NCBI GenBank assembly: GCA_027624315.1
Contig: JAQBXX010000003.1
Coordinates: 11,800 to 75,799, forward strand
Reading direction: 5' to 3'
Source of the DNA: Pseudomonadota bacterium
GTDB lineage: Bacteria > Pseudomonadota > Gammaproteobacteria > SURF-13
DNA: 64,000 bases
Shown here: in pieces, positions 1-64,000 of the stretch
Layout: each line of letters begins with the position of its first letter
How positions within the stretch are numbered: position 1 is the first letter of the stretch
Position numbers and translations under genes: made by a program
The notes under the pieces: generated by a model
What the model saw: only the letters and a program-made list of their open reading frames with translations
Told to the model about the DNA's origin: nothing
Database searches by the model: none

Positions 1-1
1 C

Positions 2-964
2 GAAGGCATGGCCATCGCCGCCTATACCATCGGCGCTACGATCGGCTACAACTTCATGCGTGGTGAATTTGGCGGGTTGCCCTGCGAGCGTTTTGATGCT
101 GCCTTGGCCGAGGCCCGCGCCGCAGGATTCATCGGCCAGAACATCATGGGGTCAGGCATTAATTTTGAGCTGCACAGCACTTTGGGCGCCGGGGCCTATA
201 TCTCCGGTGAAGAAACCGCGATGCTGGAGACGATAGAGGGCAAAAAGGCATTGCCAAGGTTTAAGCCGCCGTTTCCGGCCAGCTATGGTTTGTACGGACG
301 GCCCACTATCATCAACAACACCGAATCGCTGGCCTCGATACCCCTGATTATGCTGAAGGGCGGGGAATGGTTCCTCAGCATCGGCAAGCCCAATAACGGC
401 GGGCCGAAGATATTTTCCGTGTCCGGTCATGTGAACAAGCCGGGCAATTACGAAGTACCGCTCGGCACGCCGTTCGCCAAGCTGCTGGAGATGGCCGGCG
501 GTATGTGGCAGGGGCGTAAATTGAAGGCTGTGATTCCGGGTGGCTCCTCGGTGCCGGTGCTGCCCGCTGACATCATCATGAACACCAATATGGATTACGA
601 CGCACTTGCCAAGGCTGGCTCCATGCTGGGGGCGGGCTCAGTGATCGTGATGGACGAAACGACTTGCATGGTACGGGCGCTGGCGCGTATTTCTCATTTT
701 TACTATGAAGAATCGTGTGGCCAGTGCACACCCTGCCGCGAGGGTACCGGCTGGCTGTCACGTGTAATTCACCGTATTGAGCATGGGACAGGCAAAATGG
801 AAGACCTCGACATGCTGGTGGATGTGGCCAACAAGATCGAAGGCCGCACCATCTGCGCGCTGGGAGATGCCGCCGCGCTACCGGTGAAGAGTTTCATCGA
901 ACATTTCCGTGATGAATTTCAGTACCACATTGAACATCGCGCCTGTCTGCCGGGCACACACTGA
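2..964 (+). CDS. nuoF: NADH-quinone oxidoreductase subunit F, C-terminal part (5' end outside window)
   Basis: ORF 8..964 is in frame from the window edge; contains the [15 protein letters not shown] 4Fe-4S motif typical of NuoF; immediately upstream of nuoG. Confidence 0.9.
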
Positions 965-975
965 GCCGTGAACGC

Positions 976-3345
976 ATGGTAACCATAGAAATCAACGGCA
1001 AGCCGCTTCAGGTGCGCGACGGCATGATGGTAATCGAGGCCGCAGACGAGGCCGGCATCCCGATCCCGCGTTTCTGTTATCACAAAAAACTTTCCATCAC
1101 GGCCAACTGCCGTATGTGTCTGGTGGACATCGACAAGGCGGTGAAGCCTCTGCCGGCCTGCGCCACGCCCGTCACCGACGGCATGAAGATACTCACCCAT
1201 TCGCCCAAGGCGCTCATGGCGCAAAAGGGCGTGATGGAGTTTCTGCTCATCAATCATCCGCTGGACTGTCCGATCTGCGACCAGGGCGGCGAGTGCGAGC
1301 TGCAGGAGCTTGCGATGGGTTACGGGCGCGATGTCGCGCGCTATCAGGAAAAGAAGCGCGTCGTGCAGGACAAGGACATCGGCCCGCTCATCAGCACCGA
1401 CATGACACGCTGCATCCACTGCACGCGCTGCGTGCGTTTCGGGCAGGAGATTGCCGGTCTGATGGAGCTCGGTGCGACGGGGCGCGGCGAGCACATGGAG
1501 ATTGGCACCTACATCGAGAAAAGCCTGAAGTCAGAGATGTCGGGCAATATCATTGACCTGTGCCCGGTGGGTGCGCTCACCGCCAAGCCGTCACGCTACG
1601 TTGCGCGTGCGTGGGAAATGGCGCAGCGTGCCAGCATTGCCCCGCACGACTCCATTGGCTCCAATCTCTATGTGCATGTGCGCGGCAATCAGGTGATACG
1701 AGTTATCCCGCGCGAAAACGAAGAGATCAATGAAACCTGGATTTCCGACCGTGATCGTTACAGTTATCAGGGGTTGAGCAGCACTGACCGCCTGCGCGTA
1801 CCGATGATTAAACAAAACGGCGCTTGGCACGCAACGGACTGGAGCACGGCGCTGGAAACCGTAGTGCAAGGACTGAAGCAGGTTGTCGCCGCGCACGGCG
1901 CAGCGCAGCTGGGTGCGCTGGCCAGTCCCACGGCTACGCTGGAAGAGATGTACCTGCTGCAGAAGCTGATGCGTGGTCTCGGCTGCAATAATATCGATCA
2001 TCGCCTGCGCCAGACCGATTTCAGCGGTCAGGCAGATGCGCCCGGGTTTCCCGCCCTCAACCACGCCATCGCTGACCTTGAGCAGCTCGATGCGGCGTTG
2101 CTGATTGGCTCCAATGTGCGCAAGGAACAGCCAATTGCGGCGCATCGCCTGCGCAAGGCCGCGCTGAACGGTGCGCACCTCATGCTGCTCAATCCGCTCA
2201 ACTACGACATGAACTTCCCGGTGGCGGAGAAGATCGTTGCGAGCCCTGCGGGCATGGTTCATGCGCTTGCCGGTGTCGTGAAAGAGTTGCTGCAAGGGAA
2301 CGCCGCGCCTGACCCAGCCATTGCAGCGCTGCTTGCCGATGTCCACATCGACGCCACGCACCGCGCCATCGCAGAGCATCTCAAGGGTGCGGATAAAGGC
2401 GCAGTGCTGCTTGGCAATCTCGCTGTTACCCACCCTCACTTCGCCTTACTGCATATACTGGCGCAGTGGGCCGCGCAACTGAGCCAGACCACACTGGGTG
2501 TGCTGCCTGAAGCCGCCAACAGCGCAGGGGCGTGGCTCGCGGGCATGCTGCCGCATCGAGGAGCCGCCGGTGCACGTGTCGCGCAAGCCGGCCTCGACGC
2601 TCAGGCCATGCTGGATGCAAAACTCAAGGCCTACCTCCTCATGGGTGTGGAGCCGGAATACGATTGCGCCAATCCCGCGCGCGCGCTGAGCGCCGTTGCC
2701 GATGCCGACTTCGTGGTGACATTGACGGCATTCAGAAGTGCTGCGATGGAGGGCTATGCCGATGTCATGCTGCCCGTCGTCCCGTTCACCGAAACAGCGG
2801 GCACGTTTGTCAACGCCGAGGGGCGCTGGCAGAGCTTCGAGGCCGCCGTGAATCCACTCGATGAGGCGCGGCCCGCATGGAAGGTGCTGCGCGTACTGGG
2901 TAACCTGTTTGACGCGCCCGGTTTCGATTACGTGACCAGCCACGAGATGCGTGACGAACTCAAGCGCGCAGTCGATAACATGTCATCGAAGAATGAGCGC
3001 AGTGCTGAAGTGCCGGCGCGACGGCTGCCGGCGGCGGACTCCACGCTGATGCGTATCGGTGAGGTGCCGATCTATGCCGTCGATGCACTGGTGCGTCGCG
3101 CCAGCGCCCTGCAACAGACGCAAGAAGCGCAGACAGCGGCGGCGTACGTCAACAGGCGTGTTGCCGCGCAACTTGCTATCGTCGCAGGACAGGAGGTGCA
3201 GGCTGCACAAGGTGAGGCGCGGGCACGGCTTACGGTCGTGATCGACGAGCGCGTACCCGACGGCTGTGTGATGATCCCCGCGGGCCTTGCCGGGAGCGCC
3301 ACGCTCGGCGCTGCGTTTGGCGCCATCGAACTGGCGCGGGTATAG
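976..3345 (+). CDS. nuoG: NADH-quinone oxidoreductase subunit G (molybdopterin/Fe-S subunit)
   Basis: 789 aa ORF; N-terminal 2Fe-2S/4Fe-4S cysteine motifs (CRMCLV, CPICDQGGEC, CIHCTRCVRF); position after nuoF. Confidence 0.93.
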   Translation: MVTIEINGKPLQVRDGMMVIEAADEAGIPIPRFCYHKKLSITANCRMCLVDIDKAVKPLPACATPVTDGMKILTHSPKALMAQKGVMEFLLINHPLDCPICDQGGECELQELAMGYGRDVARYQEKKRVVQDKDIGPLISTDMTRCIHCTRCVRFGQEIAGLMELGATGRGEHMEIGTYIEKSLKSEMSGNIIDLCPVGALTAKPSRYVARAWEMAQRASIAPHDSIGSNLYVHVRGNQVIRVIPRENEEINETWISDRDRYSYQGLSSTDRLRVPMIKQNGAWHATDWSTALETVVQGLKQVVAAHGAAQLGALASPTATLEEMYLLQKLMRGLGCNNIDHRLRQTDFSGQADAPGFPALNHAIADLEQLDAALLIGSNVRKEQPIAAHRLRKAALNGAHLMLLNPLNYDMNFPVAEKIVASPAGMVHALAGVVKELLQGNAAPDPAIAALLADVHIDATHRAIAEHLKGADKGAVLLGNLAVTHPHFALLHILAQWAAQLSQTTLGVLPEAANSAGAWLAGMLPHRGAAGARVAQAGLDAQAMLDAKLKAYLLMGVEPEYDCANPARALSAVADADFVVTLTAFRSAAMEGYADVMLPVVPFTETAGTFVNAEGRWQSFEAAVNPLDEARPAWKVLRVLGNLFDAPGFDYVTSHEMRDELKRAVDNMSSKNERSAEVPARRLPAADSTLMRIGEVPIYAVDALVRRASALQQTQEAQTAAAYVNRRVAAQLAIVAGQEVQAAQGEARARLTVVIDERVPDGCVMIPAGLAGSATLGAAFGAIELARV

Positions 3346-3351
3346 CACGCC

Positions 3352-4395
3352 ATGGATATGCTGAGCACATTCTGGACCACAGTACCTGTCACGCTGCAAA
3401 TCGTGATCCAGATTCTGGCGATTGTGTTGCCCTTGTCACTTGCGGTGGCCTACCTCACGCTGGCTGAGCGCAAGGTGATTGGCTACATTCAGGCGCGCAT
3501 CGGGCCCAATCGCGTGGGCCCGCGCGGTTGGCTACAGCCCATCGCCGACGGCATCAAGCTCCTCATGAAGGAGGTGATTATTCCCTCCGGTGCCAGCCGC
3601 GCACTGTTCATCATCGGGCCGATCTTGTCGCTTGTGCCCGCACTCATCGCCTGGGCGGTGATACCGTTCGACGACACACTGGTGCTCTCCGACATTAACG
3701 CGGGGCTATTGTACATCATGGCAGTCACCTCGATGGGCGTATACGGCGTCATCATTGCGGGCTGGGCCTCCAATTCAAAATATGCGTTTCTGGGTGCGAT
3801 GCGCTGTGCGGCACAGATCGTGTCTTACGAAATCGCCATGGGCTTCGCGCTCGTCGGGGTATTGATCGCGGCAGGCAGCCTCAATCTGGGCGACATCGTA
3901 CGCGCGCAATCGGGGAGCCTGGCGCACTGGTTCTGGTTGCCGCTGCTGCCGTTGTTCCTGATTTACTTCATTGCCGGCGTGGCGGAAACCAACCGCGCAC
4001 CGTTCGACGTCGCCGAGGGCGAGTCGGAAATCGTGGCCGGATTTCATGTCGAGTACTCCGGCATGACCTTCGCGGTGTTCTTTCTCGCCGAATATGCCAA
4101 CATGATTCTGGTTTCAGCGCTGGCCGCGCTGATGTTTTTGGGCGGTTGGCTGTCGCCGTTTCAGGGCATTCCCCTGCTTCAGGGGCTGTTTGCCTGGGTA
4201 CCTGGCATCATCTGGTTGCTGCTGAAAATCTCCGTGCTGCTGTTTCTGTTTTTATGGTTCCGCGCCACCTTCCCGCGCTATCGTTACGACCAGATCATGC
4301 GCCTAGGCTGGAAGGTGTTCATTCCCATCACTATCGTATGGTTGCTGGTGGTGGGTGTCGCCGTGCTTTATAAACTGCCATGGTGGTTTGACTGA
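3352..4395 (+). CDS. nuoH: NADH-quinone oxidoreductase subunit H
   Basis: 347 aa polytopic membrane protein with NuoH/ND1-like sequence; operon position. Confidence 0.93.
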
Positions 4396-4400
4396 GCACC

Positions 4401-4889
4401 ATGAAGACCATTATCAATTACATCAAGAGCCTGTTCCTGTGGGAACTTCTGAAAGGGCTCAAACTGACCGGCGGCTATCTGTTCGCCAAAAAGATCACCG
4501 TGCAGTATCCGGAGGAGAAGACGCCGATGTCGCCGCGCTTTCGTGGTCTGCACGCGCTGCGCCGCTACCCTAATGGGGAAGAGCGCTGCATCGCCTGCAA
4601 ACTGTGTGAGGCGGTCTGTCCGGCGGCCTGTATCACGATTGAGTCGGAACAGCGCGCCGACGGTACACGCCGCACCACGCGCTACGATATTGACCTGTTC
4701 AAGTGCATCTACTGCGGCTTCTGCGAGGAGTCCTGTCCGGTGGATGCCATCGTGGAGACGCGCATCTTCGAGTATCATTTCGAGCAACGCGGTGACAACA
4801 TCATCACCAAGGACAAACTGATGGAGATCGGCGACCGCAACGAAAAACAGATTGCAGCTGATCGCGCCAGCGACGCGCGCTATCGCTAG
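4401..4889 (+). CDS. nuoI: NADH-quinone oxidoreductase subunit I (2x4Fe-4S ferredoxin)
   Basis: Two CxxCxxCxxxCP motifs ([24 protein letters not shown]). Confidence 0.93.
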
Positions 4890-4915
4890 CGCGTTATAAC
4901 CGATCCCGGATTGAC

Positions 4916-5524
4916 ATGGAACACATCATTTTTTATATCTTCTCCGCCATCCTGGTGCTCTCCGCGCTGATGGTGATCACGGTGCGCAACCCGGTGCATG
5001 CAGCGCTGTTTCTGGTGCTCGCATTCTTCACCAGTGCGGCGCTGTGGCTGTTGCTCGAGGCCGAATTCCTCGCCCTCATCCTGGTGCTGGTGTATGTCGG
5101 TGCGGTGATGGTGCTGTTCCTGTTTGTGGTAATGATGCTGGACATCAACCTCACCGTGCTGCGCGAGGGATTTACCAGTTACCTTCCCGTGGGCGCCCTG
5201 ATTGCCACACTGATTCTCATCGAGATGGCGCTGGTGGTCGGGCCTGAACATTTCGGCCTCGACTCTGTCGCCGCGCCTGTGCCGCATACTGCGGGCTACA
5301 GCAATACGCAGGCGCTGGGTAACGTGCTGTACACCGTATACGTGTACCCGTTCGAAATCGCCGGTGTGATCCTGCTGGTCGCTATCATCGGCGCCATCGC
5401 GCTTACCCTGCGCCGCAGGCCACAGACAAAGTATCAGGATCCGTCGCAGCAGGTATTAGTGCGGAGCAAGGATCGCGTACGCATCATCAAAATGCCCTCG
5501 GAGAAGAAGAGGGGTGGCGCATGA
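4916..5524 (+). CDS. nuoJ: NADH-quinone oxidoreductase subunit J
   Basis: 202 aa hydrophobic protein; operon position between nuoI and nuoK. Confidence 0.88.
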
Positions 5525-5826
5525 TCGCCTTGTCGGATTTTCTAGTGCTGAGCGCAATCCTGTTTTGCCTCAGCATGGCGGGCATTTTTCTCAACCGCAA
5601 GAATGTGATTATCCTGCTGATGGCCATCGAACTCATGCTGCTCGCGGTCAACATGAACTTTGTTGCCTTTTCGCATTACCTCGGCGATGACGCCGGACAA
5701 ATTTTCGTCTTCTTCATATTGACCGTGGCCGCCGCGGAGTCGGCCATCGGCCTCGCGATACTGGTGGTGCTGTTCCGCAACCGGCGCGCGATCAATGTCG
5801 AAGACATGGGCAGCCTGAAGGGGTAG
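5521..5826 (+). CDS. nuoK: NADH-quinone oxidoreductase subunit K
   Basis: 101 aa, three TM helices; 4-nt overlap with nuoJ stop. Confidence 0.9.
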
Positions 5827-5829
5827 GGG

Positions 5830-7785
5830 ATGGAGCAGGTTTATCTCGGCATCGTGCTTGCGCCCCTGTTCGGGGCCGTTCTCGCAGGCCTGTTCGGCAG
5901 GTATATCGGACGCAGCGGATCACACTGGGTCACCATCGCCGGTGTGGCGGTTTCCTTTGCGCTATCGCTGCTGGTCTTCAAGCAGATCATCATCGACGGC
6001 GCGGCACCGTTTAACGGCGCCATCTACACCTGGATGGTAAGCGACGGTATCAAATTCGAGATCGGCTTTCTGGTCGATCAACTGACCGCACTGATGATCG
6101 TGGTCGTAACCTTCGTCTCGCTGATGGTGCATATCTACACCATCGGCTACATGCATGATGACCCCGGCTACCAGCGCTTTTTCAGCTACATCGCGCTGTT
6201 CACCTTCTCCATGCTGATGCTGGTGATGTCCAACAATTTCCTGCAACTGTTCTTCGGCTGGGAGGCGGTGGGTCTGGTGTCCTACCTGCTGATCGGCTTC
6301 TGGTTCCAGCGCGAATCCGCGATCTATGCCAACCTCAAGGCGTTTCTGGTCAACCGCGTGGGCGACCTCGGCTTCCTGCTCGGCATCGCCGTCATACTGA
6401 TGCACTTCAACACGCTCGATTACGCGCAGATATTCAAAATGGCACCGCATCTTGCGCACGAAACAGTCACGTTTATTCCCGGCTACGAATGGTCGTTGAT
6501 GACGGTGATCTGCATCCTGCTGTTCATCGGTGCCATGGGTAAGTCGGCGCAGGTACCGCTGCACGTGTGGCTACCGGACTCCATGGAAGGCCCTACTCCG
6601 ATTTCGGCCCTGATACACGCGGCGACCATGGTCACGGCGGGTATCTTCATGGTCGCGCGCATGTCGCCGTTGTTTGAGCTCTCCGAAACCGCACTGAGTT
6701 TTATGATGCTGATCGGCGCGGTCACCGCGCTGTCCATGGGCTTGCTCGGCATTGTCCAGAACGACATCAAACGCGTGGTGGCTTATTCCACCCTGTCGCA
6801 ACTGGGCTATATGACGGTGGCGCTGGGCGCCTCGGCCTACGCCGGCGCCATCTTCCATCTCATGACGCATGCCTTCTTCAAGGCACTCCTGTTCCTCGCC
6901 GCAGGCTCGGTGATCATCGCGCTGCATCACGAGCAGGATATACGCAAGATGGGCGCGCTGAAAAATCATCTGCCGATTACCTACTGGACCTTCCTGATCG
7001 GTACGCTGGCCCTGATCGGCTTCCCCGGCTTCTCCGGCTTTTTCTCCAAGGATGCCATCATCGAGGCAGTCTACGAGTCCACGCTGCCCGGTGCCGGCAT
7101 GGCCTATGCCGCTGTGATGATCGGTGTTTTCGTCACCGCACTGTACAGTTTCCGCTTGCTGTTTCTGGTCTTCCACGGCGAGTCGCGCGTGGATGCGCAT
7201 ACACGCAAACATCTGCATGAAAGCCCGTGGGTAGTGACCGTCCCGCTGATCGCGCTCGCCATTCCCTCAGTGATTATGGGCGCGATTCACGCCGGCCCCA
7301 TGCTGTTTCATGACTTCTTCGGCAAGGCCATATTTGTCCTGCCCCAACATGATGTGCTCGCTCATATGGGCCGCGAATATCAAGGTGTGATGGGCTTTGT
7401 ATTGCATGGACTGATAGAGCCGCCGGTGTGGTTGGCGTTTGCGGGCATCGCAACGGCCTGGTGGTGTTACATCAAACACCCCGAAATTCCCGCTGTCGTG
7501 ATGAGCCGCTGCGCTACACTCTACCGGATCCTGTGTAATAAATATGGATTCGATGATTTCAACGACACCGTCTTCGCCGGCGGCGGACGGCGCTTCGGGC
7601 GCCTGCTGTGGCAGGTAGGTGATGTCACTGTGGTGGATGGCGTGATGGTGAACGGTACCGCGCGCGGCATAGGATGGTTTTCATCCGTCGTGCGCCACGT
7701 ACAGACTGGCTACCTGTATCATTACGCCTTTGCCATTATCATCGGGCTCGTGCTGATGCTCGGCTGGCCTCTGCTCAGTCAATAA
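5830..7785 (+). CDS. nuoL: NADH-quinone oxidoreductase subunit L
   Basis: 651 aa antiporter-like membrane subunit; operon position. Confidence 0.92.
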   Translation: MEQVYLGIVLAPLFGAVLAGLFGRYIGRSGSHWVTIAGVAVSFALSLLVFKQIIIDGAAPFNGAIYTWMVSDGIKFEIGFLVDQLTALMIVVVTFVSLMVHIYTIGYMHDDPGYQRFFSYIALFTFSMLMLVMSNNFLQLFFGWEAVGLVSYLLIGFWFQRESAIYANLKAFLVNRVGDLGFLLGIAVILMHFNTLDYAQIFKMAPHLAHETVTFIPGYEWSLMTVICILLFIGAMGKSAQVPLHVWLPDSMEGPTPISALIHAATMVTAGIFMVARMSPLFELSETALSFMMLIGAVTALSMGLLGIVQNDIKRVVAYSTLSQLGYMTVALGASAYAGAIFHLMTHAFFKALLFLAAGSVIIALHHEQDIRKMGALKNHLPITYWTFLIGTLALIGFPGFSGFFSKDAIIEAVYESTLPGAGMAYAAVMIGVFVTALYSFRLLFLVFHGESRVDAHTRKHLHESPWVVTVPLIALAIPSVIMGAIHAGPMLFHDFFGKAIFVLPQHDVLAHMGREYQGVMGFVLHGLIEPPVWLAFAGIATAWWCYIKHPEIPAVVMSRCATLYRILCNKYGFDDFNDTVFAGGGRRFGRLLWQVGDVTVVDGVMVNGTARGIGWFSSVVRHVQTGYLYHYAFAIIIGLVLMLGWPLLSQ

Positions 7786-7795
7786 GAATATTCCC

Positions 7796-9313
7796 ATGCC
7801 GGCTGATTTCCCTCTATTAAGTCTTGCGATCTGGCTGCCCATCGTCGGCGGCCTGCTGATGCTCGCCACCGCAAGCGAACAGCGCGTGCAGCATACCCGC
7901 ATGCTGGCATTGATCGTTTCGCTGCTTACATTTCTTTGCACGATCCTGCTGTACACGCATTTTAATCATAAGACGTATCACATGCAGTTCGCAGAGAAGA
8001 TGGAGTGGATACAGGCCTTTGATATCAACTACCACCTGGGCATCGACGGCATCAGCCTGCCGCTGATACTGCTTACCAGCTTCACCACCGTGCTGGTAGT
8101 CATCGCCGGCTGGGAGGTGATCCGCTACAAGCTGGCACAGTACATGGCGGCCTTCCTCATCATGGAAGGGCTGATGATCGGTGTGTTTTCCGCGCTCGAT
8201 GCCATTCTGTTCTACGTATTCTGGGAAGGCATGCTGATCCCGATGTTCCTCATTATCGGCATTTGGGGTGGGCCGCACCGTGTGTATGCGGCGGTAAAAT
8301 TCTTTCTGTATACCTTCCTCGGCTCGGTGCTGATGCTGGTCGCGTTTCTGTATCTGTATTTCGCGGCAGGCAGCTTTGCGATCCTCGACCTCCACCAGCT
8401 CAAAATCGGCATGACGGCTCAGGTACTCATCTTCATCGCCTTCCTGGTTGCATTTGCCGTCAAGGTGCCGATGTGGCCGGTGCATACATGGCTCCCAGAC
8501 GCACACGTCGAGGCGCCCACCGGCGGCTCCGTCATCCTTGCCGCCATCATGTTGAAGATGGGCGCGTACGGTTTTCTGCGCTTCAGCCTGCCGATCACGC
8601 CGGATGCGAGCCACGAGCTCGACTGGCTCATGATTATGCTGTCGCTGATCGCAGTGGTGTACATCGGCTTCGTCGCGCTGGTGCAGACGGATATGAAAAA
8701 GCTCATTGCGTACTCGTCCATCTCGCACATGGGCTTCGTCACGCTGGGCTTTTTTATCGTCTTCATGATTTTCGAGCAGACCGGCTCCACGCACGGCGCC
8801 GCGATGGGGCTGGAGGGCGGCCTGGTGCAAATGATCTCGCACGGTTTTGTCTCCAGCGCGCTGTTCCTGTGCGTGGGCGTGCTGTATGACCGCCTGCACA
8901 GCCGCGAGATCAGCGCCTATGGCGGCGTAGCCAACACCATGCCGGCCTTCGCCGCGCTCATGGTGTTGTTCGCGCTTGCCAACTCCGGCCTGCCCGGCAC
9001 CTCTGGCTTCGTGGGCGAATTCATGGTGATCCTCAGCACCTTCAAGGCAAATTTCTGGCTTGCGCTGCTCGCCGGGACTACGCTGATACTGGGTGCTGCC
9101 TACACCCTGTGGATGGTGAAGCGCGTCATCTTCGGTGCGGTGGCCAATGACGGCGTCGCGAGCCTCAAGGACATGAATGCACGCGAGGCGCTGGTACTGG
9201 GCGTGCTTGCCGTCGCCGTGCTGGGCCTCGGTCTCTGGCCTGCGCCGGTACTGGATATCATGCATCCCTCGGTACAGCATCTGCTGCAACACATCATGCA
9301 ATCGAAACTGTGA
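7796..9313 (+). CDS. nuoM: NADH-quinone oxidoreductase subunit M
   Basis: 505 aa antiporter-like membrane subunit; operon position. Confidence 0.92.
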
Positions 9314-9326
9314 GGGCGCGCTAGCC

Positions 9327-10778
9327 ATGGATTTCACACTACCCAATTTCGCCCCCGCCATGCCCGAGATATTCGTGCTCAGCATGGCCTGCATCATACT
9401 GATCGTCGACCTGTTCCTGACCGAGCACACGCGCGTGGTGACCTATCTGTTGTCGCTGATCACGTTGATAGCGGCGGCTGTGCTCACTGCCAACCTCGAC
9501 ACCGCCGAACCGGTGCTCACCTTCAGCGGCACCTTCATCAACGACAGCATGGCGGTGGTGCTGAAGCTGTTTATCTACCTCATCACCTTCGTGGTACTCG
9601 TCTACTCGCACAACTACCTGCGTACGCGCCAGCTTTACCAGGGCGAATATTTCGTGCTGATCCTGTTCGCGGTGCTCGGCATGATGGTGCTGGTCTCGGC
9701 ACACAGCCTGCTCACGATCTACCTCGGGCTGGAGCTGCTCTCACTGTCGCTCTACACCCTGGTGGCGCTACGACGCGACTCGGTCAGCGCCTCCGAGGCC
9801 GCGATGAAGTATTTCGTGCTGGGCGCGCTCGCCTCCGGCATTCTACTGTACGGGCTCTCCATGCTGTACGGCGTCACTGGCAGTCTCGACATCGGAAACA
9901 TCAGCAGCCATATCAGCACGAGCATCGCCACCCCCGCTGAGCACTCCATCGTTCTGGTTTTTGCCCTAGTCTTCGTGCTGGTCGGAATTTTATTCAAGCT
10001 CGGTGCAGTGCCGTTTCACATGTGGGTGCCGGACGTTTACCACGGCGCGCCAACCTCCGTGACGCTGTTCATCGGCACCGCGCCCAAGATCGCGGCATTC
10101 GCGATGCTGATGCGGCTGCTGGTAGACGGACTTGGTGACCTGCACTCGCAGTGGCAGACCATGATCATCATCGTCGCCGTACTGTCGATGGCGGCGGGAA
10201 ATATCATTGCGATTGCGCAAACCAATCTCAAGCGCATGCTGGCGTACTCCACCATCGCGCACGTGGGATTTTTGCTGCTCGGCATCTTGAGCGGTACACT
10301 CAACGGCTACGCGTCCTCCATGTTTTACGTCATCGTTTACGCGCTCATGAGCCTGGGCGGCTTCGGCATGATTATCCTGTTGTCGCGCGCGGGTTTCGAG
10401 GCTGACCGGCTGGAGGATTTCAAGGGGCTCAACCAGCGCAGCCCATGGTTCGCCTTCATGATGCTGATCCTGATGTTTTCCATGGCGGGCGTGCCACCCA
10501 CGGTGGGCTTTTACGCCAAGCTTGCGGTGCTGCAGGCGGTGGTCGAGGCCGACCTGGTATGGCTTGCGGTGCTGGCAGTGGTCTTCTCGGTGATCGGCGC
10601 GTACTATTATCTGCGCATCATCAAGCTGATGTATTTTGACCAGCCCGATGATGTGGCGCCGCTCGCGGCAGGCTTCGACATGCGCCTCGCCATGAGTGCC
10701 AACGGCCTTGCGATACTCGGCCTCGGGCTTTTCCCCAGCGGATTATTGACTCTATGCGCCAGGGCGCTTAACCCCTGA
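9327..10778 (+). CDS. nuoN: NADH-quinone oxidoreductase subunit N
   Basis: Track ORF 9177..10778 carries a 50-aa extension overlapping nuoM; first ATG after nuoM stop at 9327 gives [16 protein letters not shown]..., a typical NuoN N-terminus. Confidence 0.88.
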
Positions 10779-10779
10779 T

Positions 10780-11106
10780 ATGGCCTCCACTTCCGCCCTC
10801 GTCTGGATGCTGCTTGTGCTCGCGCTGATCGCCGCCAATCTTCCGTGGCTCAGCGAGCGCGTGTTCTTTGTGAAGCAGCCCAAGGGTGGCGTCAAGCGCG
10901 CTTGGGTGCGGCTGCTGGAGTGGCTTACGCTGTATTTTGTGATGGGCTTTATCGCCATGGGGCTGGAGCAGAAGCTCACCGGCGATTACCACCTGAAACA
11001 CTGGGAGTTTTACGCCATCAACTTGTTCATATTCATGGTGTTTGCGCTGCCGGGATTCATCTATCGTTACGACCTCAAGACGCACTTCGACAAACACGGT
11101 AGTTAA
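10780..11106 (+). CDS. DUF2818-family small membrane protein (commonly follows nuoN)
   Basis: 108 aa, 3 predicted TM segments, starts 2 nt after nuoN stop; sequence resembles the DUF2818 proteins encoded after nuoN in proteobacteria. Confidence 0.7.
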   Translation: MASTSALVWMLLVLALIAANLPWLSERVFFVKQPKGGVKRAWVRLLEWLTLYFVMGFIAMGLEQKLTGDYHLKHWEFYAINLFIFMVFALPGFIYRYDLKTHFDKHGS

Positions 11107-11163
11107 ACCGCGCGCAAGGATGCACCGTCATTCTTCAAGTACGGTGTAGGTGCTTGTAAAATG

Positions 11164-11229
11164 ACGCAAAGCAAAAATCACACTTTTTGCTTTGCGTGTT
11201 GGGAAAGGCCAAGGATGGCCTTTCCCAAC
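11164..11229. terminator. Two consecutive perfect hairpins between convergent DUF2818 gene and efp; likely bidirectional terminators
   Basis: acgcaaagcaaaaa/tttttgctttgcgt (14 bp stem, 11164-11197) then gttgggaaaggcc/ggcctttcccaac (13 bp stem, 11198-11229); sits between convergent genes. Confidence 0.55.
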
Positions 11230-11235
11230 ATACTA

Positions 11236-11796
11236 TCAGGCGCGCTCGACATACTCCCCGCTGCCGGTATTGATCTTGATAAGGTCGCCGACGCCCACAA
11301 ACGGCGGCACCAGAACGCTGATCCCCGTCTCCAGTTTCGCGTGCTTGTAGGAGCTGTTCGCGCTCTGGCCTTTCAGCACGGCATCGGCATCGACTACCTT
11401 GAGCACCACATTAGGCGGTAGCTCGATGAAAATCAGCCGCTCATTGTACAATTTGGCCTGCACCTCTGTATTGGGTAGCAGATAGCCGATCTGCTGCTCA
11501 AGAAACTCGCGCGGCACGCTGATCTGCTCGTAGGTCTCGCTGTCCATGAATACCAGCGCATCGCCTTCCTCATAGGAATAGGTCAGCTTGCGTGTTTCCA
11601 GCTCGATTGCGTCCACCTTGTCCTCGGCGCGAAAACGTTCGTTAAGCTTGGTACCGGCCTCGATGTCCTTCATCTCGACCTGAGCGAAGGCCCCGCCCTT
11701 GCCGGGTTTGACGTGCTCGACCTTGGATACGCGCCAGAGCCGACCCTGGTAGTCGATCAGGGCATTGGGGCGCAGGGAGGAGGCGGCGATTTTCAT
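11236..11796 (-). CDS. efp: Elongation factor P family protein (KPGKGG loop, lysine at the modification position)
   Basis: 186 aa; KPGKGGAFAQVEMKD matches the EF-P KPGKGQAF loop; three-domain length. Confidence 0.8.
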   Translation of the reverse strand: MKIAASSLRPNALIDYQGRLWRVSKVEHVKPGKGGAFAQVEMKDIEAGTKLNERFRAEDKVDAIELETRKLTYSYEEGDALVFMDSETYEQISVPREFLEQQIGYLLPNTEVQAKLYNERLIFIELPPNVVLKVVDADAVLKGQSANSSYKHAKLETGISVLVPPFVGVGDLIKINTGSGEYVERA

Positions 11797-11885
11797 GCTT
11801 TGATTCTCGTCATTAGAATGCGATGATTATAAAGTGCAGCTTTTCAGAATGACATGATCTGTTCAAAGAACTTACCCCACGTTCC

Positions 11886-13736
11886 ATGACACACGTACCT
11901 TCTGCCTTCGATCCGAAAGCCTTTCTCAAGACCGTGACTGGCAGGCCGGGCATCTACCGCATGCTCGATGCTGTGGGCGGGGTGCTGTATGTGGGCAAGG
12001 CGCGCAATCTGAAGCAGCGCCTGGCCAGTTATTTCCAGCAGCGATCCGCCACGCCGCATGCCGGCAAGACACAGGTCCTGGTCGAGCAGGTGCGCAATAT
12101 CGAGGTCACCGTTACGCATACGGAGACTGAAGCACTGATTCTGGAATGCACGCTCATCAAGCAGCTCAAGCCGCGCTACAACATTTTATTGCGCGATGAC
12201 AAAAGCTATCCCTACATTTTCCTGTCGAGCAAACACGAATTTCCGCGCCTCGCGCTGCACCGTGGTGCTAAGCGCGCAACGGGACGCTACTTCGGTCCGT
12301 ACCCGGGCGCGCTCGCGGCGCGCGAGAGCCTGCATCTGCTGCAAAAGCTGTTTCAGGTACGCCAGTGCGAGGACAGCTTCTTTCGCAACCGTTCGCGCCC
12401 CTGCCTGCAGCACCAGATCAAGCGCTGTACCGCGCCGTGCGTGGGAGCCGTGAGCCAGGAGCGCTACGCGGAAGACGTGCGCCATACCGTGATGTTTCTG
12501 GAAGGCAAGAACCCCGAGGTGATCGGGGAACTGGCGGCGCGCATGGACCAGGCGGCGGAGCAGCGGGATTTTGAGCAGGCGGCACATTATCGCGACCAGA
12601 TTGCGAGCCTGCGCCAGGTGCAGGAGCATCAATACGTCAGCGGGGAGAAGGGCGATCTCGACGTGATCGCGGCGCTGGTGCAAAACGGTGTGGGCTGCGT
12701 GGAGGTATTTTTTATCCGCGCCGGACGCGCGCTCGGCAACAAGGCCTTTTTCCCGCGCCTGCCGGAAGGCGCCAGCGCAAGCGAGATGCTGGGGGCCTTC
12801 ATGCCGCAGTATTATCTCGGCAGCCACACGGGTGACGAACAGCAGATCATCCCCGCCGCAATGATTACCCAACCGCCGTTGGAAGACGCAGACTTGCTGG
12901 AGCAGGCGTTGAGCAGCAAGGCCGGGCGCCGCGTGACTATTTCAAGCAGCGTGCGCGGCGCGCGTGCGCGCTGGCTGCAACTCGCGCAGACCAACGCGGA
13001 GCATGCGCTGGCGCAACAACTGGCCAGCAAAGGCCATATGAACGAACGCTTCGATGCCTTGCGCGCAGCATTGCAGCTTGACCACACGCCCGGCCGCATC
13101 GAGTGTTTCGACATCAGCCACACCCAGGGCGAGGCCACCGTGGGGTCGTGCGTGGTATTTGACAGCCAGGGCCCGCTTAAATCCGCCTACCGGCGCTTCA
13201 ACATCGAAGGCACACCACCGGGCGACGACTACGCCGCCATGCAGCAGGCCTTACTGCGCCGCTATACCAGACTCATGCAGGGCGACGGCATTCTCCCCAA
13301 CATCCTGTTCATCGACGGCGGGAGAGGGCAGGTGGCCGAGGCTGTGCGTGTGCTGGAGGAGTTGCAGATCACCGGCGTGACGATAGTCGGTATCGCCAAG
13401 GGCGAGGGGCGCAAGGCGGGGCTGGAATCCCTCATCGTGGCACACCGGCGCACACCACTTCGGCTACCACCCGATGCGCCTGCCCTGCACCTGATTCAGC
13501 AACTGCGCGATGAGGCGCACCGCTTTGCCATCACCGGACACCGCAAACAGCGGGGCAGGGCGCGCACCACTTCCACGCTGGAGGGCATCCCCGGCATCGG
13601 GCCGCGCCGCCGCCGCGAGCTGCTCAGCCAGTTCGGGGGCTTGCAGGGCGTATCACGTGCCGGGGTGGAAGACCTCAGCCACGTGCCGGGCATCAGCAAA
13701 CAGCTTGCGCAGAAGATATACGATGTGTTTCATTAG
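11886..13736 (+). CDS. uvrC: Excinuclease ABC subunit C
   Basis: 616 aa; GIY-YIG N-terminus (GIYRMLDAVGGVLYVGKARNLKQRL), UvrC C-terminal HhH region; conserved uvrC-pgsA-tRNA synteny. Confidence 0.95.
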   Translation: MTHVPSAFDPKAFLKTVTGRPGIYRMLDAVGGVLYVGKARNLKQRLASYFQQRSATPHAGKTQVLVEQVRNIEVTVTHTETEALILECTLIKQLKPRYNILLRDDKSYPYIFLSSKHEFPRLALHRGAKRATGRYFGPYPGALAARESLHLLQKLFQVRQCEDSFFRNRSRPCLQHQIKRCTAPCVGAVSQERYAEDVRHTVMFLEGKNPEVIGELAARMDQAAEQRDFEQAAHYRDQIASLRQVQEHQYVSGEKGDLDVIAALVQNGVGCVEVFFIRAGRALGNKAFFPRLPEGASASEMLGAFMPQYYLGSHTGDEQQIIPAAMITQPPLEDADLLEQALSSKAGRRVTISSSVRGARARWLQLAQTNAEHALAQQLASKGHMNERFDALRAALQLDHTPGRIECFDISHTQGEATVGSCVVFDSQGPLKSAYRRFNIEGTPPGDDYAAMQQALLRRYTRLMQGDGILPNILFIDGGRGQVAEAVRVLEELQITGVTIVGIAKGEGRKAGLESLIVAHRRTPLRLPPDAPALHLIQQLRDEAHRFAITGHRKQRGRARTTSTLEGIPGIGPRRRRELLSQFGGLQGVSRAGVEDLSHVPGISKQLAQKIYDVFH

Positions 13737-13745
13737 GATATATCC

Positions 13746-14297
13746 ATGAATCTGCCCAATATCCTGACTTTTGTCCGCATCGGCCTGATCCCGGTGTTCG
13801 TGCTTGCCTTCTATCTCCCGTTCAGCTGGGCGCATGTACTTACCGCCGCAATCTTCGCCCTGGCGGCCCTGACCGACATACTGGACGGCTACCTCGCGCG
13901 CCGGCTCGGGCAGGTGTCCGCCCTCGGCACCTTCCTCGACCCGGTAGCGGACAAGCTGATGGTCGCGGTTGCCCTCGTACTGCTGGTGCAGGCCGACCCC
14001 ACACCCTGGCTCGCCATCCCGGCCGCCGTGATTATCGGGCGCGAGATCACCATTTCCGCATTGCGCGAATGGATGGCGGAGATCGGCCAACGCACCTCGG
14101 TCGCGGTGTCGGTGATAGGGAAATTCAAGACCGTCGCCCAGATGCTGGCGCTGCTGTTCCTGCTCTACCGCGAGCCGGTGGTGGGGCTTCCCGTCTACAG
14201 TATAGGCCTGGTGTTACTGTACTTGGCGGCGGGGCTTACGTTGTGGTCCATGGTGGTCTATTTACGTGCCGCCTGGCGCAGCCTGAGGGCGGGCTGA
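13746..14297 (+). CDS. pgsA: CDP-diacylglycerol--glycerol-3-phosphate 3-phosphatidyltransferase
   Basis: 183 aa membrane protein with CDP-alcohol phosphatidyltransferase motif (DGYLAR...G...D...ADK); follows uvrC as in E. coli. Confidence 0.92.
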   Translation: MNLPNILTFVRIGLIPVFVLAFYLPFSWAHVLTAAIFALAALTDILDGYLARRLGQVSALGTFLDPVADKLMVAVALVLLVQADPTPWLAIPAAVIIGREITISALREWMAEIGQRTSVAVSVIGKFKTVAQMLALLFLLYREPVVGLPVYSIGLVLLYLAAGLTLWSMVVYLRAAWRSLRAG

Positions 14298-14354
14298 CAG
14301 CCGCTTTACCTTGACAGCCGGGCCACCGCGGTTACAATAGCGAGCTTCATTTGT

Positions 14355-14429
14355 GCGGGAATAGCTCAGTGGTAGAGCACAACCTTGCCAAGGTTGGGGT
14401 CGCGAGTTCGAATCTCGTTTCCCGCTCCA
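14355..14429 (+). tRNA. glyW: tRNA-Gly (anticodon GCC)
   Basis: GCGGGAATAGCTCAGTGGTAGAGCA...CTTGCCAAGG...GGTTCGAATCT...CCCGCTCCA; cloverleaf by eye; anticodon loop ctGCCaa. Confidence 0.93.
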
Positions 14430-14448
14430 TAATTCAATGATTCAGCAC

Positions 14449-14522
14449 GGCTGGGTGGCAGAGTGGTCATGCAGCGGCCTGCAAAGCCGTGTACGCCGGT
14501 TCGATTCCGACCTCAGCCTCCA
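14449..14522 (+). tRNA. cysT: tRNA-Cys (anticodon GCA)
   Basis: GGCTGGGTGGCAGAGTGGTCATGCA...CCTGCAAAG...GGTTCGATTCCG...CAGCCTCCA; anticodon loop ctGCAaa. Confidence 0.92.
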
Positions 14523-14550
14523 TTATCCCTCGCTATTACCCTCTCATAAT

Positions 14551-14637
14551 GCCCGGGTGGCGGAATTGGTAGACGCAAGGGACTTAAAATCCCTCGGCCT
14601 CACGGCTGTGCCGGTTCGATTCCGGCCCCGGGCACCA
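14551..14637 (+). tRNA. leuZ: tRNA-Leu (anticodon TAA), long variable arm
   Basis: GCCCGGGTGGCGGAATTGGTAGACGC...CTTAAAATC... variable arm ...GGTTCGATTCCGGCCCCGGGCACCA; 87 nt. Confidence 0.92.
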
Positions 14638-14662
14638 TATAAAATCAATAAGATAAAAGCTA

Positions 14663-14697
14663 TACTTGAAGTAACTTCAAGATGACTTTTTTTGCCC
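14663..14697 (+). terminator. Rho-independent terminator after tRNA cluster
   Basis: cttgaagt/acttcaag hairpin followed by atgacttttttt. Confidence 0.6.
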
Positions 14698-14847
14698 GTA
14701 GGGAAAACGTGCCAGATTAATCACGTTGCCACCGCGCTCCGATTCAATGCGTGCCGACGCTACAGCCAAATATTCAGTGGTTAATCCATGTTCTGGCGCA
14801 GTCCGTTGGCCATCCGGCTCTCGCTCGCTAGCGGCCGATGGTCGCGC

Positions 14848-14880
14848 TTGACATACCATTAATGGTATAGGCACAATATG
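14848..14880 (+). promoter_or_regulatory. Putative promoter with perfect 16-bp palindromic operator for the downstream toxin-antitoxin fusion gene
   Basis: TTGACA (14848-14853) then ATACCATTAATGGTAT perfect palindrome (14853-14868), a further ATGGTAT half-site and a CACAAT -10-like hexamer ending about 6 nt before the ATG at 14883 (possible leaderless mRNA). Confidence 0.45.
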
Positions 14881-14882
14881 GT

Positions 14883-15428
14883 ATGTGGCGCATCGAGGAG
14901 CACCGTCGAGTCGACAAACAGCTCTCGGGAGCCGTCCCGCCCGAAATACTCAAGCGCTACGAGAAATGGAAAGACATTGCGAGTCTCTCGGGCCCGCCCG
15001 GTCTGCGCACGATCAAGGGGTTTCACGATGAAGCTCTATCGGGCGAGTGGAAGGGCCATCGATCTTCCCGACTGGGGCTTCAGTGGCGAGTGATCTATCG
15101 AGTCGTCGCGGACGTACTGTCGATCCAGGTCATTCAAGTCACCCCACACGATTACGGAGGCCCTGATATGAAAGAGTTTCGTCCTGCCAAGAAGCGAGTT
15201 GAGGTTTCTGTGGGAGAGTCTGTCCGCATCCTTCGCGAGCTCCAGGAACTCAGCCAACGCCAGCTCTCCGAACTCACGGGTATTCCTCAGGCTACTATCT
15301 CCGCCATCGAGAATGGCCGGATCAATCTGGGCGTCGAGCGGGCCAAGGTTCTAGCTCGTGCACTCAAGTGTCACCCGGCGGTGCTCGTTTTCCCGGGCTG
15401 GGAGGTTCCACTTGAATCTGCGGCATAA
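14883..15428 (+). CDS. RelE/ParE(HigB-like) toxin fused in frame to an XRE-family HTH antitoxin (single 181-aa ORF; internal SD+ATG at 15168)
   Basis: N-terminal ~94 aa ends ...GEWKGHRSSRLGLQWRVIYRVVADVLSIQVIQVTPHDY (RelE/ParE fold signature); C-terminal half MKEFRPAKKRVEVSVGESVRILRELQELSQRQLSELTGIPQATISAIENGRINLGVERAKVLARAL is a Cro/C1-type HTH; no stop between them (gat tac GGA GGc cct gat ATG). Confidence 0.7.
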   Translation: MWRIEEHRRVDKQLSGAVPPEILKRYEKWKDIASLSGPPGLRTIKGFHDEALSGEWKGHRSSRLGLQWRVIYRVVADVLSIQVIQVTPHDYGGPDMKEFRPAKKRVEVSVGESVRILRELQELSQRQLSELTGIPQATISAIENGRINLGVERAKVLARALKCHPAVLVFPGWEVPLESAA

Positions 15429-15497
15429 CCCAACACTCAAGCGGACACCAAAATCCCCCGATAAAGTTGACACCCGGTGCTGATTGGAGAATAAACA

Positions 15498-15831
15498 CAT
15501 GATTCAGGAAACTATTGGCAGAATCGAAGACAAAATTAAAAAAACCAAATTGATGCAGGGAGAAAACAAGGATGAGCTGCTGCATCTGGTGGCAGAGCTA
15601 AAGAGTGAAGTAATGGCACTTTCCAAAACACATCCGGAACAAGCCGAAAGCATTGCCGGCTTTGCAGATATTTCCGCACATGAAGCCGTGAGGGATGTGA
15701 GAAACCCAGACCTGTCCAAGCTGTCAACCGAAGGATTGCTGGCCTCCGTGCGCGAATTCGAGCAATCTCACCCGCGACTGGTTAGCATTGTTAATGTCAT
15801 CAGCAACACCCTGTCAAATATGGGAATTTAA
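15498..15831 (+). CDS. Small coiled-coil protein, probably DUF4404 family
   Basis: ATG at 15498 preceded by GGAG 9 nt upstream; C-terminus ...EFEQSHPRLVSIVNVISNTLSNMGI resembles the conserved DUF4404 C-terminal motif; lower GC than flanks. Confidence 0.55.
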
Positions 15832-15919
15832 GACTAGGAAATCCACCAGCAATCACTGCGATGGTGAAGGCGGAGGGAAGAGAATGATGGGTTTGCGAAC
15901 GGTGCGGGCTTGTGGGATG

Positions 15920-16126
15920 TCAAATGTAAGGCCTGACCCTAGTGTTTCTGACCCTAGTGTTTCTAGTAGTAGTGTTTCTAGTTTCTAGTGTTTCTAGTAG
16001 TGTTTCTAGTAGTGTTTCTAGTGTTTCTAGTGTTTCACGTAGTGTTTCACGCGGGATGGTTTTGCATTCGTGTTGCAGCAGTGAGTCTGCCTCCTTGCCC
16101 AGGAGTTGGCTGATGCGGTCGATCAT
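15920..16126 (-). CDS. Hypothetical 68-aa ORF whose C-terminal two thirds are encoded by the tandem repeat (…RETLRETLETLETLLETLLETLETRNTTTRNT…)
   Basis: ATG at 16126 preceded by GAGG 7 nt upstream; non-repeat N-terminus MIDRISQLLGKEADSLLQHECKTIP; may be spurious. Confidence 0.25.
   Translation of the reverse strand: MIDRISQLLGKEADSLLQHECKTIPRETLRETLETLETLLETLLETLETRNTTTRNTRVRNTRVRPYI
15934..16050. repeat. Degenerate tandem repeat array, ~10 units of (TAG)n-TGTTTC / GACCCTAGTGTTTC (7-15 nt units)
   Basis: Direct reading: tgaccctagtgtttc x2, tagtagtagtgtttc, tagtttc, tagtgtttc, tagtagtgtttc x2, tagtgtttc x2, acgtagtgtttc. Confidence 0.9.
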
Positions 16127-16274
16127 GCGGACACCTCGTTTATCTGGACGGGCTGCGGTAATGCGGGTCTATCCAGCAGCGCGGCGGTTTTTCATCGGAA
16201 GGGAATACGAGCTCAGTCTTGTCAAACGATGCAGGCTCCGGCATTTCCTCGCCGACATGGCTGCTTAGGTGGGT

Positions 16275-16466
16275 TTATTTTGCGCAGCTACGGTCAGAAT
16301 CTTCCGTGAAAGCCTGCGTGCCTATGTAGTAGGTGTTTTGGTAAGTCTGATACTGCTGTAAACCCCACAGGCCGGCAGCAATCACCAATGCGAGGAATAG
16401 TGCCCGGTAGTTCCGCGCGAGGGAGGAGAGGCTGGACGTCCGGGCGAAGGTCTGGGTGCTGAACAT
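16275..16466 (-). CDS. Hypothetical small membrane protein (63 aa, one TM helix)
   Basis: ATG at 16466 with GAGGTG SD 4-5 nt upstream; hydrophobic segment ALFLALVIAAGLWGL; immediately downstream of srkA. Confidence 0.4.
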   Translation of the reverse strand: MFSTQTFARTSSLSSLARNYRALFLALVIAAGLWGLQQYQTYQNTYYIGTQAFTEDSDRSCAK

Positions 16467-16549
16467 AATTCACCTCATGCAGGGCTCGTCTCGCCATACT
16501 ACCCCCCATCCGTGAGCCGCTACAAGCATCTAAGCATTGGGCCCTTTGA

Positions 16550-17542
16550 TCACGCGGGCGCGAGAGGCGGCTCATCCATCAGCGCCACCTGCTCGCGCAG
16601 TTCGAGGATGCGATCCTGCCAGTAGCGCTGGGTGTTGAACCAGGGGAAGGCGGCGGGGAAGGCGGGGTCGTCCCAGCGCCGGGCCAGCCACGCCGAGTAG
16701 TGAATCAGACGCAACGTGCGTAGCGCCTCCACCAGATGCAGTTCACGCATATCGAAATCGCAGAAATCCTCGTAGCCGGCGAGCACGTCGCCGAGCTGGC
16801 GCTGCATCGAGGAATGATCGCCTGAAAGCAGCATCCACAAATCCTGTACGGCGGGCCCCATGCGGCTGTCATCGAAGTCGACGAAATGCGGGCCGTCATC
16901 GGCCCACAGTACGTTGCCGGCGTAGCAGTCGCCGTGCAGGCGCAATATGCGCACCTTACCGGCGCGCGCATAACAACTGCGCACGCCGTCCAGCGCCTGC
17001 GCCACGACGCTCTGCCAGGCATCCATCAGGTCCGCAGGAATGAAGCCGTGCGCGAGCAGGTAATCGCGCGGTTCTTCGCCGAAGCTTGCGATGTCCAGTG
17101 TGGGCCGGGCAAGAAATGGCCGCACCGCGCCGACCGCGTGGATGCGCCCGATAAAGCGGCCCATCCATTCAAGAGTGGTGCGATCATCGAACTCGGGCGC
17201 ACGACCGCTTTGCCGCGGATATACGGCGAAACGAAAGGCCCCGAAGCTGTGTAGCGTCTGTTCACCAGCGAGAACCAGCGGGGCCACGACCGGTATCTCG
17301 TGCTCGACGAGCTCATGCACGAACGCATGCTCTTCCAGAATGGCGGCGTCAGACCAGCGTCCGGGACGATAAAACTTCGCCACCATCGGCGGGCCTTCAT
17401 CCATGCCGGCTTGATAAACGCGGTTTTCGTAACTGTTGAGGGCGAGCAGGCGTCCGTCACCCCTCAATCCCACACTCTCCAGCGCATCGAGCACGCAATC
17501 CGGCGTGAGCCCCGCATAGGGCGTGGTTTCGGTGATATCCAA
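16550..17542 (-). CDS. srkA: Stress response Ser/Thr protein kinase SrkA (YihE/RdoA family)
   Basis: 330 aa; strong similarity to E. coli YihE along whole length (LNSYENRVYQ, FYRPGRWS, LRLHGDCYAGNVLW, GPAVQDLWMLL, PWFNTQRYW); TTG start 10 nt after higA stop. Confidence 0.88.
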   Translation of the reverse strand: MDITETTPYAGLTPDCVLDALESVGLRGDGRLLALNSYENRVYQAGMDEGPPMVAKFYRPGRWSDAAILEEHAFVHELVEHEIPVVAPLVLAGEQTLHSFGAFRFAVYPRQSGRAPEFDDRTTLEWMGRFIGRIHAVGAVRPFLARPTLDIASFGEEPRDYLLAHGFIPADLMDAWQSVVAQALDGVRSCYARAGKVRILRLHGDCYAGNVLWADDGPHFVDFDDSRMGPAVQDLWMLLSGDHSSMQRQLGDVLAGYEDFCDFDMRELHLVEALRTLRLIHYSAWLARRWDDPAFPAAFPWFNTQRYWQDRILELREQVALMDEPPLAPA

Positions 17543-17552
17543 GGGCAGCCTG

Positions 17553-17927
17553 CTAGGCCGCGCGCCGTAACGGATATTTTTGTATCAGTACGTCGGCCGG
17601 AATATTCAATCCTTCCGACAGGCGGCGCACCATCTCCAAGGTAAGCGGGCGTGTACGGCCCAGTATCTCTGCAACCCGTCCACGGCTACCGATGCAGGGT
17701 TCCAGGTCTTTACGAGTCAATCCTCGTGTTTCCATCACATAGTGCAGGAAGTCAATCGGATCAGGGTCTGGGATGGGGTAGTGCCTGGCCTCGTAATCGG
17801 CAATGAGCAGCGTCAGCACGTCCAGCCGGTCGGCTTGGGGAGTGCCGGCCTTTGCCGCCCACAGCGCCTCGGCCTCTTTGAGAGCGGCCTTATAGTCACG
17901 TTTACTCTTGATCGGTTTCAGTTCCAT
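17553..17927 (-). CDS. higA: HigA-family antitoxin (C-terminal HTH)
   Basis: 124 aa; C-terminal HTH GLTRKDLEPCIGSRGRVAEILGRTRPLTLEMVRRLSEGLNIPADVLI typical of HigA; directly downstream of higB. Confidence 0.8.
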   Translation of the reverse strand: MELKPIKSKRDYKAALKEAEALWAAKAGTPQADRLDVLTLLIADYEARHYPIPDPDPIDFLHYVMETRGLTRKDLEPCIGSRGRVAEILGRTRPLTLEMVRRLSEGLNIPADVLIQKYPLRRAA

Positions 17928-17942
17928 TTTGTTTGCACCTCG

Positions 17943-18236
17943 TTAAATCGTGCTCGCATCTATCCTTGCGTATTGCTGGTGTGTGCCGACAAAGCGGATA
18001 AACATCAGGCCACGGTTGTAATGCACGGCCACCACCAGCCGGTAGTCATTGCCCTTAATGTTGAATACCACGCGGTTATCGGCCAGGAAGCTTGCATTGC
18101 GATAGGCGGCCTTAATGTCAGCCGGGCTTTTCCAATGGGCGCGACTCGCATCGGCATACCAGCTACGCAAAGGGATTTCCGCCTGTGGGTGCTTTTCCCA
18201 AAACTCGCGCAACCTCGACAGGGCAATAATCCGCAT
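17943..18236 (-). CDS. higB: HigB-family mRNA interferase toxin
   Basis: 97 aa; similarity to E. coli HigB (…FNIKGNDYRLVVAVHYNRGLMFIRFVGTHQQY); toxin gene upstream of antitoxin as in higBA. Confidence 0.8.
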   Translation of the reverse strand: MRIIALSRLREFWEKHPQAEIPLRSWYADASRAHWKSPADIKAAYRNASFLADNRVVFNIKGNDYRLVVAVHYNRGLMFIRFVGTHQQYARIDASTI

Positions 18237-18307
18237 GCATCAATTTACCATGTTCCCACTATGGGAGCAACACGCCAGACGAACATGATGGACGTACACC
18301 GTATATT

Positions 18308-18335
18308 ACTTAACATAATATACATTATACGAAGT
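18308..18335 (-). other. dif: dif-like chromosome dimer resolution site (XerC/XerD target)
   Basis: Reverse complement ACTTCGTATAA-TGTATA-TTATGTTAAGT vs E. coli dif GGTGCGCATAA-TGTATA-TTATGTTAAAT: central 6/6, XerD arm 10/11, XerC arm 7/11; in AT-rich spacer at the point where gene orientation converges. Confidence 0.7.
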
Positions 18336-18367
18336 ATTATTAATAAGTAAGTTAATAAATACAATAA

Positions 18368-19144
18368 CTAGGGAGATACTTTAAAAAGTCTTATAAAGTT
18401 ACTGGAGGTGGCCTCTTCGACTGCCGACAGAGGGATATTACGCACCTCGGCAATGCGCTCGGCGACGTGGCGCACATAGGCAGGCTGGTTGGTCTTGCCC
18501 CGTTTCGGAACCGGGGCGAGATATGGGGAATCGGTTTCGATCAACAGGCGGTCAAGCGGCATCCGCGCGGCGACGTCGCGCAGGGTGTGGGCACTGTTGA
18601 AGGTGACAATGCCGGAAAACGAGATGTAGAAATTGAGCGCCAGCGCCGCCTGGGCCATTTCCCAGTCTTCGGTAAAGCAGTGCATCACGCCGCCTGCCCG
18701 CTCGGCACCCCCCTCGCGCAGGATACGCACGGTGTCTGCCTTAGCCTCGCGGCTATGCACAATGAGGGGCTTGCCGACGCGCAGCGCAGCGCGGATATGA
18801 GTGCGGAAGCGCTCCTGCTGCCAGCCAACGTCACCTTTGCAATGGTAGTAGTCGAGGCCGGTCTCGCCGATGGCGACGATCTTGGGATGCTGCGCCAGCG
18901 CAACCAGCTCATCCACTGTCGGTTCGCGGCACTCGCGTTCATCGGGGTGCACGCCTACGGAGGCATAGATGAAGGGGTATTGCTCGGCGATAGCGAGCAC
19001 CGCGGGAAAGGTTTCGAGATTTACGCAGACACTCAGCAGTTGCTCCACGCCCTGCTGCCGTGCGGTCTGGAGGACATGGTCGAGATCCCCTCCCAGCGCG
19101 TCAAAATCGAGCCGGTCGAGGTGGCAGTGCGAATCAATCAGCAT
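18368..19144 (-). CDS. tatD: TatD-family metal-dependent DNase (YcfH)
   Basis: 258 aa; MLIDSHCHLD N-terminus and conserved TatD motifs; synteny holB-pilZ-tatD. Confidence 0.9.
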   Translation of the reverse strand: MLIDSHCHLDRLDFDALGGDLDHVLQTARQQGVEQLLSVCVNLETFPAVLAIAEQYPFIYASVGVHPDERECREPTVDELVALAQHPKIVAIGETGLDYYHCKGDVGWQQERFRTHIRAALRVGKPLIVHSREAKADTVRILREGGAERAGGVMHCFTEDWEMAQAALALNFYISFSGIVTFNSAHTLRDVAARMPLDRLLIETDSPYLAPVPKRGKTNQPAYVRHVAERIAEVRNIPLSAVEEATSSNFIRLFKVSP

Positions 19145-19153
19145 ACCCTTGTG

Positions 19154-19528
19154 CTACAGGGTGTTTGTTGCACGCTCGGCCTGCAACAGCCCGGCGAGAT
19201 AGCCCTCAATCTTGCTGCGCGTGGAGCCGCCGTCTATCTCGCTGAACTGCACGCCGATGCCGGCGGGGCGATTTCCCTGCGCTCCCTTGGGAGTGAGCCA
19301 GACGATGCGACCGGCGACAGGCAGTTTTTCTGTCTCATCCATCAGCGTGAGCAGAATAAACACCTCGTCACCCAGCTGGTAGGCCTTGGCGCTGGGAATG
19401 AACATCCCGCCGTTCTTGATAAACGGCATGTAAGCGGCGTATAGCGCGCCCTTGTCCTTGAGTGACAGCGACATGATGCCCTGTCGTCCCGTCGCAGGTG
19501 CGGGTTTGGGTGCTTCAGCCATGTGCAA
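19154..19528 (-). CDS. pilZ: Type IV pilus assembly PilZ-domain protein
   Basis: ~120 aa; LSLKDKGALYAAYMPFIKNGGMFIP matches Pseudomonas PilZ; conserved tmk-holB-pilZ-tatD order. Confidence 0.85.
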   Translation of the reverse strand: MHMAEAPKPAPATGRQGIMSLSLKDKGALYAAYMPFIKNGGMFIPSAKAYQLGDEVFILLTLMDETEKLPVAGRIVWLTPKGAQGNRPAGIGVQFSEIDGGSTRSKIEGYLAGLLQAERATNTL

Positions 19529-19584
19529 TACTCTACGCTTATAAGCTTAACAAACTATAACAAGAAATCGTGCCAATACACTAA

Positions 19585-20622
19585 TTATGCAGGCTGGGAT
19601 GAAACCGCGGCAGTGTCCACCGCCCAGCCGATCAGGGCATCCTCCAGCAGGGATTGAGCATTTACCTGGGTCGACAGCAGCCGTAGCGCATCCTGCGTCC
19701 GCTCCAGATGGCGGTATAGCACGCTCAACTCAGTCCGTTGGGAAATGCGCTGGAGCTGGACATCCAGATCGCAATTTTTAAGGCGCGGGTGATGCGAGGC
19801 TGATTTCAAGCGAATCATGTCTGCGATAAATCCGAACAGCCACTCGACACAATCCGTGGCGCCCCACTCCACCCACGCCGCTGCGCGGCTGACCGGATCG
19901 GCCAGCCCGCGTTGCAGGCCGTCCAGGTCTTCGAGCATGGCGGCGCGATGTAACGGCATGCCGTTGTGCGCGAGCGTGATTGCCTTGAGCGGTGCACCAT
20001 CGGCAAGCGCGAGGAGTTGCGCCGCATCGTGCGTAATGCCTAGACGTTCACTCAACCACGGCAGCGCGAGATCAGCCGGCGGTAGTGTGAAATTCATCCG
20101 CTGACACCGGCTGCGTACTGTGGCCGGCAGCGCGGCGGGGCGGCTCGTGATCAGCATCAACAACGTATGTGCCGACGGCTCTTCAAGTGTTTTGAGCAGG
20201 GCGTTGGCAGCGGAGGCATTCATGCGGTCGGCGGGCCACAGAGCGGCGATTTTATATCCCTCGCCGTGACTCTTGAAGGCGAGAGACGCGTTCAGTTCAC
20301 GTATCTGGTCAATGAGGATGGACTTGCCCTCCTCCACGGGCGTGATCTTCTGGTAGTCGGGATGCGTGCCCGCCCGAAATAGCAGGCAGGGGCGGCAAGC
20401 CCGGCACGCCTGACCATCGGGGGCAGGCTGCGCGCACAACAGCGCCTGCGCGAAAGCGGCGGCAAAGTGCTGCTTGCCCACTCCGCGCATGCCGCATAAC
20501 AAAAGTGCGTGCGGTAGCCGCCCGCTTGCGCGCCACGCAAGCATCTCCTGCCAGCGCGCGTGCTGCCAGGGCAGGATTTGCGCAGCATTGCCGGGGGTTA
20601 CGCCGGAGATTGCATCAGTCAC
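19585..20622 (-). CDS. holB: DNA polymerase III subunit delta'
   Basis: AAA+ clamp-loader motifs (HALLLCGMRGVGK, LKTLEEP); likely GTG start at 20622 overlapping tmk stop (GTGACTGA); longer track ORF starts at 20688. Confidence 0.85.
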   Translation of the reverse strand: MTDAISGVTPGNAAQILPWQHARWQEMLAWRASGRLPHALLLCGMRGVGKQHFAAAFAQALLCAQPAPDGQACRACRPCLLFRAGTHPDYQKITPVEEGKSILIDQIRELNASLAFKSHGEGYKIAALWPADRMNASAANALLKTLEEPSAHTLLMLITSRPAALPATVRSRCQRMNFTLPPADLALPWLSERLGITHDAAQLLALADGAPLKAITLAHNGMPLHRAAMLEDLDGLQRGLADPVSRAAAWVEWGATDCVEWLFGFIADMIRLKSASHHPRLKNCDLDVQLQRISQRTELSVLYRHLERTQDALRLLSTQVNAQSLLEDALIGWAVDTAAVSSQPA

Positions 20623-21241
20623 GCGTGATCTCGTCGAGCGCCTGACCGATCTGCGCCTGCACGGTGGACAACTCCTGCGCGGCATCAATCACGCGGTAGC
20701 GCCCGGGGTGTAGCGCGGCCTGCCGCAAATAGTTGTCACGCACACGCTCGAAAAATGCGAGTTGTTCGCTCTCGAAGCGGTCATGCGTTGTGCTGCGCCG
20801 CCCGGCACGCTCCAGTCCGAGCGCCGGGGGCAGATCAAGCAACAACGTGAGGTCAGGCCGCAGTGGGCCTTGCAGCCACTCTTCGAGTTGCGCGATGCGC
20901 TGTTGCGCGATGCCGCGCCCGCCGCCCTGGTAGGCGTAAGTCGCTTCAGTGAAGCGGTCGCACAGTACCCACTGGCCTGCGGCGAGTGCGGGGTTGATCA
21001 CGCGCGCGAGGTGTTCAGCGCGCGCGGCAAACATCAACAACAGTTCAGTATCCACGGCCATACCGTCATTGCGATGACTGAGCAACACGTCACGGATTTG
21101 CTCGCCGAGTAGCGTGCCGCCGGGTTCGCGCGTCACCACGATGTTCTTTTTTGCATTCAGCAGATGTTGCTTGATGAAGGCGATATTGGTGCTTTTGCCC
21201 GCGCCCTCAATACCCTCCATGGTGATGAAACGTGCCGTCAT
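20615..21241 (-). CDS. tmk: Thymidylate kinase
   Basis: 208 aa; FITMEGIEGAGKST P-loop, DRF motif. Confidence 0.93.
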   Translation of the reverse strand: MTARFITMEGIEGAGKSTNIAFIKQHLLNAKKNIVVTREPGGTLLGEQIRDVLLSHRNDGMAVDTELLLMFAARAEHLARVINPALAAGQWVLCDRFTEATYAYQGGGRGIAQQRIAQLEEWLQGPLRPDLTLLLDLPPALGLERAGRRSTTHDRFESEQLAFFERVRDNYLRQAALHPGRYRVIDAAQELSTVQAQIGQALDEITRD

Positions 21242-22278
21242 TATTGTGCTGCCTCCGTCGCAGGGTAATTACCGCCGAGTTGATGTTTGACCACGGCGCG
21301 ATTGTGCTGCTCCAGCGTCGCGGAAAACACGTGGCCGCCGTCGCCGCGCGCGACAAAGTACAGCGCGTCACCGGGCGCCGGATGCAGCACGGCATGAATG
21401 GCGTCTGCGCCGGGCATGGCGATGGGGGTGGGCGGCAGTCCGGTGTGCATGTAGGTATTGTAAGGTGTATCGGACTCAAGATCACGGCGGCGCAGGTTGC
21501 CGTCAAACGACGGCCCCATACCGTAGATTACCGTCGGGTCGGTTTGCAACGGCATGCCTATCCGCAAGCGCCGCACAAACACGCCCGCAATCAGCGGCCG
21601 CTCACTCGCAAGCCCGGTTTCTTTTTCTACGATGGAGGCGAGTGTCAACGCTTCATCGGGCGTGCGTAGCGGCAACCCCGTGCTGCGATTCTGCCACTCC
21701 TGCTGTAGGCGCTGATCCATGGCGCGGTAGGCGCGCTGCAGGAATGCAACGTCGGTAGTGCCCTTGGGGAAATGATAGGTGTCGGGATAAAAACGCCCTT
21801 CCGGATGCTGCCCCGCAAAACCCAGCTTCACCATGATCTCGCGATCGTCTAGGGCGGACAGCGTGTGGCTCAATTTTTCATGCCGCTCTATCGCATCCAT
21901 CAACTGACGGAAGCTCCAGCCTTCTACCAGCGTGAGCGCATACTCGATTACCTTGTCGCTGGCTAACTGATCCAGCAGTTGTGACGGTGTGGTGCCGGGC
22001 GCCAGTGTGTACTCGCCTGCGCGGACGTTACGGCCCTTGTTCTGTAGATACGAAAGCCAGACGAGGTATGAGGCGTGAGACAAGACGCCACGTTGCTGCA
22101 AATCGTGTGCGATCTTTTTCAGCGTCATGCCGGGAGCGACCTCATAGCTCATGTCGCTGCCCCCTGTATTGAGAGGTGTCGTGGTGAAACGGTAATATTC
22201 CACGCTGGCCCATAACGCTGAAAAAAGCAGAATGGCGAACAACGCCGCACCGGGTGATTTCAACAGGTAGCTTAGCAT
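21241..22278 (-). CDS. mltG: Endolytic murein transglycosylase MltG (YceG)
   Basis: 345 aa, N-terminal TM, YceG-like domain; synteny pabC-mltG-tmk. Confidence 0.88.
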   Translation of the reverse strand: MLSYLLKSPGAALFAILLFSALWASVEYYRFTTTPLNTGGSDMSYEVAPGMTLKKIAHDLQQRGVLSHASYLVWLSYLQNKGRNVRAGEYTLAPGTTPSQLLDQLASDKVIEYALTLVEGWSFRQLMDAIERHEKLSHTLSALDDREIMVKLGFAGQHPEGRFYPDTYHFPKGTTDVAFLQRAYRAMDQRLQQEWQNRSTGLPLRTPDEALTLASIVEKETGLASERPLIAGVFVRRLRIGMPLQTDPTVIYGMGPSFDGNLRRRDLESDTPYNTYMHTGLPPTPIAMPGADAIHAVLHPAPGDALYFVARGDGGHVFSATLEQHNRAVVKHQLGGNYPATEAAQ

Positions 22279-23087
22279 GGGATCATAAGGTCATCGACGT
22301 AAACTGCGATGCGACGCGTGAGCAGCCCAGGTGAAAGTTGAACGCCGTCGAGTTCACGCACCGGCCATACGCCGATCACACTATTGCATAAAAATACTTC
22401 ATCCGCATTCTGCATATCGCTTAATGTGAGGTCAGTGACCGCGCACTCCACTCCAGGCTGCTCCATTATCAGGCCGCGCACTATGCCCGCAATGCCGCAG
22501 CGCGATACGTCCGGTGTATATAATTTTCCGTCACGCACCACAAACACATTGCTCATCGTGCCCTCGATGACGCAATCCGCGGCATCCAGCATCAAACCCT
22601 CGGGAATATCGGCGTCGCTCCACTCATTGCGTGCGAGCACCTGTTCGAGGCGATTCAGGTGCTTGATGCCGGCCAGCACGGGATTGAGGCCGAGACGCGT
22701 GGCACAGACGCGCACGCGCACGCCATGTTGCGCAAAATCTTCGGGCCACGAGGCCCACGGGTACAGCGCCAGTATACGGGTTGCGGGCACGGGCGTGGTC
22801 ATGCGATAGCCGCGCGCGCCTGCTCCGCGCGTGATGATGATCTTGAGCACGGCTTGCGCTGCGCTGCTTGAAGTACAGACCTGACGTGCCTCGGCTTCGA
22901 GCATAGCCGTGTCGGGTGGCGTGATGCCAAGGCGCGCACAGCCCGTGGACAAGCGCTGCATGTGCCTGTCCCACAACAACGGCACGCCTGCGCGTACCGC
23001 CAGCGTCTCAAACACGCCGTCGCCGTAATGCAGGCCGCGATCCTGCGCGCTGATCTGTGTTCCCGCTGCGCCGTTGATGAGTATCAT
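22272..23087 (-). CDS. pabC: Aminodeoxychorismate lyase (class IV aminotransferase fold)
   Basis: Real start MILINGAAG... at 23087 (ATGA overlap with pabB stop); track ORF has spurious 138-aa Arg-rich extension. Confidence 0.85.
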   Translation of the reverse strand: MILINGAAGTQISAQDRGLHYGDGVFETLAVRAGVPLLWDRHMQRLSTGCARLGITPPDTAMLEAEARQVCTSSSAAQAVLKIIITRGAGARGYRMTTPVPATRILALYPWASWPEDFAQHGVRVRVCATRLGLNPVLAGIKHLNRLEQVLARNEWSDADIPEGLMLDAADCVIEGTMSNVFVVRDGKLYTPDVSRCGIAGIVRGLIMEQPGVECAVTDLTLSDMQNADEVFLCNSVIGVWPVRELDGVQLSPGLLTRRIAVYVDDLMIPC

Positions 23088-24445
23088 GGCGCGCTGCCCA
23101 GCGCCCCCAGCAGGCCGCGCGCCTTGGCGCGCGTTTCTTCCAGTTCGCGTTGCGGATTGGAATCGGCGACGATACCGGCGCCGGCGCGCAGGCTGATGTC
23201 GTCGCCCTCTTTCACCAGGGTGCGTATCAATATATTGAAATCCATGTCGCCATCGTGGTTGAGATACCCCATGGCACCGGTGTACGCGCCGCGCGGTTCG
23301 CGCTCCAGCTCGGCGATGATCTCCATGCAGCGCACCTTGGGGCAGCCGGTGATGGTGCCACCGGGAAACACCGCGCGCAACACCTCGCCCGGCGTGGTGC
23401 CCGGGCGCAGTTCGCCATGCACGCCGGAGACGATATGATGCACGTGCGCGTAGCTTTCGACGCTCATCAAGTCGTCCACGCGCACGCTGCCGGGCACGCA
23501 CATGCGCCCCAGATCATTGCGTTCGAGATCAATCAGCATGACGTGCTCGGCACGCTCTTTCGGGTGCGCGAGCAATGCCGCGGCATCGGGCCCGTCGTTG
23601 CTGTGGTTTTCGCGCCGTGGCCGCGTACCGGCGATAGGACGGGTTGCGACCACGCCGCCGCGCACCAGCACCAGGCGTTCCGGTGACGAGCTGATGATGG
23701 CGCTCGCTCCATGGCACGCAAGACCGGCGAAGGGTGCCGGATTATGTTCGCGCAGGCGCCGGTAAATCTGGGCGGCGTCGATGGGCGCCCGAAAGCGGCC
23801 GCGCCATAGCCGCGACAGATTCACCTGAAACACGTCGCCCTCGCGGATATAGCGCAGAATGCGTTCAACACCGTCGAGAAACTCCCGCGGCGCATCTTCC
23901 TGCAACGTGATGCCGGGCCAGGTCACCTGCGCCGCACTCGCGTCTTTTTCAAGGGTGGCGATATCCTCGCGCATGCGCACAAGCAAATCCTCGCTGCCCG
24001 GCTCGGCGATCAGGTGCATGCCTTGGGTGGTGTGATCGCGGACGATCGCGGCCGGGATGCGTGTGGCAAACGCTACCGGTAATCCGGATCGTATCTCAGG
24101 CAAACACAGGCTTGGCTCGATCTGCGCGGCGAGTTCGTAGCCGAGATAGACAAACCAGCCGCCGCGGAATGGCAGCGCCGCTGCGGCGGCGGCGCGGGGT
24201 TGCTGCTCGGCTGACCACCAGCGGTCCAGTTGCGCGAGGAAATCCGTGCCCTCTACAGCCGGGCCGCGCAGCGTGGTGAGATCGGCAAGCTCCAGCGTGG
24301 CGCCAGGGAAGGCGAACAGGATGTCATAACGCGCCGCCGCTGTGCCGTGCACCACGCTTTCCAGCAAATACGGATAGCGCGCGGGGTTGAGGGCGTGCAG
24401 CGCCAGCAGGTCGCAATCGCTGTCCGGTGCGCAGTGATCGGCCAT
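23084..24445 (-). CDS. pabB: Aminodeoxychorismate synthase component I
   Basis: 453 aa; chorismate-binding enzyme motifs (IAGTRPRR, LIDLERNDLGR, PGGTITGCPKVRCMEII, GAYTGAMGY); coupled to pabC. Confidence 0.88.
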   Translation of the reverse strand: MADHCAPDSDCDLLALHALNPARYPYLLESVVHGTAAARYDILFAFPGATLELADLTTLRGPAVEGTDFLAQLDRWWSAEQQPRAAAAAALPFRGGWFVYLGYELAAQIEPSLCLPEIRSGLPVAFATRIPAAIVRDHTTQGMHLIAEPGSEDLLVRMREDIATLEKDASAAQVTWPGITLQEDAPREFLDGVERILRYIREGDVFQVNLSRLWRGRFRAPIDAAQIYRRLREHNPAPFAGLACHGASAIISSSPERLVLVRGGVVATRPIAGTRPRRENHSNDGPDAAALLAHPKERAEHVMLIDLERNDLGRMCVPGSVRVDDLMSVESYAHVHHIVSGVHGELRPGTTPGEVLRAVFPGGTITGCPKVRCMEIIAELEREPRGAYTGAMGYLNHDGDMDFNILIRTLVKEGDDISLRAGAGIVADSNPQRELEETRAKARGLLGALGSAP

Positions 24446-24447
24446 CG

Positions 24448-24557
24448 TTACTCAGGAGACACAAAGTATGGATACACGCTGCCCAAGTGTCTCCTGAGTA
24501 AAAACAGTATTAACCCTACCCCCACCCTGTCCCGCCCCCTAAACAGGGGGCGGGGAC
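24448..24557 (+). repeat. Double-hairpin intergenic repeat element, family 1, copy A
   Basis: 15-bp perfect stem ttactcaggagacac/gtgtctcctgagtaa (loop 24 nt) followed by GC-rich hairpin gtcccgccccct/agggggcggggac; near-identical inverted copy at 30676-30786. Confidence 0.85.
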
Positions 24558-24614
24558 GTGTCGGAGAGTGCATCCTTGATAATAAACTCATGCGTAACCA
24601 GCCGCTGACGGAGT

Positions 24615-25868
24615 TCAGCGCAGCCGGTTGAACACCAGCGTGCAGTTGGTGCCGCCGAAGCCGAATGAGTTCGACAGCACCGCGTCGATCTTCATCTGCC
24701 GCGCGCTGTGCGGCACGTAATCCAGATCGCACTCCGGATCGGGCGTGAGCAGGTTGATCGTCGGAGGCGCCACCTGGTCGCGCAGCGCGAGCACGCTGAA
24801 CACCGCCTCGATGCCGCCCGCCGCGCCGAGCAGATGGCCGGTCATGGACTTGGTGGAGCTGACCGCCATCTTGCAGGCATGCGCGCCAAAGGCGCTTTTG
24901 ATGGCAAGCGTCTCGGCCTTGTCGCCCGCCGGCGTGGAGGTGCCGTGCGCATTGATGTAGTCAATCGACTCCGGCGCGAGGTGTGCGTTGCGCAGCGCGT
25001 GCTGCATGCAGCGCTTGGCGCCCTCGCCGCCTTCCGCGGGCAGCGTCATGTGGTAGCCGTCGCCGCTCATGCCGTAGCCGGTGAGTTCGGCGTAAATCTT
25101 TGCGCTGCGGCGTTTGGCATGTTCGTACTCTTCCAGCACCAGCACGCCGGCGCCGTCGCCCAGCACGAAACCGTCGCGCTCCTTGTCCCACGGGCGGCTC
25201 GCGCTGGCGGGGTCGTCGTTGCGCGTGGACAGCGCGCGCGCGGCACAGAAGCCGCCGAGGCCGGTAGGTGAAGTCGCCATCTCGGCGCCGCCTGCGACCA
25301 TGACGTCGGCGTCGCCGTACTCGATGATGCGCCCCGCCTCGCCGATGTTGTGTGAGCCGGTGGAGCAGGCGGTGACGATGGCGATGTTCGGCCCCTTCAT
25401 GCCGTATAGGATGGAGACGTGGCCGGAGATCATGTTGATGATATTGCTCGGCACGAAGAACGGCGAAATCTTGCGCGGCCCGCCTTCGAGATAGGCGCTG
25501 TGGCCCTTCTCGATGCCGGGCAGCCCGCCGATGCCGGAGCCGATGGCGACACCGATGCGGTCGGCGTTTTCGTCGGTGACGACCAGACCCGCGTCTTCAA
25601 CCGCCTCCTTTGCCGCCGCGATGCCGTAATGGATGAACGGATCCATTTTTTTGACATCCTTGGCGGGCATGTAGTGCGCAGGATCAAAGTTCTTCACGCT
25701 GCCGCCAAAACGGGTCGCAAAGGCCGCAACATCGAAATGGGTAATCGGGCCGATGCCGCTCCTGCCGGCCAGGATATTGGCCCAGGATTCCTGTACGGTG
25801 AGGCCGACCGGCGATATCATGCCGAGCCCCGTGACCACCACGCGACGTTTACTCACGCTTGACCTCAA
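24615..25868 (-). CDS. fabF: 3-oxoacyl-ACP synthase II
   Basis: 417 aa; KAS II active-site regions; fab cluster synteny. Confidence 0.95.
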
Positions 25869-25940
25869 CCATGTGTGTCAAAGATATAAAAACAAAGGCC
25901 GCCCATAAGCATGGAGCGGCCTCATAGCTGGACGGGCGTC

Positions 25941-26183
25941 CTAGGCAACAGCGGATTGGGATTTGATGTAATCAACGGCCTGCTGGACGGTAGTGATCTT
26001 TTCTGCGGACTCATCCGGTATCTCGCATTCGAATTCTTCTTCGAGTGCCATCACCAGCTCCACGGTGTCGAGGGAATCAGCGCCAAGATCATCGACAAAG
26101 GCAGACTCGTTGCTCACCTCTTCTTCCTTGACCCCCAACTGCTCAATTACGATTTTCTTGACGCGTTCTTCGACGGTGCTCAT
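25941..26183 (-). CDS. acpP: Acyl carrier protein
   Basis: 80 aa; [20 protein letters not shown] phosphopantetheine site. Confidence 0.97.
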
Positions 26184-26317
26184 GACGGATACATCCTCCC
26201 AACATTGATGAAATTGCTTGAACGGCTGGCGCTATTTTATTGGAAACCGGGTGATTAGGCCACAATCACCGCCAACGTAATGAAACTAAAAGAAAAAGAA
26301 TCCCGGGCGGCGGGCCT

Positions 26318-27061
26318 TCACGCCATATACATGCCGCCGTTCACGTGCAGCGTCTCGCCGGTGATGTAACCCGCCGGCGGCGAGGCCAGGAAGGCCACCA
26401 CGGCGGCGATCTCCTCCACGCTGCCCAGGCGCTTGAGCGGTATCTGCTGTAACAGCGCGGTGCGTTGATCCTCCGGCAGTGCACGCGTCATGTCAGTGTC
26501 GATAAACCCCGGGGCGACCGCGTTCACGGTGATGCCGCGCGACCCCACCTCGCGCGCCAGCGCCTTGGTAAAGCCGAGGATACCGGCCTTGGCAGCGGCA
26601 TAATTGGTCTGCCCCGCATTACCGGCGGCGCCCACCACCGACGAGATGCTGATGATGCGCCCACGCCGCGCCTTCATCATCGCGGGGAGGCACGCCTTGG
26701 ACAGACGATACACCGAGTTCAGGTTGGTGGCGATGATCTCCTCCCAATCGCTGTCCTGCATGCGCATGAGCAGGCCGTCACGGGTGATACCTGCGTTGTT
26801 GACCAGGATGGAGGGTGCGCCGAAGGCCGGCTCTACCGCGGCGAGCAGCGCCGCTACCGACGCCGGATCGGTCACGTTGAGTATGCATCCTGTACCTTTA
26901 ATTTCTTTATTTTTCAATATATTGCTTATTGAATCTGCACCACTTTGTGAAGTTGCGGTGCCAATGACCACCGCCCCCTGCCGCCCCAATTCAAGGGCAA
27001 TGGCCTGGCCGATACCGCGGCTTGCGCCGGTCACCAGGGCGACTTCGTTACTTAAACTCAT
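26318..27061 (-). CDS. fabG: 3-oxoacyl-ACP reductase
   Basis: 247 aa SDR; TGASRGIG, YAAAKAG motifs. Confidence 0.95.
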   Translation of the reverse strand: MSLSNEVALVTGASRGIGQAIALELGRQGAVVIGTATSQSGADSISNILKNKEIKGTGCILNVTDPASVAALLAAVEPAFGAPSILVNNAGITRDGLLMRMQDSDWEEIIATNLNSVYRLSKACLPAMMKARRGRIISISSVVGAAGNAGQTNYAAAKAGILGFTKALAREVGSRGITVNAVAPGFIDTDMTRALPEDQRTALLQQIPLKRLGSVEEIAAVVAFLASPPAGYITGETLHVNGGMYMA

Positions 27062-28008
27062 GCGGGTTCTCCTTCTTGTGTCACGGCGGCAAGTGCTGCG
27101 GCTAGTGTCGCCGGATCATACAGCGGCAGCGTCTTCATCTCCGGCGCGATGCGCTTGTTCAGGCCCGCGAGCACCTTGCCCGGCCCGCATTCGACCAGCA
27201 CGTCCACGCCTTTCTGCGCCAGCGCCTGAATCACCTCGACCCAACGCACGGGCTGGTACAACTGGCGCGTGAGTCCGTCGCGGATGGACGCAGCGTCTCT
27301 GTAGGCCGCGGCATCGACGTTATTTATTACAGGAATACGCGGCGTCTGAAGCGAAGTATTGCGCAGGCGCTCACCGAGGTGCTCCGCCGCAGGCCGCATC
27401 AATGCACAGTGCGATGGCACGCTCACCGGCAACAGCAGCGCGCGTTTGGCGCCCGCCTGTTTGGCGAGTTCCAGCGCACGCGCGACGGCGGCGCTCTCCC
27501 CCGCCACCACCACCTGCCCCGGTGAATTGAAATTGACCGCTTCGACCACCACCCCCTGCGCGGCCTCGGCGCACACGGCGCGCACCTTGGCGTCATCGAG
27601 GCCGAGGATCGCTGCCATGGCACCGCTGCCTTCCGCCACCGCCGCCTGCATGAATTCGCCGCGCCGGGCGACGAGATCGATGGCGCTGCCAAACTCCAGC
27701 GCCCCGGCGCAGACCAGCGCCGTGTACTCGCCCAGGCTGTGACCCGCCAGATATGCGGGCTGCGCTCCTCCGCGCGCCTGCCAGACGCGCCAGGCGGCGA
27801 CACCGGCGGCGAGCATCGCGGGCTGCGTTTTGCAGGTGAGATTCAAGTCCGTTTCCGGACCCTGTTGCACCAGCGCCCACAGGTCATAGCCCAGCACGCG
27901 CGAGGCCTCGGCGTACGTCGCCTCTATCTCTGCATGGCTCTGCGCCAGTTCCGCCAGCATGCCGATGGACTGCGAACCCTGGCCGGGGAAGACAAATGCG
28001 AGCGTCAT
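27058..28008 (-). CDS. fabD: Malonyl-CoA-ACP transacylase
   Basis: 316 aa; GHSLGEY active site. Confidence 0.95.
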   Translation of the reverse strand: MTLAFVFPGQGSQSIGMLAELAQSHAEIEATYAEASRVLGYDLWALVQQGPETDLNLTCKTQPAMLAAGVAAWRVWQARGGAQPAYLAGHSLGEYTALVCAGALEFGSAIDLVARRGEFMQAAVAEGSGAMAAILGLDDAKVRAVCAEAAQGVVVEAVNFNSPGQVVVAGESAAVARALELAKQAGAKRALLLPVSVPSHCALMRPAAEHLGERLRNTSLQTPRIPVINNVDAAAYRDAASIRDGLTRQLYQPVRWVEVIQALAQKGVDVLVECGPGKVLAGLNKRIAPEMKTLPLYDPATLAAALAAVTQEGEPA

Positions 28009-28020
28009 AGTGTTCAGGCA

Positions 28021-28209
28021 CCTCTAAAAATGCGTCTTTTGCTCCAATACTGCGTTGCAGCTTGTCTCCGCTGCTCACATACTGGCGTGTATGCTGTGCT
28101 GCACATGGATGTGCGAATGTCGCGGGCGCAGGACGCGCAGGAGCGACCGCTGCTCGACGGCGCTGCGCCTTGTCTTGAAGCAAAATCCATCATTTTTAGA
28201 AACGCCCGC
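28021..28209 (+). mobile_element. MITE-like repeat, family 2, copy 1 (~189 bp, terminal inverted repeats CTCTAAAAATG.../...CATCATTTTTAGA)
   Basis: ~95% identical to 41000-41186; termini are reverse complements of each other; fills entire fabH-fabD intergenic spacer; no coding capacity. Confidence 0.85.
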
Positions 28210-29166
28210 TTAATACTTCAGCAACGCCGAGCCCCAGGTGAACCCCGCACCGAACGCCTCCAGCAGCAAGGTGTCGCCGCGCTGAATGCGGCCGTCGCGC
28301 ACGGCGGTGTCGAGCGCAAGCGGCACCGACGCGGCAGAGGTGTTGCCGTGCTTGTCCACGGTGACCACCACGCGCTCCATCGGCATGCCAAGTTTTTTGG
28401 CGGTGGCGCTGATGATGCGGATGTTGGCCTGATGTGGAATGAGCCAGTCCACATCGGATTTCTGCAGCTGATTCGCCGCCAGCGTTTCATCCACAATGCG
28501 GTCCAGCGTGTTCACCGCCATCTTGAAGACTTCATTACCCTGCATGGTGACATAGGCACCGCTCGGAGCGTCGGCGATATCCTCGGTGGTCAGTAAATGA
28601 TGGTAGTGCCCGTCGGCGTGCAGGTGCGTGGAGAGGATGCCCGGCTCGCTGTCCGCCTGCACGATCACCGCACCCGCACCGTCGCCGAACAAGACGCAGG
28701 TGTTGCGGTCCTTCCAGTCCACAATGCGTGAAAAAATCTCGGCCCCGACCACCAGGGCGCACTGCGTTGAACCGCTGCGGATGAATTTGTCGGCAATGCC
28801 CAGCGCATAGACGAATCCGGTGCACGCCGCCTGCACGTCAAACGCCGCGCCGCCGCGGATGCCCAGACGCTGCTGTAACAGGCACGCGGTGCTGGGAAAG
28901 AGTTTGTCGGGCGTGGTGGTGGCGACGATGATGAGATCAATGTCCGCGGGCTGTATACTAGCCGCCGCTATGGCCTGGCGCGCGGCGTGCTCGGCGAGAT
29001 CGCAGGTGGTTTCCTCTGCGGCTGCAATGTGGCGCTCACGAATGCCGGTGCGTTCGACGATCCACGCATCCGAGGTCTCCACCATCTTTTCGAGATCGGC
29101 GTTGGTCAGTATCTTGTGCGGCAGATAACCGCCGGTGCCGCGAATGCGCGCGTAGGGATTGTTCAC
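28210..29166 (-). CDS. fabH: 3-oxoacyl-ACP synthase III
   Basis: 318 aa; KAS III motifs (CTGF..., HQAN). Confidence 0.95.
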
Positions 29167-30203
29167 GGTGCGGTGTTCTCCACCAGATGCGATTCGAGCT
29201 GTCGGCCGATGCGCTGTGGCACGTCCTGCGCCACCTCCAGCATGGCCTCGCGGATCGCGTGGCCGAAGGCAAACACATCGGCGCTGCCGTGGCTCTTGAT
29301 GACGCTGCCCTGTAGCCCCAGCAGACTGGCGCCGTTGTAGCGCCGCGGATCCACTTTATTGCGGAACGCCTTCAACACGGGGGCCGCGATCAGCGCGCAG
29401 AGCCGCGTCAACAGGTTACGCTTGAATTCCTGCTTCAGAAAATGCCGCAACATATGCACCACGCCTTCGCTGCACTTCAACGCCACATTGCCGGTGAAGC
29501 CGTCACATACCACCACGTCGGCCTCGCCCGCGTAAATGCCGTCGCCTTCGATGAAGCCGATGTAGTGGATGCTGCTCTCCGCGAGCATCCGCGCCGCTTC
29601 TTTTACGCGCTCGCTGCCCTTGATTTCCTCCGCACCGATGTTGAGCAGGCCCACGCGCGGCCGCACGGTGCCGTCCACCGCATTTGCCAACACCGAACCC
29701 ATGACGGCGAATTGATACAGGTGCTCGGCGCTGCAATCACTGTTGGCGCCGAGATCGAGCATGTAGGTATGACCGGTCATGGTCGGCAGCGCGGTAATAA
29801 TGGCGGGACGGTCGACGCCCGGTAGCATCTTTAATACATAGCGTGCCGTGGCCATCAGTGCACCGGTGTTGCCTGCGCTCACGCAGGCGTGCGCACGCCC
29901 TTCTTTCACCAGGTTGAGGGCGACGCGCATGGAGGAATCTTTTTTGTTGCGCAGCGCCTGTGACGGCAGCTCGTCCATCTCCACCTGTTGCGACGCATGC
30001 TGTATCAGCAGACGCTCGCTGGCGACATATCGGCCTGCCGTCTTGTCAGCTTGCAATGCCGTGCGCAGGATTGCCTCGTCGCCCACCAGAATCAGATGCA
30101 GCGCCTCATGGGTCGCAAGTGAGTTCAGCGCAGCGGGTACGACAACGGAGGGGCCGTGATCGCCACCCATCGCGTCCAGCGCAATCGTCATGGCGCGTAT
30201 CAT
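29163..30203 (-). CDS. plsX: Phosphate acyltransferase PlsX
   Basis: ~345 aa; [12 protein letters not shown]-terminal motif; start may be M at 30203 or 30191. Confidence 0.92.
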
Positions 30204-30434
30204 CGAGGGAAATCAATTTGATTTCGCACCGCGCGGTATGAAACCGCGCGGGCGACCCAAGGGGAGAGTTGCACTGCTCCCCTTGGGAATCCCCAAGGCT
30301 TTGAGGCCGCAGCAAGCTGCGGGACATGAATTAACAAAACCGGCGTGCAGTTCCACGGAATGCCTCCCGTTGTGTGCGGGCCGTGAGGCGAAGACCCAGG
30401 CAGGATCAGATGAATGGTCCTGGGTTACCGGCGA

Positions 30435-30614
30435 CTACTCGCTTTTGGAGGCGATGACCTTGCGGCCACGATAATAGCCTTCGCGGCTGATGTGGTGCCG
30501 CAGGTGGGTCTCGCCCGTCACGGACTCAACCGACAGGGTGGGCCCGGTAAGCGCATCGTGCGAACGGCGCATGCCGCGCTTGGAAGGGGTTTTACGACTT
30601 TTCTGTACTGCCAT
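30435..30614 (-). CDS. rpmF: 50S ribosomal protein L32
   Basis: Hand translation of minus strand: [59 protein letters not shown]; absent from ORF track (below 60 aa). Confidence 0.92.
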
Positions 30615-30675
30615 GAGCGTGCTCCCTGTTGGGTATTACTGATAAGTCAATAAATAAGCCTACACTTTCCGCTAC

Positions 30676-30786
30676 GTCCCCACCCCCTGTGCAGGGGGCG
30701 GGACAGGGTGGGGGTAGGTAAAACAGTGTCTTTACTCAGGAGTCACATCATTCACATTGTCGCCTTACTTTGTGACTCCTGAGTAA
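30676..30786 (-). repeat. Double-hairpin intergenic repeat element, family 1, copy B (inverted relative to copy A)
   Basis: 16-bp perfect stem ttactcaggagtcaca/tgtgactcctgagtaa plus GC-rich hairpin gtccccaccccct...agggggcgggac; reverse complement aligns to 24448-24557. Confidence 0.85.
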
Positions 30787-30798
30787 TCAATAACGGTG

Positions 30799-31302
30799 CT
30801 ACTGCGGCTTCTTCAGCCGCGCGAGTACCGCAAACGGATGCGGGGGCTTGTCTTCCAGCCGGTCTTCCTGCCCCTCCTGCGCCGGACACTGCCCGGCCGG
30901 ATGCATCGGCACAAACGGTACGGCGAGGATCAGTTCGTCTTCGATGATCTCGGCCAGTTCCATCGGCCCGCTCACCATGAGCGGTTCGTAATCCGCCGGT
31001 AACTGTTCGGCGGCCTCATCTGTTGTCACCAGCCCCAGCGCGAATTCCACATCCACCGGCAGCGCCATGGGTTGCAGGCAGCGCTGGCAGATGATCTGGA
31101 GCCGGGTACGCAGATGCCCGCGCAGATAGGCAATGTGAAGTTCGTCCTTGCCAAACCCGAGTTCCACTTCCACCTCGCCCCGCACCTCGTGCAGAGCAGG
31201 CGCAAGACGCTTGAACCCCACCAGCGGCAGACGACCGTGAAGCTGGCGCCCCGCCTCGGCGAGCCGCAGCGGCTCAATAACCACTGGCAGCTGCTCTAAC
31301 AT
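30799..31302 (-). CDS. yceD: YceD/DUF177 family protein (23S rRNA accumulation protein)
   Basis: 167 aa acidic protein with CxxC...CxxC; conserved yceD-rpmF-plsX order. Confidence 0.85.
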   Translation of the reverse strand: MLEQLPVVIEPLRLAEAGRQLHGRLPLVGFKRLAPALHEVRGEVEVELGFGKDELHIAYLRGHLRTRLQIICQRCLQPMALPVDVEFALGLVTTDEAAEQLPADYEPLMVSGPMELAEIIEDELILAVPFVPMHPAGQCPAQEGQEDRLEDKPPHPFAVLARLKKPQ

Positions 31303-31395
31303 AGGCTGCGCATTGTATAATCAACCCCATCATGTGTCAAAACCACACACCCCGCTCCGCAGCCTGATTTTCTCAGCCTCTCCACATCGCCCCTC

Positions 31396-31974
31396 ATGCT
31401 GCCACTCATCCTCGCCTCGACGTCCCCCGCACGCAAGCTACTGCTGGACGGGTTGGGCCTGCCCTACAGCGTGTGCGGGCCGCACATCGACGAATCACGC
31501 CTGGCGGGTGAGCCGGTCACGGCCATGGTGACGCGGCTGGCCGAGGCCAAGGCACGTGCGGTGATGGCGCAGCACCCGGCGGCGCTCATCATCGGTGCCG
31601 ATCAGGTCGCGGCGCTGGGCGATGACATCCTCGGCAAACCCGGCGGTCATGCGCAGGCGGTGCTTCAGTTACAGCGCGTCTCCGGCAGGCACGTGACTTT
31701 TTATACCGGACTCTGCCTGTTGAACAGCGCCAGCGGCGCGACACAGGTCGACATCGTCCCCTGCACCGTGGTGTTTCGCAGCCTCAGCACGGCGCAGATT
31801 GAAAACTATCTCAAGCGCGAACAACCGTATCAATGCGCCTGCAGTTTCCGCTCGGAGGGCCTCGGCGCCGTACTGACCGAGCGTCTGATCGGCGACGACC
31901 CCAGCGCCCTCATCGGCCTGCCGCTGATCCGCCTCACGCGCATGCTGGAGATCGAGGGTGTGTACCTTATTTAA
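31396..31974 (+). CDS. maf: Maf-like nucleotide pyrophosphatase
   Basis: 192 aa; LILASTSPARKLLL N-terminus typical of Maf/YceF. Confidence 0.88.
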   Translation: MLPLILASTSPARKLLLDGLGLPYSVCGPHIDESRLAGEPVTAMVTRLAEAKARAVMAQHPAALIIGADQVAALGDDILGKPGGHAQAVLQLQRVSGRHVTFYTGLCLLNSASGATQVDIVPCTVVFRSLSTAQIENYLKREQPYQCACSFRSEGLGAVLTERLIGDDPSALIGLPLIRLTRMLEIEGVYLI

Positions 31975-32941
31975 GGCCGCCCCATGCCGATGCTGATGAC
32001 AGCACCGCCTTGCCGAGGGCAAGGCCGGTGCGCTCGGCAAAGCGGTCGAAATAATTCGTGCGCGGCGTGAAGTTGACGATGTTCTCAGCGCCGATCACCT
32101 CACGCGCGACGTAACTGCTACTGCCCAGCGCATCGACCAGCCCCATCTCCACACTTTGCTCACCGGTCCACACCAGACCCGAATAGAGCGTGTCGCTTTC
32201 CTTCAGTCGTGTGCCGCGCCCCTTCTTCACCGTGGCGATGAACTGGCGATGAATGTCCTTGAGCATGCCCTCGACATGCGCCACGTCCTCCGTCTTCACT
32301 GGGGAAAAGGGGTCGAGGAAGCCCTTGTGGTCGCCTGCGGCGAGCAGGCGACGTTCGACACCGAGTTTCTCCATCGTGCCGACGAAACCGAAACCGTCCA
32401 TGAGCACACCGATGGAACCGACGATGCTGGCCTTGTCCGCATAAATCTTGTCCGCGGCGGCGGCAACGTAGTAGCCGCCGGAAGCGCAGACGTCGGTAAT
32501 CACCGCGTAGAGCGGAACCTTGGGATATTTGGCGCGCAGGCGCACGATCTCGTCATTGATGTAACCCGCCTGCACCGGACTGCCGCCGGGGCTGTTGATG
32601 CGCAGAATTATACCTGCGGTATTCGTGTCCTTGAACGCCGCGCGCAGACCGGTGATGACGTGATCGGCGCTGGCGTTGCTGTTGTCGGCAATCACGCCCT
32701 CGACCTCGACCAGCGCGGTGTGCTTGCCAAGCGCGATGCTGCCGCTGAATAAATCCTCCGGCAGATAGATCAGCAGCAACGACAAGAGATAGACAAAAAA
32801 CAGCAGTTTGAAAAATATGCCCCAGCGGCGCGTGCGGCGCTGCTCCTGGAGCGTGGCAAACAGAACCTTGTTCAGCGTCTCGCGCTCCCAGGACCTGGGC
32901 TCGCCGTCACCTGCGGAAGGTGTCTTTTGTTCATCCGTCAT
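31967..32941 (-). CDS. sppA: Signal peptide peptidase SppA (S49 family, 36K type)
   Basis: S49 peptidase fold sequence; real start MTDEQKTPS at 32941 (ATGA overlap with upstream HAD gene stop); track ORF longer. Confidence 0.82.
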   Translation of the reverse strand: MTDEQKTPSAGDGEPRSWERETLNKVLFATLQEQRRTRRWGIFFKLLFFVYLLSLLLIYLPEDLFSGSIALGKHTALVEVEGVIADNSNASADHVITGLRAAFKDTNTAGIILRINSPGGSPVQAGYINDEIVRLRAKYPKVPLYAVITDVCASGGYYVAAAADKIYADKASIVGSIGVLMDGFGFVGTMEKLGVERRLLAAGDHKGFLDPFSPVKTEDVAHVEGMLKDIHRQFIATVKKGRGTRLKESDTLYSGLVWTGEQSVEMGLVDALGSSSYVAREVIGAENIVNFTPRTNYFDRFAERTGLALGKAVLSSASAWGGLK

Positions 32942-33648
32942 GATTTTCGCCCTTGTATATAACCAGGTAACACGCCCGTCGTCGCCACAGCCTCCCTCCG
33001 CACCAGCCATGCAGGCAACTCATGGATGGCATCCAGGCAGTCGAGCGCGCCACACTGCAACAACCGCTCGCGTCCATGGACGCCATAGCTCACTCCCAAG
33101 GCGGGCACGCCTGCATTGCGCGCCATGTGCATATCATACTCGGTATCGCCAATCATCAGCGTATCGTCCGGCGTCACGTCAAGCGCATCCATAAGGTCAA
33201 ACAGCATCTGCGGATGCGGCTTGGAAGGCGCTTCATCGACACAGCGCGATGCGTGAAATAATTTTTTCAGCCCGGTTTGCTCCAGCACATGGTCAAGGCC
33301 GTGGCGGCCTTTACCGGTGGCGACGGCGAGCAGGTAACCCGTATCCGAAAGTCCACTCAGTGTTACTTCAGCGCCCGCAAACAATTCCGAGGGTGAGTGT
33401 GAGTCAGAAAGAAAGTGATGGCGGTAGCGTTGAGTGAGTGCCTCGTGCAGTCGGCTGTCGCCCTCTGGAAATAATGTATGCAGGGCCTCGCCCAAGCCAA
33501 GCCCGATGATATTGCGGATCGCATTGTCTTCTTTTGAGGGCAGCCCGTTATCGTGGATTGCATGCCGCATGCAATGCACAATGTGTGCCTCCGAATCCAT
33601 CAGTGTACCGTCCCAGTCGAAGACCAATAATTTGAATCTGGGCTCCAT
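32938..33648 (-). CDS. HAD-IA family hydrolase (phosphoglycolate phosphatase-like)
   Basis: 236 aa; LLVFDWDGTLMDS motif I, HAD motifs II/III. Confidence 0.85.
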   Translation of the reverse strand: MEPRFKLLVFDWDGTLMDSEAHIVHCMRHAIHDNGLPSKEDNAIRNIIGLGLGEALHTLFPEGDSRLHEALTQRYRHHFLSDSHSPSELFAGAEVTLSGLSDTGYLLAVATGKGRHGLDHVLEQTGLKKLFHASRCVDEAPSKPHPQMLFDLMDALDVTPDDTLMIGDTEYDMHMARNAGVPALGVSYGVHGRERLLQCGALDCLDAIHELPAWLVRREAVATTGVLPGYIQGRKS

Positions 33649-34601
33649 CAGGCCAGCTTCTCCAGCACCTGCTGCAGGTCGGCGGGCAGCGGCGCGGTGA
33701 CGTGAATTTTCCGGCTCCCGCCCGGCAGCTTCAAGGCAATCTCGCGCGCATGCAGAAACACGCGCTTCAGACCGATGGCGCGCATCGCGCGGTTAAACCT
33801 GGCGTCACCGTATTTGACGTCACCGGCGAGAGGATGTCCGATATGCGCCGCGTGCACCCGTATCTGATGTGTGCGCCCGCTGTGCAGTGCAATGCGCATC
33901 AGGCTGGTATCAGCGTAAATCCGCTGTGGCTCGAATACGCTCTCGGCCTCCTTGCCCTCTTCCGTGATTTGCACCATGCGCTCACCCGAACGCAGCACGT
34001 TCCTGCGCAGCGCGGCGTTGACCGTGCGCGCTCCTCCGCTCCAGCGTCCCTGCACCAGGGCGAGGTAATACTTTTCCATGGTGCCGGTGCGCAACAGCTC
34101 GTGCAGCGCCAGCAGCGTGGGGCGTGTCTTGGCGATCATGAGGCAGCCTGAGGTATCGCGGTCGAGGCGATGGACGAGTTCCAGAAACGGTGCCGCGGGG
34201 CGCAGCATGCGCAAGGCCTCAATGACCCCGTGCGACACCCCGCTGCCGCTGTGCACGGCAATTCCGGCGGGCTTGTTCAGCACCAGCAGGTTGTCGTCTT
34301 CATGCAGCACGCTGGCGTCTACCAGCGTCAGTATATGCGATGATGGGGGGGGCTTGGGCGCAGCCTCTTCGATGCGCAACGGCGGGATACGCACCCGGTC
34401 ACCCAGTTGCAAGCGGTAGTCGGGCTTGATGCGACCCTTGTTGACCCGCACCTCGCCCTTACGCACGATGCGATAGACCCGGCTCTTGGGGACGGTTTTT
34501 AAATGCGACAGCAGAAAGTTGTCGATACGCTGGCCCGCGTGACCGGCCCCAATTTCAATAAAATTGACCGGTTTATCAATATCTTTGCAACTTTTGCTCA
34601 T
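33648..34601 (-). CDS. rluC: 23S rRNA pseudouridine synthase RluC
   Basis: 317 aa; S4 domain N-terminus then RluA-family catalytic motif (HRLDRDTSG); divergent from rne as in E. coli. Confidence 0.9.
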   Translation of the reverse strand: MSKSCKDIDKPVNFIEIGAGHAGQRIDNFLLSHLKTVPKSRVYRIVRKGEVRVNKGRIKPDYRLQLGDRVRIPPLRIEEAAPKPPPSSHILTLVDASVLHEDDNLLVLNKPAGIAVHSGSGVSHGVIEALRMLRPAAPFLELVHRLDRDTSGCLMIAKTRPTLLALHELLRTGTMEKYYLALVQGRWSGGARTVNAALRRNVLRSGERMVQITEEGKEAESVFEPQRIYADTSLMRIALHSGRTHQIRVHAAHIGHPLAGDVKYGDARFNRAMRAIGLKRVFLHAREIALKLPGGSRKIHVTAPLPADLQQVLEKLA

Positions 34602-34972
34602 TTTTGAGATAATTCAGCTTAATCGGTCTTGTCTGCCGCATGCAGCAATGTAATTTAACTTAATTTGCGGCCATTTGTACCGATGTACAGGAAATTTGCT
34701 GGAACTGATCTACAGATTTACAAGGTTGACCGGTCACAGACCGGTGCAACCACACCTCAGGGCCCTCTTAAAGACAGAAGAAGGGCCGTGATTAACCGAT
34801 AGACAACGCGCCCCCACCTCCGATGCAGGAGATGTCGAGCGGGCCCGTCTGTCAGCCGGATACTGTGCCCATTATGGATGGCGTGCCCCGGCTGGACTGA
34901 CATTGTAGTACAAGGGCCGCACGGCTGCCGCCACAACAGGATGTGGTTGAGCGCTGGCAAAAGGAATACAAC
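34602..34972 (+). promoter_or_regulatory. rne promoter and long 5' leader (by analogy to the ~360-nt autoregulatory rne 5'UTR of E. coli)
   Basis: 371-bp non-coding gap between divergent rluC and rne; length matches known rne leader; structure not verified. Confidence 0.35.
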
Positions 34973-37396
34973 ATGAAAAGAATGTTATTTAACGCAACTC
35001 AGCCGGAGGAGTTGCGTGTAGCTCTGGTCGATGGTCAGCAACTGTACGACCTCGATATCGAGACCGCCGGTCGAGAACAGAAGAAGTCCAACATCTACAA
35101 GGCCAAGGTCACTCGTGTCGAGTCCAGCCTTGAGGCCGCCTTTGTCGATTATGGCGCGGAGCGCCATGGCTTCCTCCCGTTACGGGAAATCGCCCGCTCC
35201 AATTTTCTCCCCTCCTACAATCCTTTCTCCGGGCGCACCAGCATCAGGGATATGCTGCGCGAAGGACAGGAGATCGTGGTACAGATAGAAAAGGAAGAAC
35301 GCGGCACCAAGGGCGCGGCGCTCACTTCTTTCATCAGCCTGGCCGGGCGTTATCTGGTACTTATGCCCAACAACCCGGGCGCAGGCGGCGTGTCGCGGCG
35401 CATCGAAGGCGATGACCGTGCTGAGCTGCGTGATGCGCTCAACGCACTCACACTGCCTGACGATATGGGCCTCATCGTGCGCACCGCAGGCGTGGGCAAG
35501 AGCGTCGAGGAGTTACAGTGGGATCTCGACTATCTCCTCCAACTGTGGAAGGCTATTCAGGAGGCCCCTGCCACCCGCTCCGCGCCGTTCCTGATCTATC
35601 AGGAAAGCAACTTCGTGATTCGCGCGATTCGCGACTATCTGCGCAAGGACACCAGTGAAATCCTGATTGACAGCGAGGCCGTCTACAACGAGGCGCGTGA
35701 GTTCATGCAGCAGGTGATGCCGCATAACCTGTCCAAGGTAAAGCTGTATCAGGATCACGTGCCGCTGTTTTCCCGTTTCCAGATCGAAAGCCAGATCGAA
35801 TCGGCCTACCGGCGCGAGGTGCGTCTGCCTTCGGGCGGCGCTATCGTGATCGACCACACCGAGGCACTGGTGTCCATCGACATCAACTCGGCGCGCGCCA
35901 CCAAGGGCAGCGACATCGAGGAAACCGCGCTCAACACCAATCTCGAAGCGGCGGATGAAATCTCACGCCAGTTGCGGCTGCGCGATCTGGGCGGTCTCAT
36001 CGTGATCGATTTCATCGACATGACACCGCCGCGCAACAAGCGCCTGGTGGAAGACCGCCTGGAAGAAGCGCTCAAGATGGATCGAGCACGCGTTCAGGTC
36101 GGGCGCATCTCGCGCTTCGGTTTGCTTGAGATGTCGCGCCAGCGGTTACGTTCCTCGCTCGGAGAATCCACGCTCATGATGTGCCCGCGTTGCAGCGGAC
36201 AAGGCACCATACGCAGCGTGGAGTCGGCGGCGCTCTCCGTCCTGCGCATCATCGAGGAAGAGGCGCTCAAGGAAAGCACCGCCAAGATCGTCGCGCAATT
36301 GCCGGTCAATATCGCCACCTACCTGCTGAACGAGAAACGTCAGGCGGTAAACTCCATTGAGCAGCGTCACCGCATAGCCGTGTTGCTGATCCCGCACCCA
36401 TCGATGCAGACACCGCAATACGAAATCCAGCGCTTGCGCGCCGAAGATCTCGGTGCCGAGGATACGGTCGCACCGAGCAGCTATCATCTCGCCATATCCA
36501 TCGAAATCCCGAGTGAAAAGATGGGCGCCGTACAACGGCCCACGCCGGAGGAACCCGCCGTCAAGGGTCTGGTTGCGATGCCGCCACCGCCCGCTCCGAT
36601 CCAGGTCCAGGCCCGGGGAGAGGAAGTCCAGCCCGGCCTGTTCGCCCGCCTGTGGAGCAAGCTGTCGGGCAGCGAAGAAACCTCCGTCACCGAAACCGCG
36701 CCCGTACGCCCCAGCGCGCCCGCAGCACGGGGACGTGACAAAGGACGCGAAAGCGGACGCGGACGCGAGCGCCAGAAGGCGCGCCAGGAACAGCACGAGG
36801 CGCGGCGCACGCGCGAAAAAGGTGGCGCAGCAAAACAGCAGCGCCCCGCCACACCACTGCCGCCGCCGGCGCAGGAGAGGGTGGTCGAGCGCAAGGAAGC
36901 AGCTGTGGAAGCTCCTGCCGCACGCGCCGCCGCTGTGCCAGCTATCGAAGACGCACGTGAGGGTGTGAGTGCAACCGAACGTCCGCGCAGTGGGCGCCGC
37001 GGACGCCGCGGTGGACGGCGCCGCCGCCAGGAAGGCGGGCAGGCCCCTGCCGCCACCGTCGAGGGAGCGCCAGAGACCGACCAAGTAGCCACCCCGGCCT
37101 TCACGGCGGCCCCGCCCATGACTGCGGAGAGACAACAGGCTGTAGCGAGCCCCGTGGCGGTTGTGCCGGCGGCTGAACCCAGGTCACCTATCACAGCGCC
37201 GATCACAGCGCCTGTCACAGCGCCGATCACTGCCCCGCTGCCGGCGCGCGAGCCGACACAGGCCCCATTCCCGCCTTTGGCGGCGCCTGTGGTGGAGCAC
37301 GTGCGCCCGGTGTTTCCGCTGCCGGACCTCCAACCCCGCACTCCCGTCGAGCCACGGGAAAGCGTCTCCGTCACACCGGAAAGAAAATCGGAGTAA
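34973..37396 (+). CDS. rne: Ribonuclease E
   Basis: [22 protein letters not shown] start (GGAA SD); S1 + catalytic domain; Arg/Pro-rich C-terminal scaffold with [17 protein letters not shown] repeats. Confidence 0.95.
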
Positions 37397-37404
37397 TTGC
37401 GCCC

Positions 37405-38262
37405 TCAGCAACCGAAGCGGCGGAGCAGGCTGTCCACCGAGGCAACGTATCCGCCGCCGAACAGGCGCACATGGACGAGCAGCGGATAGAGGTTGTAGAT
37501 ATCACGCCGCACCTCCATGAAACCTGGGGCGATGGGACGCAGCTCTTCGTAACGGCGGAAAAAATCTTCATCAAAGGTGCCGAAGAGCGTGGTAAAGGCC
37601 AGCTCGATCTCGGCGTGGGCATAATAGATGGCGGGATCGATAAACCCCGTGATGCGCCCGCTGCGCGCAAGCACGTTGGTGGTCCACACGTCACCGTGAA
37701 TCAGCGAGGGTCGCGCAGGCTCCTCCAGCCACTCATCGAGACGTGCCGCAAATCTTTCCAGCCGGCCCAGCAACGTGTGTGGCATGCGCCCCGCCTCCAC
37801 CGCTACACCGCCCATATACATCAGGCGTTGATCGCGGAAGAATTCAATCCACGACGCGGCCCATGGGTTGGGTTGATGCAGCCCGCCGATCAGCGTGTCC
37901 TCCTCGAAGCCGAAACCGCGCGGCGCGCTTATGTCATGCAATTCCGCGAGCAGCTCTGCGGCATGGCGCTGCGCGGCTCCCGAAAAGTGACTTTCGCCAT
38001 CGAGATACTCCATCAGCAGCAGCGATGCGGAACTGTGCAGCACTGCGGGCACCGGCAGGCGCGAGTGCTCCGCAAGATAACTCAGCATACGGCCCTCGCA
38101 GGCAAGCCGTGGCTGGGCCGAGCGATCCACCTTGGCGACCAGTGATCCATGGTCCGCGAGTGTTACGCGGTAGACCTCGCCCACGCAGCCGCCGGAAAGC
38201 GGCTCGATGGACAGCGGCATGGCACCGATGACGGCGGCAATCTGGTCGTGCAACGACGGCAT
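37405..38262 (-). CDS. Fructosamine/ketosamine-3-kinase family protein
   Basis: 285 aa; kinase-like fold motifs (LIHGDVWTTNVL, D...GF.DPA). Confidence 0.8.
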   Translation of the reverse strand: MPSLHDQIAAVIGAMPLSIEPLSGGCVGEVYRVTLADHGSLVAKVDRSAQPRLACEGRMLSYLAEHSRLPVPAVLHSSASLLLMEYLDGESHFSGAAQRHAAELLAELHDISAPRGFGFEEDTLIGGLHQPNPWAASWIEFFRDQRLMYMGGVAVEAGRMPHTLLGRLERFAARLDEWLEEPARPSLIHGDVWTTNVLARSGRITGFIDPAIYYAHAEIELAFTTLFGTFDEDFFRRYEELRPIAPGFMEVRRDIYNLYPLLVHVRLFGGGYVASVDSLLRRFGC

Positions 38263-38753
38263 CAGACGTCGAGATGACGCTGGCGTATATCCGCGAGCAG
38301 CCCGCGCGCGGCCTCTTCTACGAGGTCGATCACGCGCTCGAAACCGCTGGCGCCACCGTAGTAAGGGTCCGGTACCTCGCGTTCGTTGAGATGCGGCGCG
38401 AACTCAAGAAGCAGTTTCAATTTGTGCTTGTGTGTGACGCTACTCAGGCATTCAAGCGAGCGGTAATTTTCATCGTCCATGGCGAGCACATAATCAAAAT
38501 GCTCGAAATCCGACGCTTGCGCACGCCGGGCGCGCTGCTGGCCGATATCAAACCCACGCCGTAACGCACTCTGCCGGGCACGTTCATCGGGCGGTTCGCC
38601 GACGTGGTAGCTGTGAGTGCCTGCGGAATCCACCTCAATGCGAGCGCCAAGACCCGCCTGCTCTACCCACTGCTCAAAAAAACCGTGCGCCAGCGGGGAA
38701 CGGCAGATGTTGCCCATGCACACGAACAATACCCTCACTTTGTTGCGTTCCAT
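38262..38753 (-). CDS. Low-molecular-weight protein-tyrosine phosphatase
   Basis: 163 aa; VLFVCMGNICRSP P-loop, DP motif. Confidence 0.9.
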   Translation of the reverse strand: MERNKVRVLFVCMGNICRSPLAHGFFEQWVEQAGLGARIEVDSAGTHSYHVGEPPDERARQSALRRGFDIGQQRARRAQASDFEHFDYVLAMDDENYRSLECLSSVTHKHKLKLLLEFAPHLNEREVPDPYYGGASGFERVIDLVEEAARGLLADIRQRHLDV

Positions 38754-38821
38754 TCACGACATCCTCATATCTTGCACCAGGAAGATGGACTTACACGGCG
38801 CTACCCCGTTATTGTATAAGC

Positions 38822-39088
38822 ATGCACCGCTACACCGTAAGCCTTGAACAACTGCGCGCATTTATCGGGCGCCGCGTGCGCCATCATGACATTGAATGCC
38901 AGATCATCGAGATACTGGAGGATGGGCCCGCCTTGGTGTTGCAGGACTGCGAGCAGCACACCGTGATTCAGGCCGACCAGCATGGCGAGGCGCATCGCCG
39001 CGTCGCGCCTACCTTTATTGTTCCTGTTGCTGGCGATGAGGCTGGCGAATTGAATCCAGCCTTTGTGAACTTGAATCTGCTAACGTGA
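38822..39088 (+). CDS. Hypothetical protein (88 aa), unrecognised
   Basis: Only ORF in the 325-bp gap between the PTP gene and kdsB; TTACAC-17-TATAAG-like promoter immediately upstream; no recognisable domain. Confidence 0.3.
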
Positions 39089-39841
39089 AGTGAGCAGGCG
39101 CTCCACACGCGCCAGATCATGTTCGGTATCCACTCCCGGCCCCGGCGTTTCCAGCGCCACATCGATATGGATGCGGTGGCCGTGCCACAGCACGCGCAGT
39201 TGCTCCAGTGCCTCGGTTTGCTCCAGCACGCTCGCAGGCCAACCAATATATTGCTTGAGAAAACCTGCGCGGTAAGCATAGAGGCCAATGTGACGGAAGT
39301 GTTGCGTATCATCAGGCAGATGCTGACGGCCCGCAGCGAAGGCCTGCCGGTGCCAGGGAATGGGCGCGCGGCTGAAATAGAGCGCATAACCCTCGCTGTC
39401 CACCACCACCTTGCACACATTGGGATCGAACAAATCGTCGGCCTCGGTGATGAGTTCGCACAGCGTTGCAACGGAGGCCTGCGGGTGTGCGGCAAGATTG
39501 CGCGCCGCCTGCGCGATGATAGCGGGCGGAATGAGCGGCTCGTCGCCCTGCACGTTGACCACGATCTCGGCGTCATCCATGTTCAGCTTTGCCGCGGCCT
39601 CGGCGAGACGTTCGGTGCCGGAGAGATGGCCGGACGACGTCATGCAGACTTCGGCACCGAAGGCGCGCGCCGCCAGCGCAATCCGTTCGTCGTCGGTGGC
39701 GATCACCACGCGGCTGGCGCCGCTCTCCTGCGCGCGCCGGTGTACATGCTCCAGCATCGGCTTGCCCGCGAGAGTACGCAGCACCTTGCCCGGCAGTCGG
39801 GTTGAATCATGGCGCGCCGGAATGATCACATCGAATTTCAC
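39080..39841 (-). CDS. kdsB: 3-deoxy-manno-octulosonate cytidylyltransferase (CMP-KDO synthetase)
   Basis: 253 aa; N-terminal IIPAR..S.RLP.K motif; lpxK-ycaR-kdsB synteny. Confidence 0.92.
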
Positions 39842-40017
39842 GCCAGCTCTTCGCTCTGCAGGCGCCGCGCCTCCTGCTCCAGCATCACCGGTATGTCATC
39901 ACGGATCGGGTACGCCAGCCGGTCCCACTTGCAGATGAGTTCTGCGGCGGATTTGTCATGCACCAGCGGCCCCTTGCACACAGGGCACACCAGGATATCA
40001 AGCAGTTTTGGGTCCAT
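39838..40017 (-). CDS. ycaR: Trm112/YcaR-family small zinc-ribbon protein (UPF0434)
   Basis: [18 protein letters not shown]... conserved YcaR start at 40017; track ORF extended to 40056. Confidence 0.8.
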
Positions 40018-40993
40018 GAGGAATTTTCTCCAGCAGTTCAAGTAATGCGGCGCCAAAGGCAGGATCGAGCTCCGCCGTGACGGGCAGGTACCAGTAATGG
40101 GGTCTGGCGAACGGTTTGCATTTTACCGCATCCTTCTCGGTCATGAACACGGTGCGGCCGTCATCAAAACGAAAATCCTGCTCCACAAAGCGGTAATGGT
40201 CAGGAAAGGCATGTTCTACCACACTGAGACCCAGCGCACGCAGTTGATTGAAAAATCGCACCGGATTGCCTATGGCGGCGACGGCGTGTACGGTCTCTCC
40301 GCTGAAGCTCTCGATGCCGCGCGTACGTGCCTCATCCGCCAGATTGCGCGCGGCGAGCGGCTGCAAGCGCATGGCGAATTCACCATCAGCTGCAACACCA
40401 CCATTGCACACCTTCATGTTCACCGTGCGCAATCGAGTGAGTGGTTCGCGCAGCGGCCCCGCCGGCAGGCAATGGCCGTTGCCGAAGCGGCGCGCACCGT
40501 CAATTACGGCGATTTCAATATCCCGCGCCAGCGCGTAATGCTGCAGGCCGTCATCGGCAATGATGATGTCACACGCAGGCAGCAGCGTACGCGCGGCAGC
40601 GACACGATGCGGCGCGATCATGACCGGACAAGCGCAGCGCAGCGCCAGCAACACCGCCTCGTCGCCCATCTGTGCCGGATCAGAATCGGGATGCACCGCC
40701 TGCGGATAGTATCGCGTCTTGCCGCCATAGCCACGGCTGATGATACCGGGTTTCCAGCCGCGCGCCTGCAAAAAATCCGCGAGCCAGATGACCAGCGGCG
40801 TTTTGCCGGTGCCGCCGGCGGTGATATTGCCCACCACGACGACCGGAGCAGCGATCTTGGTTACGCGCAACACCCCGCTGCGATACAGGCCGCGGCGTGC
40901 CAGGGTTAAGAGGCAGTACAGCCACGCAAGCGGCAACAGCAAAAACGAGAGAAAATTATGGCTATACCAATAGTGGTCCAGGCGCTTCATCAC
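39998..40993 (-). CDS. lpxK: Tetraacyldisaccharide 4'-kinase
   Basis: 331 aa; P-loop [12 protein letters not shown]; GTG 40993 / ATG 40990 start. Confidence 0.9.
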
Positions 40994-40999
40994 AGGACG

Positions 41000-41186
41000 C
41001 CTCTAAAAATGCGTCTTTTGCTCCAATACTGCGTTGCAGCTTGTCTCCGCTGCTCACATACTGACGTGTATGCTGTGCTGTACAAGGACGTACGAATGTC
41101 GCGGGCGCAGGACGCGCAGGAGCGACCGCTGCTCGCCTGCGCTGCGCCTTGTCTTGAAGCAAAATCCATCATTTTTAGAGACGCCC
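41000..41186 (+). mobile_element. MITE-like repeat, family 2, copy 2
   Basis: ~95% identical to 28021-28209, same orientation; fills entire msbA-lpxK spacer; right end abuts TTAA containing msbA stop codon; flanked by gacgcc direct repeat. Confidence 0.85.
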
Positions 41187-42983
41187 TTAAAGGGCGGAGG
41201 ACTCTGTCGCAGTCAACGTCTGCGCTGCGACATCTGCGGTATCGCGGAACTGCATCTTGTGCAGCGCGGCGTAGTGGCCGTTACGCGCCAGCAGTTCACT
41301 GTGCCTGCCCTGTTCGATGATGCGGCCGGCGTGCAGCACGATGATGATGTCCGCCTTCTCGATGGTGGAAAGGCGATGCGCAATCACCAGCGTGGTGCGC
41401 GAACGCATCAGGCGCTCGAGCCCGGCTTGGATGTAGCGCTCGGATTCCGTATCGAGCGACGAGGTCGCCTCATCGAGAATCAGGATGGGCGCGTTTTTCA
41501 GCAGTGCGCGCGCTATCGCCAGGCGCTGACGCTGCCCGCCGGAAAGCAGCACGCCATTCTCGCCCACCAGCGTATTCAGCCCTTGCGGCAATGGGCGGAT
41601 AAACTCCATCGCGTGCGCGGCCTCGGCGGCCTCGATGATGTCGTGTTCGCTCGCAGTCCCGAGCCGGCCGTAGGCAATGTTGTGCGCTATCGTATCGTTG
41701 AACAGCGTCACCTCCTGGCTCACCAGCGCGATCTGGTCGCGCAGATCGGCAAGCCGCAGGTCGCGGATATCGCAGCCGTCGAGCGTGATGCTGCCGCTGC
41801 TGATGTTATAGAAACGCGGCAGCAGGCTGACCAAGGTGGATTTGCCGCTACCGGAACGGCCCACCAGCGCGACGGTCTGGCCCGGCTGCACCTTGAAACT
41901 GATGTCGTGCAGCACCTCGCCCTTGCGCTCGTCATAACTGAACGAGACCTGCCGGTATTCAATCGCACCTGCTGCGCGCGCGAGACTGCGCGTACCGGTA
42001 TCCGGTTCGGCGGCGCTGTCGATAAACGAGAAGATGCTCTCCGCGGCGGCAATGCCCCGCTGTATGGTGGCGTTGATGGTGGTGATGCGTTTCATGGGCC
42101 CGAGCATGAGTACCATGGCGGCGACAAACGACATGAAGCTACCCACGCTGACAGAGGCCAACATCGAATCCCGCGTAGCGAGGTAGACAATACCGGCCAG
42201 CGCGCTGGCCGTTACCAGCTGGACCAGAGAAGTGCTCGCGGCCGATGTCGCCGTCATCTTCATGTTCAGGTGACGGTTGGCCTCACTGGTACGCTCAAAC
42301 TGAGTGGCCTCATAGCGCTGCGCACCGAATATCTTAACCACGCGTTGCGCACCTATCGCCTCCTCCGCGACATGCGTAATGTTGCCCATGGAATGCTGGA
42401 TACGCGTGCTGATGCGACGGAACCGCCGGTTGATATAGAGCACCAGAAATGCGATGAACGGCCCGGTCAACAGGAACACCAGTGCCAGCAAGGCATTAAG
42501 ATAAAGCATCCACGCGACAAGACCCACCACCGTCAGCGTATCCTTCACAATCACGGTGATGGCGCTGGTCGATGCCTGTGCCACTTGCTCCACATCGTAG
42601 ATCAACTTCGACAGCAACTGGCCGGAGGAGTTATTGTCGTAAAACGCAGCCGGCAACAGCAGCAAGTGATTAAACATCAGGTCGCGCAAGTCGTTCACCA
42701 CCTTGCGTCCCATCCACGACAAGCCATAGGTGGATATGAATTCAGCGATGCCGCGCACCAGAAAAAGGCCGACCAGCCACAGCGGCATCATGCGTATGAT
42801 GGCCGGGTCATTGGCGACGAAACTGCCATCGGCGAGTGGCTTTATCAGCGCCGCGAAGCCCGTTTCCGTGGCGGCAAAAACCACCATCGCCAGTGTCGCG
42901 ACGACAAAGGCCTTCCAGTAAGGCATGGCATAGCGCAGCAGCCGCCGATACACGGCGAAGCCGCTAACATTACTCATGGCCAC
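41187..42983 (-). CDS. msbA: Lipid A export ABC transporter permease/ATPase MsbA
   Basis: 598 aa; 6-TM exporter domain + ABC signature LSGGQRQR, Walker A GRSGSGKST. Confidence 0.92.
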   Translation of the reverse strand: MAMSNVSGFAVYRRLLRYAMPYWKAFVVATLAMVVFAATETGFAALIKPLADGSFVANDPAIIRMMPLWLVGLFLVRGIAEFISTYGLSWMGRKVVNDLRDLMFNHLLLLPAAFYDNNSSGQLLSKLIYDVEQVAQASTSAITVIVKDTLTVVGLVAWMLYLNALLALVFLLTGPFIAFLVLYINRRFRRISTRIQHSMGNITHVAEEAIGAQRVVKIFGAQRYEATQFERTSEANRHLNMKMTATSAASTSLVQLVTASALAGIVYLATRDSMLASVSVGSFMSFVAAMVLMLGPMKRITTINATIQRGIAAAESIFSFIDSAAEPDTGTRSLARAAGAIEYRQVSFSYDERKGEVLHDISFKVQPGQTVALVGRSGSGKSTLVSLLPRFYNISSGSITLDGCDIRDLRLADLRDQIALVSQEVTLFNDTIAHNIAYGRLGTASEHDIIEAAEAAHAMEFIRPLPQGLNTLVGENGVLLSGGQRQRLAIARALLKNAPILILDEATSSLDTESERYIQAGLERLMRSRTTLVIAHRLSTIEKADIIIVLHAGRIIEQGRHSELLARNGHYAALHKMQFRDTADVAAQTLTATESSAL

Positions 42984-43010
42984 TCCAGTTTAGAGGCACC
43001 CATGCACACT

Positions 43011-43436
43011 TCAGTGTTTGCTTTGCTGCGGGTTCTGCGTTGCCAGCGTGATGTGCACGAAGCCAAGCTGACGCGCGACGTCCATCGCGGTGATGACGGA
43101 CTGGTGCGGGGTCTTGGCATCGGCGCTGATGACGACCGGAGCATCCTTGAGATCGGCGGCCGCCTGTTGCAGGGCGCGCTTCAGGGTTTCCGGCGACGTG
43201 TTCACGACCTGCTGCTGATTGATGTAATAGCGGCCTTCGGTGTCAATCACGATCCCCAGCGTCGCATCCTGTTTGGCTTCAGCCCCGGCGCTCGCCTCGG
43301 GCAGCGTGAGGGTGATGCCGGCATCACGGTTGAAGGTGGTGGTCACAATGAAAAAGATGAGTACCACGAACAGGATATCGACGAGCGGTATCAGGCTCAA
43401 TTTCGGCTCATCACGGCGTGTGCGACGCAGATTCAT
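43011..43436 (-). CDS. exbD: ExbD/TolR family biopolymer transport protein
   Basis: 141 aa; N-terminal TM followed by periplasmic domain; downstream of exbB-like gene. Confidence 0.85.
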   Translation of the reverse strand: MNLRRTRRDEPKLSLIPLVDILFVVLIFFIVTTTFNRDAGITLTLPEASAGAEAKQDATLGIVIDTEGRYYINQQQVVNTSPETLKRALQQAAADLKDAPVVISADAKTPHQSVITAMDVARQLGFVHITLATQNPQQSKH

Positions 43437-44056
43437 GGCCGGGCCCCCTGTTCTCGGTCGCCGTGCAGCACCTCCACCATCTTGATCGCCTGCTGTTCCA
43501 TCGTCACTACCAGCTCTTCAATACGCCCGCGGAAATAACGATAAAGTGTCAGGCTCGGAATCGCCACGCACAAACCCGCCGCCGTGGTCACCAGCGCCTT
43601 GGCGATGCCGCCCGCCATTTCCACGGGATTGCCGATGCCGTGTACGTTGATGGAGTTGAATACCTGAATCATGCCGAACACGGTGCCGAGCAGACCGAGC
43701 AAAGGGGTTATCGCAGCGATAGTGCCGAGCGCATTCAGAAAGCGTTCCATTTCATGCACCACGTGACGCCCGGTTTCCTCGATGCTCTCCTTCATCACGT
43801 CGCGGGGGTGGTGCAGGTTGAGCAGGCCGGCGGCGAGGATACGACCCAGCGGCGAACTCTTGCTCAGGGTGTCAATGTGCGTTGTGTCGAGCTGATGATT
43901 CTTCGCCCAGTGCCAGATTTGCGCCAGCAGATGTTCCGGCGCGACATGTCTTCTCTGCAGCGCCCAGCAGCGTTCAATGATGATGGCGGTGGCGGCTACC
44001 GAGCACAACAGTAGCGGCCACATGACCCAACCGCCTGCCTTGATGATTTCAAACAC
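43433..44056 (-). CDS. exbB: MotA/TolQ/ExbB proton channel family protein
   Basis: 207 aa; three TM helices and TolQ/ExbB conserved region. Confidence 0.85.
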   Translation of the reverse strand: MFEIIKAGGWVMWPLLLCSVAATAIIIERCWALQRRHVAPEHLLAQIWHWAKNHQLDTTHIDTLSKSSPLGRILAAGLLNLHHPRDVMKESIEETGRHVVHEMERFLNALGTIAAITPLLGLLGTVFGMIQVFNSINVHGIGNPVEMAGGIAKALVTTAAGLCVAIPSLTLYRYFRGRIEELVVTMEQQAIKMVEVLHGDREQGARP

Positions 44057-44241
44057 GTTGCGTTACCTGCACCTTACGTGTGGGATGTGGTGGCTATTGT
44101 AGTATATCTTTAACATAGTGACATAAATCGTAGCGAGCGGCTTTCAGGCGGGGGCGGTGGAGCGCAGGAACCGGAGTGTACATAGAAGTACATGAGGATT
44201 CCGAGCACCGCACGCACCCGCATCAAAGACGCGCAGTAGAT

Positions 44242-44931
44242 TTATGACGCTATGTACTGCAACACGCCATCGCGCAGCGTGAGCACGCGCTGCATGCGGG
44301 AGGCAAGCGTAAGGTCGTGCGTGACCACCACGAGACTCGTATGCAATGCCGCGTTGAGCTCCAGCATCAGCTCGTACACCTGCTCGGCGTTGCGGCGGTC
44401 GAGATTGCCCGTGGGTTCATCGGCCAGCACGCATTGCGGGCTTGTCACCAGGGCGCGCGCCACCGCTGCGCGTTGACGCTCACCGCCGGAGAGTTCGCCG
44501 GGGCGGTGCGCAAGACGTGAAGCCATACCCACCTTCTCCAGCAGTACATGCGCCTGTTCCGCGGCCTCGCGCGGAGCAAGACCGCGAATGAGCAGCGGCA
44601 GGCTCACATTTTCGAGCGCGCTGAATTCCGGCAGCAGATGGTGAAACTGATAGACAAAGCCGAGTGCCCGGTTACGCAGGCGGCCACGGTCCGCGTCATT
44701 GAGTCGCGCCATGTTATGCCCCTGCACCCACACCTCCCCCGCCGTGGGCAGGTCCAGCCCGCCGAGCAGGTGCAACAGCGTGCTCTTGCCGGAGCCGGAG
44801 GCCCCGACGATAGCCACGCACTCGCCTGCCGCGACGGAAAGATTCACATCCTTCAGCACTTCGGCGTAGAGGCCGCCTTCGCTGAAGGTCTTCACGAGGC
44901 CGCGGCATTCCAGCACCGGTATGTCACTCAT
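44242..44931 (-). CDS. lolD: Lipoprotein-releasing system ATP-binding protein LolD
   Basis: 229 aa ABC ATPase; [17 protein letters not shown]. Confidence 0.9.
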
Positions 44932-46171
44932 AGCGCAGGGCCTCCGCCGGCTGGCAACGTGCCGCGCGCCATGCGGGATACAACGTGGCCAGCAGACTCA
45001 GCACAAAGGCCACGCTGCTGATATTGAGCACATCGTCCCAGCGCATATCCGACGGCACTTCACTGATGAGGTAGACATCCGCCGAGAGGAACTGGATGCC
45101 GAAGGCATGCTCGATCCACGGCACGATCGTCTCGACGTTGAGCGCCAGGCTCACCCCGCCGATGACGCCGAGCGCGGTACCGGCGACGCCGATCACCATG
45201 CCCTGCACCATGAAGATCGCAAGTATGCTCGCGGGCGTGGTGCCGAGTGTGCGCAGGATTGCGATATCGGCCTGCTTGTCGGTCACCACCATCACCATGG
45301 TGGAGACGATATTAAAGGCCGCGACCGCGACGATGAGCGTGAGAATGATGAACATGATGCGCTTCTCCAGCGCCACCGCGCGGAAAAAACTCACATGCTG
45401 GCGCGTCCAGTCGCTGGCGAAATACTGCGCGGGCAATTGCCGCATCAACTCGCGCATTACTGCGGGCGCGGCGAACATGTCGTCGAGCCTGAGACGCAAT
45501 CCACTCACCTTGCCTTCCATCTGAAACAGACGCGCGGCATCCTCCATGTGCATAAGGGCGAGGCTGCCGTCGTATTCATTATTGCCGACATGAAATATGC
45601 CGGTCACCGTGAAGCGCTTGAGGCGCGGCAGCACGCCGACGGGCGTCACTGTGACCTGCGGCGTAATCAGCGTGACCTTGTCACCCACATCCACACCCAG
45701 GTAACGCGCCAGCTCGCGCCCGAGCACGATGCCGAAGGCCCCGGGCGCGAGATCACCCAACCGGCCGACCACCATCTTTTTATCGATGTAGGACACCTTG
45801 GGTTCTTCCCGTGGAATGATACCGCGCACCTGCACGCCGCTCACCACCTGACCGTTGGTGAGCATGCCCTGCGCCTCGATGTAGGGCGCCGCACCCTGCA
45901 CTCGCGGATGATGGGCAATGCTGTCTTCGAGCGCGCGCCAATCAACGAGAGTTCCATCGGCTCCGCTAATCGTCGCGTGTGCGGTCATGCCGAGGATGCC
46001 GTTACGCACCTCGCGCTGAAAGCCGTTCATCACCGACAGCACGGTGATGAGCGCCGCGACACCGAGGGCGATGCCCAGAATGGAGGTCAACGAGATGAAG
46101 GAGATGAAGTGATTGCGGCGCTTGGCGCGGGTGTAGCGCAGCCCAACAAACAATTCCAGCGGTCTGAACAT
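44924..46171 (-). CDS. lolC: Lipoprotein-releasing system transmembrane protein LolC/E
   Basis: 415 aa; MacB-like FtsX permease; coupled to lolD. Confidence 0.88.
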
Positions 46172-46242
46172 GAGACCGCATTAAATCATACTTGTAAAAA
46201 AATTGCTCCCTGCAACGGTGTCTGTCACAGGACGCGCAGGCA

Positions 46243-46274
46243 ATAAAAAAGCCGGCTCCGCGCAGCGCGTCCGG
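46243..46274 (-). terminator. Rho-independent terminator downstream of the transposase-like ORF
   Basis: minus-strand reading gccggacgcgctgcgcggagccggc hairpin followed by ttttttatt. Confidence 0.55.
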
Positions 46275-46308
46275 CGTCATGCGCCCATGAAACAGGCGGT
46301 GTGGTTAT

Positions 46309-46578
46309 TTACCCTTGCTGGCGGCCATCGATACCGGCCGGCAAGCGCGGCCCGCGCAAACTGCATGGCACTCGGGCGAGAAATTCATCACGCCACTGGT
46401 AATACTGGGATTCACTGATCCCGTATTTGCGGCACAAGTCCGTCAGCGGCTGACCGCGCAGCCCTTCAATCACGATTTGCGAGCGCTGCTTGGCGCTCTT
46501 TATCACGGTAATCATAGCTTTCCGAGCATCCATATACCCTGTATAGCTCAAAATAGCGGCACTGTTTATTAGATTCAT
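46309..46578 (-). pseudogene. IS3-family transposase OrfA remnant (N-terminal HTH only)
   Basis: …LTDLCRKYGISESQYYQWRDEF matches IS3/IS407 OrfA HTH (…VKELCRKHGFSDASFYTWRAKF); C-terminus diverges; no orfB or inverted repeats nearby. Confidence 0.55.
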
Positions 46579-46884
46579 TAGCTCGCAACACGCCCGTATG
46601 GCATATTGCAGGGAATATTACCGCCATCATTCATAAAAAATACATTAATAACAATATATTACGATTGTTTGTTATTGTAAAATATATGACATATCGCACT
46701 TGGCGCTCAGACGTAATACGGCAGCTAATACCACGCATAAGGAACAGTTACGCCAGGACTGGCATTGCCCGCTGAAGCCGACTCCACCCCCGCCGCATGC
46801 GCTATAATGCCGCCCATCCATGTGGGCACAGACCTTCCCGCATAACGTCTCACTTCGCTTGCCCGCACCAGCAACATCGCGCCT

Positions 46885-47931
46885 ATGTCACTTCGTAGCA
46901 GCACATTTCATCTACCGCCCGAGTGGGCAAGGCAAAGCGCCGTAATGTTGACCTGGCCGCATGCGCACAGCGACTGGCGCCCGTGGCTGGCCGAGGTGGA
47001 ACCGGTGTTTATTGCCATCGCGCACGCGGTAGCGGAGCGCGAACAGGTCATCATCACCGCACATGATGCCGCGCACCTCGCGCACATTCGCACCCTGCTG
47101 CAGCGTGCGGGCACCGACCTCGACCGTGTTCACCTGTATATCGCCCCTTCCAACGATACCTGGGTGCGCGATCATGGGCCCATCACGGTGAGCAAAAACG
47201 GCGCCCCGCTATTGCTCGATTTTATTTTCAACGGCTGGGGCGATAAATTCGATGCCACGCTCGATAACGAATTGATGCCGCACTTGCACGCACAAGGCGC
47301 CTTCGGCGCCACACCGCTCACGTCGATTGATTTTGTGCTGGAAGGAGGCAGTATCGAGGTGGACGGCGCGGGCAGCCTCCTCACCACCGAGCGCTGCCTG
47401 CTCTCGCCCCAGCGCAATCCCACTCTCACTCGCGCCGCCATCGAAGCGCGGCTGCACGAGTGGCTGGGAGTGGACCGTGTGCTGTGGCTAACGCACGGCT
47501 ATCTCGCCGGCGACGACACCGACAGCCACATCGACACGCTGGCGCGCTTTTGCAGTCCCAACACGATCTGCTACGTCGCGTGTGACGATGCGGGTGACGA
47601 GCATTACACTGAACTCAAGGCCATGGAGCAGGAGTTGCAGGCGCTGCGCTCCGCTGCGGGCGCGCCTTATCGCCTGGTACCGCTGCCGTGGCCACAAGCC
47701 AAATACGGCGACGACGGCAGGCGCCTGCCCGCGAGCTATGCCAATTTTCTCATCATCAACGGCGCGGTGCTGGCGCCAACCTATGACGATCCGGCTGACA
47801 AGGCAGCGCTGACGCGCCTCAAAACATGCTTCCCGGATCGCGCCGTCATCGGCATCCCGTGCCTTCCGCTCATCCGCCAATACGGCAGTCTGCACTGCGT
47901 TACCATGCAGTTGCCCGCCGATGTGCTGTAA
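46885..47931 (+). CDS. aguA: Agmatine deiminase
   Basis: 348 aa; porphyranase-type PAD fold motifs; followed by aguB. Confidence 0.88.
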   Translation: MSLRSSTFHLPPEWARQSAVMLTWPHAHSDWRPWLAEVEPVFIAIAHAVAEREQVIITAHDAAHLAHIRTLLQRAGTDLDRVHLYIAPSNDTWVRDHGPITVSKNGAPLLLDFIFNGWGDKFDATLDNELMPHLHAQGAFGATPLTSIDFVLEGGSIEVDGAGSLLTTERCLLSPQRNPTLTRAAIEARLHEWLGVDRVLWLTHGYLAGDDTDSHIDTLARFCSPNTICYVACDDAGDEHYTELKAMEQELQALRSAAGAPYRLVPLPWPQAKYGDDGRRLPASYANFLIINGAVLAPTYDDPADKAALTRLKTCFPDRAVIGIPCLPLIRQYGSLHCVTMQLPADVL

Positions 47932-47940
47932 AATGCGCGC

Positions 47941-48831
47941 ATGACTAATCTCCTGCTCAAGGTCGCTTTAATCCAGCACGCCTGTGGCGCCGAACGCAGC
48001 ACCAATCTTGCCGCGAGCATGCGCGCGATACGCGAGGCCGCGAGTCAGGGTGCGCGTCTCGTCGTGTTGCAGGAACTGCATCTTGGACCTTATTTCTGCC
48101 AGACCGAGGACACGCGTAATTTTGACCGCGCCGAAACCATCCCCGGCGCGACTACGGACGAGCTCGGCAAGCTCGCGGCGGAACTTGGCGTGGTCATCGT
48201 CGCCTCGTTGTTTGAACGCCGTGCTGCGGGCGTGTATCACAACACTGCGGTGGTGCTGGAGAGCGACGGCCGCATCGCGGGCAAATACCGCAAGATGCAC
48301 ATCCCGGACGACCCGGGCTACCACGAAAAATTTTATTTCACGCCGGGCGATCTCGGCTTTACGCCCATCAAGACCTCGCTCGGTACGCTCGGCGTGCTGG
48401 TGTGCTGGGATCAGTGGTACCCCGAAGCCGCGCGCCTTATGGCGCTGGCCGGTGCCGACCTCCTCATCTACCCGACCGCCATCGGCTGGGATCCGAACGA
48501 CGACGCGCAGGAACAGACACGCCAGCACGAGGCGTGGATGACGATTCAACGCGCCCATGCCGTGGCCAACGGCCTGCCGGTGCTGGCCTGCAACCGCACC
48601 GGATTCGAGGCCGATCCGTCCGGGCGCGGCGCCGGCGTCCGCTTCTGGGGCTCCAGCTTTATCGCCGGGCCGCAGGGAGAAATCCTCGCCGCCGCACCGG
48701 AAGACGCGCCCGCTGTGTTGGTCGCCGAACTCGATCTCAGCCGCAGCGAACAGGTGCGGCGCATCTGGCCCTATCTGCGCGACCGGCGCATTGATGCCTA
48801 CCAGGATCTGATGCGGCGTTATCGTGACTAG
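47941..48831 (+). CDS. aguB: N-carbamoylputrescine amidase (nitrilase superfamily)
   Basis: 296 aa; E-K-C catalytic triad context (LVCWDQWYPE). Confidence 0.88.
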   Translation: MTNLLLKVALIQHACGAERSTNLAASMRAIREAASQGARLVVLQELHLGPYFCQTEDTRNFDRAETIPGATTDELGKLAAELGVVIVASLFERRAAGVYHNTAVVLESDGRIAGKYRKMHIPDDPGYHEKFYFTPGDLGFTPIKTSLGTLGVLVCWDQWYPEAARLMALAGADLLIYPTAIGWDPNDDAQEQTRQHEAWMTIQRAHAVANGLPVLACNRTGFEADPSGRGAGVRFWGSSFIAGPQGEILAAAPEDAPAVLVAELDLSRSEQVRRIWPYLRDRRIDAYQDLMRRYRD

Positions 48832-50116
48832 CTCCCGCGCTGCGCCCAAACCCATGCAGCACTTCCCGCTTGCGCGCGCTGCCGAGCTGCTTGATCTTAT
48901 CCTGCACGGTCGCTCCCCCGCCGACCAACTGATGCAGATGTACTTCCGCAAAAATCGCAACATGGGCGTGCACGACCGCGGCTTCGTCGCCGAAACCGTG
49001 TACGGCTGCTTGCGCCGCAAGCGCCTGCTGGAACACTTCATCAACCAGGCCGCGCCCGCAGCGCTGGACATCGTTGCGACCTATCTTGCCGCCATCCAGG
49101 GCTGGAGCGCGCGCGCCCTGGAGCAGGCGGGCTATCACGCCGACGTGCGCGGATTGGTGGCGCGCATCCGTGAGACCGATATCACCGCCCTGTCGGCCGC
49201 AGTGCGCGCCGATCTACCCGACTGGCTTTACGAGCGTCTGGAGGCGCAGCTCGGAGAAACGGAAACCCTGGCGCTCGCCGCCGCATTGAATCAGCCCGCG
49301 CCGGTGGACTTGCGCGTCAACACGCTCAAGGCAAAACGCGAAGACGTAGTCGCCCTGCTGGCGGAAGAAGGCTACCCTGCCACACCCACCCCGCTCTCTC
49401 CCGCCGGCCTGCGCCGCAACAAGCGCAGCCCGTTGTTCAAGACGCGCGCCTTCAGCGAGGGCCTGGTCGAAGTGCAGGATGAAGGCAGCCAGCTCCTCGC
49501 CCTGCTGGTGGAGCCGCGGCGCGGGGAAATGGTGGTGGACTTCTGCGCCGGCGCGGGAGGAAAGACACTGCATCTGGGCGCGCTGATGGACAACAGCGGC
49601 ACACTGTACGCCTTCGACGTCTCCGCCCGACGGCTCGACCAGATCAAGCCGCGCCTGCGGCGCGCCGGCCTCGACACGGTGCGCAGTGTCGTTATCGAAC
49701 ATGAACGCGACCGGCGCGTGCTGCGCCTGCGCGGCAAGATCGACCGCGTGCTGGTGGACGCCCCCTGCACCGGCATCGGCACGGTGCGGCGCAATCCGGA
49801 TATCAAGTGGCGCACGCACGACCTGGCGCAGAATGCAGAGCTGCAAGGCCGCATCCTCAACGCTGCCGCAGAGTTGCTCAAACCGGGCGGACGCCTGGTG
49901 TACGCCACCTGCAGCCCGCTGCGCGAAGAAAACGAGGCCGTAGTCGAGCCCTTTCTGGCGGCACACCCGGAGTTTCATGTCGTTCCGGTGGCGGAGATTC
50001 TCACGCGCAAGGGTATCGCATTGAAACCGCCGCCCACTGAAGCGGCGTTGCGCCTCTACACGCACCGCCACGGCACCGACAGCTTCTTCGCCCAAGTGCT
50101 GGAAAAAGAAAAGTAA
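48824..50116 (+). CDS. rsmB: RsmB/NOP-family rRNA m5C methyltransferase
   Basis: 430 aa; SAM-binding motif VDFCAGAGGKT, DAPCTG, catalytic TCS. Confidence 0.8.
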   Translation: MTSSRAAPKPMQHFPLARAAELLDLILHGRSPADQLMQMYFRKNRNMGVHDRGFVAETVYGCLRRKRLLEHFINQAAPAALDIVATYLAAIQGWSARALEQAGYHADVRGLVARIRETDITALSAAVRADLPDWLYERLEAQLGETETLALAAALNQPAPVDLRVNTLKAKREDVVALLAEEGYPATPTPLSPAGLRRNKRSPLFKTRAFSEGLVEVQDEGSQLLALLVEPRRGEMVVDFCAGAGGKTLHLGALMDNSGTLYAFDVSARRLDQIKPRLRRAGLDTVRSVVIEHERDRRVLRLRGKIDRVLVDAPCTGIGTVRRNPDIKWRTHDLAQNAELQGRILNAAAELLKPGGRLVYATCSPLREENEAVVEPFLAAHPEFHVVPVAEILTRKGIALKPPPTEAALRLYTHRHGTDSFFAQVLEKEK

Positions 50117-50175
50117 ATGCCACTGAACGTGTTTTGTGGAATAATTGCGCGCCGGACCTCACCAGACAAAAGCAC

Positions 50176-51291
50176 ATGATCCTCATACTCAAACCAGACA
50201 CCACAAAATCCAGCGCCGATTACAAACGGCTGATGGAGTATCTCGCCAATCTGCCCAACATCCAGATTCGCATCCACGAAGAACAGGGTGTGCAGCAGAC
50301 ACTGACCGAAATCTACCTCATCGGTGATACCGCGCCGCTCAACCTCAATGACATGGATGGCCTGCCCGGTGTCGAGCGTGCGGTGCGTGTTTCGGAGGCG
50401 TACCGAATTCTGGGACGACACAAGGTCGACGTGCGCGCCACGCACTTCGACTACAACGGCGTGCGCTTCGGCCAGGACACCCTGAATGTTTTTGCCGGAC
50501 TCTGCGCCGTGGACACGCCGGAGCACGTCGAACTCATGATGAAGGCGCTGCGCGATAACGGCCAGGTGTGCACACGCATGGGCGCATACAAGCCGCGCTC
50601 CAATCCCTACTCCTTCCAGGGCCACGGCAAGAACTGCCTGCCCTACGTATTCGAACTCGCCGGCAAATACGGCATCAAGGTCATCGCCATGGAGGTCACG
50701 CACGAGTCGCATGTGGAGGAAATCCGCGAGGCCTTGAAGCAGACCGGCCATCCCACCGGGGTGATGTTACAGATCGGTACGCGCAACACCCAGAACTTCG
50801 AGCTGCTCAAGATCGTCGGCCGGCAGAAGGAGTTCCCGGTGCTGCTGAAGCGCGGTTTCGGCATCACGCTGGAGGAATCTCTCAACGCCGCGGAATATCT
50901 CGCGAGCGAGGGTAACCGTAATGTGGTGTTCGGTCTGCGCGGGATGAAGACCAATGTGGGCGACCCGCACCGCAACTTCGTGGATTTCTCGCACGTGCCG
51001 GTGGTCAAGCGCCTCACGCGCATGCCGGTGTGCATAGACCCGTCACATTCCGTAGGCTCGCGCGACTCTGCGCCGGACGGCATCCTCGACATCGTGACAG
51101 TGACCGCGCAGGGTGTTGTTGCGGGCGCCAACATGGTGCTGGTCGATTTTCATCCCGCGCCACACAAAGCGCTGGTGGATGGCCCGCAGGCACTCACGCT
51201 GGAAGAACTGCCCTACTTTCTGGAAGACGTGCGCATCGCACGCGAGGCCTACGAAAAGCGCAGCCTGCTCGCCAAACGCCTGAACACTTAG
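50176..51291 (+). CDS. 3-deoxy-7-phosphoheptulonate synthase, type I-beta with N-terminal regulatory domain
   Basis: Core matches Thermotoga/Bacillus-type DAHPS (LQIGTRNTQNFELLK, PVLLKRG, VCIDPSHS); start MILILKP at 50176 preferred over 50134. Confidence 0.8.
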   Translation: MILILKPDTTKSSADYKRLMEYLANLPNIQIRIHEEQGVQQTLTEIYLIGDTAPLNLNDMDGLPGVERAVRVSEAYRILGRHKVDVRATHFDYNGVRFGQDTLNVFAGLCAVDTPEHVELMMKALRDNGQVCTRMGAYKPRSNPYSFQGHGKNCLPYVFELAGKYGIKVIAMEVTHESHVEEIREALKQTGHPTGVMLQIGTRNTQNFELLKIVGRQKEFPVLLKRGFGITLEESLNAAEYLASEGNRNVVFGLRGMKTNVGDPHRNFVDFSHVPVVKRLTRMPVCIDPSHSVGSRDSAPDGILDIVTVTAQGVVAGANMVLVDFHPAPHKALVDGPQALTLEELPYFLEDVRIAREAYEKRSLLAKRLNT

Positions 51292-51299
51292 GGCTCCCT

Positions 51300-52031
51300 T
51301 TAGCTGGCTTTGCGCCCATCCAGCATTTCCATCAGCCGCTCCGCCGGCACGTAACCCGGGATCAGGCTGCCGTCTTCAAGTATGAGTGTCGGCGTGCCGG
51401 AGACGCCGACCTGTTTCACCGCCTGCATATGCTGCTGCACCGGATGGGCGCAGGTCTTCTGCGGCACGTCTTCATCGGCCTTGGCATGCGTGAGTGCGGC
51501 GTTCCGATCCTTGGCACACCATGCGGAAACCGCCTTTACATAGGACGGTGAATCTATGCCCGTGCGCGGGTAGGCGAGATAACGCACCTTGATTCCGTAT
51601 TTGTTGAGTTGCGCCATTTCGCCGTGCATCTTCCGGCAGTAACCACAATCGATGTCGGTAAACACCGTAATGGTATGTTTTACCTGTTTGGGCGCAAATA
51701 CAATCATGCTGCTTTCGCTGATCCCGTTAATCACCTTGAGGCGCGCCTGACTCCGCTTTAATTCGGTCAGATTTTCTTCCTGCGCCACGTCGATGACATC
51801 ACCGCGGATGAGATAGCGCCCATCCTGTGTCATGTATAAAACTGTGGCGCCGTAGCTGACTTCATACACGCCGGGGATTGCCGAGGCGGTGACGCTGTCA
51901 GGCTTTTTGCCGGGCAGCAACGTCTCCAGCGCCTTATTGATTTTCGCCGCCTCGTCTGCGGCCTGCACAGGTGCGAATGCCGCCAGCAATAGTGCCGCAA
52001 GCACCCCCGTCAATACTGATTTTTTACTCAC
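51300..52031 (-). CDS. dsbC: Thiol:disulfide interchange protein DsbC/DsbG family
   Basis: GTG start at 52031 with AAGGAG SD; signal peptide; CGYC active site; xerD-dsbC synteny. Confidence 0.85.
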   Translation of the reverse strand: MSKKSVLTGVLAALLLAAFAPVQAADEAAKINKALETLLPGKKPDSVTASAIPGVYEVSYGATVLYMTQDGRYLIRGDVIDVAQEENLTELKRSQARLKVINGISESSMIVFAPKQVKHTITVFTDIDCGYCRKMHGEMAQLNKYGIKVRYLAYPRTGIDSPSYVKAVSAWCAKDRNAALTHAKADEDVPQKTCAHPVQQHMQAVKQVGVSGTPTLILEDGSLIPGYVPAERLMEMLDGRKAS

Positions 52032-52053
52032 GCTAAAATCTCTCCTTGAACAT

Positions 52054-52536
52054 TCAATCACGAAAATTGGTGTATTGCAGCGGCAACTCCAGGTGAGCGC
52101 CACGCAGCAGCGCCATCACCTCCTGCAGGTCATCGCGCTTTTTGCCGGTGACGCGCACCTGCTCACCCTGTATCGCCGCCTGCACCTTCAGCTTCGAGTC
52201 CTTGATCAGCTTGACGATCTTCTTGGCCAATTCACTCTCGATACCCTGCCGCACGGTGATTTTCTGCTGTGCCTTGCTGCCGCTGATTTCAATCTTGTCG
52301 GCCTTGAGCACGGCGATATCCACGCCGCGCTTGGCCAGCTTGCTGTGCAGGATGTCGGTAATCTGCTTGATCTGAAATTCATTATCCGCATGCAGCGTGA
52401 GCAGCATTTCCGCATGCTCCACATTCGCACCGGTGCCCTTGAAATCGAAGCGCGTACTGACTTCGCGATTGGTCTGATCGACGGCGTTGGTGAGTTCGTG
52501 CGCGTCCACTTCGGAGACTACATCAAACGATGGCAT
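52054..52536 (-). CDS. yajQ: YajQ-family nucleotide-binding protein (UPF0234)
   Basis: 160 aa; [11 protein letters not shown]... conserved YajQ N-terminus. Confidence 0.88.
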
Positions 52537-52583
52537 GATAGTTATCCTGACTCAAGAAATACCGGGAAATAATAACACGTCAG

Positions 52584-53525
52584 TTACCCGCGCGGATGAT
52601 GCTGCGCATGCAGATTTTTTAATCGTTCGCGCGCCACATGCGTATAAATTTGTGTGGTGGACAAATCACTGTGGCCGAGCAACATCTGCACTACGCGCAG
52701 ATCTGCGCCGTGATTGAGCAGGTGGGTGGCGAACGCGTGGCGCAGGGTGTGCGGTGACAAATGCTTGGTAATGCCCGCGCGCTGTGCGTGGCGACGGATG
52801 AGATGCCAGAAGCCTTGGCGCGTCATATCCGCTCCGCGCCGCGTGGGAAACAGAAAAGCGCAGACCTTGCCGCGCAGCAATTGCGGACGCGCCGCGCTCA
52901 GATAGCGTTCCAGCCAGACGTGAGCCTCCTCGCCGAACGGGATCAGCCGCTCCTTCGACCCCTTGCCGATGACACGCAGCACGCCTTGATGCAGGTTGAT
53001 CTGCGGCACCGTGAGCTGTACCAGCTCCGACACGCGCAATCCGCAACCGTAGAGCAACTCCAGCATGGTCCGGTCGCGCAGGCCGAGGGCGTTATTGATG
53101 TCGGGCGCGGCGAGCAGCGCCTCGACTTCGGCCTCGGTGAGCGACTTGGGGAGGTTGCGCCCCACCTTAGGTATCGCCACCTGCGCGCTGGGGTCGTGCT
53201 GCAGGCGGCCTTCGCGCACCATATGGCGATAAAAGCGGCGCAGCGTCGAAACCAGGCGTGCGCGGGAGCGCGGTTGCCTGCCCTGATGCGTGCGCAGCTC
53301 CAGATAATCCATCACCTGCGCACGCTCACAATGCAGCAGGCTGCGTTGCTGTTGCGCCAGCCAGCGCGCATAACCTTGCAGGTCATTGCGATAGGTGGCG
53401 CGCGTGTTGGCACTCAACCCGTGCTCCAGCCAGAGCACATCGAGAAAGCTCTCAATCAGTGTGCTCTCCTCTGCGACCAGAGGAAGAGGTGCCGGCGCGG
53501 CTGGATCAGCCTGCGTGTCGCTCAT
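52584..53525 (-). CDS. xerD: Site-specific tyrosine recombinase XerD
   Basis: Real start MSDTQADPA at 53525; R..HxxR..Y catalytic residues (LRHAFATHLL, YTHV); adjacent to dsbC as in E. coli. Confidence 0.85.
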   Translation of the reverse strand: MSDTQADPAAPAPLPLVAEESTLIESFLDVLWLEHGLSANTRATYRNDLQGYARWLAQQQRSLLHCERAQVMDYLELRTHQGRQPRSRARLVSTLRRFYRHMVREGRLQHDPSAQVAIPKVGRNLPKSLTEAEVEALLAAPDINNALGLRDRTMLELLYGCGLRVSELVQLTVPQINLHQGVLRVIGKGSKERLIPFGEEAHVWLERYLSAARPQLLRGKVCAFLFPTRRGADMTRQGFWHLIRRHAQRAGITKHLSPHTLRHAFATHLLNHGADLRVVQMLLGHSDLSTTQIYTHVARERLKNLHAQHHPRG

Positions 53526-54003
53526 GCTCCAGCAGCCAGCGTTTGATGCCGAGTTGAGTTCCTGCGATGGCGCCGGAATAGCCGCCCAGGCCGTTGTGCG
53601 CCACGATGCGGTGACACGGGACGATGATCGGAACCGGATTGGCGCGGCAGGCATTGCCCACGGCGCGCGCACCGGTGGCCAGTTGTGTGGCGAGCATGCC
53701 ATAACTTACGGTCGCGCCGGCAGGGAGATTCAGCAGCGCGTGCCACACGCGCTGCTGAAACGGCGTGCCGTGCAGGGACAAGGGAATGGAAAATGGTTGA
53801 CGCGGGTGGGCGAAGTAACGCAATAACTGGTCAACCACGCGTTGCGCGAAGATCGTGGCGGGCGCGAGATCGGCGTGGCGCAGGGAGAGAAAATCCAGGC
53901 CGCAGACGGCCTCCTGCCGGAGACACACGCCAAGCTTGGCGTGCAGGCCGAGGGGGGCGGCCAGGATGGCCGCGTAGGTCCGTACAGCGACCGGCGCGGC
54001 CAT
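53506..54003 (-). CDS. ogt: Methylated-DNA--protein-cysteine methyltransferase
   Basis: 165 aa; PCHRIV active site; overlaps xerD start by 20 nt. Confidence 0.85.
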   Translation of the reverse strand: MAAPVAVRTYAAILAAPLGLHAKLGVCLRQEAVCGLDFLSLRHADLAPATIFAQRVVDQLLRYFAHPRQPFSIPLSLHGTPFQQRVWHALLNLPAGATVSYGMLATQLATGARAVGNACRANPVPIIVPCHRIVAHNGLGGYSGAIAGTQLGIKRWLLEHERHAG

Positions 54004-54010
54004 AGCTCTC

Positions 54011-54355
54011 CTACAGCTTTTCCTGAATGCGCGCTTCCTTGCCCTGCAGATCGCGCAGATAGTAGAGCTTGGCGCGGCGTACCGCTCCGCGGCGTTTCAC
54101 GGTGATGTCATGGATGCTCGGGCTGTAGGTCTGGAACACACGCTCCACACCCTCGCCATGCGACATCTTGCGCACGGTAAAGGCCGAGTTGAGGCCGCGG
54201 TTGCGGCGCGCGATTACGACGCCTTCAAAGGCTTGCAAGCGTTCGCGCGTGCCCTCCTTCACCTTGATCTGAACCACGACGGTATCGCCCGGCGAGAAAT
54301 CCGGCACCTTGCGTGACATTTGTTCGGCTTCGATTTGTTGAATGATGTTGCTCAT
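54011..54355 (-). CDS. rplS: 50S ribosomal protein L19
   Basis: 114 aa; conserved L19 sequence. Confidence 0.95.
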
Positions 54356-54378
54356 GGTGTATTCCTGTGCGTAATTGT

Positions 54379-55137
54379 TTAATTGCTCTCTTCAATAAAC
54401 TCATCCAGCAGACGGCGCTGCTCCGGCGTCAGCGTCATCCCTTCCAGCAGATCGGGCCGCCGCAACCAGGTGCGCCCCAGCGTCTGCTTCTCGCGCCAGC
54501 ACGCAATCGCGCGATGGTCACCACTCAGCAGCACCTCCGGCACCCGCAGGCCGTCGATTTCCTCGGGCCGCGTGTAGTGCGGAGTGTCGAGCAGTCCGCT
54601 GGCAAATGAATCCTGCGCGGCGGAATCCTCGTGCCCCAGTGCACCCGGCAACAATCGGGTGATGGCGTCGATCATGACCATCGCCGCCAGCTCTCCGCCG
54701 GAGAGCACATAGTCGCCTATCGACCATTCCGCGTCGACATGCGTGGCAATCACCCGCTCATCGATGCCTTCATAGCGTCCGGCCACCAGCACCAGTCGCG
54801 CGTGTGTAGCAAGCTCCTTCGCCCCGGCCTGATCCAGCCGCCGTCCCTGCGGCGTGAGGTAGACCACATGGGCCTGTTCCTCACCCGCACCGCGCGCTGC
54901 CACTATCGCATCGCGCAGCGGCTGCACCTGCATCACCATCCCCGGCCCGCCGCCGTAAGGGCGGTCATCCACCGTGTGGTGGCGGTCGTGCGCGTAATCG
55001 CGCGGGTTCCAGCGCGTGAGCCTCAGCACGCCGCTCTTCAGCGCCCGGCTCGTGATGCCGTAGTCCGCCAGTGCATCCAACATCTGCGGAAACAGCGTTA
55101 CTACAGCTATTTCCACCGCTAAAATTCCGGGTCCCAA
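54379..55137 (-). CDS. trmD: tRNA (guanine37-N1)-methyltransferase
   Basis: TrmD SPOUT motifs; alternative GTG start at 55116 (2 nt after rimM stop). Confidence 0.92.
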
Positions 55138-55655
55138 TCCACTCGCAACACAGCCTGCGCGCGGTCGACCTCTCGTACCACTTCACCCGGGATATAGGGG
55201 ATCAAACGTTCCCGCTCACCCTTGACCACCAGTACATCGTTCGCGCCGGTCTCCATCAGGTGATCGACCACGCCCAGTTCGACCCCCTCCAGCGTTACCA
55301 CCTTGAGGCCCACCAGGTCAGCCCAGTAATACTCACCCGCGTCGAGCGCGGGCAACTGGTCACGGCTGACGGCGATCTCGGCACCCAGCACCCGCTGGGC
55401 CGCATCACGGTCATGGTGTGTCTCAAACCGCACGACGACACCCTTGCCCTGATGGCGCCCTTCGGCAACCGCCTGCTCCACCCAGGGCGCGTCTGCCGTT
55501 GCGCCAGCGGCGCGCAGATACCACGGACGATAGTGCAGGATATTTTCTACAGGCGCGGTATAGGAAACAATCTTCAACCAGCCCCGCACCCCGAAAAGGC
55601 CAGCGACCCGGCCCACTACAATCAGGCGCGGCGTCCCTGCCTCGCCAACCGACAA
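55119..55655 (-). CDS. rimM: Ribosome maturation factor RimM
   Basis: PRC-barrel protein; proposed TTG start at 55655 just after rpsP stop; track ORF extends to 55739. Confidence 0.8.
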
Positions 55656-55656
55656 C

Positions 55657-55899
55657 TCAGGCAGCAATGCTCTTAATGAGCCCGGCGACACGGTCGGACG
55701 GTTTCGCGCCCTGCGAAATCCAGTAGCCGATGCGATCATTATTCAGCGTGAGCTTCACTTCACCGCCGGTGGCGATAGGATTGAAAAATCCCACGCGCTC
55801 GATGTAGCGCCCATCGCGCGGCTGACGGCTGTCCGTCACCACGATGTTGTAAAACGGGCGCTTCTTCGCGCCACCGCGAGCCATGCGTATGGTTACCAT
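55657..55899 (-). CDS. rpsP: 30S ribosomal protein S16
   Basis: 80 aa; [21 protein letters not shown]. Confidence 0.95.
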
Positions 55900-56016
55900 C
55901 GTTGTTTATCCTCATTAAAATCGGGTCCGGGCCTTGCTCTGGGCCTTACAGCAACAGCCTGAATAAGCGCGTCATTCTACGCGAAAAGTCCACGCCAAGG
56001 AAGACCTTATCCTTTT

Positions 56017-56715
56017 TTAAGGGGTCAGAGCCCTTTTAGCAGGCCGCCCCCGCCTCGACTGGCCCACCCTCATTTTAAGCTTACCCTCTACCTTGTGCTT
56101 GAAGTAGTCGTTCCCCAACGGCGTGCCTGTCTGCCACGCTGCCCTGATTTCATTCATTTCGCTCTGATCAACATGCGCCTTGAACAAGGCGCGGTAGGCT
56201 TCCTTACGCTGCACTGCTGTTTTAGCCAAACTGAGATAAAGCTCGTGTGGAGTGACCAGCTTCTCTTCTCGTCCCTCCCCGTTCGTCCGATAACTCGACC
56301 AGCGGTAATCGCGCGGATGGGCCACCATGTTGGCCCGCACCGGGTTCAGCTCGATGTAGCGCATACAGGTTAAAAGATAATCTTCTTCCTGCACCATACT
56401 GGCTTTGTAACGTCCCTCCCAAAGTGTGCCGCTGGTGCCATACTGATGGTTGACGTAGGGTACGTAACGCCGCCCGACGTACTGCATCATGCGGCTGATC
56501 CCGTCACGGTCACCCGGCGTAGCCAGTATATGCACATGGTTGGTCATCAAGACATAGGCATGTATAGCGCAGTGATAACGGGTCGCTGCCTCCTGCAACC
56601 AGCCCAGATAGGCGCGGTAATCGCTTTCCTCATAAAAGACCGGCTCCCGGTTGTGCCCGCGCTGGACGACATGCACGGGTATGCCAGGCAGATAAAATCG
56701 GGGTTTTCGCGGCAT
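56017..56715 (-). mobile_element. REP-associated tyrosine transposase (RAYT; IS200/Y1-like TnpA_REP)
   Basis: Start MPRKPRFYLPGIPVHVVQRGHNREPVFYEE…HxH motif (NHVHIL) and catalytic Tyr region; track ORF has spurious 48-aa extension through the flanking repeat. Confidence 0.85.
56018..56037. repeat. REP-like hairpin, left flank of RAYT (ttaaggggtcagagcccttt)
   Basis: Inverted copy at 56770-56790; forms aaggg/ccctt hairpin; contains RAYT stop codon. Confidence 0.8.
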
Positions 56716-56769
56716 GATGGCATCACTCTCTGGTCGATCGCTCAACATACCACAGGACACCGCCGTATT

Positions 56770-56790
56770 AAAGGGCTCTGACCCCTTTAA
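56770..56790. repeat. REP-like hairpin, right flank of RAYT (aaagggctctgacccctttaa)
   Basis: Reverse complement of 56018-56037 with one extra A. Confidence 0.8.
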
Positions 56791-57413
56791 TGGTGTCGAG
56801 CACCGCCACCACCCTGGTGTTCGCGCGCCACGCGCGCGGCAACGTGGACCTGGTTCCAATTGCCGCAGTGGTGATCCTGCTCGCCAACCTGATGGTGCTG
56901 GTACGGCTGGGGGTCATTGCCGCCGTAGTATCACCAAACCTGCTGCCCGCACTGCTGCCAGTGCTGGGTGGCGGCCTGCTTGCAGGATTAGCCGGTACAG
57001 CCCTGTTTTGGCGCGACCTGCGCAGTGATGCCGCGTTGCCCGCCCTGGAACTCAACAATCCCACCGAGATACGCACTGCACTGGGCTTCGGCCTGCTCTA
57101 CGCGGCGGTGCTGTTCGCCGCCGCCTGGCTGGCAGATTACGCGGGCAATCAGGGCCTGTATGCCGTGGCGCTGGCGTCCGGCCTCGCCGACGTGGATCCG
57201 ATCACGCTGTCCAGCCTGCGCCTGTTTGCGCTTGGCCGACTGGCCGAAAGCCCGGTGGTAACGGCGATCACCCTCGCCTTTGTCGCCAACCTTGCGTTCA
57301 AATTCGGCCTGATGCTGTTTATCGGCGGCGCGGCGCTGTCGCGCAAGACCGCTGTGGGCATGCTGTCCATCGCTGTGGGCGCAGGCGCCGGGTGGGCAGC
57401 TTTCAATATTTAA
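56790..57413 (+). CDS. DUF4010 (MgtC-family C-terminal domain) membrane protein, possibly N-terminally truncated
   Basis: 207 aa, 5-6 TM helices, Ala/Leu/Gly-rich; starts at the edge of the RAYT right repeat; full-length relatives often carry an N-terminal MgtC domain absent here. Confidence 0.55.
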   Translation: MVSSTATTLVFARHARGNVDLVPIAAVVILLANLMVLVRLGVIAAVVSPNLLPALLPVLGGGLLAGLAGTALFWRDLRSDAALPALELNNPTEIRTALGFGLLYAAVLFAAAWLADYAGNQGLYAVALASGLADVDPITLSSLRLFALGRLAESPVVTAITLAFVANLAFKFGLMLFIGGAALSRKTAVGMLSIAVGAGAGWAAFNI

Positions 57414-57414
57414 T

Positions 57415-57455
57415 TTCAAACAAACGCAAGGGCGGAATACGACTTGCGTCTAACC
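57415..57455. terminator. Bidirectional terminator hairpin between convergent DUF4010 gene and ccp
   Basis: acgcaag...cttgcgt stem; minus strand followed by ttgtttgaaatt. Confidence 0.5.
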
Positions 57456-57467
57456 CATCCAAACCCT

Positions 57468-58475
57468 CTAGTCAGGCAGTGTACCGCTCAGACTGTTTAG
57501 GAACGCGGCCAGATATTTAACCTGTTTGTCGGTGAGGTCTTGTTGCAGTTGCGTCTTGGCCATCACGCGCACGGCTTCGTCCAGCGTCGGCACACTGCCG
57601 GTGTGAAAATAAGGCGCGGTGAGCGCGATGTTGCGCAGCGTTGGCACTTGGAACAATCGCTTGTGGATATCTTCCTTGGTGGCTTCGTAGCGCCCTAAAT
57701 CATCCGTGACCAGATTATATTTCCGGTCATACTCGCTGCCTGGATAATTGGGGAATAGCTCGTAAAACCCCTCCCCCATCGGTACCGGGGGGCCGGAAAT
57801 GTTGATCCCGAAGTGACAGGCCGAGCACCCGATCTTCTGAAACTCCTCGAAGCCGCGCCGTGCATTTTCGGATAATGCCTTTTTATCGCCCTTCAGATAA
57901 CGGTCGAAGGCGCTCTCGGGGGTGATCAGTGTACGCACATACGCCGCCACCGCCTTGGCGATGTTGTGCGCAGTCACAGGCTGCTCCTTGCCAAACGCAC
58001 GCGTAAATTGCCTACGGTAGCCTTTGCTGGCCGTGATGCGCTCTATCAATCCGGCTTCGTCCGGGTTGGCCAGCACATCGAGATCAAACAGGTGGTCTGT
58101 GACCGCCGCTTCAAGGCTCGCCGCGCGCCCGTCCCGGAATTGTACGCTTTGGAACGCGGCGTTCAGCACCGTCGGCGTGGAGCGGCGCGGGCTCTTGCCG
58201 AGGGCGCCCACGGAACGTACGCGCCCATCAGCGCCAGCCCTGTTCACGTCGTGGCAGGTATTGCAGGAAATCGTGTTGTTGACCGAGAGCCGGGTATCGG
58301 AATACAACTGCTTGCCCAGCGCGATCCTGGCGGGTGTCTGCGGATTGTCCGCAGGTTCCGGTGCATTGTGCGGCAATGGGGAAAATACTTCGAACGCCAG
58401 CAATGGCTGCGAGCAACCCACGAGCACAACGAGTGTGAGGTTGCGTAAAATCCCCGGCAGAACATTCATGCGCAT
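57468..58475 (-). CDS. ccp: Di-haem cytochrome c peroxidase
   Basis: Start MRMNVLPG (signal peptide) at 58475; two CxxCH haem motifs (CNTCH, CSACH). Confidence 0.88.
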   Translation of the reverse strand: MRMNVLPGILRNLTLVVLVGCSQPLLAFEVFSPLPHNAPEPADNPQTPARIALGKQLYSDTRLSVNNTISCNTCHDVNRAGADGRVRSVGALGKSPRRSTPTVLNAAFQSVQFRDGRAASLEAAVTDHLFDLDVLANPDEAGLIERITASKGYRRQFTRAFGKEQPVTAHNIAKAVAAYVRTLITPESAFDRYLKGDKKALSENARRGFEEFQKIGCSACHFGINISGPPVPMGEGFYELFPNYPGSEYDRKYNLVTDDLGRYEATKEDIHKRLFQVPTLRNIALTAPYFHTGSVPTLDEAVRVMAKTQLQQDLTDKQVKYLAAFLNSLSGTLPD

Positions 58476-58489
58476 TTCCAACCCTTGAA

Positions 58490-58522
58490 AACCAAAAAGC
58501 CGAGCAATGCTCGGCTTTTCTT
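58490..58522 (-). terminator. Rho-independent terminator after rplQ
   Basis: minus strand aaaagccgagcattgctcggctttttggtttt. Confidence 0.7.
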
Positions 58523-58539
58523 GTGACTCTAAAAAATTC

Positions 58540-58929
58540 TTACTTCGCAGCCGTTTTGACTGCTTCCGGCTGAGGACGATCCACCAGCTCCACCAGCGCC
58601 ATCGGCGCGGCATCACCGGCACGGAAGCCGCACTTCAAGATGCGCAGGTAGCCGCCCGGACGCGCCTTGTAGCGCGGGCCGATTTCGTTGAACAGCTTGG
58701 TAACCATCTCGCGGTCGTGTATGCGCGCGAATGCCAGCCTGCGCTGGGACATGCTGTCGACTTTAGCAAGCGTGATCAGCGGCTCTACGACGCGCCTCAG
58801 GTCTTTGGCCTTGGGCAGCGTGGTCTCGATCACCTCGTGGCGCAACAGTGCTGCGGCCATGTTTTTGAACATGGCGCCGCGATGTGAGCTGTTGCGGCTT
58901 AATTGACGTCCTGCATTACGGTGGCGCAT
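58540..58929 (-). CDS. rplQ: 50S ribosomal protein L17
   Basis: 129 aa conserved L17. Confidence 0.95.
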
Positions 58930-58953
58930 ATCAGTTCCTGAGTCCTTGCGGTG

Positions 58954-59952
58954 TTAAGCAGACGCTTTTTCTTTGTCACGCAGATGCGCGGGCGGCCAGT
59001 TTTCCAGGCGTATACCGAGCGAGAGGCCATGCGAGGCCAGCACATCCTTGATCTCGGTGAGCGACTTCTTACCGAGGTTCGGCGTCTTCAGCAACTCATT
59101 TTCAGAACGCTGAATCAGGTCGCCGATGTAGTGAATATTTTCCGCCTTGAGGCAGTTCGCGGAGCGCACCGTGAGTTCGAGATCGTCGACCGGGCGCAAC
59201 AGAATGGGATCGATCTCGGCCTGCATCGAGGCCGGCAACACTTCTTCGCTGCCCTTGAGCTCGACGAAGGTGGAGAGCTGATCCTGCAATATCGTGGCGG
59301 CGCGGCGGATCGCTTCTTCCGGATCGACGGTGCCGTTGGTTTCGATGTCGATCACCAGCTTGTCGAGGTCGGTGCGCTGCTCAACGCGTGCGCGCTCCAC
59401 GAGATAGGTGACGCGCCGCACAGGGCTGAACGAGGCATCGAGGCTAAGCTTGCCGATCTTGCGGTCTTCCTCGGCGTTGGCGCGCGTCGAGGCCGGTTCA
59501 TAACCACGGCCGCGCTTGACCTTGAGCGTCATGTTGATTTCACCCGACTTGGTGAGGTGCGCGATGACGTGATCGGGGTTCACGATTTCAACATCGTGGT
59601 CGAGCGTGATATCACACGCCAGCACAACACCCAAGCCCTTCTTGCGCAGCGTGAGTGTGGCTTCATCGCGCGCATGCATGCGTATCGCGAGGCCCTTGAG
59701 GTTGAGCAGGATTTCGACTACATCCTCCTGCACACCTTCAACGGTGGTGTATTCGTGCAGCACGCCTTCGATCTCCGCATCAACCACCGCGCTCCCCGGC
59801 ATGGAGGAGAGCAGGATGCGACGCAGCGCATTGCCCAAGGTGTGCCCAAAGCCGCGTTCCAGCGGCTCCAGCGTTACCTTGGCATGTCTGTCGTTAATGG
59901 CTTGAACAGAGACCAGACGTGGTTTCAAAAATTCTGCGACTGAACCCTGCAT
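58954..59952 (-). CDS. rpoA: DNA-directed RNA polymerase subunit alpha
   Basis: 332 aa; conserved NTD/CTD. Confidence 0.97.
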
Positions 59953-59978
59953 AGAAAATCCTCTTGGTATAACCAGCG

Positions 59979-60605
59979 TTACTTCGAGTACAACTCGACG
60001 ATAAGGTGTTCGTTAATGTCGGCGGAAAGCTCACTGCGTTCCGGCAATGCCTTGAATACGCCTTGCAGCTTGGTTACGTCTACATCGATCCAATCCGAAA
60101 AGCCGCGCTGCTGGGCCATTTCCATGGCCGCCTTGATGCGCAACTGTTCCTTGGCCGCCTCGGCAGCAGCGATGACATCATTCGGCTGCACCTGATAGCT
60201 CGGAATATTGACCTTTTTACCATTGACGGTGATCGCATTGTGGCGCACCAGCTGCCTGGCTTCAGAGCGCGACGCGCCAAAGCCCATGCGAAACACGACG
60301 TTGTCCAAGCGCCCTTCCAGCAGCTGCAACAGAAGTTCACCGGTGGAGCCCTTGCGGCTGTCGGCTTGGGCATAGTAGCCACGGAACTGGCCTTCCAGGA
60401 CCCCGTAGGTGCGGCGGAGCTTCTGCTTCTCACGCAACTGGCGGGCATAGTCAGACAAGCGCGTACGGCGCTGCCCATGCTGTCCGGGCGGGAAGGCGCG
60501 GCTTTCGATCGCGCACTTGCTGGTAAAACACTTCTCGCCCTTGAGGAAAAGCTTTTCGCCCTCACGGCGGCACAAACGACACTTGGGACCTGTATATTTA
60601 GCCAC
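59979..60605 (-). CDS. rpsD: 30S ribosomal protein S4
   Basis: 208 aa; [16 protein letters not shown]. Confidence 0.97.
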
Positions 60606-60623
60606 GGCTGACTCCAGACTTAC

Positions 60624-61028
60624 TTAAACGCGACGTCGTTTCGGAGGACGGCAACCGTTATGCGGAATCGGTGTCACGTCGGAGATGTTGATAACCTTAA
60701 AACCTACCGCATTGAGCGCACGCACGGCGTACTCACGGCCCGGCCCGGGACCCTTGATAAACACCTCAAGCGTCTTGACGCCGAACTCCAGTGCCGCAGT
60801 ACCTGCCTTCTCGGCAGCCACCTGCGCCGCAAACGGCGTGCTCTTGCGCGAACCACGGAAGCCGCAGCCACCCGCAGAGGCCCAGCTCAGTGCGTTACCC
60901 TGGCGGTCAGTGATCGTAATGATGGTGTTGTTGAACGAAGCATGCACGTGAGCCATGCCATCGACGACATTCTTCTTGACCTTTTTACGGGCGCGCGATG
61001 CAGTTTTGACTGCTGTTTTGGCTACCAT
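60624..61028 (-). CDS. rpsK: 30S ribosomal protein S11
   Basis: 134 aa conserved S11. Confidence 0.97.
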
Positions 61029-61037
61029 ATAATCCCG

Positions 61038-61397
61038 TTATGTTTTGCGAATGGCTTTGCGCGGACCCTTGCGTGTACGCGCGTTGGTGCGGGTGCGCTG
61101 TCCACGCACCGGAAGACCGCGGCGATGACGCAGACCGCGATAGCAGCCGAGGTCCATCAGGCGCTTGATGCTCATCGACACCTCGCGGCGCAGATCGCCT
61201 TCGACCCTGAGCTTCGCCACTTCAGCGCGAAGCGCTTCGACCTGTGCCTCGGTCAGGCTCTTGATCTTGATATGGGGATCAACATGCGCTGCCGCACAAA
61301 TGGCCTGCGCACGGGTATGTCCGATTCCGTAGATTGACGTTAACGCAATCACGGTATGCTTCTGGACTGGAATATTTATGCCTGCAATACGTGCCAT
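61038..61397 (-). CDS. rpsM: 30S ribosomal protein S13
   Basis: 119 aa; [10 protein letters not shown]. Confidence 0.97.
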
Positions 61398-61492
61398 TCA
61401 ACCATTCTCGCTCTGAGTAATAACACCCTTGAAAAACCAGTCAGTATACGCACTCAGGTAGCAATAATCAAACTATCTGCTATCTGCCGCGC

Positions 61493-61606
61493 TCAGCCTT
61501 GACGCTGCTTGTGACGTGCATTGGTACACACCACGCGCACCACACCCTTACGCTTCAGCACCTTGCAATTACGACACAGCTTTTTTACCGAAGCCCGCAC
61601 TTTCAT
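61493..61606 (-). CDS. rpmJ: 50S ribosomal protein L36
   Basis: Hand translation [37 protein letters not shown]; not in ORF track (37 aa). Confidence 0.92.
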
Positions 61607-61666
61607 AAAAATTCTCCACACTACAATCTATACATGGTGCTATGTATGGATGGACGATCCGGCATC

Positions 61667-63007
61667 CTACCGGGGCTGGCCTCTCAGGTTCGCCTTCTTT
61701 AACAGGCCTTCGTACTGATGCGACATCAAGTGCGCCTGGACCTGCGCTATAAAATCTATGACCACAACGACAATAATCAGCAGCGAGGTGCCACCGAAAT
61801 AAAATGGTACGTTCCAGTACACGATCAAAAACTCCGGCAACAGACACACCAGCGTGATGTAGATCGCACCCGCCAGTGTCAGCCGCGTGGTGACGCCGTC
61901 GATATAATGCGCGGTCTGCTCACCAGGCCGTATGCCCGGGATAAAGGCGCCGGATTTTTTAAGATTTTCCGCCGTCTCTTTCGGGTTGAACACGAGCGCC
62001 GTATAAAAAAAGCAAAAGAAAATAATCAGTGCCGCATACGACATCACATACAGCGGTTGCCCGGGTGACAGCGTGGTCGCAATGTCACGCATCCAGCTCA
62101 GGCCTTCACTGCCGCCCCACCAACTGCCGAGGGTGCTCGGAAACAGCAACATACTCGATGCAAAAATCGGCGGAATTACACCCGCCATGTTCACCTTGAG
62201 CGGCAGGTGGCTTGCCTGCGCTGCAAATATCTTGCGCCCCATCTGACGTTTGGCATAGTTCACCGGTATGCGCCGTTGTCCACGCTCCACGAATACCACA
62301 AACGCGGTCACCGCAAGCGCGAGCGAGAACAACACTAATACGGTGAAAAAATGCATCTCACCGGTGCGCGCAAGTTCGAGCGTGCCACCGATGGCGGACG
62401 GTAACCCGGCCACAATACCGGCAAAGATAATGATCGAAATACCATTACCTACACCGCGCTCGGTCACCTGCTCACCCAGCCACATCAGGAACATGGTGCC
62501 GGTCACCAGCGTGACCGTCGCTACGAACACAAAATTCGTGCCCGGGTTAATCACCACCGAGACTCCACCGCTACTCTGGCTCTGGAGCGCAATCGCAATA
62601 CCGATGGCCTGGAACACGGAGAGCACCACGGTGCCACGGCGCGTGTACTGGGTGATCTTACGCCGTCCGGCTTCGCCTTCTTTTTTAAGCTGCATCAGTG
62701 ACGGCATCGTCACCGAGAGCAACTGCATGATAATGGAGGCCGAAATATACGGCATGATACCGAGCGCAAATACCGACAGACGCTCCAAGGCACCACCGGA
62801 AAACATGTTGAACATGTCAACGATGGTTCCGCGCTGTTGCTCGAACAAAGCCGCCAGTGCCACCGGATCAATGCCGGGCACAGGTATGTGGGCACCGATA
62901 CGAAATACTATCAGCGCACCCACCACGAACAGCAGGCGCCGCCTCAGCTCGCTGAGTTTACCCATGCCCCCCAGGGCACTTGCCATGGTTGAACGTGTAA
63001 CGGACAC
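61667..63007 (-). CDS. secY: Preprotein translocase subunit SecY
   Basis: 446 aa, 10 TM; conserved SecY. Confidence 0.96.
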
Positions 63008-63442
63008 TTAATCCTCAATCTTGCCGCCGGCCGCCTCGATGGCAACACGCGCACCCTTGGTGACAGCGAGGCCGCGCGTGGTGACTGCCGCAGCCAGCTT
63101 GCCGGAAGCGATCACCTTGACGCGCTTGACTGCCTTGGGTACGAGATCTGACGCCTTGAGCAGCGCCATGTCGATGACCTGGCCGTGCAGCTTTTGCAGC
63201 GTATCCAGGCGCACTTCCGCGGTATCATCAGCGGTCGGTGAAGCGAAGCCGTGCTTGGGCAAGCGGCGTTGAATAGGCATCTGGCCGCCTTCAAAACCGA
63301 CCTTGTGGTAACCACCGGCGCGTGCGTGCTGGCCTTTATGGCCGCGTCCGCAGGTCTTGCCGAGGCCGGAGCCACCGCCGCGTCCGACGCGTTTGCGCAC
63401 GGTTTTTTCACCCGGCGCGGGCTTTAGTGTATTGAGATGCAT
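63008..63442 (-). CDS. rplO: 50S ribosomal protein L15
   Basis: 144 aa conserved L15. Confidence 0.96.
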
Positions 63443-63639
63443 CAGGCGACGTCCTCGACCTTGACCATATAAGAAACTTTATTGATGATGCCGCGTACTT
63501 CCGGAGTGTCCTGCAACTGTACACTCTGATTCATGCGCGCCAGACCCAGGCCTTTCAGGCAGGCAACATGCCGTGGCAGACGCCCATGCTTGCTGCGTAC
63601 CAGCGTCACCTTTACTACTTTCTTCTTCGCCGCAGACAT
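63442..63639 (-). CDS. rpmD: 50S ribosomal protein L30
   Basis: 65 aa conserved L30. Confidence 0.93.
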
Positions 63640-63641
63640 GT

Positions 63642-64000
63642 CTACTCCAGTATCTCAGCTACGGTCTTGCCGCGCTTGGTGGCGATTTGTTCCGGCGCCG
63701 ACATGTCCGTCAGCCCCTTCAGGGTTGCGCGCACTACATTGATGGGGTTGGAAGATCCGATGCACTTGGCAAGCACATCCTGCACCCCCAGCACCTCGAA
63801 CACGGCCCGCATGGCGCCGCCGGCGATGATGCCGGTACCTTCCGATGCCGGCGACATGAATACCTTGGTCGCGCCATGGTTGGATGTGATCGCATACTGC
63901 AAGGTGCGTCCGTTCAGGCTCACCGAGTGCATGTTGCGACGCGCATCGTCCATCGCCTTCTGAATCGCCGCCTGCACCTCACGCGCCTTGCCGCGGCCCA
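63642..64000 (-). CDS. rpsE: 30S ribosomal protein S5 (5' end beyond window)
   Basis: Conserved S5 C-terminal sequence; reading frame open to window end. Confidence 0.93.

Follow-up and report, generated by a model that had tools for sequence, protein, structure and literature searches.

A probable patchwork of toxin-antitoxin cassettes, a kinase gene and gene debris beside dif in an uncultured gammaproteobacterium

The 3.7-kb stretch described here (positions 14638-18367 of the window, the 64-kb length of DNA that was analysed) lies downstream of uvrC-pgsA and of a forward-strand tRNA cluster at 14355-14637 identified with ARAGORN and the Rfam tRNA model: tRNA-Gly(gcc) at 14355-14429, tRNA-Cys(gca) at 14449-14522 and tRNA-Leu(taa) at 14551-14637. 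These genes have the order of E. coli glyW-cysT-leuZ. On the far side, tatD (ycfH; 18368-19144, reverse strand; PF01026, with synteny in L001, L085 and L088) is the last gene of a fab-pabBC-yceG-tmk-holB-pilZ-tatD block. Each feature listed for this stretch in the original prediction is present where it was placed. The premise that DNA was inserted into a neighbourhood otherwise like that of E. coli is not confirmed: in E. coli K-12 the uvrC-pgsA-glyW-cysT-leuZ block (1.99 Mb) is no neighbour of tmk-holB-ycfH (1.16 Mb), and here the two blocks simply converge. GC content is lower and patchy, as first described (0.48 at 15400-16200 and 0.455 at 18000-18400, versus 0.64 across srkA). The absence of an integrase is also borne out, with no tyrosine or serine integrase-like open reading frame (ORF) in 14638-18367 according to the ORF list, Pfam and NCBIfam. 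No Rep, capsid, transfer or phage genes occur in the stretch, which contains only toxin-antitoxin (TA) genes, a DUF4404 gene, srkA and remnants.

The tRNA-Leu gene is followed on the forward strand by a conserved trailer (14638-14785) made up of a terminator hairpin (14665-14681, from a terminator scan) and about 90 bp. When aligned with relative L091, homology extends 148 bp beyond the tRNA gene, after which L091 carries bolA and DUF4202 rather than a TA fusion. Because this homology persists for 148 bp, variable DNA begins near 14786 and not at the tRNA end. A repeat search found no direct repeat of the tRNA 3' end at the far boundary. Both results contradict the proposal that the tRNA 3' end served as an integration point.

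Downstream of the trailer, a 181-aa ORF (14883-15428, forward strand) encodes the predicted fusion of a RelE/HigB-1-type toxin to an XRE antitoxin (Pfam, NCBIfam). Its N-terminus is RelE/StbE-like (TIGR02385, 28.6 bits; cut-off 27.9) and its C-terminus is HTH_3 (54.8 bits), placing a BECR-fold toxin domain and an antitoxin DNA-binding domain in one frame. This is the arrangement of fused TA mono-gene modules of the RelE/ParE superfamily, in which an N-terminal RelE/HigB-like domain and a C-terminal HTH antitoxin share one polypeptide and many fused homologues are known; the window's gene differs in that its fusion appears recent and is possibly decay. The fusion point is a 1-nt deletion at 15155/15156, with the antitoxin ATG at 15168: an A or C inserted after TAC gives back ...HDYRRP*, with which split toxins end. 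Such 94-aa RelE/HigB-1 split toxins are common and fall in the same 90%-identity cluster as the fusion, the closest homologues of which are fused at other positions; in-frame fused clades also exist. The 181-aa product is identical in three assemblies. The fusion is thus a private, recent 1-nt deletion in a gene with a common 94-aa split form. The NCBI protein set lacks the product, presumably because the gene is annotated there as a pseudogene. Upstream is a promoter-like site, TTGACA-18-CACAAT (14848-14877, forward strand; promoter scan), with a spacer containing the perfect palindrome ATACCATTAATGGTAT, likely an autoregulated operator of the fused gene. As a toxin the protein would be dead or neutralised in cis, while keeping its role as a repressor, and the fusion may represent decay rather than a selected architecture.

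The DUF4404-like gene, tandem repeat and small ORFs of the original prediction are likewise present. The DUF4404 gene (15499-15831, forward strand; PF14357; GC about 0.48; called as a gene in L003) encodes 110 aa from ATG, or 115 aa from a TTG at 15484. A degenerate minisatellite at 15933-16048, recovered with TRF, a repeat search and a reading of the sequence, consists of about ten GAAACACTA units with spacers of 0-6 nt. It overlaps an fbaB' remnant (16040-16126, reverse strand) that keeps roughly the first 29 codons of a gene for class I fructose-bisphosphate aldolase (NCBIfam NF006706, E 4.7e-6, residues 4-29 aligned to profile positions 3-28 of 350). The ORF that carries this remnant (15920-16126) extends into the tandem repeat, and the GAAACACTA array follows on in the same frame from codons 26-29 (RETL) of this truncated gene; the minisatellite arose from the truncated 5' end of a deleted fbaB. 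A 63-aa ORF with a hydrophobic stretch (16275-16466, reverse strand) lies downstream of srkA and is called as a gene in L001 and L002; it has no family match in Pfam or NCBIfam.

The srkA gene itself (16550-17542, reverse strand; NF008738, 505 bits) encodes a YihE-type Ser/Thr kinase and starts with TTG here and with ATG in L093. The sister lineage L093/L094 (92-93% nucleotide identity) has the order tatD-dif-65 bp-srkA; because srkA is directly beside dif in these genomes, it is a resident dif neighbour in the lineage. In place of the sister lineage's 65-bp spacer, alignment with L093 shows that the window carries a 761-bp higBA cassette (17542-18302, reverse strand), which runs from about 6 bp off the XerD arm of dif to the srkA start and includes higB (17943-18236), higA (17553-17927) and a promoter region (18237-18302). 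Among the genomes compared, the window's strain alone has higBA in this spacer, a difference that may be either a gain here or a loss in L093. As for the claim that the stretch is accessory, the part concerning the two TA modules stands, both varying among close relatives, and the part concerning srkA does not, the srkA content being the same in L093/L094. Nor is this a single 3.7-kb island: srkA is resident in that lineage and only the 761-bp cassette differs there.

The higBA module at 17553-18236 was correctly recognized. HigB matches PF09907 at 1.3e-30, HigA has no Pfam match, and both have PDB matches (HigB 1.7e-8, HigA 0.003) to complexes 5ycl and 5ifg. With only 15 bp between them, a toxin-domain gene and then an HTH antitoxin gene form one operon, as in HigBA type II TA systems. 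The pair resembles E. coli K-12/Shigella HigBA (YgjN/YgjM; 5ifg, 5ycl) in its toxin-first operon, PF09907 toxin and HigA-like partner, but is distant in sequence and lies directly beside dif, upstream of srkA. HigB proteins that are 98% identical occur in other Gammaproteobacteria MAGs. HigB-family homologues are found on plasmids and on 69 viral contigs; this type of cassette is therefore mobile. HigB would be a ribosome-dependent mRNA interferase restrained by HigA, and HigA would repress the promoter beside dif, which now probably drives srkA too.

The predicted dif site is present at 18308-18335 on the reverse strand, with its XerD arm facing higB: ACTTCGTATAA-TGTATA-TTATGTTAAGT (XerC arm, spacer, XerD arm). 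It is the only dif-like 28-mer in the 64 kb, with 0 matches expected in shuffles. Its agreement with the 28-bp proteobacterial consensus, its uniqueness in the 64 kb and its conserved position (beside tatD in L093/L094 and beside tatD-cusF in L085/L086, with none found near tatD in L088) make it look real. Like E. coli/Neisseria-type sites, it has an 11-6-11 structure of 28 bp (5/28 differences from E. coli dif, with an identical TGTATA spacer) and occurs once, with replichore-oriented genes and GGGNAGGG motifs converging on it from both sides; it differs in its XerC arm, ACTTCGTATAA, and in an XerD arm that ends AAGT. All five GGGNAGGG motifs in the 64 kb point to dif (5821 and 13553 on the forward strand; 24514, 56273 and 57769 on the reverse strand), and gene orientations across the window converge on it. 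GC skew in the window is -0.033 to the right of dif and flat (-0.003) instead of positive on the tRNA side, which, like the small number of GGGNAGGG motifs, weighs against a terminus position. Judged from these 64 kb only, dif would lie at the replication terminus, where it would serve chromosome dimer resolution with FtsK steered by the GGGNAGGG motifs. That dif can be a target of Xer-type elements, as had been suggested, is supported by a PM2-like prophage integrated at the tatD-side dif in L085.

The physical contiguity of the 3.7 kb, taken for granted in the original prediction, is in doubt. An independent assembly (ERZ23495043) of the same run (SRR2027830) does not join the two halves, and the join in the window lies within a 195-bp repeat (15663-15857) that has two contexts (A-C1-E and B-C2-D) in this same-sample assembly, as blastn and base-by-base comparison show. 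That tRNA-Leu lies next to dif may thus be an artefact, a reading to which we give slightly less than an even chance: the tRNA-Leu side (1-15857) and the dif side (15663 onwards) would not be chromosomal neighbours, the repeat (the 3' portion of the gene in an intact DUF4404 copy, plus a stray copy of that portion) would have been collapsed, and fbaB'-srkA-higBA-dif would have a junk region and then ffh at its left. Scaffold_4436 of ERZ23495043 corresponds to window positions 3746-15857, and beyond these it differs, running into a truncated HTH gene; at 15834 it has T and the window has C, the allele of scaffold_1515 (C2). The latter is 100% identical to 15663-27542 and continues left of 15663 into an XRE fragment, a tpiA 5' fragment and ffh, not tRNA-Leu. 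Logan contigs of SRR2027830 end at 15692 and 15917. Dispersed repeats of the window genome are common to the ffh side, indicating that it comes from the same organism, and the GC skew there (+0.037) mirrors that to the right of dif, in contrast to the flat tRNA side. A real A-to-D deletion is unlikely if the repeat copies are in direct order on one chromosome, as the ffh side holds ffh and proS, both essential genes. Against an artefact, srkA (MDA1107021) is the third protein on from pgsA (MDA1107018) in the 84-kb contig deposited at NCBI, the GGGNAGGG motifs of the tRNA side are also directed at dif, and the sample contains strain variants (2 SNPs in 12 kb on the A side), so that both arrangements could coexist.

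Three readings involving site-specific integration were also weighed. IMEXs lack an integrase of their own (PMC5357621), and the window resembles them (CTXphi, TLC and the gonococcal island; PM2-like prophages) in having accessory DNA that abuts dif and no integrase (PMC5357621, PMC1950889); the 761-bp higBA segment, absent at dif in L093/L094, is the sole part with the presence/absence pattern of such an element. We consider it improbable that higBA is the stabilising module of a decayed IMEX, integrated by XerCD at dif and since stripped of its other genes and distal site. That higBA starts some 6 bp away from the XerD arm would suit this reading, as would the use of the dif beside tatD as an integration site in this group. 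The window's XerD arm also reads TTATGTTAAGT as against TTATGTTAAAT in the uninterrupted L093 and L086 sites, and the hybrid site beside the integrated prophage in L085 likewise ends AAGT, but this evidence amounts to one base. No second dif-like site was found in the 64 kb on either strand at up to 10/28 mismatches, nor with dif arms at up to 1 mismatch or 17-mers at up to 3 mismatches; the half-site proposed near 14640-14700 was not found, and the best local candidate (16458-16485) has 11/28 mismatches, a level reached by 22 of 200 shuffles and thus expected by chance. Only about 10 bp separate the higA stop from the srkA start, leaving no room for a site. Neither the two sites of an IMEX nor its own replication, phage, plasmid or morphogenesis functions are present, and none of 149 HigB-homologue loci elsewhere (1.0 Mb) has a dif-like site beside it. 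The suggestion of an IMEX or Xer-dependent element is accordingly not upheld.

Acinetobacter plasmid dif modules with higBA (PMC13141974) also have a higBA pair adjoining an XerC/XerD site; those modules lie on Rep_3 plasmids between two pdif sites of inverse orientation (PMC13141974), whereas scanning of both strands of the window yields one chromosomal site only and HigB homologues elsewhere have no such sites. Assignment to this type was rejected, and it is very improbable that a Xer-dependent event captured higBA on the XerD side of chromosomal dif, leaving only one recognisable site. Hardly credible is a single genomic island that targeted tRNA-Leu, spans 14638-18367 and has lost its integrase. 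The tRNA adjacency, the low, patchy GC and the TA genes would fit such an island; the homology to L091 past the tRNA gene, the resident srkA and the dissimilarity of the parts in GC and in presence among relatives speak against it. Neither a repeated tRNA 3' end nor an integrase gene or remnant next to the tRNA was found.

The explanation that we favour, and regard as a whole as fairly probable, is that the 3.7-kb stretch, at the replication terminus of an uncultured gammaproteobacterium, is a patchwork and not one mobile element. Its parts are ordinary: a genuine dif, a resident kinase gene, two separately acquired TA cassettes and gene debris. Under this patchwork explanation, two conserved gene blocks would converge on a 28-bp XerC/XerD dif at the terminus, a region tolerating accessory DNA, and the cassettes would have arrived by ordinary recombination rather than by Xer or integrase action.

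This patchwork adds one more case of TA cassettes and gene debris gathering beside dif at the terminus, and one more frameshift-fused RelE/XRE gene of a class already catalogued; its biological weight is small. If the join is an artefact, there is no island between tRNA-Leu and dif, and the individual parts remain real. What looks like an island between two integration hotspots depends on a contig join within a 195-bp repeat, which a second assembly from the same reads resolves differently, a warning that joins of this kind need checking before islands are called in MAGs. Xer capture of higBA, if true, would give an unrelated gammaproteobacterial lineage its own chromosomal equivalent, with a single site, of the Acinetobacter dif modules or of IMEXs, and TA cassettes would be cargo moved between replicons by Xer recombination. 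For this uncultured lineage, the conserved pairing of tatD with dif, at which a relative has a PM2-like prophage, is a usable terminus marker.

The stretch of interest is preceded, in plus-strand order, by the nuo operon, efp (minus strand), uvrC, pgsA and the genes for tRNA-Gly, tRNA-Cys and tRNA-Leu(taa) (14355-14637, plus strand), and is followed by the minus-strand genes fabD...fabF, pabB, pabC, yceG, tmk, holB, pilZ and tatD, the last of which ends at 18368. It contains a 181-aa ORF (14883-15428) with a RelE/StbE-like N-terminus (TIGR02385, 28.6 bits) and an HTH_3 C-terminus (54.8 bits); a DUF4404 ORF ending at 15831; a tandem repeat (15933-16048); a 68-aa ORF (15920-16126, minus strand) that runs into this repeat after a fructose-bisphosphate aldolase-like start; a 63-aa ORF, orf63 (16275-16466, minus strand); srkA (16550-17542, minus strand; NF008738, 505 bits); a 124-aa ORF and a 97-aa HigB_toxin ORF (17553-18236, minus strand); and a single dif-like 28-mer, ACTTCGTATAATGTATATTATGTTAAGT (18308-18335, minus strand). 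All parts listed in the original prediction were thus found, and the low, patchy GC content that it described agrees with measured values of 0.48 (15400-16200), 0.64 (srkA) and 0.455 (18000-18400) in a window of approximately 60% GC. As predicted, no integrase is encoded in the stretch. An Rfam scan of 14200-18500 identified nothing beyond the three tRNAs.

These genes had been proposed to form one 3.7-kb island inserted into an E. coli-like neighbourhood, with the tRNA 3' end as an integration point. In E. coli K-12, the uvrC-pgsA-glyW-cysT-leuZ and tmk-holB-ycfH clusters are 835 kb apart, so there is no E. coli-like neighbourhood to insert into. L091, the locus of a relative (88-92% nucleotide identity), has the same nuo-efp-uvrC-pgsA-tRNA block as the window, and the homology extends 148 bp past tRNA-Leu to approximately 14785, including the tRNA trailer and a terminator hairpin (14665-14681). 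Beyond this point, L091 carries bolA and a DUF4202/DUF3050 gene in place of the toxin-antitoxin (TA) fusion. A search for a direct repeat of the tRNA 3' end gave only the similarity between the T-arms of tRNA-Cys and tRNA-Leu; together with the continued homology, this argues against integration at the tRNA end. The approximately 90 bp 3' of the terminator (14696-14785) are conserved with L091 despite the differing flanking genes and have no Rfam match and no convincing ORF. The leuZ trailer in E. coli is the 3'ETS-leuZ sRNA. L091 also has approximately 150 additional bp between tRNA-Cys and tRNA-Leu, and lacks the DUF2818 ORF found after nuoN (10780-11106; approximately 400 bp gone), which is present in the related locus L095.

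The dif site at 18308-18335 is genuine. No other such site occurs in the 64 kb, even at 10/28 mismatches, and its position beside tatD is conserved: the sister lineage L093/L094 (92-93% nucleotide identity) has the same site (AGTTCGTATAATGTATATTATGTTAAAT) and the same AT-rich spacer after tatD, and in L086, from a more distant relative (TatD 82% identical), dif follows tatD-cusF. The motif GGGNAGGG occurs at 5821 and 13553 on the plus strand and at 24514, 56273 and 57769 on the minus strand, in all five cases oriented towards dif, and long genes converge on the site. This is likely the position of the replication terminus, an assignment short of proven because GC skew is negative to the right of dif (-0.033) but flat to the left (-0.003).

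In L093/L094 the gene order is pilZ-tatD-dif-65 bp-srkA, and srkA is a resident neighbour of dif. Homology with the window stops approximately 6 nt past the XerD arm and picks up again at the start of srkA, where the start codon is ATG in L093/L094 and TTG in the window. The window-specific segment (17542-18302, 761 bp) contains higB and higA, with the sequence upstream of them, and nothing else. Both proteins have counterparts in the complexes of PDB entries 5ycl and 5ifg: HigB in their HigB chains (E 1.7e-8) and the 124-aa protein in their HigA chains (E 0.003). The module is an E. coli-type HigBA. As higBA appears to have replaced the native upstream region and start codon of srkA, the two are probably now co-transcribed. 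The region upstream of higBA (18237-18302) contains a 7-bp inverted repeat (CATGTTC...GAACATG) around a near-palindrome, TCCCATAGTGGGA, and these are candidate HigA operators less than 70 bp from dif.

That the TA modules are accessory is confirmed by the absence of the higBA segment from L093/L094 and the replacement of the TA fusion in L091. The higBA cassette family is found on plasmids and prophages and is therefore mobile in a general sense. No near-identical cassette was found in phage and plasmid records: plasmids carry only distant HigB genes (best 65%, Sulfuricella), and no HigB genes were found among deposited phage genome records. HigB proteins with 98% identity (MCL5801106.1 and MBI3343321.1) occur in other Gammaproteobacteria MAGs. 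A synteny comparison around srkA in 80 GTDB species (72-82% identity) was uninformative: none has tatD, holB, pgsA or fbaB near srkA, and nuo adjoins srkA in Nitrosovibrio Nv17 only. SrkA itself is 72-82% identical to Burkholderiales/Nitrosomonadales proteins (L005-L084; 79% for Nitrosovibrio Nv17), the Nuo subunits of Nitrosovibrio Nv17 are only 50-81% identical to those of the window, and the named relatives of TatD and PgsA belong to Gammaproteobacteria, Chromatiales and Sulfuriflexus; srkA beside dif may be an older horizontal acquisition. TatD relatives with 90% identity or more include MDO9371115.1 (26.9-kb contig) and P0392 (31.6-kb contig).

The stretch had also been suggested to be an IMEX, bounded by a second dif-like half-site near 14640-14700, where the best match has 14 mismatches. 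Scans with the 28-mer (≤10 mismatches), 17-mers (≤3) and arms (≤1), plus ranked best local matches, identified no second site above chance; the best 28-mer match within 14600-18300 (16458-16485) has 11/28 mismatches, a score reached by 22 of 200 shuffles. The gap from the end of higA to the beginning of srkA is only approximately 10 bp, too short to hold a site. Nor was a dif-like site (≤7 mismatches, flanks up to 4-5 kb) found beside HigB homologues at any of 80 metagenome (384 kb) or 69 viral (622 kb) loci, in a scan that recovered dif in every control locus. Acinetobacter dif modules, some with higBA, require two inversely oriented pdif sites (PMC13141974), whereas the window has one. A single base offers the sole hint of a Xer origin: the XerD arm ends in AAGT in the window and in the prophage-side hybrid site of L085, and in AAAT in the uninterrupted L093 and L086 sites. 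Xer-dependent capture of the TA cassette at the chromosomal dif, with one surviving site, is considered very improbable.

The proposal that dif is an integration hotspot does hold for the group. In L085 (Logan SRR4188484_2531), from a relative whose TatD is 82% identical, a PM2/corticovirus-like prophage (L085:11372-20774) directly follows dif and encodes PM2 coat protein P2 (PF18628 and PF25513, N and C domains), a Rep_1 initiator, an SLT lysin and many small ORFs. The XerD arm beside it differs from that of the uninterrupted L086 site (TTATGTAAAGT versus TTATGTTAAAT), the pattern of a Xer-integrated element, and the prophage is probably an IMEX that uses the dif next to tatD. PM2-like prophages at dif have been described previously (PMC1950889).

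The fused TA gene (14883-15428) results from a 1-nt deletion. In split relatives the toxin ends in ...TPHDYRRP and the antitoxin ATG is in a different frame; one A or C inserted after TAC at 15155/15156 gives exactly this ending and a TGA stop, with the antitoxin ORF beginning at 15168. The 90%-identity cluster containing the fused protein has 234 members, and all others listed (14 of the 40 examined) are 94-aa toxins, several named HigB-1 or RelE/StbE by their sources. The identical 181-aa product occurs in three assemblies of the run, so the deletion is no consensus error; the NCBI protein set lacks this product, presumably because the gene is annotated there as a pseudogene. In the three closest fused homologues aligned (P0001, P0003 and P0004; 81-89% identity), the frame changes at three sites other than that of the window, and P0002 (86% identity) is an in-frame fusion; in other clades fusion is in frame or via stop-codon loss. 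Across the homologues as a whole (P0001-P0051, a ranking that favours fused matches and is not a measure of fusion frequency), fusion in the RelE/HigB-1-XRE family has occurred repeatedly, through frameshifts at various positions, through stop-codon loss (RRPWM, RRPQM) and as in-frame clades (RRNEM). Fused TA genes of the RelE/ParE superfamily are already catalogued (PMC11980606). A promoter-like sequence, TTGACA-18-CACAAT, occupies 14848-14877 and includes the palindrome ATACCATTAATGGTAT. TA plus DUF4404 was rejected as a unit, since fused-TA homologues sit in TA-rich or mobile regions without a DUF4404 neighbour.

The 68-aa ORF opens with approximately 29 residues that correspond to the N-terminal end of class I fructose-bisphosphate aldolase (NF006706, E 4.7e-6). 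The tandem repeat consists of approximately ten GAAACACTA units continuing from fbaB codons 26-29 (RETL). It is a minisatellite that expanded from what is left of fbaB after the deletion of the gene.

In NCBI, the window corresponds to a MAG contig of 84,337 bp ("Proteobacteria bacterium"; PgsA MDA1107018.1, SrkA MDA1107021.1, HigB MDA1107023.1, TatD MDA1107024.1), and ERZ23495043, an independent assembly of the same sample, has a different arrangement in the middle. There, scaffold_4436 is the same as window 3746-15857 apart from 3 SNPs, including T for C at 15834, and from 15858 it departs from the window and enters a truncated HTH gene (KDISLEQVGKHFGVSYATVSR). Over window 15663-27542, scaffold_1515 shows 100% identity; to the left of 15663, a position within the DUF4404 ORF, this scaffold has an XRE fragment, a 31-nt hairpin repeated twice and a tpiA 5' fragment, and further left ffh, hemL, thiE and thiD. 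In the Logan assembly of run SRR2027830, contigs end at 15692 and at 15917. From these comparisons, 15663-15857 is a 195-bp repeat that occurs with two different flanks on either side. In the window, the left flank belongs to one copy and both the allele and the right flank belong to the other; the two remaining flanks are absent from it. An exact 38-mer of the repeat has no match in JGI metagenomes. There is nearly an even chance that the join is an assembly artefact and that the true distance between tRNA-Leu and dif is not 3.7 kb. The ffh side carries dispersed repeats common to this genome, and its GC skew (+0.037) mirrors that of the right replichore; because it also has essential genes, the join would be a collapsed-repeat artefact and not a viable deletion if the repeat copies are in direct order on one chromosome. 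Against this, the sample contains strain variation, and the GGGNAGGG motifs of the tRNA side likewise point to dif.

The dispersed intergenic repeats (60-145 bp, 94-99% identical) resemble REP- or MITE-type elements and occur in the window (28017-28102, 28148-28207, 40994-41080, 41127-41192 and 44113-44257) and in scaffold_1515 (L001:13792-13931 and 16862-17006), which ends at a copy near window 44132. Between ffh and the DUF4404 fragment, L001:11881-12430 is a second junk region, with the first approximately 24 codons of tpiA, two tandem 31-nt hairpin units (aaaaataagggtagcgtcccctttatttt), an XRE gene truncated at its 5' end and three copies of aacgaagggggtc; as in the fbaB remnant, short tandem repeats come after the stump of a glycolytic gene.

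The individual parts stand as described under either arrangement. With a resident srkA, a separate 761-bp higBA segment and a left boundary past the tRNA, the stretch is several things rather than a single island, an IMEX or a tRNA-targeted insertion, and each of its parts belongs to a class already known, whether the dif site, the HigBA module, the frameshift-fused RelE/XRE module or the gene remnants.

Follow-up and report, generated by a model that had tools for sequence, protein, structure and literature searches.

We found that the toxin-antitoxin (TA) genes higB and higA, which lie directly upstream of the kinase gene srkA in the window (the whole stretch of 64,000 nucleotides that was analysed), were in all likelihood brought there by the insertion of a small mobile cassette between a chromosomal dif site and srkA in a single lineage, and do not form a conserved three-gene system. 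The tight TA-kinase adjacency, which resembles an operon design, would then be a single-lineage insertion and unfit as evidence for a functional link between SrkA and the TA pair. A functional TA-kinase coupling is unsupported, and the arrangement appears to reflect the usual plasticity of genomes around the replication terminus.

Gene organization of the higBA-srkA locus

The genes higB (17943-18236), higA (17553-17927) and srkA (16550-17542, with a TTG start) are collinear on the minus strand, with gaps of 15 nt between higB and higA and 10 nt between higA and srkA, as the first-pass annotation had described. The genes of the locus are the following:

tatD, 18368..19144, minus strand: YchF/TatD-family hydrolase (PF01026, 3e-87; TIGR00010, 2e-89), left host flank
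higB, 17943..18236, minus strand: putative RelE-fold ribosome-dependent mRNA interferase toxin, 97 aa
higA, 17553..17927, minus strand: putative HTH antitoxin, 124 aa, with a GAGGTG Shine-Dalgarno sequence ahead
srkA, 16550..17542, minus strand: YihE/RdoA-type Ser/Thr kinase, intact host gene
63-aa ORF, 16275..16466, minus strand: host gene downstream of srkA, with one hydrophobic segment

HigB matched the Pfam family PF09907 HigB_toxin (E=1.3e-30; 105.9 bits, cutoff 27), the E. coli HigB structures 5YCL_B and 5IFG_A (E about 2e-8) and the PADLOC model PD-Lambda-2_A (5e-41). HigA had no match in Pfam or NCBIfam; its C-terminal HTH aligned weakly with E. coli HigA (5YCL_A and 5IFG_B, E about 0.003), it matched the N-terminal HigA-like part (first 121 positions) of PADLOC PD-Lambda-2_B (8e-40), and many of its 1405 homologues are labelled HigA by JGI and NCBI. 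A HigB homologue was present beside higA in 72 of 84 homologous loci, in fetched flanks of up to 2.5-4 kb. The toxin family and the gene order, with the toxin gene first and the HTH antitoxin gene second (the higB stop being followed by 15 nt containing GAGGTG and then by the higA ATG), are those of HigBA type II systems. For example, the HigB-HigA pair of E. coli K-12 (YgjN-YgjM; 5IFG) likewise has the toxin gene first, a PF09907 HigB, an HTH antitoxin and a palindrome in the promoter region. However, the similarity is distant (E about 1e-8 and 3e-3), HigA is 124 aa here and 138 aa in E. coli, and the putative pair described here adjoins a host gene without a 3' flank.

SrkA matched the NCBIfam equivalog NF008738 (504.7 bits, cutoff 194; 1.2e-151) and E. 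coli YihE (1ZYL, 9e-88), and keeps the HGDCxAGN and DxDD motifs (HGDCYAGN and DFDD here, HGDCHAGN and DLDD in 1ZYL); both the equivalog-level match and the catalytic motifs place it in the SrkA/YihE/RdoA family. Ten nt separate the higA stop (17553-17555) from the TTG at 17542, the first start codon of the srkA ORF; the exact start is uncertain, the NCBI copy of SrkA (P0001) beginning two codons further on.

On the host side, tatD is the last gene of a conserved mltG-tmk-holB-pilZ-tatD run, which was also found in the relatives L083, L084 and L099, while only pilZ-tatD was seen upstream of srkA in L097. Downstream of srkA lie the 63-aa ORF, which had no family match in Pfam or NCBIfam, and an aldolase remnant; ORFs of 63 aa (L097 and L098) or 71-73 aa (L083 to L085) occupy the same position in relatives. 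A small membrane ORF in place of dsbA had also been noted in the first-pass annotation. The GC content was lower in higB (0.541) and higA (0.576) than in srkA (0.633), tatD (0.609) and the whole window (0.601), which bears out an earlier remark that srkA looks host-like in GC and higBA lower, and GC3 followed the same pattern (0.66 and 0.64 for higB and higA versus 0.75 and 0.73 for srkA and tatD). A search for noncoding RNAs in the spacers (Rfam, by E-value, 14000-19500) gave only three tRNAs.

The tatD-srkA spacer contains a chromosomal dif site

Between tatD and higB we located a 28-bp site in which two 11-bp arms flank a 6-bp centre, a layout corresponding to that of dif:

chromosomal dif, 18308..18335, minus strand: XerC arm ACTTCGTATAA, centre TGTATA, XerD arm TTATGTTAAGT

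It was the single match in the window, with none in 100 shuffles, and shares 23 of its 28 positions with E. coli dif (sequence from PMC3025954), among them 6/6 in the centre and 10/11 in the XerD arm. The site is kept in the tatD-srkA spacer of L083, L084, L097, L098 and L099, where the XerD arm scored 11/11 (TTATGTTAAAT, compared with TTATGTTAAGT in the window). In addition, all five KOPS motifs (GGGNAGGG) in the window point towards dif, and the GC skew over the 64 kb was negative from about 24 kb rightwards and mixed to the left. The first-pass annotation had overlooked this site, which lies 17 nt from the left junction of the higBA cassette.

Empty sites and boundaries of the cassette

In five relatives (L083, L084, L097, L098 and L099; SrkA 82-93% identical), tatD is separated from srkA by 127-164 nt, srkA starts with ATG and higBA is lacking. 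L099, the most distant of the five, is empty at this position too, and this gives the event a direction, a gain in the lineage of the window. The cassette DNA was 89-90% identical to that of L088 and of L089/L091, all with unrelated flanks, and elsewhere, too, it ends exactly at the higA stop. Host homology spans 18450-18291 and 17541/17528-17400, and cassette homology spans 18279-17552, resulting in the following segments:

host-derived spacer, 18291..18307, minus strand: just beyond the XerD arm, the last bases aligning with the empty-site relatives
left junction, 18280..18290, minus strand: about 11 nt matching neither the host relatives nor other higBA cassettes
higBA cassette, 17552..18279 (about 728 bp), minus strand: putative promoter/operator with higB and higA; its end lies 1 nt beyond the higA stop
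right junction, 17543..17552, minus strand: 10 nt, CAGGCTGCCC, between the higA stop and the srkA TTG, with no match among the sequences retrieved
rewritten srkA 5' end, 17529..17542, minus strand: TTG GAT ATC ACC in frame, versus ATG GAA ACA RCA in relatives

Specifically, BLAST homology to L083 and L084 stops at 18291, cassette homology begins at 18279 or 18275 depending on the cassette compared, and host homology picks up again at 17541 or 17528, at the 5' end of srkA. The cassette replaced roughly 110-125 bp of host DNA, including the srkA ATG, the first four srkA codons and a conserved TAYGATAAT box, a feature read from the alignment only, which in most relatives precedes the ATG by 5 nt and is missing in the window. 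The empty sites in five relatives, the occurrence of the cassette in unrelated contexts, its lower GC content and the loss of the native 5' region and ATG all favour one of the two readings offered by the first-pass annotation, that a TA module was inserted upstream of srkA. As a by-product, the locus provides a clear case from nature in which a TA cassette would have taken over the expression of a host gene, whose promoter, ATG and four codons were exchanged without loss of the reading frame.

It is improbable that the junction is instead a metagenome assembly chimera, or that the insertion silenced srkA, which would now be on its way to becoming a pseudogene. The window is metagenome-derived, one of the assemblies carrying the junction (L001) and the window part ways at 15663, which implies some misassembly or strain mixing nearby, and no good Shine-Dalgarno sequence precedes the TTG start. 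However, the higBA-srkA junction is identical in three assemblies (the window, L001 and L002) and in the NCBI protein P0001, although these assemblies may share one sample and the junction lacks independent replication; there is no repeat at the junction that could produce a chimera; and the join is in frame with srkA intact, its lineage-specific changes, apart from the start codon, being six synonymous and one non-synonymous, similar to the relatives. By this test, which has little power, there was no excess of non-synonymous changes of the kind expected from pseudogenisation.

Distribution of the adjacency

The first-pass annotation had proposed, as its other reading, a functional three-gene module, and had suggested that genomes be surveyed for higA-srkA adjacency; we found no other lineage with it. 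HigB, HigA or TatD was not found within 6 kb of srkA in any of 80 species representatives, and a TA-family domain was absent from all 34 small ORFs lying up to 900 nt upstream of srkA at these 80 loci. Conversely, no SrkA homologue was located near higA at 84 loci, 58 of them with at least 1 kb downstream of higA, and the adjacency was seen in none of six close relatives (L083, L084, L085, L097, L098 and L099). It is confined to assemblies of what looks like one population.

An evolved higB-higA-srkA three-component module, in which the kinase would act as a TA partner, for example by phosphorylating HigB or HigA or by buffering the toxin, could be argued from the 10-nt spacing without a visible promoter or terminator signal, from the reported antagonism of MazF by E. 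coli YihE (PMC9663540) and from the existence of HigB-based three-gene systems (PMC9519451). These surveys, however, have already largely refuted it; moreover, srkA is a vertically inherited host gene with an overwritten 5' end, and in other contexts the cassette stops exactly at the higA stop. We consider that such a module has next to no likelihood.

The known three-gene systems also differ in composition. PD-lambda-2 and TAC (HigBA-SecB) resemble the present locus in having a third gene after a HigBA-like pair, PD-lambda-2 being made up of a HigB-like A, a HigA-peptidase fusion B and a P4-antitoxin-like C component (PMC9519451). Here, however, HigA, with 124 aa against a 402-position model, has no ImmA/IrrE peptidase domain at its C terminus, no P4-antitoxin-like or SecB-like gene is present, and the third gene is an unrelated host kinase; PADLOC matched only HigB and the HigA-like domain of this defence system, with the peptidase domain and the C component missing.

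In E. coli, the yihE(srkA)-dsbA operon is Cpx-regulated. The two genes are co-transcribed and YihE antagonises MazF (PMC9663540), so that the comparison with E. coli drawn in the first-pass annotation is correct as literature; it carries little weight here because dsbA was not among the recurrent neighbour clusters of the 80 betaproteobacterial srkA loci, the annotation of these clusters not extending to dsbA. SrkA is orthologous to YihE at the equivalog level and has kept the catalytic motifs, but its upstream partner here is tatD-dif, and a small ORF and a class I aldolase lie downstream, in the relatives as well. The E. coli arrangement, with dsbA immediately downstream, was not found at the window locus, where the 63-aa ORF is followed by the aldolase remnant, and in the six close relatives none of the genes called downstream of srkA was of the dsbA type. 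The link to a TA toxin has been reported only for MazF in E. coli.

Transcription and translation of srkA

A consensus scan revealed neither a sigma-70-like promoter nor a terminator between higA and srkA, in keeping with the earlier statement that no promoter-like gap separates them. The sole promoter-like match of the scan, at 18343-18315 upstream of higB, overlaps dif. Reading the sequence upstream of higB, we located two further elements:

putative higBA promoter, 18242..18270, minus strand: TTGCTC, 17 nt, TAAATT
candidate HigA operator, 18254-18266, within the putative promoter: palindrome TCCCA-TAG-TGGGA

This putative promoter scored 7/12, below the threshold of the scan. Promoter and palindrome are kept in L088 and L089, and in L088 a two-sided change (TCCCG-TGG-CGGGA) preserves the palindrome. 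This conservation hints at a HigA operator, and a palindrome near the promoter is what antitoxin autoregulation would lead one to expect.

Co-transcription of higBA and srkA appears likely. Since the insertion removed the native 5' region and the ATG, it is plausible that srkA depends on upstream transcription, from the higBA promoter, by read-through from tatD, or both. It is also possible, though rather doubtful, that srkA keeps a promoter of its own within the 3' portion of higA, or that most of its transcription comes through from the tmk-holB-pilZ-tatD operon, with the TA promoter of little influence. No terminator is predicted from tatD to higB or down to srkA, read-through across dif would be equally possible in the empty-site relatives, and many real promoters escape consensus scans. 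However, no sigma-70-like site was found inside higA by the consensus scan, which can miss real promoters there, the conserved TAYGATAAT box is deleted in the window, and a firing higBA promoter would necessarily run into srkA. In L083, the same kind of scan gave nothing for the native srkA promoter.

The srkA TTG has no clear Shine-Dalgarno sequence, only a weak AGG, and the 10-nt junction CAGGCTGCCC forms one half of a 7-bp hairpin whose other half is the end of higA; because of this start and the hairpin over the junction, srkA could be poorly expressed. An attenuator or terminator at the junction was considered and rejected, the fold being no better than those of shuffled sequences (z = -1.07) and the hairpin not being followed by a T-run.

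We consider it unlikely that the insertion has acquired a role of its own, either as a newly born TA-kinase circuit beside dif, in which the kinase would be under a HigA-repressed promoter and induced when HigB is released, or through TA loci such as hipBA and higBA being kept for stabilising the terminus/dif region. If the former were true, antitoxin degradation would derepress the promoter, and a stress kinase that counters toxin-linked death in E. coli would be raised as HigB is freed.

Mode of insertion and plasticity at dif

The data are probably best explained by the following course of events. This uncultured betaproteobacterium-like lineage has the order mltG-tmk-holB-pilZ-tatD-dif-srkA, with srkA possessing its own ATG and the conserved upstream box. 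In the strain sampled, a higBA cassette of some 730 bp, complete in itself with a putatively autoregulated promoter/operator, higB and higA but nothing past the higA stop, would have landed in the spacer from dif to srkA, 17 nt past the XerD arm, at a cost of roughly 110-125 bp of host DNA, in which lay the entire 5' region of srkA together with its ATG and initial four codons. The join keeps srkA in frame behind the TTG, 10 nt after the higA stop, whether by chance or by selection among recombinants. Transcription of srkA would now come from upstream only, the source being the higBA promoter under HigA repression or tatD read-through across dif, and its translation would start at the TTG via the weak AGG or by coupling to higA termination. 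The linkage of kinase and TA pair would therefore be a side effect of an insertion into a plastic part of the terminus and not an evolved three-component system. The insertion itself probably occurred by illegitimate or flank-mediated recombination rather than by Xer recombination.

Entry of higBA as a Xer-mobilised element, such as an Acinetobacter-type dif module or a small IMEX, via XerC/D at the chromosomal dif is very improbable, although the cassette lies 17 nt from dif, higBA dif modules are found on Acinetobacter plasmids (PMC5906591, PMC13141974) and one relative, L085, carries what appears to be a true IMEX at dif. The break lies outside dif and not in its centre, and both arms, as well as 17 nt past the XerD arm, are of host origin. 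No second dif-like site flanks higBA (best 14/28 in 17300-18300), and Xer-mediated insertion is therefore not supported; nor was a dif-like site found in 293 kb around the 84 other higA loci. The Acinetobacter modules, carrying higBA or brnTA, are comparable in being small, TA-only and beside a XerC/D site (PMC5906591, PMC13141974), but they are defined by a flanking pdif pair that is absent here, where the location is chromosomal. Thus the window has neither the two bounding Xer sites of a dif module nor the insertion in the dif centre of an IMEX.

At the left junction, TTGCCC in L083 and TTGCTC in the cassette stand about equally far from dif, a weak candidate microhomology that is absent in L084.

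A TA locus right beside a terminus-region 28-bp XerC/D-type site is also present in E. coli K-12, where 76 nt separate dif and the 3' end of hipA (MG1655), this proximity of TA loci to dif resting on two anecdotes, hipBA in E. coli and higBA here. The dif-exploiting elements proper are probably represented by L085, in which a PM2-like Rep_1 prophage appears to lie at the dif centre; higBA, in contrast, lies outside the dif core and lacks a second dif. In the hybrid site of L085, the XerC arm has been replaced and the prophage lies on that side, whereas the centre and the XerD arm are intact, which is consistent with IMEX integration at the dif centre, one end of the prophage having been seen. 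The tatD-srkA spacer is an insertion hot spot because of the dif site located there. The analysis thus identifies the dif site of an uncultured lineage and reveals one spacer in three states, empty, with higBA or with a PM2-like prophage, illustrating the plasticity of the terminus.

Organization of the higB-higA-srkA region

The ORF table and the sequence place higB, higA and srkA collinearly on the minus strand, and the arrangement is real as sequence. The features are as follows.

18335-18308, minus: dif, ACTTCGTATAATGTATATTATGTTAAGT, in the tatD-higB spacer, within the portion common to the window and its relatives
17943-18236, minus: higB, PF09907 (1.3e-30), aligning to E. coli HigB structures
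17553-17927, minus: higA, after a 15-nt gap from higB that holds GAGGTG
16550-17542, minus: srkA, after a 10-nt gap from higA, starting at TTG, the first start codon of the ORF

The first-pass annotation was thus borne out in its coordinates, 10-nt higA-srkA gap, TTG start and gene identities, and also in the lower GC content of higBA (higB, 0.54; higA, 0.58) than of srkA (0.63; tatD, 0.61). Its statements that no promoter-like gap separates higA from srkA and that a small ORF rather than dsbA follows srkA held as well: a consensus scan found neither a promoter-like nor a terminator-like site between higA and srkA, and the next ORF encodes 63 aa.

The toxin-antitoxin (TA) pair is an E. coli-type HigBA. 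HigA gave no match in Pfam and NCBIfam searches; a weak alignment links its HTH to E. coli HigA, and many of its homologues are called HigA in their source records. The kinase is a YihE orthologue (NCBIfam equivalog NF008738 at 504.7 bits, cutoff 194; E. coli YihE, 1ZYL, 9e-88, with catalytic motifs retained); dsbA, the operon partner of E. coli YihE, is absent here. E. coli YihE has been reported to antagonise MazF (PMC9663540), a report that concerns MazF and not HigB. In PADLOC, HigB matched PD-Lambda-2_A (5e-41) and HigA matched positions 1-121 of the 402-position PD-Lambda-2_B model (8e-40), which makes this HigBA subfamily the two-gene relative of the first two components of that defence system. 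PD-lambda-2 itself requires HigA to be fused to a peptidase and, as its third gene, one of P4-antitoxin-like type (PMC9519451); both are absent, and identity with it was rejected.

Insertion of higBA upstream of srkA

Close relatives were drawn from a protein search, with SrkA identity computed by alignment. In five of them (L083, L084, L097, L098 and L099; SrkA 82-93% identical), tatD is followed after 127-164 nt by srkA with an ATG start, and higBA is absent. The most distant of the five, L099, is likewise empty, so that higBA is a gain in the window's lineage rather than a loss in the others. Junctions were mapped by BLAST against these relatives and the nearest higBA loci. Host homology spans 18450-18291 and 17541/17528-17400, whereas 18279-17552 shares about 90% nucleotide identity with higBA cassettes L088 and L089/L091, whose flanks are unrelated and whose neighbours are another antitoxin gene and an RF-1-domain gene; about 10 nt at each junction had no match among the retrieved sequences. 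The cassette starts with a candidate promoter (TTGCTC, 17 nt, TAAATT; 18270-18242) and ends with the higA stop codon. Inside this promoter sits a palindrome, TCCCA-TAG-TGGGA, which is preserved in L088 by two-sided changes (TCCCG-TGG-CGGGA).

The first-pass annotation had offered two readings, a TA module inserted directly upstream of srkA or a functional three-gene module. The empty sites, the mapped junctions and the cassettes in unrelated flanks support the former. For the latter, surveys of higA-srkA adjacency, which had been proposed as a check, covered both sides. Among 80 betaproteobacterial srkA loci (one genome per species, SrkA 72-82% identical), neighbourhoods varied, none had HigB, HigA or TatD within 6 kb, and none of 34 small ORFs lying at most 900 nt upstream of srkA carried a toxin or antitoxin domain. 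Of 84 higA loci (57-93% identity), 80 of them taken from metagenomes and 4 found by look-up, 72 had a HigB homologue inside the fetched flank and none had a SrkA homologue there; 58 offered 1 kb or more of sequence beyond the 3' end of higA. Adjacency was confined to the window, two assemblies (L001 and L002) and one NCBI MAG protein, all 100% identical, and these four carriers may come from one population. With the close relatives also devoid of higBA, the functional module is not supported. The event adds a further example to a familiar class, the insertion of a TA cassette into what is probably the plastic terminus region. As by-products, the analysis brought out a tidy junction at which the promoter was exchanged and a dif site that had not been noticed before.

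Replacement of the srkA 5' region

In L083 (5988-6003), L084, L097, L098 and L085, a sixth relative, the srkA ATG (followed by GAA ACA RCA) is preceded, at a distance of 5 nt, by a conserved TAYGATAAT box and has no Shine-Dalgarno sequence; L099 lacks the box and differs in spacer and N-terminus. The box may be a -10 element of a leaderless ancestral srkA transcript. A consensus scan in L083 found no promoter. In the window, box and ATG GAA ACA RCA are gone and srkA begins in frame with TTG GAT ATC ACC, its native 5' region having been replaced by the self-contained higBA cassette.

No terminator was predicted from tatD through higBA to srkA. Transcription of srkA would now come from upstream, by the higBA promoter or tatD read-through, and higBA-srkA co-transcription is plausible. 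Translation would start at TTG or, following NCBI's call, two codons further on at ATC, served by a weak AGG 6 nt upstream or coupled to the end of higA translation. The higA stop is spanned by a 7-bp hairpin whose fold is not significant. Lineage-specific changes in srkA (6 synonymous versus 1 non-synonymous) give no sign of decay, indicating that the gene is probably still in use.

The dif site

The window dif matches that of E. coli, GGTGCGCATAATGTATATTATGTTAAAT (PMC3025954), at 23 of 28 positions, including 6/6 of the centre and 10/11 of the XerD arm. The match is unique within the window, did not occur in shuffles, and is conserved in each of the five empty-site relatives, where the XerD arm is perfect. 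The window holds five GGGNAGGG motifs, every one of them oriented towards this site; GC skew is only partly informative. The XerD arm ends AAGT in the window versus AAAT in all six relatives, and the sole sigma-70-like match of the region (18343-18315) overlaps dif.

In L085 (SrkA 88% identical), srkA lacks an upstream tatD. Directly ahead of srkA, positions 1-5931 there hold a PM2-like (corticovirus-type) element with genes for a PM2-type P2 coat protein, a Rep_1 protein and an HTH repressor, with one end seen and the other outside the fetched flank. The repressor ORF ends within a hybrid dif site, composed of a foreign XerC arm and intact centre and XerD arm, a structure that appears to mark integration of the element into the dif central region through Xer recombination. 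Together, the dif site and this element suggest that the tatD-srkA spacer is where chromosome dimers are resolved and a hot spot of mobile-DNA insertion.

Xer-mediated insertion of higBA itself was not adopted, since higBA sits beyond the XerD arm at a distance of 17 nt and a scan found no second dif-like site flanking it, nor was one found near the 84 other higA loci. Acinetobacter dif modules with higBA have two flanking sites (PMC5906591, PMC13141974), a pair absent here. The hipBA TA locus of E. coli K-12 also adjoins dif (MG1655, L100, dif at 1590750-1590777, 76 nt from the hipA 3' end); its toxin is a Ser/Thr kinase. We would regard this proximity as a parallel only.

Other features nearby

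In L085, a brnT/CopG-type TA pair (8645-9229) follows the aldolase gene; ahead of the pair stands a dif-like half site, CATGTATATTATGGTAATA (centre 6/6, XerD arm 8/11), that may be due to chance in AT-rich DNA. In the window (15920-16126 and 15933-16048), the class I fructose-bisphosphate aldolase gene, which encodes 350 aa in relatives, is truncated at around codon 26 and now forms a 68-aa ORF with an ETLETL tail; about 1.9 kb is replaced by short TAGTGTTTC-like tandem repeats (periods 9-21 nt), and similarity to the relatives picks up again in the DUF4404 gene. The window and L001, an independent assembly, show 100% identity between window positions 27542 and 15663 (L001 11880), beyond which L001 carries other genes (ffh etc.), reflecting either strain-level rearrangement or one assembly being chimeric inside the DUF4404 gene. 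Just past a tRNA-Gly/Cys/Leu cluster (14355-14637), a single 181-aa ORF (14883-15428, plus strand) runs without a stop from a RelE/YafQ-like toxin N-terminal half into a C-terminal half that resembles an Xre-type HTH antitoxin (…VTPHDYGGPDMKEF…). It may represent a TA pair that has been fused or has lost a stop codon.

Follow-up and report, generated by a model that had tools for sequence, protein, structure and literature searches.

Among the described systems closest to the locus studied here is the dif site of E. coli (GGTGCGCATAATGTATATTATGTTAAAT). The two have in common a length of 28 bp, an 11-6-11 architecture, an intergenic setting of low GC content, genes that converge on the site, and the presence of xerD in the genome. 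They are identical at 23/28 positions (XerC arm 7/11, central region 6/6, XerD arm 10/11). While E. coli dif differs in the XerC arm, the arm described here belongs to the ACTTCGYATAA class of beta- and other gammaproteobacteria. The predicted dif of Thiobacillus denitrificans (ACTTCGCATAATGTATATTATGTTAAAT; PMC2731167) is identical to our site at 26/28 positions, and the chromosomal dif of Acinetobacter baumannii (TGTTCGTATAATGTATATTATGTTAAAT; PMC10132070) at 25/28. The Acinetobacter site is alike in having a T at position 7. At position 27, on the other hand, both of these dif sites have an A, where our site has a G.

Other described systems share part of this organization. P1 loxP is, like dif, a core site at which a tyrosine recombinase resolves replicon dimers. 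In loxP, however, perfect inverted arms of 13 bp enclose a spacer of 8 bp, and the enzyme that cuts it is Cre; in our site, the arms are imperfect and 11 bp long, and the spacer is 6 bp. The attachment sites of IMEX and the pdif modules of Acinetobacter belong to the same core sequence class as our site, and a toxin-antitoxin pair adjoins our site as well. Unlike IMEX and pdif modules, our site lacks both a second flanking site and the hallmarks of a phage or module, and it is kept in relatives that do not have the adjacent block of genes.

The site and its recombinase

The window, i.e., the whole stretch of 64 kb analyzed here, carries at 18308–18335 on the minus strand the 28-bp sequence ACTTCGTATAATGTATATTATGTTAAGT, which we parse as ACTTCGTATAA-TGTATA-TTATGTTAAGT (Table 1). 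The arms are palindromic at 8/11 positions, and the GC content is 21% in the site, compared to 32% in the spacer around it and 60% in the window. Sequence, low GC content and intergenic location, which are all found here, are also the criteria by which Carnoy and Roten (2009; PMC2731167) recognized dif sites. The original prediction had read the same 28 bp from the reverse complement, with the TGTATA center and with the same match to each part of E. coli dif, and had placed them in a short AT-rich spacer; both statements are exactly right, the spacer being intergenic.

Table 1. Positions of the features at and around the dif site in the window.
Feature	Position	Strand	Remarks
XerC-binding arm (predicted)	18325–18335	-	ACTTCGTATAA
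6-bp central region TGTATA	18319–18324	-	6/6 compared to E. coli dif
XerD-binding arm (predicted)	18308–18318	-	TTATGTTAAGT; 10/11 compared to E. coli
AT-rich intergenic spacer	18237–18367		131 bp, 32% GC; between higB start and tatD stop
TatD-family gene	18368–19144	-	stop adjoins spacer
HigB toxin	17943–18236	-	start adjoins dif spacer
HigA-like protein	17553–17927	-	in block 16275–18236
SrkA-type Ser/Thr kinase	16550–17542	-	in block 16275–18236
63-aa ORF	in block 16275–18236	-	adjacent context, outside the site
Class I fructose-bisphosphate aldolase, first ~29 codons (MIDRISQLLGKEADSLLQHECKTIPRE...)	about 16047–16130	-	abuts repeat array
Tandem-repeat array	15933–16048		units of 9–21 bp (TAGTGTTTC and similar)
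ORF, 181 aa	14883–15428	+	weak RelE/YafQ-like match (residues ~43–89) and HTH_3 antitoxin-type domain (115–167)
DUF4404	between tRNAs and site	+	
GGGNAGGG (E. coli-type KOPS), toward site	5821–5828; 13553–13560	+	
GGGNAGGG, toward site	24514–24521; 56273–56280; 57769–57776	-	
xerD tyrosine recombinase	52584–53702	-	TIGR02225, 390.3 bits (cut-off 329.6); 34 kb from site

The site is unique within the window. It is the sole match in the 64 kb to a degenerate gammaproteobacterial dif consensus with up to three mismatches, and none of 100 dinucleotide-preserving shuffles contained such a match. Scanning the whole window with the 28-mer gave no second dif-like site, and the next-best score was 17/28, which is at chance level. 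One match with this score, at 16458–16485, was considered as a second dif and rejected, as it coincides with the start of the 63-aa ORF (ribosome-binding site and ATG).

The XerC arm had been called weak, which is the case against E. coli (7/11) and not against closer counterparts, since it agrees at 10/11 positions with T. denitrificans, at 9/11 with A. baumannii and at 11/11 with two related metagenome-assembled genomes (MAGs) described below (L076 and L032). The XerD arm agrees at 10/11 positions with the conserved TTATGTTAAAT class, the one change being at the outer position 27. The same arm with the G at this position is also present in the dif of Rhodoferax ferrireducens (PMC2731167) and in L052 and L087. 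The outer positions 1–4 and 27–28 of dif have been observed to vary within species (Carnoy and Roten, PMC2731167).

The recombinase gene of the window is assigned to XerD, and the same ORF scores 308 bits on the XerC model, below the cut-off of that model. Its product matches E. coli XerD (1A0P) with E = 8e-95 and keeps the C-terminal HTLRHAFATH and LGHSDLSTTQIYTHV, the stretch which we take to hold the catalytic residues. The listed ORF probably has a spurious N-terminal extension, with the true start near 53525. XerD is the only tyrosine recombinase found in the window, in which no cre gene is present, and neither xerC nor ftsK was seen within the 64 kb.

Occurrence in other genomes and in relatives

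The inner 26-mer of the site (TTCGTATAATGTATATTATGTTAAAT, or the form ending in AAGT, the last-but-one base being A or G) occurs in at least 120 other proteobacterial species genomes (GTDB), once in each, with one exception (L120, see below). Extended to 28 bp, the variant found most often is ACTTCGTATAATGTATATTATGTTAAAT, present in 41 of these genomes, and the window differs from it only by the G at position 27. The comparison with related dif sites suggested in the original prediction thus puts our site one base away from the commonest proteobacterial variant. The exact 28-mer of the window was detected in four metagenome contigs, all from unrelated organisms.

The 26-mer lies in the middle of the chromosome, at 47–51% of its length, in five of six complete chromosomes: at 651.5 kb of 1271 kb in CP103436, 657 kb of 1307 kb in CP103442, 645.5 kb of 1359 kb in CP159827, about 657 kb of 1312 kb in CP103437, and 1451 kb of 2839 kb in NZ_CP195536 (Psychrobacter). 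In the sixth, Pectobacterium sp. PL152 (L101 2–27; NZ_CP091064, ~5,008,002 of 5,022,655), it is located 14.6 kb before the record ends; this record may not start at dnaA, or else the site may be secondary or phage-borne. Of 47 loci with 1.5 kb or more on either side, 41 had a higher GC skew to the left of the 26-mer than to its right, which is the direction of a terminus; the measure used is unchanged by reverse complementing. Across the loci of the other genomes, GGGNAGGG pointed toward the 26-mer 116 times and away from it 8 times.

Two relatives carry the site at the same place. In L076, a MAG contig with ~70% DNA identity to the window, the order is tRNAs, DUF4404, a full-length class I aldolase gene, dif, tatD, pilZ and holB. 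In the Sulfuricaulis MAG L032, uvrC, pgsA and the tRNA Gly/Cys/Leu genes are followed by dif ~125 bp past the tRNAs, with other genes beyond. Both have the site as ACTTCGTATAATGTATATTATGTTAAAT (the AAAT form), 27/28 identical to that of the window and in the same orientation relative to the tRNAs. Between tRNA-Leu and dif, L032 has ~0.1 kb of DNA; in L076 this distance reaches ~1.8 kb, and the window has 3.7 kb. With this shared place in L076 and L032, dif is a conserved landmark at an orthologous position, and the intervening DNA is variable in length. Overall, the sequence, the recurrence in other genomes, the mid-chromosome positions, the orthology and the presence of xerD in the window support the original prediction of a dif-like XerC/XerD site.

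The exception to the single copy, a methanotrophic symbiont of Bathymodiolus japonicus (L120), has two copies of the 26-mer in one block. These two dif 28-mers, at 2038–2063 and 4235–4260, are inverted and 2.2 kb apart, and their flanks are identical for at least 20 bp in both directions. Such a pair could represent a stretch duplicated in inverted orientation, or else a segment at dif that is able to invert. The proteobacterial dif 26-mer was also found in contigs labeled as Streptomycetaceae (L014) and Halobacteria (L060) MAGs, the former also with a tRNA Cys/Leu cluster resembling that of the window; these are probably mis-binned proteobacterial contigs.

Replication signals and alternative readings

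To the left of the site lie the nuo operon, DUF2818, efp (on the minus strand), uvrC, pgsA, and the tRNA-Gly/Cys/Leu genes at 14355–14637. Scaffold L125 extends this side by 9 kb beyond the left window end, with folP, glmM, a gene for a GGDEF protein, tpiA, secG and nuoA–F, where only plus-strand genes are present. To the right follow tatD, pilZ, holB, tmk, mltG, pabC, pabB, a fab cluster, rluC, msbA, xerD, rpoA, rpsD and secY. In total, at least 27 kb of mostly plus-strand genes on the left and at least 45 kb of mostly minus-strand genes on the right run toward the site. The original prediction had placed the strand switch at the site itself and all genes to its right on the minus strand, and both statements have to be corrected. 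The switch from plus- to minus-strand genes is at about 15.85–16.1 kb, ~2.3 kb to the left of the site, with the genes for HigB, the HigA-like protein and SrkA, the 63-aa ORF and an aldolase remnant on the minus strand. On the right side, ~25–30% of the coding bases are on the plus strand, according to a crude ORF map in which a few loci are mis-assigned; the plus-strand exceptions are rne, a four-gene block at 46.9–51.3 kb and a few others.

GC skew was analyzed over the window and the 9-kb left extension from scaffold L125 (73 kb in all). In 1-kb bins, the mean skew was +0.0085 ± 0.0098 on the left, where it is not significantly positive, and -0.034 ± 0.0067 on the right (p about 0.001). Within the 73 kb analyzed, the cumulative skew peaks at ~5.95 kb, and a single change point fits best at ~25.6 kb. 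The inflection is a broad plateau from ~6 to ~26 kb, compatible with a terminus at 18.3 kb without pinning it there. The skew change that had been expected near 18.3 kb was thus found as a difference between the two sides, and not as a sharp turn at this point. In published dif sites, the distance to the skew maximum has a median of 7.3 kb and a third quartile of 21 kb (PMC2731167), and the window site falls inside this range. When the coding-strand effect is removed, the replication term of the skew at third codon positions is ~+0.008 on the left and ~-0.049 on the right, a difference of ~2 standard errors. By these values, replication of the right arm clearly runs toward the site. The left arm is unlike the right one, but shows no distinct leading-strand signal of its own.

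The octamer GGGNAGGG converges on the site 10 times and diverges from it twice in the window and the 9-kb extension. A polarity switch of KOPS motifs had also been expected, and its direction is the right one, but it is no stronger than that of composition-matched G-rich octamers (277 converging vs 117 diverging). Since these controls also converge at ~70%, the KOPS polarity in the window is not independent evidence.

Considering these results, we are highly confident that the 28-mer is an ordinary chromosomal dif and a genuine XerC/XerD site. That it marks the fork-convergence region of the chromosome is likely, with somewhat lower confidence, as judged from the 73 kb available for this organism. 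The feature is of a known kind, was correctly recognized, and has nothing new for dif/Xer biology. A real dif with forks that converge elsewhere, in which the convergence of strands would reflect a local operon arrangement, is unlikely. The absence of a significant leading-strand skew on the left flank, the spread of the inflection, and the ribosomal protein and rpoA genes at 40–45 kb would fit such a situation. Against it stand the position of the site within the published distances to the skew maximum (PMC2731167), the difference in the replication-linked skew term between the two sides, and the gene orientation on the left, where at least 27 kb with the entire nuo operon are almost all on the plus strand and would otherwise be head-on to replication.

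The site could also be a real Xer target at the border of a mobile element, either an IMEX (a phage or island that has integrated) or a dif module of the Acinetobacter type with higBA and srkA, rather than the primary site of dimer resolution. A 2-kb block (16275–18236) lies directly against the XerD-arm side of dif and is absent from the syntenic L076, and toxin-antitoxin genes are typical cargo of dif modules (PMC12907356, PMC10132070). The same 26-mer is also present in 40 viral contigs (IMG/VR, L130–L169), mostly of 4–15 kb. Two of these (L144, L153) were inspected and encode Zot and G2P-type replication proteins, as in filamentous phages of the Xer-exploiting kind, which indicates that this dif class is exploited by phages elsewhere. 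However, these viral contigs have only the site in common with the window, where no phage genes (Zot, G2P/RstA) were found in 14.6–18.3 kb and the neighbors are HigB, the HigA-like protein, SrkA, DUF4404 and TatD. Together with the lack of a second dif-like site in the window (best other match 17/28), the same position of the site in relatives without the block, and the ordinary housekeeping type and native codon composition of srkA, this makes a mobile border very improbable. Even less credible, to the point of being negligible, is the view that the site serves a Cre-like recombinase of a phage or plasmid as a lox-type site, or that it is a lox scar left by engineering. The 16-nt exact run shared with loxP, which had first drawn attention to the site, is real, and the identity amounts to 23/28 within the aligned part and to 26/34 when all of loxP is counted. 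Nevertheless, the second arm matches at 7/11 aligned positions, so that perfect 13-bp inverted arms are absent, and no tyrosine recombinase other than XerD was found in the window. Environmental metagenome contigs and at least 120 wild genomes contain the same sequence, which shows that it is not engineered. The 16-nt identity had been attributed to a known relatedness of dif and lox, on which nothing explicit was found in the literature searched. A chance AT-rich palindrome, or merely a promoter or operator of higBA, is just as hard to accept. A pair of -35/-10-like elements on the minus strand (18343–18315) does overlap the site, but the promoter scan gave one match where 0.8 are expected by chance, L076 keeps the site without higBA, and an identity of 26 bases with the dif of at least 120 genomes cannot be due to chance.

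For the chromosomal dif that we favor, the function can be proposed by analogy with the family. The arm ACTTCGTATAA would be the one for XerC and TTATGTTAAGT the one for XerD, strands would be exchanged across the central TGTATA, and the reaction would be activated by FtsK once it reaches the closing septum. XerC and XerD acting at this 28-bp target would then resolve chromosome dimers joined during replication, in the region where the two replication arms would meet. The site gives a reliable landmark of the terminus region for this gammaproteobacterium, which has ~60% GC and is apparently uncultured; the Sulfuricaulis MAG is among the closest relatives recovered. Such a landmark can be used in orienting assemblies, in growth estimates from read coverage, and in spotting Xer-exploiting mobile elements.

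The cluster of rpoA, rpsD, secY and neighboring ribosomal-protein genes (58954–63977) lies 40–45 kb from the site and is oriented with the inferred replication. In fast-growing bacteria, the rpoA/ribosomal-protein/secY cluster is usually near the origin, and its presence at this distance is an unusual neighborhood for a terminus. A more elaborate proposal, which we regard as improbable, has two parts. In the first, the higBA-srkA block would be cargo that Xer recombination delivered or mobilized, leaving one recognizable site, and the dif core would serve as the higBA promoter as well, so that occupancy by XerCD could influence toxin-antitoxin expression. In the second, the rpoA/ribosomal-protein/secY cluster would lie ~40 kb from the terminus in this lineage. 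If true, this position of the cluster would mean an unusual chromosome layout.

DNA between the tRNA genes and the site

The DNA between the tRNA genes and dif contains further minor features. The 181-aa ORF at 14883–15428 looks like a toxin-antitoxin pair fused in one reading frame. At the position of the short aldolase sequence next to the tandem repeats, L076 has a full gene of 350 aa, which indicates that the window holds a truncated gene remnant.

Exact matches to proteins of the window came only from short metagenome scaffolds (52.5, 27.7, 8.6 and 3.4 kb), and the XerD ORF with its N-terminal extension gave none. The metagenome scaffold_1515 (L001) is 100% identical to the window over 15663–29144. 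From its position 13482 (window 15663), it continues with ffh, hemL, thiE, thiD and proS, and not with DUF4404 and the tRNAs. A second scaffold of the same assembly, scaffold_4436, ends at about window position 15922, at the tandem repeats. Either scaffold_1515 is a chimera of the assembly, or a strain has been rearranged next to the terminus.

Out-of-register matches of the window to the same scaffold (L001) also brought to light dispersed short repeats at 28017–28207, 41000–41186 and 44113–44257. These are ~85–190 bp long and 95–99% identical, and they may represent a MITE or REP-like family.

Follow-up and report, generated by a model that had tools for sequence, protein, structure and literature searches.

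Known families of short palindromic repeats

Bacterial MITEs are shorter than 200 bp, end in inverted repeats with terminal TA, duplicate their target and form stable stem-loops (PMC2229807). Elements of the IS630/Tc1-mariner type insert into TA and duplicate it (PMC2170065). Surveys count more than one million prokaryotic MITEs, mostly genus-specific (PMC11602168), and a further member of this class therefore comes as no surprise.

The Correia element (CREE/NEMIS) of Neisseria is non-coding, has a length of ~100–155 bp, and features inverted repeat ends of ~24–29 bp and a TA duplication. It occurs in tens to hundreds of intergenic copies, which are often co-transcribed with their neighbours and give long stable stem-loops in the transcripts, and no autonomous partner is securely identified (PMC2229807). 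All these features are shared by the element described here, which lies in two copies, A and B, in a stretch of 64,000 nt from a Pseudomonadota bacterium (JAQBXX010000003.1:11800-75799; the whole stretch is called the window). The likeness is architectural only, and the host clade is a different one. Whereas Correia forms one end-to-end stem, the element features two separate internal hairpins. Its core is G+C-rich, in contrast to bacterial MITEs in general, which are A+T-rich (PMC2229807). The long form of Correia has an IHF site. No outward promoter was found in copies A and B of the element.

RUP of Streptococcus pneumoniae resembles the element in being small and non-autonomous, in inserting into TA and in having TA at both ends; the proposal that RUP is mobilized by a transposase of the IS630 family was based on indirect evidence of the kind used here (PMC2229807). 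For RUP a matching IS (IS630-Spn1) is known, whereas no IS630-family IS with ends that match those of the element was found in ~1 Mb around the copies or in plasmid and phage collections. The inverted repeats are ~29 nt long in the element compared with 9 bp in RUP, and the internal architecture differs.

ERIC (IRU) of enterobacteria resembles the element as well: it is an intergenic imperfect palindrome of ~127–150 bp with TA ends and a target duplication, and both are co-transcribed, occur in either orientation and are sometimes fused to neighbouring reading frames (PMC2229807). ERIC consists of a single long palindrome with imperfections and is unrelated to the element in sequence and host. 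The element is asymmetric in comparison—with hairpin 1 at the left end only and the GC hairpin in the middle.

REP/REPIN sequences, together with RAYT, resemble the element in being dispersed, intergenic and hairpin-forming, and both kinds of repeat are present in the window. The element differs by its terminal inverted repeats, its TA duplication, its larger size and the lack of an association with RAYT.

Two copies in the window

Copies A and B have a size of ~148 bp each with the flanking TA and a body of 144–145 bp (Table 1). A repeat finder run on the window pairs the arms 24487–24597 and 30636–30746 (111 nt, 78% complementary) as well as 24448–24476 and 30758–30786 (29 nt, 86% complementary), and the two copies can be aligned over ~150 nt. 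The 25-mer CTACCCCCACCCTGTCCCGCCCCCT and the 21-mer TTACTCAGGAGNCACAAAGTA occur exactly twice each in the window (0 expected from 100 shuffles), and the nhmmer profile of the whole element finds exactly copies A and B in these 64 kb. The first-pass annotation of the window had placed a repeat in the fabF–pabB and rpmF–yceD gaps, and the repeat finder, the k-mers, nhmmer and Pfam all agree with these places. It had given the unit a length of ~110 bp, with weaker homology for another ~40 bp. The repeat itself holds; the 110 nt are part of the ~148-bp element, and the weaker homology is the right terminal inverted repeat.

Table 1. Position of the element copies, their parts and the neighbouring genes in the window
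Feature	Position	Strand	Details
Copy A, whole element with flanking TA	24449..24596	+	nhmmer profile and alignment
Copy A, subdivisions	5' TA 24449-24450; body 24451-24594; 3' TA 24595-24596	+	
Copy A, hairpin 1	24448..24501	+	arms 24448-24462 (TTACTCAGGAGACAC) and 24487-24501; 24-nt loop
Copy A, C-rich core CTACCCCCACCCTGTCCCGCCCCCT	24516..24540	+	last 12 nt are the 5' arm of hairpin 2
Copy A, hairpin 2, GC-rich, GTCCCGCCCCCT..AGGGGGCGGGGAC	24529..24557	+	12 pairs, one bulged G, 4-nt loop
Copy A, right terminal inverted repeat	24569..24597	+	ends ...CTCATGCG-TA-A; inner limit approximate
Copy B, whole element with flanking TA	30637..30785	-	nhmmer profile and alignment
Copy B, subdivisions	5' TA 30785-30784; body 30783-30639; 3' TA 30638-30637	-	
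Copy B, hairpin 1	30732..30786	-	arms 30786-30772 (TTACTCAGGAGTCAC) and 30746-30732
Copy B, C-rich core (30717-30693) and hairpin 2 (30704-30676)	30676..30717	-	
Copy B, right terminal inverted repeat	30636..30664	-	ends ...CTTATCAG-TA-A; inner limit approximate
pabB-like chorismate-binding enzyme gene	23084..24445	-	Pfam; ATG 24445-24443
fabF (beta-ketoacyl synthase)	24615..25868	-	Pfam; 17 nt between stop codon and right end of copy A
rpmF (ribosomal protein L32), downstream of copy B	30435..30614	-	Pfam
yceD, upstream of copy B	30799..31302	-	Pfam

Copy A lies between the stop of fabF and the start of the pabB-like gene and is antisense to the operon; copy B lies between the stop of yceD and the start of rpmF and is sense. 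Because Pfam places all four flanking genes on the minus strand, the copies are oppositely oriented with respect to transcription, as had been noted in the first-pass annotation for both intergenic sites. The Shine–Dalgarno sequence (AGGGAG) and the ATG of rpmF are undamaged just past the right end of copy B. At copy A, the ATG of the pabB-like gene is 2 nt away from the conserved TTAC terminus at 24448 (CTCCTGAGTAA-CG-ATG, 24443–24450), and the same arrangement is found in the orthologue of E1_concoct.bin.78. Any ribosome-binding site of this gene must therefore lie inside the element; the sole Shine–Dalgarno-like motif in the initiation region is a weak GAG.

Architecture of the element

Copy A reads TTACTCAGGAGACAC-(24 nt)-GTGTCTCCTGAGTAA, followed by AAACAGTATTAACC and by CTACCCCCACCCTGTCCCGCCCCCT-AAAC-AGGGGGCGGGGAC, and the reverse complement of 30636–30786, i.e., copy B, has the same layout. 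Structure prediction gives 15-bp arms for the first hairpin and a 12-pair GC stem for the second, in line with the long perfect hairpin and the GC-rich hairpin that had been described for each copy beforehand. Compared with copy A, hairpin 1 of copy B carries a compensated A:T to T:A change, and in hairpin 2 of copy B one C to T change turns a stem pair into G.T. The left terminal inverted repeat (~24448–24476 in copy A) contributes its outer part as the 5' arm of hairpin 1; the short 3' arm (15 nt) repeats the outer end in inverted form and is its third copy.

The left half of the consensus consists of TA, CTCAGGAG(T/A)CACAAAGTAAGnCTACA.., a short inverted repetition of the outer 15 nt that gives rise to hairpin 1, and AAACCCTGTTTACT. 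The right half consists of the C-rich core with the 12-bp GC hairpin, GTAGCGGGAA, the right inverted repeat ending in ..CTGACTTATGAG, and TA. The end of the element can be written as TA-CTCAGGAGWCAC... or as TA-CTCAGGAGWCACAAAGTAAG. The borders are sharp: when 88 complete copies are aligned, conservation goes up from ~0.3 to 0.8–0.9 at TTACTCAGG and drops after GAGTAAC, which delimits a unit of ~150 nt. The two terminal 29-nt stretches of this unit, the left of which reads TTACTCAgGAGTCAcaAAGTAAGnCTACA, are imperfect inverted repeats of each other. Over these 29 positions, 67.6% of the cells are complementary in 85 copies, compared with 26–38% if the partner is slid by 1–3 columns, and in the copy of locus L080 the two ends match at 24/29 positions.

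Hairpin 1 is present in every subfamily. In the 85 copies, 93% of the cells are paired, and each of the 15 pairs features changes on both sides; arm variants are GGAGTCAC/GTGACTCC, GGAGACAC/GTGTCTCC, CAAGAAGAAAC/GTTTCTTCTTG and TAAGGCGAAAC. The inner pairs comprise 972 Watson–Crick pairs, 6 G.T pairs and 36 others. G.U pairs are thus not enriched, which argues for a palindrome at the DNA level rather than for an RNA fold under selection. The folding energies for both strands of copies A and B are −58 to −63 kcal/mol, and the z-scores relative to shuffled sequence lie between −4.4 and −5.7. RNAalifold on the family yields the two hairpins and no further helix; additional conserved helices, e.g., CTAC with GTAG, were considered and are unsupported by this calculation. 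The ends contain stop codons (TGA, TAA), and no ORF is conserved among the copies.

Three occurrences of hairpin 1 without core or right end are found at L070:3277, L065:4823-4873 and L082:4759-4834. These solo hairpins could have originated by deletion between two right-end-like repeats or by independent mobility of a mini-palindrome.

Copy number and host range

The family was searched with the exact 25-mer core in 185,579 species genomes. This search yields at least 92 stretches in at least 15 MAGs and, among the matches listed, all are from uncultured gammaproteobacterial MAGs. Exact-core copies amount to at least 41 in E1_concoct.bin.78, the closest relative, at least 25 in HER22_SIP_1000_bin_23_1, at least 9 in G04_MAG_00022 and fewer in a dozen others. 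These numbers stand against a pair of copies that is confined to the two sites genome-wide, the case in which the first-pass annotation would have preferred a local duplication or a regulatory structure. Further carriers include MAGs with the submitter labels Ectothiorhodospiraceae, Chromatiaceae and Porticoccaceae, and in the matched gene regions the carriers have a nucleotide identity of ~72–78% to one another. Locus L050 of E1_concoct.bin.78 is the orthologue of window positions 21021–29194, is ~90% identical, and carries copy A at the same place. At locus L112, which matches the window with 100% identity, the contig end falls inside copy A, a typical assembly break at a repeat.

A blastn search with the consensus against 72,556 plasmids and 50,697 phage records gave no match, and a full-text literature search with four sequence strings of the element returned unrelated primer matches only. 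The family appears to be undescribed, although of a well-known kind.

Insertion into TA and duplication of the target

The site of copy B is empty in ten relatives (L102–L111), which were found as contigs encoding an identical RpmF. In the nine of them with both genes called, the yceD–rpmF spacer measures ~35 nt, compared with 184 nt in the window. Locus L104, 90–97% identical to the window, reads ...CACCGTTATTGAT-TA-ATACCCAACAGGGAGCACGCTCATG, and in the window the same flanks enclose TA-[CTCAGG...ATCAG]-TA; in short form, GAT-TA-ATACCC in L104 is opposed to GAT-TA-[element]-TA-ATACCC in the window. The BLAST alignment of L104 breaks at window positions 30784/30638 with an overlap of 2 nt in L104. 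The TA signature is also seen in the clean filled/empty pairs L020/L052 and L056/L081, whereas the comparisons L042/L054 and L079/L026 are untidy.

Over 85 copies, the flank logo is T (55/84), T (64), A (77) on the left of the element and T (70), A (74), A (73) on its right, and TA is present on both sides in 52/85 copies. From these flanks, the target is a TA within a TTAA-like site. As judged by the comparison of filled and empty sites, copy B is a clean insertion with TA duplication at such a target.

Placement relative to genes

Orientation was called from a simple GC3-based reading of the flanking ORFs. By this measure, 39 copies between co-directional genes are sense and 21 antisense—a mild sense excess—while 10 copies lie between divergent and 8 between convergent genes. 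The stop codon of the upstream gene is located at or inside the element in ~22/50 cases, and the offsets 0 and +18 recur. When the element enters a TAA or TAG stop at its TA, the result is TAC TCA GGA GTC ACA AAG TAA, i.e., an extension by six codons with a stop supplied by the element; in the pair L020/L052, the last two codons of the gene are replaced by element sequence. A start codon at the right end (ttATGagtaa) was considered as a general property and discarded, as it is in frame and open in 15/61 cases, about the number expected by chance. In some of the cases, e.g., a TrpB-like gene in L064, there is no start nearby other than the ATG of the right end.

Neither a sigma-70 promoter consensus nor an intrinsic terminator was found on either strand of copies A and B; the sequence after hairpin 2 is GTAGCGG on one strand and AGGGTGGGGG on the opposite one, with no T run. 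This absence of both consensus types in either orientation would explain why the element is tolerated in essential operons such as yceD-rpmF-plsX-fab. In a genome of ~60% G+C, TTAA sites cluster at gene ends, which would account for the location of the copies in short intergenic spacers and often inside TAA or TAG stops.

Slow evolution of the GC hairpin

The slowest-evolving part of the element is, in the aligned copies, the internal GC hairpin and not the ends, which is atypical for a MITE. In 12 copies of divergent subfamilies, the ends, the linker and the region after the hairpin are 48–65% identical to the consensus, whereas the 3' arm of hairpin 2—which lies outside the search pattern—is 92% identical. 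The seemingly invariant 25-nt core, on the other hand, is largely an ascertainment effect of the exact-match search. When hairpin 1 alone is used for the retrieval, nine copies come out: the core is exact in two of them and has a single mismatch in one; three of the others carry a 24-nt nested insertion (mini-hairpin) in the core, and three are truncated or deleted. The profile search finds the same kinds of decayed copies in MAG loci. An asymmetry of mismatches in hairpin 2 (31 C.A vs 4 G.T) was likewise discarded as a sign of a transcribed strand, since the search pattern fixes the 5' arm.

In two of three orthologous pairs, the conservation of the element outside the loop of hairpin 1 equals or exceeds that of the flanking genes. 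The third pair (L064:2890-3056 and L069:4945-5111) features elements of different subfamilies at the same site, with flanks that are 89–92% identical. Outside the core these two elements are ~65% identical; they are either independent insertions at a hot spot or the outcome of a replacement by gene conversion.

A subfamily with a 24-nt mini-hairpin (e.g., CCCGTTCAAGCCGGGGGCAGGCTC) inside the C-rich core is represented by L070:3158-3331, L073:3055-3228, L094, L097 and L100, which suggests an even smaller nested palindromic element.

A fragment of 43 nt comprising the MITE core and hairpin 2 is present in three IMG/VR contigs (L116:3610-3652, L117:2684-2726 and L118:2270-2312). It lacks the terminal repeats as well as hairpin 1, and a second C/G-rich hairpin comes after it. 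The contigs belong to a T7-like podovirus, as judged by Pfam matches to portal and capsid, and the fragment lies between the scaffold-like and the capsid gene. It may be a piece of the MITE that links the phage to the host clade, or a module that is used independently. A scan of viral sequences with the left end gave three matches, all coding and chance-looking. The GC hairpin alone was also followed in phages, where it yields generic GC hairpins without the C-rich flank and is uninformative.

Proposed mobilization in trans and alternative explanations

The element is very probably a MITE, i.e., a non-coding, non-autonomous DNA transposon of ~145 bp, which owes its movement to a DDE transposase that acts in trans, duplicates TA and is most likely of the IS630/Tc1-mariner type. 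It is small (below ~300 bp) and non-coding, has terminal inverted repeats, is dispersed in many copies, is polymorphic for presence, and its filled and empty sites differ by a target duplication, all of which are properties of MITEs. Its borders are sharp, and it occurs in both orientations. Insertion into TA with duplication of this TA is the hallmark of IS630/Tc1-mariner elements and points to mobilization in trans by such an enzyme. A transposase encoded elsewhere would bind the imperfect terminal inverted repeats of ~29 nt; the element would be excised and then inserted at a TA, preferably within T-TA-A, whereby the TA becomes duplicated. The GC hairpin may be needed in cis for mobility, such that only intact elements make new copies. 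Binding of a transposase to the two ends alone is insufficient to explain one feature: hairpin 1 is palindromic even in copies whose inner part no longer matches the right end (e.g., L026, L059 and L062). A search for an autonomous partner in ~1 Mb around the copies found no isolated ends, no end pairs at the spacing of an IS and no repeated DNA of IS size. Upon transcription, the neighbouring mRNAs would acquire a pair of very stable hairpins. As in Correia and ERIC, these could alter mRNA processing or stability, an effect that has been demonstrated for other bacterial MITEs, and the effects within operons would be those of processing or stabilization and not of termination.

The same hairpins invite three other readings of the element as a whole. 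A REP/REPIN-type unit, spread by a RAYT—a domesticated IS200-like Y1 transposase—that acts on DNA hairpins, would fit an element dominated by two hairpins, in one of which palindromy is kept across subfamilies as if structure rather than sequence were recognized; moreover, a RAYT gene lies in the window at 56017–56859(-) (Y1_Tnp, E = 6e-14). Its flanking REPs (TTAAGGGGTCAGAGCCCTTT, 56018–56040 and 56768–56790), however, differ from the element, as the first-pass annotation had already observed. A correlation between copies and RAYT genes, which that annotation suggested looking for, is absent: tblastn finds one RAYT homologue in ~1 Mb around more than 100 copies. In addition, a length of 148 bp is much larger than that of a REP, and neither inverted repeat ends of ~29 nt nor a TA duplication are features of REP/REPIN, which makes this origin highly improbable. 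Of the earlier designation as a REP/MITE-like mobile palindrome and not an oriented sRNA, the MITE part thus stands by the inverted ends, the TA duplication and the occurrence in both orientations, and the REP part falls with the different REPs and the scarcity of RAYT. Somewhat less remote, although still improbable, is a 'PATE' of the IS200/IS605 type, in which the element would be a hairpin-dependent single-strand remnant inserted 3' of TTA or TTAC without any duplication and with the right TA borne by the element. A 2-bp duplication and an element-borne TA look the same in sequence, hairpins near the ends are conserved as structures, and the conserved left flank TTAC is similar to the target of IS608, which is TTAC. 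The ends of IS200/IS605 elements carry hairpins in direct orientation, whereas the ends of the element are inverted repeats of each other over ~29 nt. The flank preference is symmetrical (T-TA ... TA-A), which fits a palindromic target of the TTAA type that is cut with a stagger of 2 nt, and the orientation bias is only mild.

Least probable is a set of oriented sRNA genes or a cis-regulatory RNA such as an attenuator, a terminator or a riboswitch-like leader. The very low folding z-scores, the covariation in hairpin 1, the many copies just 5' of start codons and the mild sense excess are in favour of this reading. Both orientations are common, however, and G.U pairs are not enriched. Copies decay through truncation and nested insertion, and close relatives do without copy B while their rpmF leader is otherwise near-identical. 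Promoter and terminator consensus are lacking in copies A and B, and Rfam 15 gives no hit at the gathering score for either copy; permissive thresholds yield noise, with at most 17.5 bits compared with cut-offs of 45–150. Of a different kind is the proposal that the C-rich tract and the GC hairpin (CTACCCCCACCCTGTCCCGCCCCCT..AGGGGGCGGGGAC) are a conserved functional cargo, either a binding site for a protein or transposase accessory or a structure-forming module; the MITE would then act as the carrier by which a DNA/RNA module with a regulatory or structural role is spread among operons. Across MAGs, the core and the GC hairpin remain near-unchanged while different sets of terminal repeats evolve around them, and their complement, GGGGGCGGGACAGGGTGGGGG, is a G-quadruplex motif of the textbook kind with four tracts. 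The 43-nt phage copy, which has no ends, adds to this suspicion. The conservation of the GC hairpin is most simply read as selection acting on the element itself and less likely as a functional module; the cargo proposal is rated as unlikely.

Use of the element and other repeats in the window

As a MITE, the element represents an ordinary type of selfish DNA, here carried by a group of uncultured Gammaproteobacteria. Its annotation explains contig breaks, as in L112 and in the many loci that end at copies, as well as long spacers in conserved operons. It also brings out gene ends that were remodelled by element-supplied stops and, possibly, some start codons or ribosome-binding sites. The element furthermore provides a clean presence/absence marker for strains or species of this uncultured gammaproteobacterial lineage, and the core fragment in the T7-like phage may offer a link between virus and host.

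A second small repeat of 187 nt is found at 28012–28208 and 41000–41186 of the window with 96% identity; one of the two copies lies in the fabH/fabD spacer. It is absent at the orthologous site of E1_concoct.bin.78, where L050 joins 7013/7015, and present at that site in HER22 (L103:4793-4995, 79% identical), and is thus polymorphic for presence as well. A piece of this repeat is nested in the MITE copy of L018 (~1340–1400).

The RAYT gene is flanked by its REPs in inverted orientation and adjoins a DUF4010 ORF at 56790–57413 (+). This ORF matches profile positions 32–210 only, as if the RAYT unit had cut off the 5' end of the gene. A tandem array of short GTTTCTAGT(AGT) units extends over 15950–16048. 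At 44119–44193 (-), the window features a possible sRNA gene in the form of an Rfam match to the Xanthomonas sRNA sX9, which also hints at the lineage; the match has 46.8 bits, compared with a gathering score of 44.

Follow-up and report, generated by a model that had tools for sequence, protein, structure and literature searches.

A 64-kb stretch of DNA from a poorly known, uncultured gammaproteobacterial lineage (the window) contains two copies of a short mobile element that is polymorphic among relatives: one copy is inserted in the spacer between fabH and fabD, and the other in the one-nucleotide overlap between the stop codon of msbA and the start codon of lpxK. The two sequences are very probably non-autonomous transposable elements with terminal inverted repeats (TIRs), i.e., MITEs; elements of this kind are already known, and the family to which these two belong is an undescribed one. 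The unusual, and moderately surprising, feature of the family is its exact placement at operon junctions combined with the presence of a Shine-Dalgarno (SD)-like motif and a start codon in each terminus. The best overall explanation, to which a probability of about 0.6 is assigned, is that the element is a mobile MITE that may also be translationally transparent at operon junctions.

The element and its family

A repeat search of the 64-kb window returned a single pair of this kind, a 187-nt direct repeat with 96% identity between positions 28021-28207 and 41000-41186, in agreement with the original prediction that two near-identical copies were present. A profile of 20 family members, used with nhmmer, found no third copy in the window. 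The element boundaries first proposed required correction, however, as alignment with members from other genomes moved the left ends 5 nt further left; the full elements span positions 28016-28207 (copy 1) and 40995-41186 (copy 2), are 192 nt each, and are given here on the plus strand although both are transcribed on the minus strand. The 192-nt copies differ at 11 positions (94.3% identity) and have a G+C content of 55.7%. Differences had been said to cluster in a central palindromic segment, and four of the eight that lie inside the 187-nt span do fall in a 14-nt palindrome (GCACATGGATGTGC in copy 1, GTACAAGGACGTAC in copy 2), including one compensatory pair that exchanges C-G for T-A.

In copy 1 the left TIR (positions 28016-28050) reads AGGCACCTCTAAAAATGCGTCTTTTGCTCCAATAC, with a terminus that is degenerate with respect to the consensus GGGCACC, and the right TIR (28172-28207) ends in AGCAAAATCCATCATTTTTAGAAACGCCC. 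The left TIR of copy 2 (40995-41029) begins with GGACGCCTCTAAAAATGCG, and its right TIR (41151-41186) ends in CATCATTTTTAGAGACGCCC. The description of the termini as imperfect inverted repeats was borne out by the family consensus, GGGYRCCTCTAAAAATG...CATTTTTAGAGGYRCCC, the two ends of which pair over ~35-40 nt with a 1-nt indel; only 0.05 chance occurrences of the TIR pattern are expected in the window. The same consensus removes the direct repeats that had been offered as a possible target-site duplication (GACGCC at copy 2 and GGCACC/AACGCC at copy 1): since the true family termini include GACGCC, these repeats are the outermost part of the TIR (consensus GGGYRCC...GGYRCCC), and no recognisable target-site duplication is present at either window copy.

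More than 25 further copies were found in other contigs, where they lie between unrelated genes. The commonest form is 141 nt long, and copies of 153 nt, of 192 nt (L094, L127 and both window copies) and of 216-221 nt also occur; one copy of 193 nt is rearranged, one variant of 45 nt is no more than a pair of bare termini, and in a type-B element the same 16-17-nt termini enclose an unrelated 166-nt interior. The 192-nt form consists of the 141-nt element with a net 51-nt insert in its middle, termed module D. The open reading frames (ORFs) of the family are 43-74 codons only, the 141-221-nt elements contain no transposase gene, and exhaustive protein searches with the element ORFs found no homologues beyond other copies.

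At least four MAGs of Gammaproteobacteria (JAURVQ01, JAYUCX01, CAWUTX01 and CAYUAZ01) contain copies, as do metagenome contigs that include JACXTT01, Ga0184616 and Ga0214473; a metagenome scan of higher specificity gave 12 contigs beyond those of the genome scan. A copy at the end of a contig in a bin labelled Sphaerotilus duplicates one from the four MAGs. The genome scan covered one genome per species with a 17-base A/T-rich pattern, TCTAAAAATGN{4,5}TTTTGCT, and listed 117 loci, ~11 of which are real copies and the rest mostly chance matches in A/T-rich genomes. As the scan was swamped by such matches, the taxonomic range given here is a lower bound. One locus from the metagenome scan (L120) was rejected as a chance match within a primase-like gene, and a search with the peptide of the ORF that runs through the element (described below) reached two called proteins only, so few new copies came from it. 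Contigs L001, L105, L122, L125, L137 and L138 end within the element, as is expected of a multi-copy repeat, inside which short-read assemblies break.

The original prediction that the family carries no existing name was upheld within the sources searched. Rfam gave no match for positions 27950-28280 at the gathering threshold or at E <= 5, the plasmids searched yielded 5 chance matches and neither a relative nor an insertion sequence (IS) partner, the viral contigs likewise contained no relative or IS partner, and the TIR strings had no match in the literature searched. Irrespective of any function, the result is a MITE family not described before, some variants of which are nested or mosaic, in a poorly known, uncultured gammaproteobacterial lineage; it explains contig breaks in the assemblies of that lineage and provides insertion-polymorphism markers.

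Insertion at stop/start junctions

Both copies are flanked by minus-strand genes. Copy 1 takes up the spacer that separates fabH (28210-29166), the stop codon of which lies 2 nt from the element, from the downstream fabD (27058-28008), the start codon of which is kept in relatives; the cluster is plsX-fabH-fabD-fabG. Copy 2 extends from the stop codon of msbA (41187-42983), which abuts it, to 4 nt short of the ATG of the downstream lpxK (39998-40990), in the cluster exbD-msbA-lpxK-ycaR-kdsB. No promoter-like or terminator-like site was found in or around either window copy. Both copies must therefore be co-transcribed with essential genes, and a function as an outward promoter or as a terminator is unsupported.

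Orthologous junctions in relatives allowed the filled and empty states of both sites to be compared. The fabH-fabD site is empty in L132 (FabD 90% identical to that of the window), where it reads TAT TAA GTACC ATG, and in L134/L135 (FabD 92% identical), where it reads TAT TGA ACGACACCTGAACGCC ATG; the L134 spacer, TGAAC-GACACC-TGAAC, may be a footprint of excision. In L137 (FabD 90% identical) this junction is occupied by a 221-type subfamily copy that is eroded at one end, and the presence of a different subfamily suggests an independent insertion. The filled msbA/lpxK site reads CTT TAA / element / TGTG ATG; in L138, L140 and L142 (LpxK 92%, 89% and 87% identical, respectively) the site is empty and the two genes share a one-base overlap, TAATG or TGATG. 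The relatives with empty window sites thus have proteins that are 87-92% identical. Other loci gave four more pairs of filled and empty sites, yebC-ruvC and ycaR-kdsB among them, and three of the empty sites come from comparisons between metagenome loci. The mobility that had been proposed from two copies is in this way supported by insertion polymorphism at both window sites and by the copy number of the family.

Among 18 complete copies, perfect 4-bp flanking repeats were present in seven (TTAT twice, TTAA, TATA twice, GATA and TTCA), repeats of TA or AT only in six, and no repeat in five. The many copies, the size variants and the empty sites agree with the MITE reading of the original prediction; the 4-bp A/T-rich duplications point the same way, but they occur in a minority of copies and in neither window copy, which counts against it. 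The autonomous partner that had been envisaged, a full-length IS with the same TIRs (GGGYRCCTCTAAAAAT), was not found in the window, the family loci, the plasmids or the viral contigs.

The empty sites examined were all tight stop/start junctions, either of the form TAATG, TGATG, ATGA, GTGA or TGA-C-GTG, or with a spacer of 5-16 nt. Among the 19 termini that have an outward gene start within 40 nt, eight are separated from the start codon by 4-5 nt (binomial P = 1.5e-6 against a uniform null over 0-40 nt), the gene starts in the metagenome loci being ORF calls made in this analysis. At the other terminus, the upstream stop codon abuts or overlaps the element in 9 of 13 co-directional cases, often as TA+G = TAG. 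In L103, the ancestral ATG of ruvC is now ACG, and the gene is opened instead by a GTG located 4 nt from the terminus. The junctions of essential genes occupied by the family are msbA/lpxK, fabH/fabD, yebC/ruvC and ycaR/kdsB; divergent or convergent gene pairs also host copies (L040, L045, L129 and L094).

Termini, through-ORF and transcript hairpin

Read outward, each terminus of the element is UUUUUAGAGGYRCCC, which places GAGG 9 nt before the start codon if the spacer is 4 nt. In copy 1 the SD-like AGAGG (positions 28021-28025, minus strand; GAGGUG in the mRNA) lies 12 nt upstream of the fabD ATG, and in copy 2 (41000-41004, minus strand) it lies 9 nt upstream of the lpxK ATG. These spacings of 9-12 nt are comparable to those of native SD motifs in the window, which are 7 nt for fabG, 11 nt for acpP and 12 nt for fabH. 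A rough tally of SD motifs before the starts of longest ORFs was uninformative (11/60 vs 6/60), and the spacing was judged on named genes in place of that count. The empty fabD and lpxK junctions of the relatives have no SD of their own.

Each main-type terminus also contains an ATG (UCUAAAAAUG; TCTAAAAATG) located 13-16 nt past the upstream stop codon, and from this ATG an ORF runs through the whole of each window copy. In copy 1 the through-ORF (28014-28193, minus strand) has 59 codons, begins at the TIR ATG 16 nt after the fabH stop codon, and ends with a TGA 5 nt before the fabD ATG. In copy 2 it (40990-41172, minus strand) has 60 codons, begins at an ATG 14 nt after the msbA TAA, and ends with a TGA that overlaps the lpxK ATG (TGATG). 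The original prediction had held that the elements lack coding capacity and that the ORFs through them are artefacts; the first part stands insofar as there is no transposase gene, and the second is weakened by an ORF that starts within the TIR in both copies and reaches to the vicinity of the downstream start.

In all eight copies at tight junctions, the strand that is transcribed carries an open through-ORF that terminates at the downstream start codon or close by. Besides the window copies, the ends are TAATG in L003, GTGA in L103, ATGA in L124 and in L091, and a TAG directly before the ATG in L129; in L145, a diverged copy with 63% peptide identity, an ATGA overlap is present at both ends. 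Some caution is needed in reading these frames. With a 4-nt spacer, it is estimated that a stop codon would coincide with the start codon by chance in about one third of cases, and the comparison of open and closed frames by genomic context gave a trend only (Fisher P = 0.08). The 141-nt consensus is stop-free from the TIR ATG in both orientations, a property that is insignificant alone, since 16% of dinucleotide-shuffled sequences showed it. The difference in length between the 221-nt variants and the 141-nt form is not divisible by three, and the frame of these variants is shifted.

Folding of the element, suggested with the original prediction, gave a long and stable hairpin in the transcript: the transcript strand of copy 1 folds at -73.1 kcal/mol (z = -3.0), and for copy 2, folded as the minus strand together with its flanking sequence, the value is -95.3 kcal/mol (z = -4.8). 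The predicted structure of the RNA pairs the SD with the opposite terminus and places the stop codon next to the start codon at the hairpin's base. Double changes were found in 2 of 44 pairs, with a slightly unfavourable covariation term (+0.91), although covariation is almost uninformative here because the copies are ~95% alike. The hypervariable positions 4-5 of the TIR showed no covariation with positions 137-138.

These features suggest a route by which the element may be accommodated between coupled genes. A transposase encoded elsewhere would recognise the termini and generate an A/T-rich duplication of 2-4 bp, and where 4 bp of a junction were duplicated neither the stop codon upstream nor the start codon downstream would be lost. 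One terminus would then place an SD ~9 nt before a start codon situated 4-5 nt beyond the end of the element, and the inward-facing TIR ATG at the other terminus, ~14 nt after the upstream stop, would open a frame without stops that terminates at or next to the start codon downstream. After finishing the upstream gene, ribosomes could re-initiate at this ATG and melt the TIR hairpin that buries the SD, and ribosomes that complete the resulting 'relay ORF' could hand over to the downstream gene, such that translational coupling would be kept. If the family has evolved towards such transparency, the element would be a mobile relay ORF, able to colonise the tightest and most essential of operon junctions. 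It is proposed tentatively, at somewhat below even odds and from the arrangement of motifs in the sequence, that this transparency is the reason the element is tolerated at coupled junctions, as the duplication would regenerate the stop and start codons, the terminus would give an SD and the relay ORF would open the hairpin. If so, a mobile element would be able to occupy junctions where essential genes overlap and cause no polar damage there; it would constitute a natural, portable module for translational coupling, the insertion or excision of which could tune the stoichiometry of the coupled genes.

The main alternative is that the element is an ordinary selfish MITE, the distribution of which results from an A/T-rich target preference together with purifying selection, and in which the AGAGG, the ATG and the open frames are incidental. 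This is judged less likely, and several observations are consistent with it. In a genome of 60% G+C, A/T-rich tetranucleotides are concentrated at stop codons and just before start codons, and the flanks of the copies are indeed A/T-rich (TTAT, TTAA, TATA, TA and AT); the open frames of the consensus recur in shuffled sequences at the rate given above; at the fabD junction of L137 the AGAGG terminus has been lost and the gene is still present; the termini of the type-B element lack the ATG; and some copies are situated between divergent or convergent genes. Against the incidental reading stands the peak in start-codon distance at 4-5 nt (P ~1e-6), which is sharper than A/T-richness alone predicts. 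In addition, insertion into overlapping junctions that have no SD (those of lpxK, fabD, ruvC and kdsB) would be expected to cause strong polarity unless initiation were restored, and all eight tight junctions keep a frame that ends at the start codon, including the copy with only 63% peptide identity.

A role at the RNA level, in which the co-transcribed hairpin would be acted on by RNase III or RNase E, or would be a stabiliser, and would thereby set the levels of the upstream and downstream mRNA segments relative to each other, is improbable as the explanation, albeit compatible with the translational reading, as the two are not mutually exclusive. The stability of the hairpin and the position of the element inside operons are in its favour, as is the conservation of the stems of the internal hairpins, the loops of which vary, together with a few compensatory changes; ERIC in Yersinia and Correia in Neisseria provide precedents (PMC2229807, PMC10969869). 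Such a role leaves the 4-5-nt spacing to the start codon unexplained, and the two orientations of the element with respect to transcription are about equally frequent, whereas ERIC acts in a manner that depends on orientation. That the sequence is immobile, i.e., a conserved cis-regulatory RNA, a REP/BIME palindrome, an integron attC site or a product of misassembly, is scarcely credible. It is intergenic, palindromic and positioned directly after stop codons, as such sequences might be, but the empty orthologous junctions in relatives with 87-92% protein identity contradict immobility, and each copy is flanked by unrelated core genes. Copies are present in independent NCBI, Logan and JGI assemblies, there is no Rfam family at E <= 5, and at 141-221 nt the element is far longer than a REP unit. 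Its termini are GGGYRCC and GGYRCCC, with no attC core (GTTRRRY), and its neighbours in the window are conserved fab and lipid A genes. A mobile MITE that may be translationally transparent is retained as the best explanation.

Known repeats and the nested module D

In its presumed mode of working, the element most resembles those MITEs that sit inside operons and carry expression signals. Going by published descriptions, the family is probably distinct from Correia, ERIC and RUP, and its host does not belong to Neisseria, the Enterobacteriaceae or Streptococcus. Correia/NEMIS elements of Neisseria are MITEs that measure ~100-160 nt, have TIRs and use a short A/T-rich target; they are often co-transcribed in operons, form a long RNA hairpin and carry expression signals in their termini (PMC2229807, PMC10969869). 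The small size, the TIRs, the A/T-rich target, the co-transcription and the long hairpin are shared with the present family. As signals, Correia carries promoters and a site for IHF, and its hairpin is processed by RNase III, whereas the termini here carry an SD-like AGAGG and an ATG; its duplication is strictly TA, compared with 2-4 bp here, and the host lineages differ. The Correia TIR is not known to be related in sequence to that of this family.

ERIC/IRU (RU-1) of the Enterobacteriaceae and Yersinia is a ~127-nt intergenic repeat with TIRs that is co-transcribed and contains open reading frames (PMC2229807, PMC2759123), all of which are points of likeness. Rfam showed no sequence similarity to it in the window, its effects are orientation-dependent and exerted through mRNA decay, and a junction-exact position with 4-5-nt spacing to the start codon is not described for it in those papers. 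Chunjie, from Geobacter uraniireducens, was reported in 2008 as a MITE inserted in an operon without disruption, according to later accounts of that work (PMC3184786, PMC10969869), and is summarised as having 21-bp TIRs, 9-bp direct repeats and an A+T-rich sequence (PMC3184786). Going by those summaries, membership of Chunjie was rejected for the present family, which has 2-4-bp repeats, 55.7% G+C and different termini.

Likenesses in translation are found elsewhere. The Rickettsia palindromic elements (RPE) are small, palindromic and mobile, with stop-free frames that can be translated through (PMC2229807). The freedom from stops is common to both, but RPE insert in frame within genes and become part of the protein, whereas the present element forms a separate small ORF between genes from a start codon in its TIR. 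Neisseria REP2 is a dispersed repeat that provides a site for ribosome binding, as well as an ATG, immediately upstream of genes (PMC3184786), and the termini of this family would likewise provide such a site; it differs in having no TIRs, in having a promoter, in not being a MITE and in working in one orientation only. For RUP of Streptococcus pneumoniae, mobilisation by IS630-Spn1 was inferred from the similarity of its TIRs to those of the IS and from target choice (PMC2229807), and mobilisation in trans is similarly inferred here. In RUP all six frames contain stops, the target is TA and a candidate IS partner is known; no such partner was found for the present family in the sequences searched.

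REP/BIME units are imperfect palindromes of 20-40 nt that are often clustered and lack long TIRs or duplications (PMC3184786), and this class was rejected for an element of 141-221 nt that has both. The REP-like appearance is limited to the 51-nt module D, which is absent from the 141-nt form. In copy 1 the module (28097-28149) is 53 nt that replace 2 nt of the short form, and it comprises the GCACATGGATGTGC hairpin and a GTCGC..GCGAC hairpin; in copy 2 (41076-41128) it carries the GTACAAGGACGTAC hairpin. L127 has the module at a place (3270-3410) that is not part of any MITE, and L124 has it inside the MITE but at another position; it is read, from this distribution, as a separate small palindromic repeat that is probably nested in the MITE. 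An exhaustive profile search with the through-ORF peptide retrieved mainly module D in unrelated ORFs, and the translated D-like units in such ORFs include one 17-residue (51-nt) tandem array.

Terminal variation and a second element type

In alignment A2 of the 141-nt MITE, positions 4-5 and 137-138 of the terminal inverted repeats (TIRs) were hypervariable, reading CG, CA, TG or TA, and no covariation was found there between the left and right pairs. This variation has the pattern expected from decay of CpG to CpA or TpG, a hint that GGCGCC or GCGC is subject to cytosine-5 methylation in these hosts.

A further element, designated the type-B MITE, has 16-17-nt termini in common with the main MITE and a 166-nt interior that is unrelated to it; its termini contain no ATG. 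It was located on contig L007 (6904-7069), on the relative L138 (3654-3688) and on contig L139 (1514-1548), and its insertion sites were a TGA-C-GTG junction and the GTGA overlap between ycaR and kdsB. The site occupied in L138 and L139 is empty in the window (~39838-39841) and in the relatives L140 and L142.

Possible relics and footprints, and a mini-element

Between exbD and msbA, 13 nt of the minus strand (GGGTGCCTCTAAA, window 42989-43001) match the MITE terminus. They lie within a 21-nt segment, in place of which the relatives L138, L140 and L142 carry 8 nt. This match may be what remains of a third MITE copy, either as a relic or as a footprint. In the ‘empty’ fabH-fabD spacer of another relative, L134 (2245-2263), the sequence TGAAC-GACACC-TGAAC places a hexamer similar to the MITE terminal GGCACC between 5-nt direct repeats, and could represent the footprint of an excision or a deletion. 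A 45-nt mini-element on contig L126 (3148-3192) is comprised of two MITE termini back to back (GGGCACCTCTAAAAATAGTGGAAAGACGCATTTTTAGAGGCGCCC).

Module D and other repeats

Module D, the 51-nt palindromic insert nested in the 192-nt window copies, was also found in unrelated contexts: as a solitary unit, in inverted pairs and in a 51-nt tandem array (L127 3270-3410; proteins P0243-P0249). It is apparently a REP-like repeat in its own right. A module similar to D is contained in another MITE-like element, on contig L143 (9277-9408; termini TCTGAAAAAT...TTTTTCAGAG). The window contains an 80-nt match at 76% (11114-11193), flanked by convergent ORFs at 10780-11106 (+) and 11236-11796 (-).

A second repeat family, ~120-150 nt in length and 78-86% identical between copies, contains a hairpin, TTACTCAGGAG(A/T)CAC...GTG(T/A)CTCCTGAGTAA, followed by another, CCCGCCCCCT..ACAGGGGG(C/T)GGGG. 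Its two window copies (24448-24570, plus strand; 30635-30786, minus strand) flank the plsX-fabH-fabD-fabG-acpP-fabF cluster in inverted orientation, and one of them lies directly upstream of rpmF. Further copies were found at L040 605-756 and L094 1-101, and the break in one Logan contig falls within a copy.

Rfam matches in the window were a cluster of three tRNAs (14355-14634), an alpha-operon ribosome-binding site (61365-61468, minus strand) and the Xanthomonas sRNA sX9 (44119-44193, minus strand), the last barely over its threshold (46.8 bits against 44).
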